From the sequence record SRR20825019_934: 32,501 bases of DNA; one strand, given 5' to 3'. Below are positions 1 through 32,501 of this stretch, piece after piece (within the stretch, counting starts at the first letter, position 1; every line of letters starts with the position of its first letter). The position numbers and the translations under genes were made by a program. The notes under the pieces are model-generated. The model did not search any database and had not been told where the DNA came from. It saw only the letters and a program-made list of their open reading frames with translations.

Positions 1-30
1 GTGATTCCGTTTTCACCGGAAATGCTCTAA
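1..30. repeat. End of a Bru-RS-like (TAGAGC-terminated) rhizobial palindromic repeat, truncated by the window edge
   Basis: GTGATTCCGTTTTCACCGGAAATGCTCTAA ends in GGAAATGCTCTA, as recalled for Brucella Bru-RS-type repeats. Its terminal TAG on the minus strand (27-29) is the hydrolase stop codon. Confidence 0.55.
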
Positions 31-1244
31 TAGGGTGCGCGCTGATCGAGACCGAACCGATCGGCGAGCCAGTCGGCCATCTTCTCCTGACCGATCGAAG
101 GGTTGTCGTGCTGGCAATGTTCAGCGCCGGTTTCCTCGACGCTGACCATTTCAAGGGTGACGTTGACGCCATTGTCGCGGGCGTATTCGTAAACCTGGGT
201 TGCCTGACGGACGCTGAGGACGTCGGAGCCGCCATGGCAGATCAGATAGGGGCATTTGATCTTGTCGATATGGCCTTCGAGTTTGAAGGCCTCGCCCTTC
301 TCTGCTGCCTCCGCCATGGTCTTGCCGCCGAACACCCAGGTGATGTGATCGGCAAGGCCGTGGCTGTCGCCGGCGGAACCCCAGAGATCGTTCACATCCC
401 ACACCGCGCCATGCGAAATGGCGGCGGCGATGCGCGGCTCATAGGAGGCCGCGCGCGCGGCGTAAAAACCGCCAAGGCTCGAGCCGCAGACGGCGATGCG
501 GCTTTCGTCGATGTCACCGCGCGCAAGCAGGTAGTCGATCATCACGCCGACGGGCTTTTCGTAGTCGACCTGGGTGTTGATGCCGTGCCGGCGCAGCGTA
601 CCGCCCTGGCCGGGGCCATCGATCATCAGCACCGAAATGCCGCGCTCATAGGGGCCACGGGCGCTCATGAACCACATCTCGTCCTTGATGCTGTCGAGAC
701 CGCCGAAGCAGATCACGACGGGCGAGGGCGAGGCGGCCTTCGGGGATTTGAGGAAATAGCCGTACATCTTGCCGTCGAGATAAGGGATTTCGACCTCCTC
801 CATCGCCGGCGACAGATAACGGCCCCACTTCTTCGAGCAGTTTTCCATTCTGGTGAAGATTTCGAGGCGGAGGGGATCGGTCCCCTCGAGCCAGAACTCG
901 GCCTGCCGGTAATAATCCGCGGCGCGCAGCCAGCAGGCCCTGGCGGTCTCGACATGGCCCTTTGCTTCTTCGGCGTCGCCGCGCTTGTCATTGCGTTCGG
1001 CAATGTGCAGCCACTCCTTGCGCCAGCTATCCTTGTCGCCCGGGATCATCCGCGAGGCGGCCTGGAAGCATTCGGAAACGGCGCCGCCGCCCTCCTGGGT
1101 TTCGCCGAGCGCGCGGCGGAACTGGTACGACATCCACGGATGTTCCGGCCAATGGTGCCAGCCGTAGTCGCGATAGTGGGGTTCCGTTCGATCGACGACT
1201 TCGTCGATCAGCTTCTGCTCTGCGGACAAGGCACTCTCCTGCAT
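27..1244 (-). CDS. Alpha/beta hydrolase, 2,6-dihydroxypseudooxynicotine hydrolase / FrsA-like family
   Basis: 405 aa; GGLDS, DGPGQG, nucleophile elbow GSSLGG, C-terminal GAEHCQ His; N-terminal helical domain with RAADYYRQAEF. Confidence 0.85.
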   Translation of the reverse strand: MQESALSAEQKLIDEVVDRTEPHYRDYGWHHWPEHPWMSYQFRRALGETQEGGGAVSECFQAASRMIPGDKDSWRKEWLHIAERNDKRGDAEEAKGHVETARACWLRAADYYRQAEFWLEGTDPLRLEIFTRMENCSKKWGRYLSPAMEEVEIPYLDGKMYGYFLKSPKAASPSPVVICFGGLDSIKDEMWFMSARGPYERGISVLMIDGPGQGGTLRRHGINTQVDYEKPVGVMIDYLLARGDIDESRIAVCGSSLGGFYAARAASYEPRIAAAISHGAVWDVNDLWGSAGDSHGLADHITWVFGGKTMAEAAEKGEAFKLEGHIDKIKCPYLICHGGSDVLSVRQATQVYEYARDNGVNVTLEMVSVEETGAEHCQHDNPSIGQEKMADWLADRFGLDQRAPY

Positions 1245-1250
1245 ACTTTC

Positions 1251-1333
1251 AGATTGAATAGAATTCCGATTTCTGCCTCAGGGTTACAGTCGCATGACTA
1301 TTTGTCAAGTCTCTTGAATTTAACTAAAGTTCA
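1251..1333 (-). promoter_or_regulatory. Hydrolase promoter with candidate XRE operators
   Basis: Minus-strand TTGACA at 1303-1308; imperfect palindrome TGAATTTAACTAAAGTTCA at 1315-1333; weaker copy at 1251-1265. Confidence 0.55.
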
Positions 1334-1406
1334 TTGGAATGACGTCCGATGCCGCTGCCAACGGATATGCCAAAAGCGACCTTGCCTGCCGCGCCGCGCC
1401 GCCGCC

Positions 1407-1985
1407 TCAGAACGAGGGCGGCGTGTTCAGCCAGATCACCCGCGCCGGCGTCTCGCCGATATTGCGGTAGCCATGCGGGCGTTCGGACCGGAAGCAGAAG
1501 GAATCGCCCGCCGAGATTGCGTAGCTTTTCCCGTCCAGTATCAATTCCAGTTGGCCTTCAAGCACATAGCCGAATTCCTCGCCGTCGTGCTGCAGCATGC
1601 CCTCGCTTCCGCCGCCGACCCCGATATGGTGGATATTGCCCTGGAGCAGGTGGCCGTCAGAGGGCGGGATCAGCCGTTCCAGAACAAGGTTTTCGCCTTT
1701 ACGCGTCGCATCCGTATGCACCATCATGCGGTCGCCGGCGCGGGTCACCGGTCTGTCCGGTTCATCGGCCTGCGCGAACATCTGGCCGACGGTGATATCC
1801 AGTCCTCTGGCGATCTTCTGCAGCATATTGAGAGACGGGGTCGATTTGCCGTTTTCGATCTTCGATACCAGCGATTCCGAGCACCCCGCAGCCACGGCCA
1901 ATTCCCGCAATGTCATGCCCTTCACCATCCGGGCATGGCGTATCTTGACGCCGATATTGGTCGAGAATTTTTCCTGATCCATCAT
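1407..1985 (-). CDS. XRE-family HTH plus cupin transcriptional regulator (PuuR/SutR-like)
   Basis: N-terminal HTH_3 (IRHARMVKGMTLRELA...SKIENGKSTPSL), C-terminal cupin (HDGEEFGYVLEG...PHGYRN); RBS GAGGAG. Confidence 0.93.
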   Translation of the reverse strand: MMDQEKFSTNIGVKIRHARMVKGMTLRELAVAAGCSESLVSKIENGKSTPSLNMLQKIARGLDITVGQMFAQADEPDRPVTRAGDRMMVHTDATRKGENLVLERLIPPSDGHLLQGNIHHIGVGGGSEGMLQHDGEEFGYVLEGQLELILDGKSYAISAGDSFCFRSERPHGYRNIGETPARVIWLNTPPSF

Positions 1986-1998
1986 GCACTCCTCGTTT

Positions 1999-2043
1999 CA
2001 AACTTGAATGAAATTACAGAGGCATGAATTTATATCAAGTTCC
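1999..2043. promoter_or_regulatory. Two candidate XRE autoregulatory operators
   Basis: TGAATTTATATCAAGTTCC (2025-2043) matches the 1315-1333 site at 15/19; an inverted copy lies at 1999-2017. Confidence 0.55.
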
Positions 2044-2087
2044 CGCTCGTGTTTCCGGACTCCTTTTTTGGATCTGACGGCTGGCCG

Positions 2088-3101
2088 CTACAGGCCGGAG
2101 GCCGATTTGAATGTGGATGCGCAGTCTTCACGGCTGGCGCCGCTCGCCAGGACGAGTTGCAGCAAAAGCCGCGCCTTGAGTCCGTTCAGCCTGCCGGCGC
2201 TGATCAGGCCTTTCGACAGGAGGTCGATTTCGCCTCCCTTGAACCCATAGGTCTTGCTGAACACCGGCCCGTTTCCGGTACGGCTCGCGAGTACGATAGG
2301 CATGGTCTCCGCCAGTTTGCCGAGCGGATCTGACAGGACCTCGGCGACATGGCCGGCGCCCATCGCCTCGATCACGACGCCTCGATAGCCAAGGCCGGGC
2401 AGGGCTTCCAGAAGCGCCGGCCCCTCGCCAAGCCCGAGCTTGATCAATGCAACGGGCGGCACGGCGGCGGCCGGGGTTGTGATTGCGGCCAAACGGCGTG
2501 GCGAAGGCGGCGCAAAGAAGAACGCCCGTCCCTCCATGACCTCGCCGGCCGGGCCGGCAGCGCCAGAGGCGAAGGCCGAGCAAAGCCCGGTATGGGCCTT
2601 CACCACGACGTTGGCCGCGTGAACCCGATCGTCCATGACCACCATCGCGCCGCGCGAACGTGCAGCATCGGCGGACGCGGTGATAACCGAGGCGAGAATA
2701 TTGGCGGGGCCATCGGCGCCCGCTGCTTCCGGCCCGCGCATGGCGCCGGTCACGATGATCGGTGCGTCCTCGTCCCACATGCAATCGAGCGCGAAGGCGG
2801 TTTCCTCGATCGTGTCCGTTCCCTGAACCACGACGACGCCGGAAGCGCCGCCTTCCACCGCCTCCTTCGCGGTTCGCGCCACGTCGCCGAGTTGTTCGAG
2901 CGTCAGTGAGGCGCCAGGGATTTTGAACGGCGACAGCGGCTCGACCTCGGCAATCTTGCCGAGACCCGGCACGGCGTCGATCAGTGCCTGTGCGGCAAGC
3001 TTCGGCGTGATGCCGCCGCTTGCGTCGGCGGTCATCGTGATCGTGCCGCCAAGCACGATCAGCGTGACCTTCGCTGCGGTCCTTTGAACCTCGTTACCCA
3101 T
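2088..3101 (-). CDS. L-asparaginase/glutaminase family amidohydrolase (cytoplasmic)
   Basis: GGTI, QGTDT, TGAMR and GAGH motifs; no signal peptide; ATG at 3101 overlaps the ALDH stop (TGATG). Confidence 0.9.
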   Translation of the reverse strand: MGNEVQRTAAKVTLIVLGGTITMTADASGGITPKLAAQALIDAVPGLGKIAEVEPLSPFKIPGASLTLEQLGDVARTAKEAVEGGASGVVVVQGTDTIEETAFALDCMWDEDAPIIVTGAMRGPEAAGADGPANILASVITASADAARSRGAMVVMDDRVHAANVVVKAHTGLCSAFASGAAGPAGEVMEGRAFFFAPPSPRRLAAITTPAAAVPPVALIKLGLGEGPALLEALPGLGYRGVVIEAMGAGHVAEVLSDPLGKLAETMPIVLASRTGNGPVFSKTYGFKGGEIDLLSKGLISAGRLNGLKARLLLQLVLASGASREDCASTFKSASGL

Positions 3102-4615
3102 CAACTGTACCTTTTCTCGCCGGTGTCGTCGTCGAACCAGTCGAACGGCGTTTCAGAGAGGTTGGCCACGACGCTTTGCACCTTGGTGTAGGATTCATAG
3201 CAGGCGATGCCGTTTTCCTTGCCAAGGCCGCTGTCCTTGAAGCCGCCCCAGGGGGAGGCCGGGTCCACCCTGTGGTGGTCGTTGATCCAGACGATCCCGG
3301 CCTCGATCCGGCTTGCCACGCGATGGCCTTTTGCGCCGTTGCGGGTCCACACGCTGGCCGCCAGTCCGAACTGGGTGCTGTTGGCAAGTGCGATCGCCTG
3401 TTCTTCGCTGTCGAAGGGGATGACGCAGACGACGGGGCCGAAAATCTCTTCCTGCGCGATGCGCATGTCGTTGCGCACATCGCAGAAGATCGTCGGGGTG
3501 TAGAAATAGCCGCCCTCAAGCTCCGGGTTTTCGGGGCGTCTGCCGCCGGCGGCAAGCGTTGCACCCTCTGCCTTGCCGATCTCGACATATTTCTCGACGA
3601 GATCACGCTGTTTGGCGGAGATCATCGGCCCCATCTGGGTGGCGGGGTCTTCGGGGCGGCCGATGCGGATCGCGTTGGCGCGTTCCACCAGTCCGGCGAG
3701 CACTTCGTCGTAGACGGTGCGCTCTACCAGGAGCCGCGCGCCCTGCACGCAGGTCTGGCCGGCCGCGATGAAAGAGGCAAAGAGTGCGGCCGGAACGGCC
3801 TGGTCCGCCATGTCCTCGAAGATCAGCACGGACGCCTTGCCGCCGAGTTCGGCGGAGACCGGAATGAGGTTCCTGCCGGCATTCGCGGCAACCACGCGGC
3901 CGGTTTCTGTGCCGCCTGTCAGATCGATCTTGGCGATGCGCGGATGGTTGGTCAGCGCCGCGCCTGCGGTGGCGCCGAAACCCGGAACGACATTGTAGAC
4001 GCCCTTCGGCAGACCGGCCTGTTCCAGCACTTCCGCCAGCATCAGCGGTGTGAGCGGGGCAAGCTCGCTCGGCTTGACCACCATGGTATTGCCGGCGGCA
4101 AGCGCCGGGGCGACCTTCTTGGTGAGGATCAGAAGCGGATGGTTCCAGGGCGTCACCAGCCCGACCACGCCGAGCGGCTTGCGCACGGTATAATTGAGAT
4201 GGCTCTTGCCGAACGGGTGAACGGCGCCTTCATGGGTGCGGGCGACGGCTGCGAAATAAGAATACCATTCCGGCAACCGCTGCAACTGAGCCTTCATCTC
4301 GCGCACCGGCCGGCCGGTCTGGGCAACCTCGATATCGATGAAAGCGGGCAGCCGCTCCGCTAGGATCTCGGCGGCGCGATTGAGAATGCGCGCGCGGACA
4401 TCCGGCCCCATGGCGCCCCAGGTTTCAAAGGCGGCTTCGGCCGCCTGCACGGCGCGTTCGATATCATCCTCCGCACCCTCGGCGACGGTTGCGACGAGCG
4501 CGCCGGTGGCAGGGTTTTCGACCGGGAAGGTCTTGCCGCTCGAAGCCGGTTCGAACTTGCCGTCGATGAAGAGGTCGAGATGGATTGTTTCGCTCTTTGC
4601 AGCCATTGCAGTCAT
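3101..4615 (-). CDS. NAD(P)-dependent aldehyde dehydrogenase
   Basis: TPWNHP, KPSE, TGGTETG, ELGGK, catalytic Cys in GQTCV, EEIFGP, GGFKDSGLGKE. Confidence 0.95.
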   Translation of the reverse strand: MTAMAAKSETIHLDLFIDGKFEPASSGKTFPVENPATGALVATVAEGAEDDIERAVQAAEAAFETWGAMGPDVRARILNRAAEILAERLPAFIDIEVAQTGRPVREMKAQLQRLPEWYSYFAAVARTHEGAVHPFGKSHLNYTVRKPLGVVGLVTPWNHPLLILTKKVAPALAAGNTMVVKPSELAPLTPLMLAEVLEQAGLPKGVYNVVPGFGATAGAALTNHPRIAKIDLTGGTETGRVVAANAGRNLIPVSAELGGKASVLIFEDMADQAVPAALFASFIAAGQTCVQGARLLVERTVYDEVLAGLVERANAIRIGRPEDPATQMGPMISAKQRDLVEKYVEIGKAEGATLAAGGRRPENPELEGGYFYTPTIFCDVRNDMRIAQEEIFGPVVCVIPFDSEEQAIALANSTQFGLAASVWTRNGAKGHRVASRIEAGIVWINDHHRVDPASPWGGFKDSGLGKENGIACYESYTKVQSVVANLSETPFDWFDDDTGEKRYS

Positions 4616-5523
4616 CAGTCTTTTCCTTTGGCTCCGATCTCGGCGAGATACCAGTCGAGGATTTCCTCACCCGTCCACATCTGCACCCCTTCATGACCGA
4701 GGATGTGATCATAGAGCATTTCGAGATACTTGATCCGGTGGGGCGCGCCGGTCAGATAGGGGTGGATCGAGATCGCCATGATCCGGGGCGTCGTCGCTCC
4801 GTCCTGCCACAGCCGCTCGAAATGATCCTTGCCGCGGCGATATATCTCGTCGGACGGCTGACCCTGAACGGCGGTCATCACGACATCGTTGATCTCGACG
4901 GTATAGGGAACAGATGTCAGCCGCCCGGAGCGGGTCCTGATCGGCACCGGCTGGTCGTCGAGCACCCAGTCGGCGACATATTCGATCCCGGCCTCGGCCA
5001 GCAGGTCAGCAGTTTCGTCGGTCTCGGTGATGCCGGGGCTTTCCCAGCCGCGCGGGGCCTTGCCGGAAAAGGCGCGGATCGCGTCCATGGTCTTGGCGAT
5101 CGCTTCGGCCTGATCATCGACCTTGTGCATCGGTTTCTGGTGAAAGCCATGGCCCATGAATTCCCAGCCAGCGGACAGGGCGGCTTCGGCGGCCTGCGGA
5201 TAGGTGTCGATGGCTGAACCGTTGATCGCCAGCGTTGCCTTCAGGTCGCGCGATTTCAGCGCATCGAGAAAGCGCCAGAAGCCCACCCGCATGCCATATT
5301 CGTGCCAGGCCCAGTTGGGAACGTCGGGCAGCATCGGGACGCCCATGGGCGGGGGAAGGACCGCCCGCGGCATCGCCGCTGCAGGGTTCCAGGCCTCGAC
5401 GTTGACAATCGTCCACACCGCGACGCGCGCGCCGTTGGGGAGGCTGAGAGGAGGGCGGTCCGTGATCGGGCGGTAGGGCACGCGTTCGCGTACCGATGCG
5501 CCGAGCCTGTCTGCCTCTGTCAT
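4615..5523 (-). CDS. Polysaccharide deacetylase family protein (PuuE/allantoinase-like, CE4 fold)
   Basis: IVNVEAW, WHEYGMRVG, GWEFMGHG, PRGWESPG, DWVLDDQP, SIHPYLTGAPHR; RBS GGAAGGGAG. Confidence 0.9.
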   Translation of the reverse strand: MTEADRLGASVRERVPYRPITDRPPLSLPNGARVAVWTIVNVEAWNPAAAMPRAVLPPPMGVPMLPDVPNWAWHEYGMRVGFWRFLDALKSRDLKATLAINGSAIDTYPQAAEAALSAGWEFMGHGFHQKPMHKVDDQAEAIAKTMDAIRAFSGKAPRGWESPGITETDETADLLAEAGIEYVADWVLDDQPVPIRTRSGRLTSVPYTVEINDVVMTAVQGQPSDEIYRRGKDHFERLWQDGATTPRIMAISIHPYLTGAPHRIKYLEMLYDHILGHEGVQMWTGEEILDWYLAEIGAKGKD

Positions 5524-5548
5524 CTCAAAACTCCCTTCCTGTCGTCTG

Positions 5549-5584
5549 TGATATATTAGATATTAAATACCGTCTGCTTGTCAA
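5549..5584 (-). promoter_or_regulatory. Sigma70-like promoter of the deacetylase operon with candidate GntR operator repeats
   Basis: Minus-strand TTGACA (5579-5584)-N18-TCTAAT; 7-bp periodic ATATATT AGATATT AAATACC at 5551-5571 overlaps the -10. Confidence 0.5.
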
Positions 5585-5640
5585 AGGCTTTTTGAGCCAC
5601 TAAACTTTTGCCCACCTTGAAGCGCATGAAAGCGCGGGAC

Positions 5641-6369
5641 ATGAATTGGGATGGAAACGTGAAAAAACTCGGACTTCAGAAGCATGTGCAGGTCAGCCGC
5701 GCGGAGGCTGTGCGCGAAGCGCTCAGAGATGCCATCCTGTCAGGCCTGCTGCCGCCCGGCGAGCGTCTCAATCTGGACGAGATCGCCGAGGAGTTCGAGG
5801 TCAGCCGCATGCCGGTGCGCGATGCGGTGCGCCAGTTGGAGACGGAAGGTCTTGTGAAGGTGTTCCCCTACAAGGGGGTCGAGGTTTCCGCGCTGACCAT
5901 CGGCCAGCTCGAGGAACTCTTCACCTTGCGCAGCGCGCTTGAGCAGGTCGCGATAGAACGCGCCGTACCGCGCCTTTCCAAGGCGAGCCTTGCCGAGGCG
6001 CGCAGGATTCTCGAAAAGATCGATGCGCTGGAAGACCGCACCGCGCGCTGGCTGGAACTGAACGCACGGTTCCACCACAAGCTCAACGAGGCCTGTGGCT
6101 GGACGCGGCTTCTGGAAATGATCGACACGCTGCGCAGCAATGCCGACCGCTATGTCAGGACCTACGTTTCCAGCGCTGGCCTGACCGTTTCCCAGCAACA
6201 GCACTGGGCGCTTCTGGAGGCCTGCGAGGCCGGCGATGCGGCGGCCGCCAGGAAGGTCATCGACGCCCATCTGATGGGAACCGCCGAAAGCCTTATCGCG
6301 ATTCTGCAGCAAAACGGCGGCGAGACCGCGACCGCTCCGGCAAAGTTGAAAGACTTCGCTACCGACTAG
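5641..6369 (+). CDS. GntR-family (FCD domain) transcriptional regulator
   Basis: wHTH LRDAILSGLLPPGERL...VSRMPVRDA and FCD domain (NARFHH, QQHWALL). Start uncertain (5608, 5626, 5641 or 5659). Confidence 0.92.
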   Translation: MNWDGNVKKLGLQKHVQVSRAEAVREALRDAILSGLLPPGERLNLDEIAEEFEVSRMPVRDAVRQLETEGLVKVFPYKGVEVSALTIGQLEELFTLRSALEQVAIERAVPRLSKASLAEARRILEKIDALEDRTARWLELNARFHHKLNEACGWTRLLEMIDTLRSNADRYVRTYVSSAGLTVSQQQHWALLEACEAGDAAAARKVIDAHLMGTAESLIAILQQNGGETATAPAKLKDFATD

Positions 6370-6376
6370 GCTTCCG

Positions 6377-6443
6377 GGTCGCGGCCCGCTTCAGCGAGGC
6401 GCCCGTGGAGGGCGCGAGCCCGGCTTTCAGGAGCGGCGCGACC
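6377..6443. terminator. GC-rich nested stem-loop between convergent gntR and dgoA
   Basis: GGTCGCG (6377-6383) pairs with CGCGACC (6437-6443); inner GCGCCC/GGGCGC (6399-6415); no U-tract. Confidence 0.3.
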
Positions 6444-6510
6444 GGGTTCGGCCCAATCGCGGACGGCGTTGCCTATCTTCGGTCTGTAGCGTCAGGAAAG
6501 CGCCGGCGCA

Positions 6511-7140
6511 TCAGATCCGATGCATGGCCTCGATTAACAGCTTCGCTTTCTGCGCGACGTCGGCAACGTCCATGCCGGGCTTGTAGAGCGCCCCGCCAAT
6601 GCCGAAACCGGATGCGCCGGCCCTGGCATAGGCTTCCATGTTTTCCGGCGTCACGCCGCCGACGGCGAAGACCGGGATTTCTTTCGGCAAGACCGCTTTC
6701 CACGCCTTGATGACGACCGGCGGAATGGCCTCGGCGGGGAAGGCCTTGACGCCGGCGGCGCCAGCCGCGATGGCGGCGAAGGCTTCCGTGGGCGTTGCAA
6801 CGCCGGGCAGGCTGATCATGGCTCTTGCGGCTGTCGCTTCGATCACCGCCGGGTTTGCGTTGGGCGAGATGATCACCCTCGCACCGGTCGCTGCGACATC
6901 GGCGACTTGCGCTGGCGTCAGTACGGTGCCGGCCCCGATCAGCGCGCGGTCACCGAAACGAGCCTGCAGCTTTTCGATGCTCCTGAGCGGATCGGGCGAA
7001 TTGAGCGGCACTTCGATGATGCGCCAGCCGGCCTCGATCAGCGCTTCGCCGACCGGCTCTGCCTCGTCGGGTCTGATGCCGCGCAGAATTGCGATCAGAT
7101 TGCATGCTTTCAGCGCTTCGGTGAAATTCATCGCGTTCAT
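6511..7140 (-). CDS. dgoA: 2-dehydro-3-deoxy-6-phosphogalactonate aldolase
   Basis: LIAILRGI, IEVPLNSP, GAGTVL, Schiff-base Lys in VKAFPAE, AVGGVTPEN; overlaps the dgoK stop. Confidence 0.95.
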   Translation of the reverse strand: MNAMNFTEALKACNLIAILRGIRPDEAEPVGEALIEAGWRIIEVPLNSPDPLRSIEKLQARFGDRALIGAGTVLTPAQVADVAATGARVIISPNANPAVIEATAARAMISLPGVATPTEAFAAIAAGAAGVKAFPAEAIPPVVIKAWKAVLPKEIPVFAVGGVTPENMEAYARAGASGFGIGGALYKPGMDVADVAQKAKLLIEAMHRI

Positions 7141-8078
7141 TCCTGTTCCGTCGATTGCAGTTTGCCGGTGATGCGTTGGACGCCGAGGGTTGCGGCGTCC
7201 TCGGGCCCCGGCTTGATCTCCAAGTCAAAAAGCGGCGCGATGCGCCCGTAGCGCAGGGTCAGCGCCGTGTTGCCGATGATGCCGATCGCTTCTCCCGGAT
7301 GCAGCCATCCGGCAGCCCGCGCCTGCCGGAATTCCGAGCCGATGAGGAGGCCCGAGACGTAATCGGCGATGTCTTCGGGCTGAAGGGCGCCTGCCAGAAT
7401 GCCGCTGCGGGCGCTGAAGACTGCGGAAAGCAGGGCATCGGCGGCGGGTTCGTCGCCTGCCGCAAATTCCGCCCCGCGATCGAAGGCGGACCAGATTGGC
7501 GCGCTGCCGGGAGCGCGCTCGGCGGCGCGCGCGATGAAGGAATGCCGGGTCAAAAGCGCGAATATTTCTCCGGTGGCAAAGGTCTGGAACGCGGCGATAC
7601 GACCGTTTTCAATACGCGCCCACTTGCTGTGGGTGCCGGGCAGCACCAGCGTGCGGTCCTCGGCAAGGCCATAGCCGACGATCTGCGTTTCCTCGCCGCG
7701 CATGACATCGGGAAACGGCTTTGCCGCCGGGTCGCGCATGCCGGGCAGGAAGGTCATGGCCGCGCCGTTTTGCAGCGTGATGCGCTTCGCGCCAGCGGCA
7801 AGCTCCGCTGGGCCTGCCGGCGCATCGACATAGGGCACCTCGATCCAGCCGCTGCGGCTGGTGATCATGCCGCTGGCAACGACCGGGAAGGGGTCGCGTT
7901 CAGCAAACCACGCGCCGATCGTCGCCATAAGCGCCGCCTCGAACGCGCCGCCTTCCACGAACTGGATGCCGCCGCCCTGGCTTTCGCGTCTGTCCAGCAC
8001 AAGCCCGTCGGACGAAAGCAGTGTGGCGCGGAGCGAACTGGTGCCCCAGTCGAGAATGGCGGTGACGGTATGGGTCAT
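7137..8078 (-). CDS. dgoK: 2-dehydro-3-deoxygalactonokinase
   Basis: DWGTSSLRA, SGMITSRSGW, PDVMRGEETQ, LPGTHSKW, SGLLIGSE. Confidence 0.95.
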   Translation of the reverse strand: MTHTVTAILDWGTSSLRATLLSSDGLVLDRRESQGGGIQFVEGGAFEAALMATIGAWFAERDPFPVVASGMITSRSGWIEVPYVDAPAGPAELAAGAKRITLQNGAAMTFLPGMRDPAAKPFPDVMRGEETQIVGYGLAEDRTLVLPGTHSKWARIENGRIAAFQTFATGEIFALLTRHSFIARAAERAPGSAPIWSAFDRGAEFAAGDEPAADALLSAVFSARSGILAGALQPEDIADYVSGLLIGSEFRQARAAGWLHPGEAIGIIGNTALTLRYGRIAPLFDLEIKPGPEDAATLGVQRITGKLQSTEQE

Positions 8079-8195
8079 GCGGTCGGTCTCATTTCCGGGC
8101 AAGGGCGTTTCGCGATTTCACGGAAGCGCCGGTCTTGGCGCATTTCGCGTCGAAGAAATAGCAGCCTGCAAAAGACTGCATCGCAAAATCACGCC

Positions 8196-8208
8196 ATTTA
8201 TGTATGAT
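8196..8208 (-). promoter_or_regulatory. Candidate FadR/DgoR operator upstream of dgoK
   Basis: Minus-strand ATCATACATAAAT resembles the sites at 9103-9188. Confidence 0.45.
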
Positions 8209-8222
8209 CTTTTATTTGATTT

Positions 8223-9011
8223 CTAGTCACTTTGTTGCGTTTTTGGGGCGAGCCGCGTCCGGCGCAGCGCGTCGGTCATCTCGCTTCTGGCGACGCCGAT
8301 GAGTTGTTCCATGGCGTGGCGCGCGGCGTCCGGCCGGCGCATCCTGATCGCTTCAAGCACATCCTGATGAGCGAGGATCGCCTGCTCATGGGATTGGCTG
8401 GCGCGGTTCGTCAGACGAAAGCTCGCCAGAAGCGCTGCTCGGATGGCGCTGGCGAACTGGCGATAGACCCAGTTGCCGCTGGCGTTGATGATTGCGGTGT
8501 GGAATTCGAGGTCGGCCCGGCTCCACGCCTCATTGTCGCGCGCGTTGGCCTCGACCATATCCTCGAACGCCTTTGCGATCTGGTAAAGCTGTCTGGCATT
8601 GGCATTGGCGGCCGCCTGCGCCGCCGCTGCGGGCTCGAGAAGCTGTCGGGCGTCGATCAGCGATGAATAGAAAGAATCGTCCGCTCCGACGGCCAGCATG
8701 ACGTCGAGCACGATCGGATCGAGATAGTTCCAGTTTTCCCGCGGCAATACGATGGTGCCGGCGCGGGTGCGGGAGCGCACCATGCCGAGGGCGGAAAGAT
8801 ACTGCATGGATTCGCGCAGGCTGGTGCGGCTGACCCCGAACCGTTCCGTCAGTTCCACCTCGTTGGGCAGGGTTGCGCTCTCCGGAAATGTGCCGGAAAC
8901 GATCAATTCAACGAGGGACTGCAGCAGCGCCTCCCGTACGCTGCGCTTGCCGCGCTGGGCGATCGGCGCGCCGTCTTCCGTCAGGATTTGGGTCATTGCT
9001 TCGCTTTTCAC
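8223..9011 (-). CDS. FadR/GntR-family regulator (DgoR-like)
   Basis: LPNEVELTERFGVSRTSLRE wHTH, ADLEFHTAIINASGN FCD domain; lies upstream of dgoKA. Confidence 0.9.
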   Translation of the reverse strand: MKSEAMTQILTEDGAPIAQRGKRSVREALLQSLVELIVSGTFPESATLPNEVELTERFGVSRTSLRESMQYLSALGMVRSRTRAGTIVLPRENWNYLDPIVLDVMLAVGADDSFYSSLIDARQLLEPAAAAQAAANANARQLYQIAKAFEDMVEANARDNEAWSRADLEFHTAIINASGNWVYRQFASAIRAALLASFRLTNRASQSHEQAILAHQDVLEAIRMRRPDAARHAMEQLIGVARSEMTDALRRTRLAPKTQQSD

Positions 9012-9102
9012 TGGTTCCCCTTGGTTGCGAGATGCCGTGATTCCTGAGCGCTTCTCTTGCCGAGTGCTTCAGGCAGGCTTCGTTCCCGCTTTCATTGTGG
9101 GT

Positions 9103-9188
9103 AATATGATAGATATGGCTTCTTCATTCAAATTGAAAAATAAATCATATTTATAATTGACATTGATCGGACGTATTATAAGTATCGT
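9103..9188. promoter_or_regulatory. Divergent promoter region with repeated ATCATA(C/T)-type sites
   Basis: AT-rich; TTGACA at 9157-9162 flanked by ATCATATTTATAA (9144-9156) and inverted TTATAAGTATCGT (9176-9188); AATATGAT at 9103-9110. Confidence 0.55.
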
Positions 9189-9243
9189 GCCGCCGGGATG
9201 GCAACGGCCTCCGGCAGGGAAAACGTCCACAGGGAGGAGCACA

Positions 9244-10215
9244 ATGAAGCTCATCATCAAGGCGGCCTTGTTGGCTGCCGCCGCATTGTCGAGTGCGACA
9301 GCCGCTTCGGCGCAGGAAGACCTCAAGGTCGGCGCGATCTACATGGATGCGCAGGGATTTTATGCCGGTGTCCGCAAGGGCATCCAGGACGGCGCGGAAG
9401 ATGCCGGCCGCAATCTCGTCATCGTCGAAACCAACGCCCAGGGCGATGTCAGCAAGGAATCCTCCTTCATTGACTCGCTGATTTCCGCCGATGTCGAGGC
9501 GATCATCGTATCGCCGGTCTCCGCTGACGGCTCCTATCGCGCGATCCGTCGGGCCCACGACGCCGGCATTCCGGTGGTCTGCTACAATACCTGCCTCAAC
9601 GAACAGGACATGAAGGAATACATCTCCGCCTATGCTGTCGGCGACCCTTATGACTTCGGTCACAAGCTCGGCGATGCCGCGGCCGATTACTTCATTGCGG
9701 AAGGTAATGATGCGCCCAAGATCGCCGTGCTGAACTGCGAGTTCGTCGAAGTCTGCATCACTCGCAGAGAGGGTTTCGAGGCAGCGCTGATGGCCAAGGT
9801 GCCGGGCGCCGAGATCGTGGCCAACCAGGAAGGCGCCACCCTCGACAAGGCCGTTTCGGTCGCCACCACCATGCTGACCTCCAATCCTGATGTCGACGCC
9901 TTCTTCGGCGAGGCCGGCGGCGCCACGCTCGGGGCCGCGCGCGCCGTGCGTTCGCAGGGCAGGGAAGGCGAGGTCGTCGTTTTCGGTGGCGACATGACCA
10001 CCGAAATCGCCCAGGAACTTGCCGATTTCACGGTTATCAAGGGCGTTGTCGATATCTCCGGCCAGGGCCTTGGCAAGCTTGCGCTGGCGCAGGCGATCAA
10101 CTCGATCGATGGCACGCCGCCCGAAGGCATCAGGGTGCCGTATGATATCGATCTCTACCAGTCGTCGGAAGATGGCAAGGCCTGGCTCGAGGCGCATGCC
10201 GACGGCATTCCGTGA
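9244..10215 (+). CDS. yphF: Sugar ABC transporter substrate-binding protein, YphF-like
   Basis: Signal peptide; RBS GGGAGGAG; GAIYMDAQGFYAGVR, VCYNTCLN, NCEFVEVC and DMTTEIAQEL closely match E. coli YphF as recalled. Confidence 0.88.
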   Translation: MKLIIKAALLAAAALSSATAASAQEDLKVGAIYMDAQGFYAGVRKGIQDGAEDAGRNLVIVETNAQGDVSKESSFIDSLISADVEAIIVSPVSADGSYRAIRRAHDAGIPVVCYNTCLNEQDMKEYISAYAVGDPYDFGHKLGDAAADYFIAEGNDAPKIAVLNCEFVEVCITRREGFEAALMAKVPGAEIVANQEGATLDKAVSVATTMLTSNPDVDAFFGEAGGATLGAARAVRSQGREGEVVVFGGDMTTEIAQELADFTVIKGVVDISGQGLGKLALAQAINSIDGTPPEGIRVPYDIDLYQSSEDGKAWLEAHADGIP

Positions 10216-10266
10216 TCGACAGTCCGGCCCAATCTGACTGCTGACATGCAGCCGGGCAAACATCGA

Positions 10267-10291
10267 GATGCCGCCGCAACCCGGCGGCATC
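10267..10291 (+). other. Intercistronic hairpin after the binding-protein gene
   Basis: Perfect 10-bp stem GATGCCGCCG-caacc-CGGCGGCATC; no U-tract. Confidence 0.6.
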
Positions 10292-10310
10292 GCCATCAAC
10301 GGGAAGATCA

Positions 10311-11837
10311 ATGACGTCTGCATCTCAGATCAACAGTCCGGAAATGCCGGCGCTCGTCGCCATGACAGGGTGCACGCGGCGCTATCCCGGCGTGCTGGCA
10401 CTCGACAATGCCGATTTCGAGGTCGCGCCGGGCGAAGTGCGCGCGCTTCTTGGCAAGAACGGCGCCGGCAAGTCGACGCTCATTCGCATGCTGACGGGCG
10501 CAGAAGTGCCCGACAGCGGAACCGTCCTGATCGACGGTGAGGAATTGACCCATACGGGTTCCGCCCGCGCGCAGCAGGCCTTTTCGCAGGGCGTGCGGGT
10601 GGTCTATCAGGAACTCAGCCTCATTCCCGGCATGTCGCTCGCCGAGAATCTGTTCCTCGGCCGATGGCCGCGAAAGGGCGGCGTCATCCGCCATCGCACC
10701 ATGATCGCCGAGGCCAACGAGGCAATGCATCGTCTCGGCCTCGAGCTTTCGCCCGATACCCTCGTCTCGGCGCTCAGCCCGGCCGAACGGCAGCTTCTGG
10801 AAATCGCAAGGGCGCTGCTCGGCAATCCCAAACTGGTGATTCTCGATGAGCCGACGAGCTCGCTTGCGGCAGCGGAGGCGGAGAAGGTGATGGCGGCCGT
10901 GACGCGCGTTGCAGCGCAAGGCATCGCGGTGATCTATGTCAGCCACCGGATGAATGAAATCCGCCAGATCGCCCATTCGGCCACGATCATGCGCGATGGC
11001 CGGATCATCGATACCGTCGATGTAAAAAACGCCGACACCCGCGAGATCGTCCGCCTCATGCTCGGCTCGGAAAGCGCCGAGGCGGCCGTGCTGGAAGATG
11101 CAAGCCAGCCGGAAATCGTGCTTGAGGTCAGGGATCTGGCGGTGGCGCCGAAACTGTCGTCGGTGTCGTTCTCGCTCAAGAAAGGCGAGGTTCTGGGGAT
11201 CGCCGGTCTGCTTGGTTCCGGCCGGACGGAACTGTTGCAGGCCATCATGGGGGTGCGTCGCGGCGACGCCGGCGAGATCTTCGCCAATGGCAAGCCGGTC
11301 AAATCGCTCGGCTACAAGCAGATGGTCAAGCTCGGCTTCGGCTATACGCCCGAAAGCCGCAAGGAAGAGGGAATCGTTCCGCTGCTCGGCGTCGATGAGA
11401 ACACCCTGTCGACGCGCTTCGAGGGCGTCACCGTCAACGGCGTCCTGTCGGCGCGGCGGATGGCGGAGGCGACCCGGAAGATCATTGACCGGCTGCATAT
11501 CAAGACGGCGCGGACCGACACGCCGATCGGCACGCTTTCCGGCGGCAACCAGCAAAAGGTCGTGATCGGCCGCTGGGTCTATGCCGGCAGCCGCATCCTT
11601 CTGCTCGACGAGCCCACCCGCGGCGTCGATATCGAGGCCAAGGCCCAGATCTATTCCATCATTCGCGAACTTGCCGCCGAAGGCCGCAGCATCGTTTTCG
11701 TCTCCAGCGAGATCGAGGAACTGCCGCTGGTGTGCGACCGGGTGCTGGTCCTCAGGGACGGCGCGCTCCGGGAAGAGTTCCGTTCCCCCAACATCGATCA
11801 GGACACCTTGATGGCGGCCTGCATTTCAGGACACTGA
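10311..11837 (+). CDS. yphE: Sugar ABC transporter ATP-binding protein (double NBD), YphE-like
   Basis: GKNGAGKST, LDEPTSSL, LSGGNQQK, LDEPTRGVD. Confidence 0.9.
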   Translation: MTSASQINSPEMPALVAMTGCTRRYPGVLALDNADFEVAPGEVRALLGKNGAGKSTLIRMLTGAEVPDSGTVLIDGEELTHTGSARAQQAFSQGVRVVYQELSLIPGMSLAENLFLGRWPRKGGVIRHRTMIAEANEAMHRLGLELSPDTLVSALSPAERQLLEIARALLGNPKLVILDEPTSSLAAAEAEKVMAAVTRVAAQGIAVIYVSHRMNEIRQIAHSATIMRDGRIIDTVDVKNADTREIVRLMLGSESAEAAVLEDASQPEIVLEVRDLAVAPKLSSVSFSLKKGEVLGIAGLLGSGRTELLQAIMGVRRGDAGEIFANGKPVKSLGYKQMVKLGFGYTPESRKEEGIVPLLGVDENTLSTRFEGVTVNGVLSARRMAEATRKIIDRLHIKTARTDTPIGTLSGGNQQKVVIGRWVYAGSRILLLDEPTRGVDIEAKAQIYSIIRELAAEGRSIVFVSSEIEELPLVCDRVLVLRDGALREEFRSPNIDQDTLMAACISGH

Positions 11838-11848
11838 CGGAGACGATG

Positions 11849-12850
11849 ATGTCGCACAATAACGCTGCCGACCCGGCCGCACCGAAGAAGAAAAGCGGCT
11901 TTGGCGTTTCGAAGCATATCAACGAACTCAGCCTGTTTGTGGCAATCGCGTTGCTTTATGTGATTTTCGGAACAACCGCCTACGGCTTCCTGTCGTTCAA
12001 CAATCAGGTGAATATTCTCCGCGATGCGGCGACGATCGGCATCGCGGCGTGGGCGATGACGCTGATCATCATCTCCGGCGAGATCGATGTCAGCGTCGGT
12101 CCGATGGTCGCTTTCGTCTCCGTCGCGCTGGCCTATCTGCTGCAATGGGGCTTCCCCACGCCGATAGCCTTCCTGCTGGCGGTAGCGCTCGGCGCCGGGC
12201 TCGGCGGCATTTCCGGCGTGCTGCGCGCCTATTTCGATGTGCCGTCCTTCGTCGCCACGCTCGGCATGTGGAGCGCGCTGCGCGGTCTGGCGCTGTTTTT
12301 CACGGATGCGCTGCCTGTCTCGATCGGGCGCAACGATACGCTGGATGCGCTCGACCGTTCGGTGCTGGGCATCCCGCCGGCGGCGATCATCATGCTCGTC
12401 CTGTTCGCGGCCTTCGCCTTCGTCAGCCGCAAGACGGCGTTCGGGCGGTCGGTGTTCGCGATTGGCGGCAATGCGCATGCGGCCTATCTCAGCGGCATCA
12501 ACGTATCGCGGATTCGCGTGGCGATCTTTGCGATCGGCGGCGCGATGGCGGCGATCTCCGGTATCCTGCTGGTCTCGCGTCTCGGCTCGGGCAATGCGAC
12601 GGCGGCAAGCGGCCTCGAATTCGATGTGATCGCGGCCGTGGTCGTCGGCGGCACGGCGCTCTCCGGCGGCCGCGGCTCCATGCTGGGAACGCTGCTCGGC
12701 GTTCTGGTGATCACGCTCATCGGCAACGGCCTGGTGCTTCTCGGCATCAATCCCTTCTTCCAGCAGGTCGTCCGGGGGCTCATCATCGTTGTCGCCGTGC
12801 TCGCCAACATGCAGGCGATCAAGCGCAGCCTGGCCCGCAACAAGGGGTGA
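11849..12850 (+). CDS. yphD: Sugar ABC transporter permease, YphD-like
   Basis: IISGEIDVSVG, VPSFVATLG, AAVVVGGTALSGGRG; start 11846 or 11849. Confidence 0.9.
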   Translation: MSHNNAADPAAPKKKSGFGVSKHINELSLFVAIALLYVIFGTTAYGFLSFNNQVNILRDAATIGIAAWAMTLIIISGEIDVSVGPMVAFVSVALAYLLQWGFPTPIAFLLAVALGAGLGGISGVLRAYFDVPSFVATLGMWSALRGLALFFTDALPVSIGRNDTLDALDRSVLGIPPAAIIMLVLFAAFAFVSRKTAFGRSVFAIGGNAHAAYLSGINVSRIRVAIFAIGGAMAAISGILLVSRLGSGNATAASGLEFDVIAAVVVGGTALSGGRGSMLGTLLGVLVITLIGNGLVLLGINPFFQQVVRGLIIVVAVLANMQAIKRSLARNKG

Positions 12851-12856
12851 GGGCAG

Positions 12857-13744
12857 ATGACGGTGGTTGATATCAGCTCCGGCGCCCTGTCACTGAGGGC
12901 ATCCACCAATGGCGGCGTGATCCTCGGCTTCTGGCGGGAGGGGGAAGGCGGCCGTGTGCCGTTGCTGCGTCCGGCACCTGACGGGGCGGATGCGCTGTCG
13001 TCGTCGTGTTACCCGCTGGTGCCGTTCGGAAACCGGGTGAGGGACAACCGGTTCGACTTCATGGGCCAAAAATACGCCCTGACCGCGAATACCGACTGGG
13101 ATCCGCATTACCTGCATGGCGAAGGATGGCTTTCGGACTGGGCGATCGAACAACACGAGGCCGACCGGCTGGCGATGCGTTTCCGCCATTCAGGCGGCGG
13201 CACGCCCTATGTCTACGAGGCGTGGCAGAGTTTTTCGCTTGGCGACGGTGAATTGCAGCTTACCCTCACCGTCGAGAACCAGGGGAGCGAGGCCCTGCCG
13301 TTCGGCCTCGGCTGGCATCCCTATTTCCCGATGACGCCGGAAACGACGCTGATGGCGCCGGCGCGAAAATTCTGGACCGAGGTCGAGGGATGGCTGCCGG
13401 GCGAAGCAACCGAGATTCCGCAGGACCTCGATTTCAGCAAAGCGGCACCCCTGCCGCACCGCTGGGTCAACAATGGCTTCGAGGACTGGTCCGGCGAAGC
13501 GGTGATTACCTGGCCGGAACGCGCGACGCGGCTTTCCCTGAAGGCGGAACCGCTGTTCAGGCACGCTTTCCTGTTCGTCTCGGATACCGCGTTCGACCCC
13601 GACTTTGCGCGGGACTATTTCTGTTTCGAACCGATGTCGCATCTGGCGGACGGGCACAATATGCCGGATCTCGGAGGGCTTCGCGTTCTTCAGCCCGGTG
13701 AGAAACTGTCGGGCAGCATCTGGCTGGGAGCGCAGGACCTATGA
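12857..13744 (+). CDS. yphB: Aldose 1-epimerase (mutarotase) family protein, YphB-like
   Basis: PLVPFGNR, YLHGEGW, GLGWHPYF, FCFEPMSH; FVSDTAFD segment as in YphB. Confidence 0.88.
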   Translation: MTVVDISSGALSLRASTNGGVILGFWREGEGGRVPLLRPAPDGADALSSSCYPLVPFGNRVRDNRFDFMGQKYALTANTDWDPHYLHGEGWLSDWAIEQHEADRLAMRFRHSGGGTPYVYEAWQSFSLGDGELQLTLTVENQGSEALPFGLGWHPYFPMTPETTLMAPARKFWTEVEGWLPGEATEIPQDLDFSKAAPLPHRWVNNGFEDWSGEAVITWPERATRLSLKAEPLFRHAFLFVSDTAFDPDFARDYFCFEPMSHLADGHNMPDLGGLRVLQPGEKLSGSIWLGAQDL

Positions 13745-15378
13745 GTGATCGCAACGAAACCACCGGGCAGGGACGCTACGACTATATCCTCGTCGGCGGC
13801 GGCAGTTCGGCCTGCGTGGTCGCGGCCGGTCTGGTCGAAAGCGGCGCGAGCGTGCTCATGCTGGAGCGCGGCCCGGCGAAGGCCAGCCCGATCATGCATT
13901 TCCCCGCCGGCTACATGAAGTTCCTGGCAAAGGACACTTATCTTTCGATGCACAAGACCGAGCCCCAGCATCAGCTTGACGGGCGCGGGCCGATCGTGCC
14001 GCAGGGCAAGGTGCTTGGCGGCGGCAGCACGGTCAACGCCATGGTCTACATGCGCGGTCAGGCGGCCGATTTCGACCTCTGGAACGAATTGGTGACGGAC
14101 GGCGAAAACGACGGCGCATGGTCCTACCGGGATATTCTGCCCTACTTCAAGGCGCAGGAAGACAACGACCATCTCGCCGGCGAATATCACGGCGTCGGCG
14201 GCCCGCTGAAAATCTCCGATCTCGGCCACACCAGCCCGATGACCCGCATTTATGTCAAAACCCTTCAGGGCATGGGCATTCCCTACAACCCGGATTTCAA
14301 CGGTGCGCACCAGTTCGGCGTCGGTTTCATGCAGCACACCATCGACTGGCGGACGCGTCGGCGCTGCAGCGCGGTCGACGCGTTTCTGGAGCCGGTCATG
14401 GCCAATCCGCTGCTGACGATCGTGACCGGGGCAACGGTCACGGCGATCCGCATGGAGGGCGACCGGGCGGTCGGCGTCGATTACGTGCGCGGCGGGGCCG
14501 GAACGTCCGCGTTCGCGGACAGCGAAGTGATTTTGGCGGCTGGGGCATATCAGACGCCCAAACTGCTGATGCTTTCCGGGATCGGGCCGGAGGACGAACT
14601 CGCCCGCCACGGCATCGGGGTCAGGGTCCCGCTTGCCGGCGTCGGGCGCAATCTGCAGGATCATTATGAATGCCCTGTGGTCGCCACCACCAAGGGGGCT
14701 TTCGGCTATTACGGGCAGGATCGCGGCTGGCCGATGATCAAGGCGGGCCTTCAGTACCTGCTGTTCAAATCCGGCCCGGCTACGACGACCGGCGTCGAAA
14801 CCTGCGCCTTCCACGATCCGGAGGGCAATAACGATCGGCCGACGATCCAGATGTTCTGCGTGCCGACCGTCTATCTCGACCGCGATGTGATGGGCACGGA
14901 CCCCGGCGATGGTGTGACCATCAATTCGCTGCTTCTGCGGCCGAAGTCGCGCGGCTCGGTGACGCTCACCTCCAGCGATCCGTTCGCCGATCCGGTGGTC
15001 GATACCCGGATTTTCAGCCACCCCGACGATCTCAGGGTGACGATGGCGGGTTTGCGTTACGCCCGCACCGTGCTCGCCGCCTCGCCGATGCGCGAACTGA
15101 TCGACAGGGAAATTTTTCCGGGCGCCGATGTGACCAGCGACGAGGCGATCGCGACGCATTGCAAGCGCACCGTCAAGACCGGCTATCACCCGGTCGGCAC
15201 CTGCCGGATGGGCCGCGACGATGATCCGGACGCCGTGCTCGACAGTCGCCTCCGGGTCCGGGGCACAAGGGGCCTCAGGGTCATCGACGCCTCGCTGATG
15301 CCGACCATCGTCAGCGGCAACACCAATGCCGCCGTTCTTGCCGCCGCCGCCAAGGCGACCGACCTCATACTTCCCTGA
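13741..15378 (+). CDS. GMC-family FAD oxidoreductase (cytoplasmic)
   Basis: DYILVGGGSS, GKVLGGGSTVNAMVY, GVGRNLQDH, YHPVGTC, SGNTNA (His/Asn pair); no signal peptide. Confidence 0.93.
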   Translation: MSDRNETTGQGRYDYILVGGGSSACVVAAGLVESGASVLMLERGPAKASPIMHFPAGYMKFLAKDTYLSMHKTEPQHQLDGRGPIVPQGKVLGGGSTVNAMVYMRGQAADFDLWNELVTDGENDGAWSYRDILPYFKAQEDNDHLAGEYHGVGGPLKISDLGHTSPMTRIYVKTLQGMGIPYNPDFNGAHQFGVGFMQHTIDWRTRRRCSAVDAFLEPVMANPLLTIVTGATVTAIRMEGDRAVGVDYVRGGAGTSAFADSEVILAAGAYQTPKLLMLSGIGPEDELARHGIGVRVPLAGVGRNLQDHYECPVVATTKGAFGYYGQDRGWPMIKAGLQYLLFKSGPATTTGVETCAFHDPEGNNDRPTIQMFCVPTVYLDRDVMGTDPGDGVTINSLLLRPKSRGSVTLTSSDPFADPVVDTRIFSHPDDLRVTMAGLRYARTVLAASPMRELIDREIFPGADVTSDEAIATHCKRTVKTGYHPVGTCRMGRDDDPDAVLDSRLRVRGTRGLRVIDASLMPTIVSGNTNAAVLAAAAKATDLILP

Positions 15379-15390
15379 TCGGAACCCGAC

Positions 15391-16539
15391 ATGAAGATCA
15401 CCAAGCTCACCACCTATCTGGCCCCGCCGCGCTGGCTGTTTCTGAAGATCGAGACCGATGAGGGCATTGTCGGCTGGGGCGAGCCGGTTGTGGAAGGCCG
15501 CGCGCTCACCGTTCAGGCGGCCGTCAACGAGATGGCGGATTACCTCATCGGCAAGGATCCGTTCCTGATCGAGGATCACTGGACCGTGCTTTATCGCGGC
15601 GGGTTCTACCGGGGCGGCGCGATCCACATGTCGGCGCTGGCGGGTATCGACCAGGCGCTGTGGGATATCAAGGGCAAGGCGCTCGGGCAGCCGGTCCACG
15701 CGCTGCTCGGCGGCCAGTTGAGGAACCGCATCAAGGTCTATTCGTGGATCGGCGGCGACCGTCCTTCCGACGTTGCAAGGAACGCGAAAGAGGTGGTCGC
15801 GCGCGGCTTCAAGGCCATCAAGCTCAATGGCTGCGAGGAAATGCAGATCGTCGATACCAATGAGAAGGTCGAAAAGGCAGTGGAGACCATCGCGATCATC
15901 CGCGAGGTCGTCGGTCCCCATATCGGCATCGGTGTTGATTTTCACGGTCGGGTCCACAAGCCTATGGCCAAGGTTTTGGCCAAGGAGCTGGAGCCCTACA
16001 AGCTGATGTTCATCGAGGAGCCGGTGCTTTCGGAAAACAGGGAAGCCCTGAGGGAGATCGCCAACCATTCCTCCACGCCGATAGCACTTGGGGAGCGGCT
16101 CTATTCGCGCTGGGATTTCAAGCCGATCTTCGAGGGCGGCTATGTCGACATCATCCAGCCGGATCTGTCGCATGCCGGCGGCATCACCGAATGCCGCAAG
16201 ATCGCCGCCATGGCGGAGGCGTACGACGTCGCGCTGGCGCCGCATTGTCCGCTCGGGCCGATCGCGCTTGCCGCCTGCCTTCAGGTGGATGCCGTCGCCT
16301 ACAACGCCTTCATCCAGGAGCAGAGCCTGGGGATCCACTATAACGAGACCAACGACATTCTGGACTATATTTCGAACAAGGACGTCTTCGAATATGCCGA
16401 TGGCTTCGTCAGCATACCGCAGGGGCCGGGGCTGGGCATCGAGATCGACGAGGCCTATGTGATCGAGCGCGCCAGAGAAGGCCATCGCTGGCGCAATCCG
16501 ATCTGGCGTCATCCGGATGGAAGTTTCGCGGAGTGGTGA
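15391..16539 (+). CDS. dgoD: D-galactonate dehydratase
   Basis: [61 protein letters not shown]. Confidence 0.96.
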
Positions 16540-16549
16540 GGAGAGTACA

Positions 16550-17329
16550 ATGACGGGACGGCTTTCCGGCAAGAATATATTCGTCACGGGCGCGGCGCAG
16601 GGCATCGGTCTTGCGATCGCAAAGGCCTTCGCGAACGAAGGTGCGTCGCTGTTCATGGTCGACCGCGATGGCGCGCTTCTGGAACGCGAGGCCAGGGCGC
16701 TTGGCGCGCGTGGAGGAGCGATCGGCTGGTGCGCCGCCGATATCACGGATGCCGGCGCGATCGCGGCCGCGATGCGTCAGGCGGCGAAGGAAATCGGACC
16801 GGTCAACGCCTTGGTCAACAATGCCGGCGTCAACGTCTTTGCCGAACCGCTCGAGACGAGCGACGAGGAATGGAACCGCTGCTTCGACATCAATCTCAAG
16901 GGCGCGTGGAACTGCTGCAAGGCCGCGCTTCCGGGCATGATCGCGGCTGACGGCGGCGTCATCCTCAACATCGCCTCCACCCATGCCTTCACCATCATCC
17001 CGCATACCTTTCCCTATCCGCTGGCAAAGCATGCGCTGCTCGGCATGACCAAGTCCCTCGGCCTTGAATATGCCGCACGCAACATTCGGGTAAACGCGCT
17101 GGCGCCCGGCTATGTGGCGACGCAGAAGGTCATCGACTACTGGAACAGTTTTCCCGATCCCGAGGCTGCGAAAGCGGAGACCATGAGCCTCCATCCCGGC
17201 GGCCGGATCGCCACCCCCGGCGAGATCGCGATGGCGGCGGTGTTCATGATCTCCGACGAATGCCCGTTCATGAATGCGACCTGCCTGACGGTCGACGGCG
17301 GCCTCAGCGTCCAGCAACATCCTGCCTGA
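16550..17329 (+). CDS. Short-chain dehydrogenase of the dgo-associated type (candidate galactose 1-dehydrogenase)
   Basis: TGAAQGIG, NNAG, STHAFTIIPHTFPYPLAKH (YxxxK); RBS GAGGAG. Confidence 0.85.
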   Translation: MTGRLSGKNIFVTGAAQGIGLAIAKAFANEGASLFMVDRDGALLEREARALGARGGAIGWCAADITDAGAIAAAMRQAAKEIGPVNALVNNAGVNVFAEPLETSDEEWNRCFDINLKGAWNCCKAALPGMIAADGGVILNIASTHAFTIIPHTFPYPLAKHALLGMTKSLGLEYAARNIRVNALAPGYVATQKVIDYWNSFPDPEAAKAETMSLHPGGRIATPGEIAMAAVFMISDECPFMNATCLTVDGGLSVQQHPA

Positions 17330-17419
17330 ACCGGACCGGTATCGGCATCAGCCGGTTGGGCCGGTAGCTGTTGCAGGGCTGGCAGTCTAAAAAAGTCCGC
17401 CGCTATGGCCGTCGTCCGG

Positions 17420-19300
17420 TCAAAGGGACTGCGCGAGCAGGACCGAGGGTAGCGTTATCAGAAGGCGCGCGGTGTCTTTCGAGCAGGAGAAGGCGACATC
17501 GCCGCCAAAACTGCGGGCGCGTTTTGCCATGTTGGCGAGACCATGGCCCTTGCCCGGACAAGGGCTGCCGGTGACATCATTCTCAACGGTGATGATGGCT
17601 TCTCCGCTTTGATTGGCGGTGGCCGAAATCGATATATGCGTTGCCGGACCGTGTTTCACCGCGTTGGTGACGGCTTCCTGCAATATTCTCATGAGCGCGA
17701 GGGCGTTCGAGGGGGTGACGCCGGTGACGTCCGGCATTTCTTTGGTCAGCCAGTCGAGCCGGATCCCCATACGGTGCAATTGAGGGCCGGTCCGCTCGCG
17801 AAAGCTGGCCAGCGCAACGCGCAGATCCGTGTCGCTCAGATCGAGCGACTGGATGACCAGCCGCAGATCACCGAGAGCATCACAAGCGGTGGAGCGGATC
17901 GCGTCACGGTTAAACGGCTCTCTCTCCGCCTGTGCCATGATCGACACCAGATAGCCGCTCAACCCATCATGAAGGTCCTGCATCAGCCGGTCGCGCTCCC
18001 GCTCCAGTGTCATGCGGGTTGTGTTCCTGCGTTCTTTCTCGTGCAGCAGACCCAACTCGCTCTCTTGCTCGTCGAGCTTTCGTCTCAGGCGGGTGTTCGC
18101 GCTGTCAAGCTGGTTCAGGCTTTGCACCAGCCTGATGGTAATGATCAGAAGGGCGGCCAGGAGAGTGGCCATCTCGATATAGGGGGTGAGCATATGCGCG
18201 CCGTCGGTAATACCGAACAGCAGGCCGACATCGTGAAGCCCGAACAGCAGGCACAGCGCGAGCGGGATTGCGATAATGGCGGCGATCGGGTCTCTCGATC
18301 GACAATAATGCGCGATAGCGATCCACAGGGCCACGACCATGGCGGCAATGCTCAGAATGTTGCCGGTGGCCGTAATGACCGGTCCCGAGGCGACGCCGGC
18401 CCAATACGCCATGAGCAGTGTGATCGGCAAACCCAGGGCGATGTAGAGTGGTTTCCGGACGAACTTCCGGCCGGCCATTTCGAGCGTCAGGGCGACGGCG
18501 ATCAGAAGGGTGCCCAGTTGCAACGTTGCATAATAAAGTCGCGGCACTCCGGTTCCAGCAAGGGTGCAGACATATTGGGTGGCCGTCAGCGCGAGGCTGA
18601 AGGCCATGATCAGGCTGAACCAGCGGAAAAATCCATCCGCGGGCCGTAGCAGCGCGATCATGATGACGCTGATGGTAATGATCGCCTTGAGCAGAAGCGA
18701 GGTGAAACGCCACTGTTCGAAGACGAAATCATACAGTTTCTGGTAGGGCAGAAAGACGGAATACGAGGTCAGGTAAACCGGCGACAGATAGCTTGAGATC
18801 CAGCCATCGACACGGCTATGCAGGATCTGCAACTCGTTTTCACCCTCGCGAACCGCCGAGGGGTTGATGTTGAACACATAATAGTCGCCGAGGCGCGGTG
18901 AGGTGAGGAGCGAGACATCGCGCCGTTCAAGGCGCATTCCGTTCAGGCGAACGTTAATGGTCTGGCGCACCGCCGGCAGGAAAAGAACGGGGTGGTGGGC
19001 AGGGATCGCGTTCGATGTGAAATGGATCTTGTAAAGCGCATCGGTGCGCGATGTAGTCATCACGTGCGGGCGGGTGTGGGGAAGCGATATTTCCCGAGAC
19101 GGCGAACCGCCTTCTTCAAGAATCGCGGAACGCAGGACGACCGCATCGCGCGGCGTTGGCAGGGATAGAAAGAATGGCATAGCGCAGCAAACCGCGATGC
19201 CAATCAGGAAAAGCGCCGGGCGCAAAACAGACCATAATTCCAGGCCCGTGATCCCGGCCCGAAGCTTCTTCGCCAACAAAACCGTGGGACCTGCAGTCAA
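17420..19300 (-). CDS. Membrane sensor histidine kinase (HisKA_3 type) with extracytoplasmic domain and multi-TM region
   Basis: H-box ERDRLMQDLHDG, N-box QEAVTNAVKH, GHGLANM; about 7 hydrophobic segments follow a soluble domain (7TM-DISM-like layout). Confidence 0.88.
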   Translation of the reverse strand: MTAGPTVLLAKKLRAGITGLELWSVLRPALFLIGIAVCCAMPFFLSLPTPRDAVVLRSAILEEGGSPSREISLPHTRPHVMTTSRTDALYKIHFTSNAIPAHHPVLFLPAVRQTINVRLNGMRLERRDVSLLTSPRLGDYYVFNINPSAVREGENELQILHSRVDGWISSYLSPVYLTSYSVFLPYQKLYDFVFEQWRFTSLLLKAIITISVIMIALLRPADGFFRWFSLIMAFSLALTATQYVCTLAGTGVPRLYYATLQLGTLLIAVALTLEMAGRKFVRKPLYIALGLPITLLMAYWAGVASGPVITATGNILSIAAMVVALWIAIAHYCRSRDPIAAIIAIPLALCLLFGLHDVGLLFGITDGAHMLTPYIEMATLLAALLIITIRLVQSLNQLDSANTRLRRKLDEQESELGLLHEKERRNTTRMTLERERDRLMQDLHDGLSGYLVSIMAQAEREPFNRDAIRSTACDALGDLRLVIQSLDLSDTDLRVALASFRERTGPQLHRMGIRLDWLTKEMPDVTGVTPSNALALMRILQEAVTNAVKHGPATHISISATANQSGEAIITVENDVTGSPCPGKGHGLANMAKRARSFGGDVAFSCSKDTARLLITLPSVLLAQSL

Positions 19301-19965
19301 AATTGCATCAGTCCCTGCCGGGTTGCCTCAAAAACGGCCTCGGACCGGTTTGTGACCTGAAGCTTGCGATAGATATTGCGGATATGGACTGGCACGGTTT
19401 GTCTCGAGATGTGCAATTGCTGAGCGATTTCCGCATAGGTGAATCCTTTGGAAATCCCCCACAATATATCCATCTCTCGTGACGTCATACTGACGGCCGG
19501 CTCCCGCTTGCGGGTATCGGGCGATTGTTCGCAGAACTGTTTCACAAGGACGCGGGCGATCCGGGACGATATCGGCGAGTGCCCCGCCATCAGGCTCTCG
19601 ACAGCCTCGATCAGGTCCAGGCTGTCGGCATCCTTGAGCAGATAGCCCGAAGCCCCGGCGCCGATCGCCTCAAGCACGGACCTGTCGTCGGCAAGAACGG
19701 AAATGACCATAGACTCGGCCCGTGCATGCGTTTTGCGAAGCGCTCGGATCGCATCGAGACCGCTGCCATCGGGCAAGTTCAGGTCCGTGATCAGAAGATC
19801 GACTTCACCCCGCTCATAGGCCGCAAGCGTCTCCGCCAGGGTCGCACAGGAAGCGACGAGATCGCCGTCCTTCCAGCCGGTGATCAGGCTGGCCAGTCGC
19901 TCGCGCACCACGTCGTCATCCTCGCACAAAACGATCCGATAGGGTGCCAGAGAAGAACTCTCCAT
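19297..19965 (-). CDS. NarL/LuxR-family response regulator
   Basis: EDD, TDLNLPDGSG, GASGYLLK, TSREMDIL...VHIRNIYRKL; ORF extends to 20034, but ATG 19965 is more likely. Confidence 0.93.
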   Translation of the reverse strand: MESSSLAPYRIVLCEDDDVVRERLASLITGWKDGDLVASCATLAETLAAYERGEVDLLITDLNLPDGSGLDAIRALRKTHARAESMVISVLADDRSVLEAIGAGASGYLLKDADSLDLIEAVESLMAGHSPISSRIARVLVKQFCEQSPDTRKREPAVSMTSREMDILWGISKGFTYAEIAQQLHISRQTVPVHIRNIYRKLQVTNRSEAVFEATRQGLMQF

Positions 19966-20046
19966 TCCAGCCCGATGCGCTAGGTGCCACCCTGGCTGCG
20001 TTGGTGCAATCAGTCCTACTTTGTTTCTTGTCATGCGCGCCTGGGC

Positions 20047-20078
20047 AATACCATAAACATGGTATTTTGTAAGTTACA
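20047..20078. promoter_or_regulatory. Palindromes between the response regulator and the divergent small ORF
   Basis: Perfect AATACCAT-aaac-ATGGTATT (20047-20066) and TGTAA-g-TTACA (20068-20078). Confidence 0.55.
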
Positions 20079-20146
20079 TCGAACCTATAAGAACCTTTCA
20101 GCGCTTGAGAAAGATTTTCGAATCTTGAGCCAAAACGGGGATTGAA

Positions 20147-20410
20147 ATGCATTCCGCCACTGAAAGACGACGGGTTGAACCAGACCGAAGGCGTAAATCG
20201 CCGTCACGCATTTTTACGTGTCAATGCGGCCATCGTTTGCGTTTTGGTTCTACGACCTGCGGTAGCTGCTATCACATTACGCCATTCTACAATCGTCGCT
20301 GGCCCTATCTTATTTTATCTATAGTATTGGGTTTGCTCGGTGTAATGATAATGATATTAAGCGCATTGTTTCTTTATATGAAGGTTTCGGGATTTAGTAA
20401 TTTTATATAG
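20147..20410 (+). CDS. Small hypothetical protein: Cys-rich (zinc-ribbon-like) segment plus one TM helix
   Basis: 87 aa; CQCGH...CGSC followed by hydrophobic YLILSIVLGLLGVMIMILSALFLY; GGGG upstream of ATG. Confidence 0.55.
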   Translation: MHSATERRRVEPDRRRKSPSRIFTCQCGHRLRFGSTTCGSCYHITPFYNRRWPYLILSIVLGLLGVMIMILSALFLYMKVSGFSNFI

Positions 20411-20474
20411 TTTAATTTTACATAAACAAATATTAACTGACGTATAAATTTAAAATTCGGGCTCTGTTGTTGAT

Positions 20475-20990
20475 CATGCCGCTGTGATCTGCGACGGGGC
20501 CCGGCCCTCTTCCGGGCGCGCTGCATATCGAGTGGTCCATGACCCGGATATCGCGCGCTCAACTGCCCGGACCCTGGCGCATCGCGAGTGCCTGTTTGGT
20601 AAGTGGTGCCGCATGTTATCCTGCCTCAACCGTATTCGCCTATGCGCTGCTCGGGCTCGACGGCCGGAATATCGAAATCGCTGAAAATTCATCCCGGTGG
20701 AGTATCAGCCTGTCTGTCGCAATGCGCGGAGGCGATGTTCAATCTCCATATGGCGAAGCCCCGGCGGAAACTGATGTGCACTCTGCAGGCCGGCGTCCGT
20801 CACGTCATCGGCGGCGAGCGTACCGGCGGGCGTCGCGAATTTCCGGCGCGTCGTCATCCCACCGGAGCGGAAGCGCCGAGGGTTTCAACAGTCGGGGTAT
20901 TTCGGCCAGCCTGGCAATATGCCGCCTGAGCGCCGTGCGAAAGCGCTTCAAAAGGACTATGTATGGCGGCCAGATTTCGCGCCAGTCTCA
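20475..20990 (+). pseudogene. Probable degraded gene remnant, unidentified
   Basis: GC3-rich, coding-like stretches switch between + frames (LPGALHIEWS..FAYALLGLDGRNIE; AEAMFNLHMAKP..HVIGGE; GVANFRRVVIP); no intact plausible ORF. Confidence 0.3.
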
Positions 20991-20999
20991 TACCAAGGC

Positions 21000-21740
21000 T
21001 CAGTGCACCCCGGTAATCATGGCGATGATCTCGTTCTTGTCGGTTTCGGCGGTGTTGCGCACTCCGATCTGCTTTCCCCGGCGCAGCACGCAGATGCGAT
21101 CGGAGAGCTTGAAGACCTGATCGAGGCTGTGGCTGACGATCAGGATGCCGATATCGCGCTTCTTCAGCGTCTGGACGATTTCCTCGACCTTGGCGGTTTC
21201 GGCGACGCCGAGTGCTGCCGTCGGTTCATCGAGCAGGACGAGCTTGCTGGCCCAGTGCGTGGCGCGGGCGATTGCAACGCCCTGCCGCTGGCCGCCGGAG
21301 AGGTCGCGGATCGTGGCATGCGCGGACGGGATGCGGACGTCCAGTTCCTTCACCAGCATTTCGGTTTCCGCGATCATCTTCCTGCGGTCGAGCAGGCCGA
21401 GCGCATTGACGGGTTCGCGCCCGAGAAACATGTTCATGTAGACGGTCTGCTGGTCGGCAAGAGCGAGGTCCTGGTAAACGACCTCGATCCCGTGGCCGCG
21501 CGCCATCGTGGCATTCGCCATCGTGACAGGCCTGCCATCGATCATGATTGTGCCTGAGGTCGGCGCATGGACACCGGAGATGATCTTGATCAGGGTCGAT
21601 TTCCCCGCTCCGTTATCGCCGACCAGCGCGACAATTTCGCCGGGATGAACCGCGAGTGAAAAATTCTCGATGGCGACTACGGCGTCGAAACTCTTGTGAA
21701 TGTCCCGGAGTTCGAGAACCGGCTGTTCAGTTGGCATCAC
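21000..21740 (-). CDS. Sugar-type ABC transporter ATP-binding protein (single NBD)
   Basis: GDNGAGKST, LSGGQRQ, LDEPTAALG; RBS AGGAG. Confidence 0.93.
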   Translation of the reverse strand: MMPTEQPVLELRDIHKSFDAVVAIENFSLAVHPGEIVALVGDNGAGKSTLIKIISGVHAPTSGTIMIDGRPVTMANATMARGHGIEVVYQDLALADQQTVYMNMFLGREPVNALGLLDRRKMIAETEMLVKELDVRIPSAHATIRDLSGGQRQGVAIARATHWASKLVLLDEPTAALGVAETAKVEEIVQTLKKRDIGILIVSHSLDQVFKLSDRICVLRRGKQIGVRNTAETDKNEIIAMITGVH

Positions 21741-21746
21741 GTTCTC

Positions 21747-22946
21747 CTAAAGCGGCCAGGCGGCGGTCTCGCCATTGGTATATTCGATGGTCTCGACCTC
21801 CGGCGCGCCGCTGGAAATGCCGGAGACGCCGACGACATAGGCGCGGGTGACGAAGGCCTGTCCGCGAAAGCCGAAAATCGCGGTGTCGCCGGGCTTCGGC
21901 GCGGCGGGTCCGGTAGCGTCGATCATGGCGTAATAGTCGATCATCGACGGCGGCGGCACCTCGACGCTTAGCAGCGACGACGCGGTGGTTGTCGGCTCGG
22001 CGGAGACGATGGCTTTGACATCATAGTCCGGGAAGATCGGATCGATGTAGAAGCCGCCGCCGAAAGCATAGGCCTTGCCGCCCGAAAGGTGCGAGACCTC
22101 GGTGAGATAGAGCATGGCGGGACGCTCCGGCAGTTCTTCGACGACATGGAGCGCGGTCGTCCCATGAAGGCCATTGCCGGGTTCCACCTGGGTAGCGCCA
22201 GCCTCGGCCAGTGCTGCAAGCACGACGCTCGACGTCGTGCCGGGCGCGTTGACCTCGATATCGCGTCGGCCGCTTCTGGCGAGCGCCTCGGCGGCCTTTG
22301 CAAGCGTCGCGAGGTTTTTCGTCGGCAGGACCTTGCGACTTTCGTGATCGTAGAGCAGGGCGGGGAAGGTGGCGATACCGGCGAAACGACCGCCATCCAA
22401 ACGGTCCAGCATATCGGCGACATCGGTCACGTCACGCGCTGCAAAACCGCCTTCGTGGCCGCGGTAGAAGGTGTCTCCCTCGGCATGGATGCGGGCGAGA
22501 AGGTTCTGCGTGCGGCCCGCCTTTGCCGATGCTGAAGCCGCTTCCCGTGCCTTTTCGGCGTTGAAAACGGTCCAGTAATCGGGGGCGAGGGTTGTGGCGG
22601 CGGCTTCCGCCTCTGCGCGGGCGATCTGCTGCAGGTGTCCCAGATGGCCTACCTTCATGCCGGCCTTGTGGGTCGCGCGGGCGCAGGCCATGTCGACGGC
22701 GACCGAGCGCTCGATACCGCCGCGCATGATCGCCTTGCAGGCAGAGCTTGCGCGGCCGAATTGCTTGGTCATGGCGAATATTTTCAGGCCGTGACGATCG
22801 GCTTCCGATTTCAGGAGGCGCGCGTTCGCCTCGAGCGTGTCGAGATCGATGACATAGGCGTTCGCCGGGATACTTCCCGCCTGATGGAGCGTCTGGGCAG
22901 CCTCGATGAAGGCGGGGTTTCGGTTGCGAAGGCTTTCAAGAAACAT
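21747..22946 (-). CDS. YhfX-family PLP-dependent enzyme (alanine racemase-like, fold type III)
   Basis: MFLESLRNRNP, PLP Lys in AMTKQFGR, GHLQQI, YRGHEGGF, EPGNGLHGT, FRGQAFVTR, as recalled for E. coli YhfX. Confidence 0.88.
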   Translation of the reverse strand: MFLESLRNRNPAFIEAAQTLHQAGSIPANAYVIDLDTLEANARLLKSEADRHGLKIFAMTKQFGRASSACKAIMRGGIERSVAVDMACARATHKAGMKVGHLGHLQQIARAEAEAAATTLAPDYWTVFNAEKAREAASASAKAGRTQNLLARIHAEGDTFYRGHEGGFAARDVTDVADMLDRLDGGRFAGIATFPALLYDHESRKVLPTKNLATLAKAAEALARSGRRDIEVNAPGTTSSVVLAALAEAGATQVEPGNGLHGTTALHVVEELPERPAMLYLTEVSHLSGGKAYAFGGGFYIDPIFPDYDVKAIVSAEPTTTASSLLSVEVPPPSMIDYYAMIDATGPAAPKPGDTAIFGFRGQAFVTRAYVVGVSGISSGAPEVETIEYTNGETAAWPL

Positions 22947-22956
22947 CTGTCGCTCC

Positions 22957-23919
22957 TTATCTGGATTTGTCGCGCAGCGAGACGGAAACGGCGGCGAGGA
23001 TGATCAACCCGCGCACGATCATCTGGTCGGAGACCGACAGGCCCATCAGGATAAGGCCGTTGTTGAGCATGCCCATCATCAGTGAACCGACGAGCGCGCC
23101 GATGACCGAGCCCTTGCCGCCGCTCAAAAGCGTGCCGCCGACGATGACGGCGGCGATGACGGTCATGAGATCGGTCTCGCCAAGCGTATATTTGGCGGCC
23201 TGCAGGCGGCCGGCATAAAGCAGCCCGGCGAGGCCTGCGAGGCCGCCCGAGATCATCAGCACGGCCAGCCGCATGCGGGTGACGCTGATGCCGGAGACGC
23301 TGGCCGCGCGGGCATTGTCGCCGAGCGCCAGCACATGCGCGCCGAACCGGGTTTGCCGATAGATGATATGTCCGAAGCCGACGGCAATCACGACCCACCA
23401 GATCAGCGATGGGATGCCGAGGAGCGAACCGGAGCCGAAAAAGCCGGTGAAGGCCTCGTTGATCACGGGAATGCTGCGCAGATTGGTCATGGAGCGGGAG
23501 ACGCCGGCAAACAGCCCCATCGTCGCGAGCGTGACCAGGAACGAGGGCAGCCGGACATAGGCGACCAGCACGCCGTTGATGAAGCCGATCAGAAGCCCTG
23601 CGGCAAGTCCTGCGGCGATGCCCGCCGCAAGGCCGTAGCTGGAGAGCGTCACCGCCGCCGCCAGCGCCGAGACCGCAACCGTGGAACCGATCGAAAGATC
23701 GATCTCGCCGGCTGAGAGAACGAAAACCAGCCCGATCGCCATGATCGTGATCGGGGTGGTCTGCAGCACGATGTTCGTCAGGTTGCGCACCGTCAGAAAA
23801 CCGCTGTCCTTCAGGACGATGGCGAAGAACAGGAAGATCGCCACGAAGCCGACATAGACCACATAGTGTTTGAGGTTCGCATAGCTTGCCAACCGGGGCT
23901 TTGCCGTTGCGTGGGACAT
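22957..23919 (-). CDS. Sugar-type ABC transporter permease (RbsC family)
   Basis: GEIDLSIG, LPSFLVTL, IAAVIVGGTLLSGGKG. Confidence 0.93.
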   Translation of the reverse strand: MSHATAKPRLASYANLKHYVVYVGFVAIFLFFAIVLKDSGFLTVRNLTNIVLQTTPITIMAIGLVFVLSAGEIDLSIGSTVAVSALAAAVTLSSYGLAAGIAAGLAAGLLIGFINGVLVAYVRLPSFLVTLATMGLFAGVSRSMTNLRSIPVINEAFTGFFGSGSLLGIPSLIWWVVIAVGFGHIIYRQTRFGAHVLALGDNARAASVSGISVTRMRLAVLMISGGLAGLAGLLYAGRLQAAKYTLGETDLMTVIAAVIVGGTLLSGGKGSVIGALVGSLMMGMLNNGLILMGLSVSDQMIVRGLIILAAVSVSLRDKSR

Positions 23920-23961
23920 TCCGGTTCTCCTTGCATTGTCATCGTGTCATCGCGTCGGCGG

Positions 23962-23985
23962 GAGCGGCGGCCGGGGCCGCCGCTC
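23962..23985 (-). other. Intercistronic hairpin after the binding-protein gene
   Basis: Perfect inverted repeat GAGCGGCGGCC-gg-GGCCGCCGCTC; no U-tract. Confidence 0.6.
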
Positions 23986-23989
23986 ATGC

Positions 23990-25051
23990 TTATTTTGCGG
24001 CGTCGAGCACGGATTTCGGCGCGTCGCGGTTCAGCGATTCCTGCCAGCCTTCGGCGACATTGTCCGCGGTGACGGTGAGCGCCGGCGCCACGATGAACGG
24101 CGGCACGTCCTCACCGGCGAGCGACTTCATTCCGGCGGCGGCCATCGCCCGGCCGAGTTCATAGGCCTTGTCGGCAACGAGCGCGGTCACATTGCCGCCG
24201 CGCACCATGTCGAGCGCCACGGGTTCGGCAAGATCGAGCGTGACAATTTTGGTGGTCTTGTTGCCGTTTGCGCGCAATGCGGCGAGAACGCCATCGGCGG
24301 GCTCTGCCCAGGTCACGTAAATGCCGTCGAGATCGGGGTTCTTCAGCAGCATCGCATTGGCCAGTTCCTCGGCGCGGGCCGGGTCTGAAATGCCCTGCTC
24401 GGCGGTGATCTGGATATCGGGATAATCCTGCTCGATCGTCGATTTGAACGCCTGGTCGCGCTGGTTGGTGACGTAGTAGCTGGCGTCGTGGAAAATATAG
24501 CCGACCTTGCCGCTGCCGCCGATGCCGCTGGCAAGCGCATCGGCCGCCTGCTTGCCCATCTGATAGAGGTCGTCGGTCACGATCGCGGCATAATCCGTGC
24601 CGTGTTCGTAGCCTGCCGGAAGATTGGACAGGAAGACCAGTTCCGTTCCATCGGCAATCGCCTGACGGAAGGCTTCCGCCGAGGTGGTGGGGTCGAGCGG
24701 CAGCGCGAGGATGATGTTCGGCCTGGCGGCAAGTGCCGTCTCGATGTCGCTGCGCTGCTTGGCGGGATCGAAGCCCGCATCGGTTTCGACCACCACATCG
24801 ATGCCGGCCTTGGCGAGTTCATCCTTGGCGCCGGCCGAAACCGCGTTGATGAAATCGGAGGATGTGTGCCAAAGGAGTGCTGCCTTGTAGCCCTTGCCGG
24901 AAAGTGCGGCAAGGTCGCTGTCCGACTGCGTGATGTCCTGGCTGGGCGTTGCCGTTTCACCGGACGGGCCCACGGTCTGGGCCTCGGCGGCGATCGCCCA
25001 GAGCAATGCGGTGCCTGCGACCGCCGCGATGGAAATGGATTTCGGTATCAT
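23990..25051 (-). CDS. Sugar-type ABC transporter substrate-binding protein (RbsB-like)
   Basis: Signal peptide MIPKSISIAAVAGTALLWAIAAEA; type I periplasmic binding fold features; RBS AAGGGGA. Confidence 0.9.
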   Translation of the reverse strand: MIPKSISIAAVAGTALLWAIAAEAQTVGPSGETATPSQDITQSDSDLAALSGKGYKAALLWHTSSDFINAVSAGAKDELAKAGIDVVVETDAGFDPAKQRSDIETALAARPNIILALPLDPTTSAEAFRQAIADGTELVFLSNLPAGYEHGTDYAAIVTDDLYQMGKQAADALASGIGGSGKVGYIFHDASYYVTNQRDQAFKSTIEQDYPDIQITAEQGISDPARAEELANAMLLKNPDLDGIYVTWAEPADGVLAALRANGNKTTKIVTLDLAEPVALDMVRGGNVTALVADKAYELGRAMAAAGMKSLAGEDVPPFIVAPALTVTADNVAEGWQESLNRDAPKSVLDAAK

Positions 25052-25083
25052 GTTCAGGTTCCCCTTTTCTCGGTTGAACAATT

Positions 25084-26337
25084 TCATTCGGCAACACCGC
25101 AATAGCGCACCATGAACGTGGCGAAAGCCACGATGCCGGCGAGGTATTCATCGATGTCGACGTGTTCCTGGAATGTGTGGCAATTGCGGATGTCGCCCGG
25201 CGCGCAATAGACCGCTGGTATTCCCAGCCGGTTGACCAGGAATGGCGTTTCCGACCAGAACGGCGCGCCTTCAAGCCTGCCGCGACCGGCCATTGCTCCG
25301 CTCACGCAGCTTTTCAGAAGGTCGACCTCCGGCAGGCTGGTCGCGATTTCCGCAGCGGAGCCGCCAAGCGGATGGTCGCGGCCGGCGGGATAGCTGATCT
25401 CCACGCCGATCTCGGGATCGGAGATCGCGCCGCGGATGACGGCCTCCATCTGCCGGGCGGCGTCATCCAGCGATTCACCCGGAAGCAGCTTGCGGATCAG
25501 CGACAGCTTGCAGGTTTCGGGAACAGCGATGAAACCGCCGCCGCTAAGCCCGGTGATCAGCAGAAAGCCCTTGCCGACGAGATCATGCGATGTCCTTGCC
25601 GAGGTCTCGTCCGAATGCGCCCAGAGAGCCGACATCACCGCGTGGCTCGCCTTGAGCGCGTCCTTGCCGAGTTCGGGCACGCCGAAATAGGCGGACCGGC
25701 CGGTGATCGTGATATCGGCGATGAAGAAGCCGATCTGCGCCGTGTAGATCGAAAGCTGGGTCGGCTCGACATAGACCGCGAAATCGGGCCTTGCGATGTC
25801 GCCGGCTTCGACCCGGTCGGTATAGGCCTTGATGCCGGCGGAGACCCCGGTTCCGTCCTCGCCGCTTTCCTCGTCGCCGACAAAGGCGAAGGCGACATCG
25901 CCGCGAAGCGCGATCCCGGCCGTGTCCAGAAGCGAGAGCGCCGCGAGTGCACTGCATATGCCGCCCTTCAGATCGCCCGCGCCGCGTCCCCATATGGCGT
26001 TGTCGACAATGGCGCCGGAAAACGGGTCCTCGCGCTCGGTGCCGGCCCAGTGCTCTTTCCAGCCGTCGACGTGGACGGTGTCGGTGTGGCCGATGAACAG
26101 GAGCCTGTTGCCGCCACCAGTACCCTTGCGTTCACCCCAGATATTGGGGCGGCCGGGCAGGAAGTCGGCGCGATGGAGGTCCGTTATGGTGCGGGCCGAC
26201 ATTTCGTCGCCCAGCAGGTCGACGAAATTGGCTTCGCGGCCGGTGATGCTTTCGCGCCCGATCGCCCGGCGCAGCAAGCCGATCGCGTCGTCGCGGTCGA
26301 GAGAGGTCCTCAGTCTTTCGGTTAGGGTGTCGGTCAT
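25084..26337 (-). CDS. M20-family metallo-amidohydrolase (ArgE/DapE-like deacylase)
   Basis: GHTDTV, GRGAGDLKGG, GDEES, VEPT, C-terminal CHTFQE. Confidence 0.92.
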   Translation of the reverse strand: MTDTLTERLRTSLDRDDAIGLLRRAIGRESITGREANFVDLLGDEMSARTITDLHRADFLPGRPNIWGERKGTGGGNRLLFIGHTDTVHVDGWKEHWAGTEREDPFSGAIVDNAIWGRGAGDLKGGICSALAALSLLDTAGIALRGDVAFAFVGDEESGEDGTGVSAGIKAYTDRVEAGDIARPDFAVYVEPTQLSIYTAQIGFFIADITITGRSAYFGVPELGKDALKASHAVMSALWAHSDETSARTSHDLVGKGFLLITGLSGGGFIAVPETCKLSLIRKLLPGESLDDAARQMEAVIRGAISDPEIGVEISYPAGRDHPLGGSAAEIATSLPEVDLLKSCVSGAMAGRGRLEGAPFWSETPFLVNRLGIPAVYCAPGDIRNCHTFQEHVDIDEYLAGIVAFATFMVRYCGVAE

Positions 26338-27551
26338 TTTCCTGCAACCTTCAATGCAAATCCGGTGGCGGGCGGCAGGGAAAGGCGGCTACCGCCAAAG
26401 GCCTCGGTGCTGAACAGCGCGTTGTGGAGGTGTTCGAGACCGATGGCGGCCGCGCCGATGAGGGCGGCGCCCGCGCCGAGCGGGCTTTGCGCGACCTCGA
26501 CAGGGTAGGGGAAGCAGGCGGGAAGGAAGGTCCGCACGCGGGCGAGCAACTCGCTGCGCAGGCCGATGGAGCCGCCGAGGATCACCTTTTGCGGGTTGGC
26601 GATCGCGGCGATCGCGCCGATCCCGCGCGCCAGATATTTCGCTGTCTCGTCAAGCACTTGCGCGGCATGACTGTCGCCTTCATTGGCGCGCTCGAAGATC
26701 GCCGGCACGCCGGCTTCCTCGCCTGAAAGCGCCTTGTATCGCGCCATGATCCCGATTGATGCCGTGACCCGCTCGAACGCGCCGGAGCGCAGCGATTCCG
26801 GATCGAACGGATCGGCGCCGAAGGGCAGAAAGCCGAGCTCGCCGGCGGAGTGGGTCGCGCCGCGCACCAGCCGGCCATCGACCAGCAGGCCGCAGCCGAT
26901 ACCCGTGCCGACCGCGATATAGGCGAGGTTGTCGATGTTCTGGCCTTCACCCTGCCAGTTTTCGCCGATGACCGCGAGGTTGACGTCATTCTCGATCACC
27001 ACCTCGACGCCCATGGCTTTGCCGAGCGCGCCTGCGACATCCATCTTGTCGAAGCCGGCAAGGTTGGGCGCCATCAGCACGCGTCCGGTGTTCTTCTCCG
27101 GCGCGCCGGGAACGCCGATGACGGCCAGCCTGATACGCTCGCGGGCGATATCCTTCCGCGCGACGGCGCGCCAGCACAGATCGGCGATCTGCTCGATCAC
27201 GAATTTGCCGCCGCGCGGGTCGGTCGGCATGACTTCTTCAGCGACCACCTGGCAGGCAAGATCGAGGATCGCTGCCCGCACCTTGGTGCCGCCGAGATCG
27301 ACCGAGGCGATATAGGCGGCATCGGGCACGAGTTCGTAATTGACGGCGGTGCGACCGATATGGCCGCTGCTGCGTCCCGATTCCCTGATCCAGCCGTCGA
27401 CTTCAAGCTGTCGCACGATTTCGGAAACGGTCTGTTTCGACAGTCCCGTCTGCTTGGAAATGGATGCACGGGAAATCTGCCCGCCCTGGATGATCGCCTC
27501 CATGACGGCCCGTTCGGAAAATTTCCGGGAGATTTTGCCCGCGTCGCTCAT
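26334..27551 (-). CDS. ROK-family transcriptional regulator
   Basis: HTH ISRASISKQTGLSKQTVS, VDLGGTK, IENDVN, GTGIG, GELG; start 27551 or 27566. Confidence 0.93.
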   Translation of the reverse strand: MSDAGKISRKFSERAVMEAIIQGGQISRASISKQTGLSKQTVSEIVRQLEVDGWIRESGRSSGHIGRTAVNYELVPDAAYIASVDLGGTKVRAAILDLACQVVAEEVMPTDPRGGKFVIEQIADLCWRAVARKDIARERIRLAVIGVPGAPEKNTGRVLMAPNLAGFDKMDVAGALGKAMGVEVVIENDVNLAVIGENWQGEGQNIDNLAYIAVGTGIGCGLLVDGRLVRGATHSAGELGFLPFGADPFDPESLRSGAFERVTASIGIMARYKALSGEEAGVPAIFERANEGDSHAAQVLDETAKYLARGIGAIAAIANPQKVILGGSIGLRSELLARVRTFLPACFPYPVEVAQSPLGAGAALIGAAAIGLEHLHNALFSTEAFGGSRLSLPPATGFALKVAGK

Positions 27552-27561
27552 ATATGCTTCT

Positions 27562-27612
27562 TTCATTCGTTCTATGAACGAACTAATTAAACCAGGCGCC
27601 GAATGTCGTCAA
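27562..27612 (-). promoter_or_regulatory. ROK operator and promoter
   Basis: TTCGTTC-tat-GAACGAA (27566-27582) within TTCATTCGTTCTATGAACGAACTAA, an XylR-type ROK operator shape; minus-strand TTGACG (27607-27612)-N17-TAATTA. Confidence 0.7.
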
Positions 27613-27677
27613 GCCGCACGATTGTTTTCGGTGAGGATCGCGTGTGCGGCCCGGTTCAGCAGAGCGTAGAGTCTGGT

Positions 27678-29117
27678 TCAGCAGGGAATGTTGATGACCG
27701 CCCGCAAGCCGCCGAGCGGACTGTCGCCGAGCGTGACATTGCCGCCATGGGAGCGGGCGATATCGCGGGCGATCGCAAGACCGAGGCCGGTGCCGGAGGA
27801 ATCGAGATTGCGGGCATTATCGAGCCGCAGGAACGGCTTGAACACTTCCTCGCGCATCGCCGCCGCAATGCCCGGCCCGTCGTCATCGAAGGTCACGGTC
27901 AGCCATTTTTCGCCATGCTCGGCGGTGATCTCCAGGCTTTCGGCATGGCGTTTGGCGTTGGAGGCGAGGTTGGCGACAAGGCGGGCGAAGGCATTGGGCC
28001 TGACCGCAATATCGTCCTCGCCGATCACCACATAATGCAGCGATTTCCCTGAGAGTTCGAAATCTTCCTGCTGACGCCTGAACAGCGCCGAGAGGCTGGC
28101 GGTGCCGGTGGTTTCCTCGGCGTCGCCCCGGGCAAAGTCGATATAGCCCTGCAGCATCTTCTGCATTTCCTCGATATCCTCGTTGAGGGCCTCGACTTCC
28201 GGGCTTTCGCCGATCAGGGCAAGCTGCAGCTTGAACCGGGTGAGGATGGTGCGCAGGTCGTGGCTGACGCCGTTCAACATGGTGGTGCGCTGCTCGATCT
28301 GGCGTTCGATGCGCTCGCGCATCAGGATGAAGGCGAGGCCCGCGCGCCGGATTTCGATCGCGCCGCGCGGCGTATAGGGCACCACCGAGCGGTGGCCCTT
28401 GCCGAAATCCTCTGCCGCCTGGGTCAGCTTCAGGATCGGCCGGATCTGGCCGCGCAGGAACAGTGTCGCGATCCCGATCAGCACCAGCGAGGTGCCGACC
28501 ATCCACAGAATGAAGATATGGGTGTTCGACGCGTAGGTCATGGAACGGCGCGCGAAGATGCGCAATATGCCGTCGTCGAGCCTGATGCGGATTTCGACGA
28601 AACGGGAATCGCCGAGCGTGTCGATCCAGAACGGACGCCCGATCTTGGCCGAGATCAGCTCTGCCAGCACCTGGTCGAGCAGGCCGAAGAACGGTTTCGG
28701 CAGCGGCGGCGGAAGCTTGGCGCCCGGCTCGAAGGCGACCCTGAGCCCCATGTCGCGCGCGGCAATCGAGATGATCTCGCTTTCATACTCGTCGCCGGTC
28801 GCGTCGATCAGGTCGATGATCGCCGCGATGTCGCCGGTAACGGCATCGGCAAGGCGGCGGGTCACCATCTGCCAGTGGCGCTCCATGAACACGGTCGCGA
28901 CCACCGCCTGCAGCAACAGCATCGGAATGATGATGATCAGCAGCGAGCGGGCGAAAAGGCCGCGCGGCACACGGTGATGGGTCCAGCGGGCGACGACCTT
29001 GTAGGCGCCGGCGATATGGCGCAGGCCGGGCAGCCGCTCCAGTGCGCGCGTCCGTTTCCTGAGGGCGTCAGCAGCACCGGAACAGACCTTGTTGAAACTC
29101 GTGGGCCAGAGGTTCAA
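27678..29117 (-). CDS. EnvZ-like sensor histidine kinase
   Basis: Two TM helices, HAMP, GVSHDLRT, NLASNA, DDDGPG, GTGLGL. Confidence 0.93.
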   Translation of the reverse strand: MNLWPTSFNKVCSGAADALRKRTRALERLPGLRHIAGAYKVVARWTHHRVPRGLFARSLLIIIIPMLLLQAVVATVFMERHWQMVTRRLADAVTGDIAAIIDLIDATGDEYESEIISIAARDMGLRVAFEPGAKLPPPLPKPFFGLLDQVLAELISAKIGRPFWIDTLGDSRFVEIRIRLDDGILRIFARRSMTYASNTHIFILWMVGTSLVLIGIATLFLRGQIRPILKLTQAAEDFGKGHRSVVPYTPRGAIEIRRAGLAFILMRERIERQIEQRTTMLNGVSHDLRTILTRFKLQLALIGESPEVEALNEDIEEMQKMLQGYIDFARGDAEETTGTASLSALFRRQQEDFELSGKSLHYVVIGEDDIAVRPNAFARLVANLASNAKRHAESLEITAEHGEKWLTVTFDDDGPGIAAAMREEVFKPFLRLDNARNLDSSGTGLGLAIARDIARSHGGNVTLGDSPLGGLRAVINIPC

Positions 29118-29126
29118 TTTCGGGTC

Positions 29127-29828
29127 CTAATCCCGGCTCAGGCGGTAGCCGATACCACGCACGGTCTGGAGATAAAGCGGGTTCGCCGGGTCGTTTTCGA
29201 TCTTGCGGCGCAGCCGGTTGATCTGCACGTCGATGGTGCGCTCGTTGATCTCGCTGGCGCTGCTGACGAGATCGTAGCGCGCGACCGTTTCGCCGGCCTT
29301 TTCGGCAAGCATGGTCATAATGTCCTGCTCGCGGTCTGTAAGGCGGATCGGCGTGACCCCCTTCTTCAACTCGCGTTTTGCAAGCGAGAAGGAATAGGGG
29401 CCGAACACGACCTGATCGATCGCCGGCGTCTTAGGCATCTCGGCGCGGCGCAGGATATTGCTGATCCGCAGCAGCAATTCGCGCGGCTCGAACGGCTTGA
29501 CCAGATAATCGTCGGCGCCCGCCTCGAGGCCGGCAATGCGGGCATCGGCCTCGGCCTTGGCCGTCAGCAGCAGCACGGGGACCGGGCGGAATTCGTTCAG
29601 ATGTCGGGTCAGCGATACGCCATCCTCACCCGGCATCATCACGTCGAGAACGAGGAGGTCGAAATCGAGCCCTTCCAGTTTGCGCCGCGCCTCGGACGCA
29701 TCGGCCGCCGTCGATACCCGATAGCCGTTTTCGCCCAGATAGCGTTTGAGGAGCGTGCGGATACGGGTATCGTCGTCAACGATCAGCAGGTGGGCAGCAT
29801 CATCATCAACCACTCTGGCTTCACTCAT
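29127..29828 (-). CDS. OmpR-family response regulator (PetR-like)
   Basis: VDDD, LDVMMPGEDG, GADDYLVKPF, RTIDVQINRLRRKIE, TVRGIGY. Confidence 0.95.
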   Translation of the reverse strand: MSEARVVDDDAAHLLIVDDDTRIRTLLKRYLGENGYRVSTAADASEARRKLEGLDFDLLVLDVMMPGEDGVSLTRHLNEFRPVPVLLLTAKAEADARIAGLEAGADDYLVKPFEPRELLLRISNILRRAEMPKTPAIDQVVFGPYSFSLAKRELKKGVTPIRLTDREQDIMTMLAEKAGETVARYDLVSSASEINERTIDVQINRLRRKIENDPANPLYLQTVRGIGYRLSRD

Positions 29829-30310
29829 GGTCGGTCCCCTTTCTCGGCCTGCGGCGAAACCTGCGCTCCGGCATGAGGATCATGATCGCACATTCGTGTC
29901 AGAAATTGGCCAACCGTCCGGCGCTCGTCCTCCTGCATCGCCGCAAATGCCCTGTCGATACGCCGAAGCTGCGGTGAAAGCAGTTCCGCGCGCAGCCGCT
30001 CGCCTTCACGGGTCAGAAACAGCCGGCGTTGACGCCGGTCCTCCGGACCCGCGGTCTGGCGGATATAACCGCCGTCGATAAGCTGTTTCAGCACCCGTGC
30101 CAGGCTCTGCTTGGTGATGCGCAGGATGTCGAGAAGATCGGCAACGCTCATCCCCGGCCGGCTGCCGACGAAATGGATGACCCGGTGATGGGCGCGGCCG
30201 AAGCCGATCTCGCCGAGGATCGCGTCCGGATCTGCGGTGAAATCGCGATAGGCGAAAAACAGAAGCTCGACCACCGCCAGATCCGCGGCCTCGGGCGTCT
30301 GATTGGGCAT
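29825..30310 (-). CDS. MarR-family regulator (PetP-like)
   Basis: ELLFFAYRDFTADPD, GRAHHR, ITKQSLARVL, DRRQRRL; start 30310 or 30373. Confidence 0.9.
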   Translation of the reverse strand: MPNQTPEAADLAVVELLFFAYRDFTADPDAILGEIGFGRAHHRVIHFVGSRPGMSVADLLDILRITKQSLARVLKQLIDGGYIRQTAGPEDRRQRRLFLTREGERLRAELLSPQLRRIDRAFAAMQEDERRTVGQFLTRMCDHDPHAGAQVSPQAEKGDRP

Positions 30311-30398
30311 GATCGCCTGGCGTTTCGCTCCCAAAGCCTGTTTCCTTTCGCCCGGACGGGCTTTTGCAATCAAATCAAGTCTGGCATAGGTGTTGTGC

Positions 30399-30458
30399 CA
30401 GAGCGTGTCCGCGCGTCCGGACGGAAAACCGGTTCCACTTTTTCTGGACGCGCTCTAG
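30399..30458. repeat. Partial Bru-RS-like palindromic repeat
   Basis: AGAGCGTGTCC (30400-30410) and GCGCGTCCGGA (30411-30421) can each pair with TCTGGACGCGCTCT; core GGAAAACCGGTTCCACTTTT; ends GCTCTAG. Confidence 0.65.
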
Positions 30459-30526
30459 GTTTAAAACGGACTCTGACGAAATGGAAGCCGCTGGCACAGT
30501 CCGTCCGCAAGGGAGATATCAGTTTC

Positions 30527-31174
30527 ATGGCGCAGATCCAGGCCGGGATCATTCCCGTCACCCCTCTCCAGCAGAACTGCACCGTGCTGTTCGACCTGGA
30601 AAGCCGCGACGGTGTCGTCGTCGATCCCGGCGGGGATGCCGATGTCATCATCCAGGTCGTGGAGGAAAACGGCATTGCACTGAAGGCGATCTGGCTGACC
30701 CATGGCCATCTCGATCACGCCGGCGGGGCGATGGAACTGAAGGAGCGTCTGGGTCTCGAGATCATCGGCCCGCATGAGGACGATCGCTTCATTCTGGAAA
30801 ATATCGAGGAAAGCGCCGAGCGCTTCGGCATGGCGGGCATGGTGCGCAATTGCTTTCCGGACCGCTTTCTGACCGAGGGCGAGACGGTGGGGTTCGGCGA
30901 CCATGTGTTCGAGGTGTTCCACACGCCCGGCCATGCGCCCGGCCATGTGATCTTTTTTAACCGCGCCCAGAAATTCGCCCATGTCGGCGATGTGCTGTTT
31001 CATGGCTCGGTCGGACGCAGTGATCTGCCGGGCGGCGACCACGATACCCTTCTCGCTTCGATCCACGACAAGCTGTTTCCGCTGGGCGACGATGTCGGCT
31101 TCATCTGCGGCCACGGCCCGGGTGGACGGATCGGCGAGGAACGCCGCAACAACCCGTTTCTCAAGGGGCTCTGA
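30527..31174 (+). CDS. MBL-fold metallo-hydrolase (glyoxalase II / YcbL-GloC-like)
   Basis: THGHLDH, HTPGHAPGH, GDVLF, GRSDLPGG, CGHG; RBS GGGAG. Confidence 0.93.
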   Translation: MAQIQAGIIPVTPLQQNCTVLFDLESRDGVVVDPGGDADVIIQVVEENGIALKAIWLTHGHLDHAGGAMELKERLGLEIIGPHEDDRFILENIEESAERFGMAGMVRNCFPDRFLTEGETVGFGDHVFEVFHTPGHAPGHVIFFNRAQKFAHVGDVLFHGSVGRSDLPGGDHDTLLASIHDKLFPLGDDVGFICGHGPGGRIGEERRNNPFLKGL

Positions 31175-31202
31175 GGGGCGCCGTCCCCGCCGGGTCGGCG
31201 CT

Positions 31203-31856
31203 CTACCCCGCGATCAAGATCTGCCCGGCGCCTTCGCGGCCGTCATTGGTGAAGACGGCGCGGTCGCCTTCCATGCGCACGCCGCTGGAGGCGAGCCGGC
31301 GAAGGGCTGCGGGATAAAGCCTGTGCTCCACCGTCAATATCCGCTCCGAGAGTGAAACCGCGGTATCGCCCGGCATCACCGGAACCGCCGCCTGGCCGAT
31401 GATCGGGCCTTCGTCCATGCCTTCGGTTACGAAATGCACCGAGCAGCCGGCAATGCGCATGCCGGCGTCGAGCGCGCGCTGATGAGTATCGAGGCCTGGA
31501 AACAGCGGCAGCAGCGAGGGGTGGATGTTGATGATCCGGCCCTCATAGGCGCGGATGAAATCGCCCGAAAGCAGGCGCATGAAACCGGCAAGGCAGATGA
31601 AATCGGGCGCGAGACCGGCCAGTACGCTCAGGATCGCGGCCTCGTGCGCCTGCTTGCTGTCGTAATCCTTCCGCGCCAATGCGTAAGCGTCGATGCCCCG
31701 TGCCTTCGCCTTCGAAAGCCCGCCGGCGTCCTTCTTGTCGGAGATGACTGCGATGATTTCGGCCGGGAAATCGGGCGCTACGCAGGCGTCAGCGAGCTTT
31801 TCCATGTTGGAGCCGCTGCCGGAGACGAAGACGGCGACCCGCTTCCTTCCGCTCAT
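31203..31856 (-). CDS. purN: Phosphoribosylglycinamide formyltransferase
   Basis: [39 protein letters not shown]. Confidence 0.97.
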
Positions 31857-32500
31857 AGCGCGATCATGCCTCTGTAAACCGTGCCTTCCATGCCGTCCTT
31901 GCGGGCGACGATGCGGCCGAGCCTGAAGGCCTGTTCGCCTTGCCCCGCCAGTGCCTCAAGCACGGCGTCGAGCTGGTCTTCGCGGCAGACGCCGATCATG
32001 CCGACGCCGCAGTTGAACGTGCGCATCATTTCGGCGGGTGCAACGCCGCCCGCGCGCGCGATCCACGAGAACACGGCAGGCACGGTAATCGCCTCGAGAT
32101 CGATCTCGGCCGACAGCGATGCCGGCAGAACACGCGGAATATTCTCGGGAAACCCGCCGCCGGTGATATGGGCGAGCGCCTTGATCGCGCCGGTCTCGCG
32201 GATGGCCGCAAGAAGCGGCCTCACATAGATGCGGGTTGGCTCGAGCAGTGCCTCGCCGAGGCTCTTGCCCGGCGCGAAGGGCGCGGGCGCCTTCCAGCCG
32301 AGGTCGTTCATTTCAGCGACCCGGCGCACCAGTGAAAAACCGTTCGAGTGGACGCCCGAGGAGGCGAGACCGAAGATCACATCGCCTTCCTCGAGGCTTT
32401 CCGATGGCAGCAGCGTGCCGCGCTCGGCAGCGCCCACGGCAAAACCGGCAAGGTCGTAGTCGCCTTTGGCATACATGCCCGGCATTTCCGCGGTCTCGCC
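31853..32500 (-). CDS. purM: Phosphoribosylformylglycinamidine cyclo-ligase (5'-truncated by the window)
   Basis: [40 protein letters not shown]; overlaps the purN start. Confidence 0.97.
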
Positions 32501-32501
32501 G

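Follow-up and report, generated by a model that had tools for sequence, protein, structure and literature searches.

We identified a gene set, widespread in soil bacteria, in which relatives of the Yph importer are joined to galactose-breakdown enzymes. Its conserved unit is a regulator, an ABC importer, a mutarotase and a GMC oxidoreductase, with dgoD and an SDR in the fuller versions. The cassette may scavenge a galacto-configured alditol, a terminal alcohol of which would be oxidized by the GMC enzyme or by YphC to D-galactose for the De Ley-Doudoroff pathway. From the gene content, we regard this route as an even call. The window is the 32,501-nt record SRR20825019_934, in which positions 6,511 to 17,329 were analyzed.

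Ten genes were found by ORF and domain annotation, in the order and on the strands given by an earlier note on this DNA. The note had described yphF, yphE, yphD and yphB homologues in one tight operon with a GMC oxidoreductase, dgoD and an SDR, and all of this was confirmed. The operon occupies positions 9244 to 17329 of the plus strand, and its intergenic gaps are 95, 8, 6, -4, 12 and 10 bases. The FadR-type regulator, dgoK and dgoA lie divergently on the minus strand, also as claimed. The start of the YphD-type permease was set at ATG 11846 and not at the longer ORF start, 11732. That of the SDR was set at 16550, and the dgoK ATG is at 8078. Long antisense ORFs at 13690 to 16746, 17543 to 18649 and 108 to 2027 have no Pfam match and overlie real genes. 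Rfam gave no match in the window.

The first four genes of the operon encode orthologues of the E. coli Yph proteins. The YphF orthologue (9244 to 10215, plus strand) is a CUT2 periplasmic binding protein (SBP) with 55% identity to E. coli YphF. It is followed by the YphE orthologue, a double ABC ATPase with two PF00005 domains (10311 to 11837, plus strand; 57%), and the YphD orthologue, an ABC permease with a PF02653 domain (11846 to 12850, plus strand; 72%). The YphB orthologue (12857 to 13744, plus strand; 46%) has the aldose 1-epimerase (mutarotase) fold, with a PF01263 domain and a match to PDB 3NRE at an E value of 1e-87. Its His87, His154 and Glu258 motifs are all present, and we take them to be catalytic, with the same role as in GalM. 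The orthology proposed earlier was borne out in both directions. When E. coli YphF was searched against five cassette-bearing genomes, the top match was 56 to 59% identical in all five (E values of 1e-116 to 1e-122), and the runner-up reached at most 39%. The window SBP scored at most 73 bits against other named E. coli-type SBP models. At the DNA level, positions 9300 to 13200 match 5,406 of 5,426 E. coli genomes, and the eight matches listed all fall on yphE, yphD, yphC and yphB.

The predicted SBP structure had a pLDDT of 94.6. It fits all CUT2 proteins about equally (Z of 31 to 34), the nearest solved binding proteins are 18 to 24% identical, so the structure points to no particular ligand. 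Domain and protein comparison of the window genes found no YphC, YphG, YphH, YphA, DgoT or lactonase. The window was rejected as a complete E. coli-type yph locus because all four of these Yph proteins are missing.

The fifth gene of the operon (13741 to 15378, plus strand) encodes a GMC flavoprotein of the choline-dehydrogenase-like group, with PF00732 and PF05199 domains. Its nearest solved structure is 8B7S (E value of 7e-91), a chloramphenicol-inactivating oxidoreductase. It shares the fold family and the His/Asn pair, here in the His483 and Asn527 motifs, with that enzyme, choline dehydrogenase/oxidase and L-sorbose dehydrogenase. Such GMC enzymes turn a CH2OH group into an aldehyde. We found no solved or characterized close relative. 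The protein was rejected as the choline dehydrogenase BetA since it scored below both family cut-offs (470 against 605 bits for NF002550 and 385 against 732 bits for TIGR01810).

The genes for DgoD, DgoK and DgoA encode family-typical proteins of the De Ley-Doudoroff pathway. The D-galactonate dehydratase gene dgoD (15391 to 16539, plus strand) scores 716 bits with NF010624 (cut-off, 311), and its product shares 63% identity with E. coli DgoD. It is a canonical DgoD by the seven positions checked, which we take to be catalytic; all seven are identical to the E. coli protein. The 2-keto-3-deoxygalactonate kinase gene dgoK (7137 to 8078, minus strand) matches PF05035 at an E value of 4e-80 and 269 bits, with 33% identity to E. 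coli DgoK. The dgoA gene (6511 to 7140, minus strand) scores 283 bits with NF006600 (cut-off, 207), with 49% identity to E. coli DgoA. The SDR (16550 to 17329, plus strand) belongs to the PRK07063 family, which has no function name in NCBIfam (NF005469; 410 bits, cut-off 306). It is about 33% identical to the chromosomal galD-type SDR, and its orthologues at 77 to 81% identity sit beside AraFGH, mutarotase and dgoD genes. From that AraFGH and dgoD neighborhood only, we propose that it may be a D-galactose/L-arabinose 1-dehydrogenase. No galactonolactonase was found among the window genes by Pfam annotation. SMP-30 lactonases are present in loci L022, L054, L078 and L080. In Nocardiopsis and Salipiger the cassette also carries an SMP-30 lactonase and a kinase, plus an aldolase in Salipiger, which favors the alditol route.

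The regulator (8223 to 9011, minus strand) has GntR and FCD domains and is 34% identical to E. coli DgoR. It is a probable local repressor of the cassette. The palindrome ATAAAT-N3-ATTTAT at 9140 to 9154 is its candidate operator and stops 2 bases short of a TTGACA hexamer (9157 to 9162). An exact copy occurs in 48 of the 60 GMC-type loci, each time between the regulator and the SBP, and in none of the 20 YphC-type loci. Its 16-base form matches 43 of 50 host genomes, and 28 of 30 retrieved matches are beside the SBP. The other two retrieved sites are off the cassette near unrelated genes, and no shared extra regulon member was found among them. A sigma-70-like promoter (TTGCCA-18-TATAAT; 9175 to 9204, minus strand) faces the regulator with 11 of 12 consensus bases. 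It is a consensus match only, because the promoter scan gave 3 sites against 2.3 expected; terminator and promoter counts in the window are at chance level.

The cassette was compared across a sample of 80 related loci; 115 further relatives lie outside it. The GMC gene is present in 60 loci and the gene for the zinc dehydrogenase YphC in the other 20; no locus has both or neither. YphC had no match at an E value of 1e-70 or below in 50 GMC-type genomes, and no GMC above 51% identity was found in the 20 YphC-type genomes. The GMC sits in the slot occupied by YphC in other genomes, and the split between the 80 loci largely tracks lineage, with far fewer independent events than loci. Neither YphG nor YphH was found at any of the 80 loci, as far as the available DNA around each extends. 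The FadR-type regulator is in all 60 GMC-type loci. A dgoD of at least 60% identity is in 57 of these 60, and a distant dehydratase (30 to 60%) is in 16 of the 20 YphC-type loci, so the linkage of yph to dgo recurs in other genomes; its restriction to one genome would have refuted the earlier note. The wider claim of that note, that yph is wired into the dgo pathway, was supported in part, by the Yph orthologues and the recurrent dgoD. The dgoK and dgoA genes are rarely adjacent (6 and 7 of the 60 GMC-type loci, respectively) and are excluded from the conserved unit for that reason. Minimal cassettes retain the ABC, mutarotase and GMC genes and lose dgoD and the SDR. We consider it very improbable that yph and dgo genes are neighbors only, as the rarity of adjacent dgoK and dgoA and the true absence of dgoD and SDR from L003 and R. 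leguminosarum WSM1325 might suggest, given that dgoD recurs so widely and starts 12 bases behind the GMC gene in the window and that Mesorhizobium and Nocardiopsis have acquired dehydratases of other lineages next to the importer (38% and 52% identical to that of the window, respectively).

The YphFED importer would bring in a galacto-configured sugar alcohol. The GMC would then convert the CH2OH group at one end of this alcohol to an aldehyde, so that D-galactose or a similar aldose is formed. In other genomes, E. coli included, this terminal oxidation would fall to YphC, an NAD-dependent zinc enzyme. The YphB mutarotase would equilibrate the ring forms, and the SDR would oxidize C1 to give a lactone. 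The lactone would open spontaneously or through a host lactonase. DgoD, DgoK and DgoA would complete the breakdown, with pyruvate plus glyceraldehyde 3-phosphate as products, and the FadR-type protein would repress the operon at the palindrome next to the -35 hexamer. Galactitol is the simplest candidate for the imported compound, a tentative one on this evidence. Another or a substituted alditol may be the substrate with a somewhat smaller chance.

Evidence for an alditol comes from the oxidoreductases and their neighbors. We propose that the GMC is an alditol terminal-alcohol oxidoreductase that may stand in for YphC. GMC relatives at 67 to 71% identity are encoded directly behind an RbtT/DalT-family polyol permease in Pantoea and genome G353, and this permease passes TIGR00897 with 470 and 480 bits (cut-off, 375). 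The Pantoea locus also has a regulator 59% identical to E. coli YphH, with a PRK07063 SDR downstream. Together, the GMC in the place of YphC and the polyol permease partner make an alditol the more likely substrate and galactonate or free galactose the less likely. In YphC and in all 80 of its wider relatives, the third catalytic zinc position is occupied by Cys, and an acidic residue that marks NAD use is present. We assume that this pattern marks alcohol/aldehyde enzymes and not polyol-to-ketose enzymes. An aldose-reductase-like AKR is the immediate neighbor of 20 of these 80 relatives. galK, galT or galE is at most 3 genes away from 8 of the 80 YphC relatives, in several branches of a quick tree without bootstrap that includes 10 outlying dehydrogenases and was used only for the spread of gal-linked members. 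These relatives, at 50 to 60% identity, may act on different substrates, and some of their gal genes are fragmented. The loss of dgoD and SDR from minimal cassettes would be expected if the product were a common aldose.

Several observations count against the alditol route. The SDR is not of the characterized rhizobial GalD type, the window has no lactonase, and the Mesorhizobium-type dehydratase is only 38 to 40% identical to DgoD. A GatZ/KbaZ-like epimerase, the marker of the galactitol-to-tagatose route, was searched for in the host genomes of 50 of the 80 loci. It was present in 37 of these 50 GMC-type hosts and in 61 of 251 in a family sample. These hosts thus give no hint of the tagatose route being replaced by the cassette, which counts against galactitol itself. 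The presence of yph in nearly all E. coli genomes does so as well, since many E. coli strains are dulcitol-negative.

The importer might instead take D-galactose, a ring form or a small galactoside, with the GMC or YphC as an aldose 1-dehydrogenase or an accessory beside the SDR. The CUT2 fold is common to aldose-binding proteins, a mutarotase is encoded in 76 of the 80 loci, YphC has a weak match to the glucose dehydrogenase C-terminal domain PF16912, and the GMC is retained where the SDR is lost. The Klebsiella pneumoniae yph locus has YphH, YphG, an epimerase and a sugar porter without an oxidoreductase or ABC genes, which suggests that YphH senses a sugar or glycoside. However, the sister cassette with an aldose importer (dgoD, GntR, AraFGH, mutarotase and SDR) does without a GMC; the GMC thus accompanies the Yph importer, and aldose oxidation by itself does not call for it. 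Genes of the AraFGH type are next to 11 of the 60 GMC-type loci, and one operon (L242) can contain both importers. The polyol permease that accompanies the GMC also argues against D-galactose, an aldose dehydrogenase next to galK would compete with galK, and the SBP pocket is without several presumed RbsB-type aldose contacts. We consider D-galactose import unlikely.

It is similarly doubtful that the importer takes a ketose (D-tagatose, for example, oxidized at C1 as by L-sorbose dehydrogenase), a polyol containing nitrogen or a different alditol with an aldonate that also dehydrates to 2-keto-3-deoxygalactonate. The automatic database names of GMC relatives include 'sorbosone dehydrogenase'. 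Acidic residues D11, E142, E145, E199 and D246 (mature-protein numbering) are invariant in the SBP family and would suit an amine, and the YphC-type loci have a divergent dehydratase. Against this, the DgoD of the window is canonical, and the cassette has no reductase, deaminase or aminotransferase. The M24-fold hydrolase beside the GMC in Pantoea and G353 would fit such a substrate, but the same subfamily is also in unrelated neutral-sugar operons.

Less probable again is L-galactose, handled head to tail. The GMC would oxidize C6 to give L-galacturonate and the SDR would reduce C1 to give D-galactonate, so that no lactonase would be needed, consistent with the window. GMC enzymes of the choline-dehydrogenase-like group can oxidize an alcohol twice. 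YphC genomes with an aldose-reductase-like AKR would convert L-galactose to galactitol and then to D-galactose; such an AKR gene directly adjoins those of 20 of the 80 YphC relatives. Five loci have GH29 fucosidase-family genes, and GH29 enzymes can release L-galactose. However, the close SDR orthologues serve the AraFGH aldose cassette, the Nocardiopsis and Salipiger versions carry lactonases, and the Pantoea GMC locus has the polyol permease. The annotated GMC-type loci have no AKR, and the AKR of L069 belongs to a different subfamily.

No functional assignment for the yph genes, this gene combination or a galactitol-to-galactose route was found in open-licence papers and preprints. The GapMind paper text and four supplements gave no match for the queried terms. 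In an excerpt of a 2023 review, a table describes yphFED simply as a putative ABC-type sugar transporter (PMC10305011). YphF was induced on levoglucosan alongside six other ABC components in the excerpted results of PMC8753852, and this clue was set aside as unspecific. Excerpts of papers on Pantoea gave no dulcitol phenotype for P. dispersa. The cassette reduces the Yph system to a few genes tied to a known downstream pathway, and the suggested import of a sugar alcohol such as galactitol gives the E. coli yph genes a testable job. If correct, the alditol route would add an entry into galactose catabolism, name a GMC family now labeled choline or sorbosone dehydrogenase in databases and supply an enzyme converting an alditol to an aldose. 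We tentatively suggest that two unrelated enzymes, GMC and YphC, may oxidize the terminal carbon of galactitol to give D-galactose, which would give E. coli YphFED and YphC their functions. With the AKR pairing, L-galactose could become D-galactose via the symmetric alditol, and the metal-free M24-fold protein may be an unrelated mutarotase or lactonase.

The window resembles four other systems in part. It shares the order of its YphF, YphE, YphD and YphB orthologues (46 to 72% identity) with the E. coli yphH/yphGFEDCB/yphA locus. It differs in lacking YphC, YphG, YphH and YphA, with GMC, dgoD and SDR genes following instead, and its regulator is of the FadR type whereas that of E. coli is of the ROK type. 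The uncharacterized rhizobial AraFGH-mutarotase-SDR-dgoD cassette (L232, genome G402) shares the SDR (81%), DgoD (90%), mutarotase (40%) and a GntR regulator with the window. However, its importer scores above the cut-offs for AraG and AraH, and it has no GMC. DgoD, DgoK and DgoA are common to the window and the De Ley-Doudoroff systems, namely, E. coli dgoRKADT and the rhizobial galD-dgoK-dgoA-lactonase cluster. The outline of this D-galactose/D-galactonate pathway agrees with excerpts of PMC6927180. Unlike those systems, the window is without DgoT and a lactonase, its SDR is not galD-type, and it adds the GMC oxidase and Yph importer upstream. The known galactitol routes (SmoS and the tagatose operon in S. 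meliloti; the gat PTS in E. coli) share the proposed substrate, and the rhizobial one uses ABC import according to excerpts of PMC10433430. No galactitol 2-dehydrogenase, PTS, tagatose kinase or tagatose-6-phosphate epimerase was found in the window with Pfam and family models. The known routes oxidize a secondary alcohol to give tagatose or tagatose phosphate, whereas the route proposed for the window would oxidize C1 to give an aldose.

The minus strand carries a FadR/GntR regulator (8223-9011), dgoK (7137-8078), and dgoA (6511-7140). The plus strand (9244-17329) encodes a binding protein, an ATPase, a permease, an aldose 1-epimerase (mutarotase), a GMC oxidoreductase, dgoD, and an SDR, with intergenic gaps of 95, 8, 6, -4, 12, and 10 bases. 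The earlier note had placed these ten genes and called the transporter and epimerase Yph homologues. The positions were borne out, and a reverse search upheld orthology, the first match of YphF standing at 56 to 59% in all five cassette-bearing genomes searched. Identity to E. coli is 55% for YphF (binding protein), 57% for YphE (ATPase), 72% for YphD (permease), and 46% for YphB (epimerase). The window DNA matched 5,406 of 5,426 E. coli genomes, and the eight matches displayed all fall on yph. DgoD is canonical (716 bits, cutoff 311; 63% identical to E. coli DgoD) and has the E. coli residue at all seven positions checked, which we take to be catalytic. No lactonase gene was found in the window.

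The closest relatives come from Martelella. A second Yph-like ABC system (39 to 45%; L240:3473-12614) is present in Martelella mediterranea, where it is accompanied by an SDR, an enolase-family enzyme, and additional catabolic genes. The YphF family (binding protein, 9244-10215) has two invariant Cys pairs, C89/C93 and C141/C147 of the mature protein, that are probably disulfides.

The best 80 of 195 binding-protein relatives in the genome collection were compared. Sixty of these loci (GMC-type) contain the regulator, binding protein, ATPase, permease, mutarotase, and GMC gene in the order of the window. Their hosts include Rhizobium, Agrobacterium, Shinella, Labrys, and Salipiger. The earlier note had linked yph to dgo, and the link extends beyond this genome for dgoD, which follows the GMC gene in 57 of 60 loci. 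It seldom takes in dgoK or dgoA, adjacent in 6 and 7 of the 60. The SDR is present in 55, and three of the loci lacking dgoD and/or the SDR stop at a contig edge. R. leguminosarum WSM1325 and a second locus, L003, are reduced to the ABC genes, mutarotase, and GMC.

The other 20 loci (YphC-type; Mesorhizobium, Acidisoma, Nocardiopsis, and others) encode a YphC orthologue, 49 to 67% identical to that of E. coli, and no close GMC. They contain a more distant dehydratase (16/20) and an SDR at 45% or more (15/20). Each of the 80 loci has exactly one of these two oxidoreductases. YphC was not found genome-wide in 50 GMC-type genomes at E<=1e-70, a search run with no positive control; orthologues of 50% identity score far better than this threshold elsewhere. 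The 20 YphC-type genomes contained nothing closer than GMC paralogues of 44 to 51%, in three genomes. One locus (L061) has a GMC of another group (25%) beside YphC. The split largely tracks lineage, so few independent events underlie it.

In Nocardiopsis, a DUF4380-like protein (L080:12784-13998) takes the place of YphB directly behind YphC. GMC paralogues at 54% lie in other catabolic neighborhoods (L084:2633-11447 and L085:4287-10539). One such neighborhood combines a CUT1 importer with a DgoD-like enzyme and a DHDPS-family aldolase; the other has an IlvD/Edd dehydratase and an amidohydrolase. These paralogues may perform the same chemistry on other sugars.

The intergenic region was aligned with 59 related regions. 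It contains a conserved block with the core palindrome ATAAAT-N3-ATTTAT (9140-9154), which ends two bases ahead of TTGACA. The exact palindrome occurs in 48 of 60 GMC-type loci versus 0 of 20 YphC-type loci. A 16-base form matched in 43 of 50 host genomes and its reversed control in one; 28 of 30 fetched matches adjoin the binding-protein gene. The palindrome is a candidate local operator.

The simplest reading is that a galacto-configured alditol would be imported and one terminal alcohol oxidized to give an aldose. The aldose would be mutarotated and oxidized to a lactone, with De Ley-Doudoroff cleavage as the last stage; in Leloir organisms it would pass to GalK instead. We infer all of the substrates, and we regard this route as evenly poised between right and wrong. 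That the imported compound is galactitol itself is a tentative suggestion, and a rather doubtful one.

On Pantoea plasmids and in one further genome (G353), GMC relatives (67 to 71%) are encoded immediately after an MFS permease. This permease scores 470 and 480 bits against the RbtT/DalT/CsbX polyol-permease model, above the cutoff of 375. In the Pantoea locus, the divergent regulator shares 59% identity with E. coli YphH, and the genes that follow encode an M24-fold protein and a PRK07063 SDR. GMC, M24, and YphH-like matches were each found on 12 Pantoea plasmids. The nearest solved GMC enzymes act on primary alcohols. The M24-fold subfamily recurs in sugar operons (L082:9661-10740, L178:7806-8891, L144:5719-6735, L183:7034-7999, and L185:6986-8047). 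It occurs behind GMC, between YphC and galK-galT, after xylA-xylB in Thermus, and near fucose isomerase in Deinococcus. Read by eye, it seems to be missing the usual metal ligands, and it is possibly a mutarotase or lactonase of unrelated origin.

Mapped by alignment, the binding protein retains the RbsB positions Phe15, Phe16, Arg141, and Asp215 and lacks Asp89, Arg90, Phe164, Asn190, and Gln235, all of which we take to be ligand contacts. It has several invariant acidic residues. This predicted pocket would suit an open-chain polyol, though an amine as well. No close liganded structure was found when the model was compared with solved structures.

A rhizobial sister cassette (L232:6192-13568), separate from the chromosomal galactose cluster, contains dgoD, GntR, AraFGH, a mutarotase, and an SDR but no GMC. 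Two more AraFGH and SDR loci have no GMC within 16 kb. Of the 60 GMC-type loci, 11 have AraFGH-type genes next to them, and one locus (L242) has both importers in one gene run ahead of the shared enzymes. The GMC-less cassette and the shared operon argue that the mutarotase, SDR, and DgoD act on an L-arabinose/D-galactose-type aldose and that GMC is required only with the Yph importer. The substrate of the sister cassette could be D-fucose, L-arabinose, or D-galactose.

Metagenomic YphC relatives (the best 80 of at least 562; L091 to L170) are 50 to 60% identical to the Nocardiopsis protein. In all 80, Cys occupies the third catalytic zinc position, and the residue associated with NAD use is Asp or Glu. 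Cys at this zinc position is typical of alcohol/aldehyde dehydrogenases and Glu of polyol-to-ketose enzymes. galK, galT, or galE lies within three genes in 8 of 80, on several tree branches. An aldose-reductase-like AKR is directly adjacent in 20 of 80 (e.g., L156:7971-10134 and L111:429-4828), and some of these loci also have GH29 or GH43 genes. It is possible that the pair inverts a rare aldose such as L-galactose by reduction and then oxidation.

Other evidence runs against the alditol route. GMC-type hosts encode a GatZ/KbaZ-like epimerase more often (37 of 50) than a family sample does (61 of 251), so nothing suggests that the cassette substitutes for the known galactitol-to-tagatose route. 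Many E. coli strains are dulcitol negative, although yph is near-universal there. The K. pneumoniae yph locus (L187:7184-14603) encodes YphA, YphH, YphG, a sugar porter, and a distant epimerase (29% like YphB), without the ABC system or an oxidoreductase. YphG relatives adjoin GH2 genes or an arabinose importer. This gene set and these neighbors suggest that the YphH signal may be a sugar or glycoside. A porter next to the Pantoea dispersa GMC cassette shares 75% identity with the K. pneumoniae porter. The window SDR, whose role is assigned from neighboring genes, is about 33% identical to a chromosomal SDR upstream of dgoK that resembles D-xylose 1-dehydrogenase. One report links the latter group to the characterized R. 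meliloti GalD (PMC5507952), and another describes galactitol growth of S. meliloti via SmoS (PMC10433430).

The rest of the window contains other functions. Positions 27-6369 encode an FrsA-like hydrolase, an XRE-cupin regulator, an asparaginase, an aldehyde dehydrogenase, a PuuE-like deacetylase, and a GntR regulator, possibly for nitrogen heterocycle breakdown. A membrane sensor kinase and a LuxR-type response regulator are on the minus strand (17420-20034). The next 1 kb or so (20035-21000) has a lower GC content (0.515) and no recognized gene. A minus-strand operon (21000-27566) is a putative catabolic module with a ROK regulator, an M20 hydrolase, a sugar-type binding protein, a permease, a YhfX-like protein of the alanine-racemase fold, and an ABC ATPase.

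A search of open-license papers and preprint texts found none that assigns a function to yph or describes this route. The part of a uropathogenic E. coli study that mentions a yphF mutant gives no substrate there (PMC11032443). The system is real and conserved, and it joins a known downstream pathway to a previously undescribed entry module.

Follow-up and report, generated by a model that had tools for sequence, protein, structure and literature searches.

The window considered here (the whole stretch of 32,501 nt from sequence record SRR20825019_934) carries a gene cluster arranged in two divergent blocks. On the minus strand, dgoA is leftmost (6511..7140; NF006600, score 283 against a cut-off of 207, written below as 283/207), followed by dgoK for 2-keto-3-deoxygalactonate kinase (7137..8102; PF05035, E 4e-80) and the gene for the FadR/GntR regulator of the cluster (8223..9011; PF00392 and PF07729). 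The plus-strand block contains the orthologues of four E. coli yph genes: yphF, encoding a periplasmic sugar-binding protein (9244..10215; 57% to E. coli YphF, PF13407); yphE, an ABC ATPase (10311..11837; 57% to E. coli K-12 YphE); yphD, an ABC permease (11846..12850; 69% to E. coli K-12 YphD); and yphB, a member of the aldose 1-epimerase (mutarotase) family (12857..13744; 47% to YphB, PF01263; PDB 3nre, E 1e-87). These are followed by a gene for a GMC flavoenzyme (13741..15378), by dgoD for D-galactonate dehydratase (15391..16539; NF010624, 716/311), and by a gene for a PRK07063-family SDR (16550..17329; NF005469, 410/306), which its context suggests may be a D-galactose 1-dehydrogenase. DgoD, DgoK, and DgoA all pass their own family models; the window's cluster contains no lactonase gene. 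The closest solved structure to YphF is reached at only E 3e-22 in the PDB comparison, and since neither the binding protein nor the SDR has a close solved structure, no ligand is transferred to either. In genome-level checks the window's organism is represented by a stand-in, Martelella mediterranea (GMC 92%).

The intergenic region between the FadR gene and yphF includes a near-palindrome, ATAAAT-N2-TATTTAT, adjoining a TTGACA hexamer (9140..9162, plus strand) and conserved 5' of yphF. Among 58 FadR-yphF intergenic regions, the 8-mer AAATAAAT is present in 52 and TATTGACA in 40. The near-palindrome is likely to be an operator and TTGACA the -35 box of the operon. An E. coli DgoR operator motif has no site in the window at up to two mismatches.

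The GMC open reading frame encodes 545 amino acids; its start overlaps the yphB stop through ATGA (13741-13744), and 12 nt (15379-15390) separate its stop from the dgoD ATG, in agreement with the 4-nt overlap and 12-nt spacing of the original prediction. An opposite-strand open reading frame of 1018 amino acids (13690-16746) is taken to be a shadow frame. Both Pfam domains of the family are present (PF00732, GMC_oxred_N, 148/23; PF05199, GMC_oxred_C, 141/24.6). The dinucleotide-binding Rossmann motif begins at residue 14, the first 40 residues contain no twin-arginine (RR) motif, and a Met lies no more than nine residues from the Rossmann motif in 99 of 100 orthologue frames that have the motif (13 in the window's GMC); together these leave no room for a signal peptide, which is therefore unlikely, as had been predicted from the window alone. 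The predicted His/Asn pair likewise holds: H483 (YHPVG) and N527 (GNTN) are invariant in all 44 aligned orthologues and align with the YH and GN motifs of the chloramphenicol oxidoreductase 8b7s. We take them to be the catalytic pair by transfer from choline oxidase, and Val98 presumably stands where GMC enzymes with covalent flavin have His. The enzyme is proposed to be a cytoplasmic alditol C1 dehydrogenase or oxidase.

The nearest database proteins are from Martelella (90-93%). The best solved relatives are chloramphenicol oxidoreductase (8b7s), fatty acid photodecarboxylase, choline dehydrogenase, and alcohol oxidases, among which are oxidisers of primary alcohols. Two named families were considered and set aside, as the GMC scores under the NCBIfam cut-offs for choline dehydrogenase BetA (NF002550, 470/605; TIGR01810, 385/732) and for mycofactocin dehydrogenase MftG (TIGR03970, 271/387). 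BetA, 8b7s, and pyridoxine 4-oxidase are, like the window's enzyme, GMCs with a His/Asn pair, and they act on primary alcohols, as is proposed for it; they differ from it in gene context and pocket residues. More distant relatives (45-55%) are mostly found with sugar ABC systems, often together with acid-sugar dehydratases or lactonases, so the wider subfamily appears to be sugar-related. In a tree of GMC sequences, the copies associated with yph genes and those associated with a permease (see below) form one clade (support 100), with copies from Microvirga as its sister (95). Enzymes from the yph and permease contexts share their predicted pocket residues, apart from a Y-to-F substitution in two rows, and the Microvirga enzyme differs at two of the 39 listed positions; this match is partly circular, because the positions were drawn from the alignment's conserved columns.

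Conservation of the neighbourhood was followed in the best 80 of 142 GMC loci found. The recurring arrangement is FadR, divergent from yphFED-yphB-GMC-dgoD-SDR: in these 80 loci yphF, yphE, and yphD are present in 62, yphB in 63, dgoD in 61, the SDR gene in 68, and a FadR orthologue in 59; dgoK and dgoA are present in only six and five, respectively. An AraF-type system lies upstream in 11 of the best 80 of 142. A complementary arrangement comes from 105 SDR matches, from which four plasmid loci were opened (Aureimonas, Aminobacter, Rhizobium WL3, and S. meliloti); all four combine araFGH with the same FadR, dgoD, and SDR genes and lack the GMC gene, and the first three contain the epimerase gene. 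Conversely, R. leguminosarum WSM1325 keeps yphFEDB-GMC at a locus with neither dgoD nor the SDR gene. The absence of the GMC gene from the araFGH versions and its retention with yphFEDB in WSM1325 indicate that it belongs to the importer and not to dgoD. AraF proteins bind L-arabinose and D-galactose, so the core module would consume D-galactose, and the GMC enzyme would convert the YphF ligand into it. Comparative genomics gives good support to the additional upstream oxidation of the original prediction and to its link with the yph importer, and an oxidation step that feeds DgoD probably exists.

The same comparison bears on whether the GMC enzyme might itself be an aldose 1-dehydrogenase for D-galactose, redundant with the SDR. 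Glucose oxidases belong to the GMC family, and in Shinella a 54% relative adjoins dgoD with no SDR gene beside it, but the clusters importing galactose or arabinose through araFGH do without the GMC enzyme, the SDR is retained in 68 of the best 80 of 142 GMC loci, and the closest solved relatives are enzymes other than glucose oxidases; this reading is very improbable.

Two further contexts bear on the type of substrate. In 15 of the best 80 of 142 loci, the GMC gene comes after a gene for a permease of the RbtT/DalT/CsbX polyol family (TIGR00897, 470/375), and an M24-family gene lies 3' of the GMC gene in all 15. The hosts are Pantoea, Erwinia and their kin, Burkholderia, Caballeronia, and Salinisphaera; the loci mostly carry the PRK07063 SDR gene too (390/306). 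The Salinisphaera locus additionally has dgoK, dgoA, and dgoD, and dgoD is found elsewhere in the genome in each of four other permease-type genomes tested. In all 12 enteric loci of this type, an orthologue of E. coli YphH (57-62%) is encoded divergently, and this neighbourhood links the GMC gene to the yph system a second time and independently. The remaining context consists of two Microvirga loci, in which a GMC orthologue (66-67%) lies between a polyol ABC system, whose SmoE-type binding protein matches PDB 4rya at E 1e-174 in the one locus (L073) where it is seen, and mannitol dehydrogenase. A separate Zn-dependent dehydrogenase gene adjoins the Microvirga locus; we take it to be of the sorbitol/xylitol dehydrogenase family. 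The GMC gene occupies the SmoS slot of an smoEFGK-type polyol operon, and the SmoS family has no match at E<=1e-60 in two Microvirga genomes, one a partial assembly of 2.5 Mb; nor does the Microvirga genome contain DgoD or the PRK07063 SDR above cut-off. In S. meliloti, SmoS is a sorbitol and galactitol dehydrogenase required for the use of both, according to the available text of PMC10433430. A sugar alcohol is the substrate suggested by the three distinct transporter settings, of which two belong to polyol families.

In the route proposed here, the genes, their families, their orthologies, and their co-occurrence are observed directly, and from them we infer the reaction steps. YphFED would import a polyol of D-galacto configuration, most likely galactitol. 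The FAD enzyme would take a hydride from C1, His483 serving as base in partnership with Asn527; FAD would be bound non-covalently, and O2 or a quinone-type acceptor would regenerate its oxidised form. The product would be D-galactose, whose anomers YphB would equilibrate, and which the SDR would convert to galactonolactone; this could open spontaneously or through an unlinked lactonase, and DgoD, DgoK, and DgoA would then yield pyruvate and glyceraldehyde 3-phosphate. We favour, with moderate confidence, the reading that the GMC enzyme uses FAD to oxidise an imported polyol of D-galacto configuration at C1, yielding D-galactose.

The naming of related sequences suggests a different chemistry. 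GMC orthologues carry the automatic name sorbosone dehydrogenase, and a 48% relative that of L-sorbose 1-dehydrogenase, which leaves room for a ketose substrate: the enzyme could oxidise C1 of a ketose such as D-tagatose to a 2-keto-aldose, which the SDR and other enzymes would bring to D-galactonate. YphF, as a monosaccharide-type binding protein, would suit such a substrate. The names are, however, automatic transfers, and among the GMC's family-model and solved-structure matches there is no L-sorbose 1-dehydrogenase model or chain. In addition, the conserved cluster lacks an aldehyde dehydrogenase, an aldose mutarotase and the araFGH clusters both suit an aldose product, and D-tagatose does not support growth of E. 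coli MG1655 according to the available text of PMC9720028; a ketose route is accordingly improbable.

If the substrate is a polyol, its identity is a separate matter. Galactitol was the example given by the original prediction and is still the simplest option, being the single plain compound that gives D-galactose by one C1 oxidation; other evidence weighs against it. A GatZ/KbaZ-family tagatose 6-phosphate epimerase is encoded in 35 of 50 GMC-positive genomes and in 43 of 151 genomes of the family sample, a comparison in which genome size and the use of that route for tagatose are confounders. The known galactitol route is therefore not displaced where the GMC route exists, and these counts do not support the idea that it makes up for the lack of a tagatose route. 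The GMC gene itself is found in only four of the 151 family-sample genomes, too few for a comparison within the sample. In E. coli MG1655, moreover, the yph genes are intact and gatC is a pseudogene, and the strain is not known to use galactitol, so galactitol fits poorly as the substrate of the E. coli yph system unless the yph genes are silent. For galactitol itself as the substrate, we consider the chances somewhat below even.

Retention of the tagatose route and a failure of K-12 to grow on galactitol would both be accounted for if the enzyme held the same position in the pathway and acted on another substrate, a galactitol derivative or rarer precursor leading to D-galactose or a close aldose. 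Candidates are 1-amino- or 1-O-substituted galactitol, an anhydro-alditol, or a conjugate released through YphG or the M24 protein. Enteric versions do have an extra hydrolase-like gene, either yphG beside YphC or the M24 gene (15 of 15 permease-type GMC loci), and one 63% GMC relative lies beside an AnmK-family kinase gene. The alphaproteobacterial clusters, including one of YphC type (locus L208, described below), contain neither yphG nor the M24 gene, which would make a deconjugation step unnecessary there, and the smo context in Microvirga suits plain polyols. A derivative is thus an unlikely substrate, though less so than a ketose.

The original prediction placed the GMC gene where E. coli has yphC. 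The E. coli order is yphF-E-D-C-B and that of the window F-E-D-B-GMC; the GMC gene thus lies on the opposite side of yphB and not literally in the slot of YphC. Over a 10-kb range, neither the window nor any of the 62 yph-type GMC loci contains yphC, yphG, or yphH, neither yphC nor yphG occurs in any of the best 80 of 142 GMC loci, and yphC has no match at E<=1e-40 in five GMC-positive genomes. Independent sampling by yphF recovered the gene in 19 of 401 Enterobacteriaceae, eight of 401 Rhizobiales, and one of 301 Rhodobacterales genomes (the last being the genome at the centre of the sample), together with 80 metagenome loci. In all, 169 yphF loci were collected, of which 25 were dropped as too short. 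The 144 informative loci comprise 83 with the GMC gene only, 60 with yphC only, none with both, and one with a frameshifted yphC; 62 of the 83 GMC loci were recovered through the GMC gene itself, and many loci are near-copies. The 81 loci found through yphF alone divide into 20 with GMC, 60 with yphC, and one with the broken yphC. A phylum-wide search for yphC gave two of 401 genomes, both previously in the sample.

Mutual exclusion of the two genes thus holds at the level of clusters and is qualified in two respects: the distribution amounts to only two changes on a tree of 33 dereplicated YphF rows, and one genome (G586) holds both a YphC cluster and, separately, the 63% GMC relative adjoining the kinase gene. 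Both facts, together with the position of the two genes on different sides of yphB, would also follow if GMC and YphC catalysed different reactions on a shared import or on related ones, the exclusion being lineage history and not replacement. YphC could, for example, be a secondary-alcohol dehydrogenase, as its closest families, the threonine and inosose dehydrogenases, have secondary alcohols as substrates. Against this, locus L208 (genome G515) has yphF-E-D-C-B in the E. coli order with FadR and pairs YphC with a divergent galactonate dehydratase (317/311; 36% to that of the window) and a PRK07063 SDR (397/306), making it the best single case for YphC doing the GMC step. Likewise, one YphF subclade is split, with GMC in three loci and YphC in two, and GMC is accompanied by YphH in the enterics. 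Different chemistry for the two enzymes is possible, if doubtful. Replacement of YphC by GMC, the other part of the original prediction, gains from the exclusion and from the shared downstream enzymes of L208 and is weakened by the small number of changes on the tree; on balance it seems somewhat more probable that the GMC enzyme performs the same step as YphC in YphC-type clusters.

Several characterised systems resemble parts of the proposed pathway. The De Ley-Doudoroff pathway consists of galactose dehydrogenase, a lactonase, DgoD, DgoK, and DgoA (available text of PMC6927180); the window shares dgoD, dgoK, and dgoA with it and differs by the addition of the GMC step and the YphFED importer upstream and by a cluster without a lactonase. 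The yphABCDEFGH genes of E. coli, every product of which is still 'putative' in the K-12 record, correspond to the window in the YphF, E, D, and B orthologues (47-69%) and to the enteric GMC copies in the YphH orthologues beside them. The window differs from E. coli yph in lacking yphC, yphG, yphA, and yphH, in its FadR regulator, in the GMC gene after yphB, and in the linkage to dgo genes. A GMC enzyme that oxidises the CH2OH of a sugar to the aldehyde is the L-sorbose 1-dehydrogenase of Gluconobacter; compared by description and not by sequence, it has the GMC fold and the CH2OH oxidation proposed here, and relatives of the window's enzyme share its name by automatic transfer, but its substrate is a ketose. 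The closest functional analogue of the proposed reaction is the alditol oxidase AldO of Streptomyces, a flavin-dependent enzyme that oxidises polyols at C1 to aldoses; it has the VAO/PCMH fold with covalent FAD and is not a GMC. The smoEFGK-smoS-mtlK system of S. meliloti resembles the Microvirga arrangement in importing a polyol and then oxidising it, with the GMC gene in the SmoS slot; SmoS differs as an NAD+-dependent SDR that makes a ketose (oxidation at C2, giving D-tagatose as stated in the title of a 2019 paper that PMC10433430 cites), in contrast to the aldose proposed for GMC (C1), and S. meliloti uses the tagatose route for galactitol (available text of PMC10433430).

Published literature, searched with most subscription journals out of reach, yielded no account of this cluster, of the GMC clade, or of what the yph system takes as its substrate, and the available parts of PMC9007349 and bioRxiv 072470 contain nothing on these subjects. 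The one mention of yph that the literature gave is that YphF is induced on levoglucosan alongside many carbon-limitation transporters (available text of PMC8753852); levoglucosan is not taken to be a yph substrate. The GMC pathway is probably a new entry into the De Ley-Doudoroff pathway, which is itself known, and no new kind of system. A broader reading, which we advance tentatively and regard as doubtful in its entirety, is that the enzymes form an undescribed clade of GMC-fold alditol 1-dehydrogenases through which galactitol enters the De Ley-Doudoroff pathway by way of an aldose, that YphC is interchangeable with GMC, that the E. coli yph system takes up this polyol too, once YphG has freed it, and brings it to D-galactose, and that the linked M24 protein represents a novel kind of sugar lactonase.

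To our knowledge, C1 oxidation of polyols by a flavoenzyme is known solely for the unrelated alditol oxidase fold; the window's enzyme would be a candidate GMC for this reaction and may be of use in rare-sugar biocatalysis. Rhizobia prefer sugar alcohols as carbon sources (available text of PMC10433430), and the cluster, a conserved one of soil bacteria, recurs often in the rhizobial loci recovered. For E. coli, the proposed route would provide the first concrete, testable pathway for the yph genes, whose orthologues are tied to galactonate catabolism in two independent ways.

A second YphF subclade (L049, L061, L066, L104 and L207) carries a GMC of another type, and three of these loci (L066, L104 and L207) hold a parallel importer-GMC-SDR-dehydratase module. 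An L-rhamnonate dehydratase and an L-rhamnose dehydrogenase are encoded in these three loci; the dehydratase model scores 486 against a cut-off of 393 in L207, and the dehydrogenase model 414 against 400 in L104.

In G586, a genome that also has a YphC cluster, a 63% GMC relative (L212:5852-10552) is accompanied by a LacI regulator gene, a gene for an AnmK-family kinase, and sugar ABC genes; a 3-oxo-tetronate 4-phosphate decarboxylase is encoded close by. In Shinella (L209:8779-12447), a 54% GMC relative has a gene annotated as dgoD on one side and one for a DHDPS-family aldolase on the other; this locus has an ABC system from a different family and lacks an SDR.

In all 15 permease-type loci, which encode an RbtT/DalT/CsbX polyol-family permease, GMC is followed by an M24-family gene (e.g., L071:11692-12777; L083:9965-10930 is recorded under the same observation). 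The encoded protein, whose match to PF00557 is weak, may be a sugar lactonase instead of a peptidase. A 34% relative is found in a Thermus xylA-xylB operon, adjoining a gene for a Gfo/Idh/MocA oxidoreductase.

Upstream of yphF in the window lies an operator-like near-palindrome that adjoins TTGACA (9140-9162); of 58 intergenic regions between the FadR gene and yphF, most preserve it. Elsewhere in the window, a separate catabolic cluster contains asparaginase-family, aldehyde dehydrogenase, polysaccharide deacetylase and GntR genes (2088-6369); the stretch after a NarL-type response regulator (20035-20999) is low in GC (0.515 versus about 0.63); and a second sugar ABC cluster (21000-27566) includes genes for a YhfX-like PLP protein, an M20 peptidase and a ROK regulator.

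In genome G046, yphC is frameshifted (L196:5833-6967) while the rest of the yph operon is identical to that of E. coli. YphC has relatives (58-84%) in Bacteroides, Spirochaetales and Vibrio nigripulchritudo (P0209, P0224, P0123), and the control genomes of E. coli and B. thetaiotaomicron each have a match to DUF5107 (YphG). The gene surroundings of these YphC relatives and DUF5107 matches could provide a pointer to the substrate.
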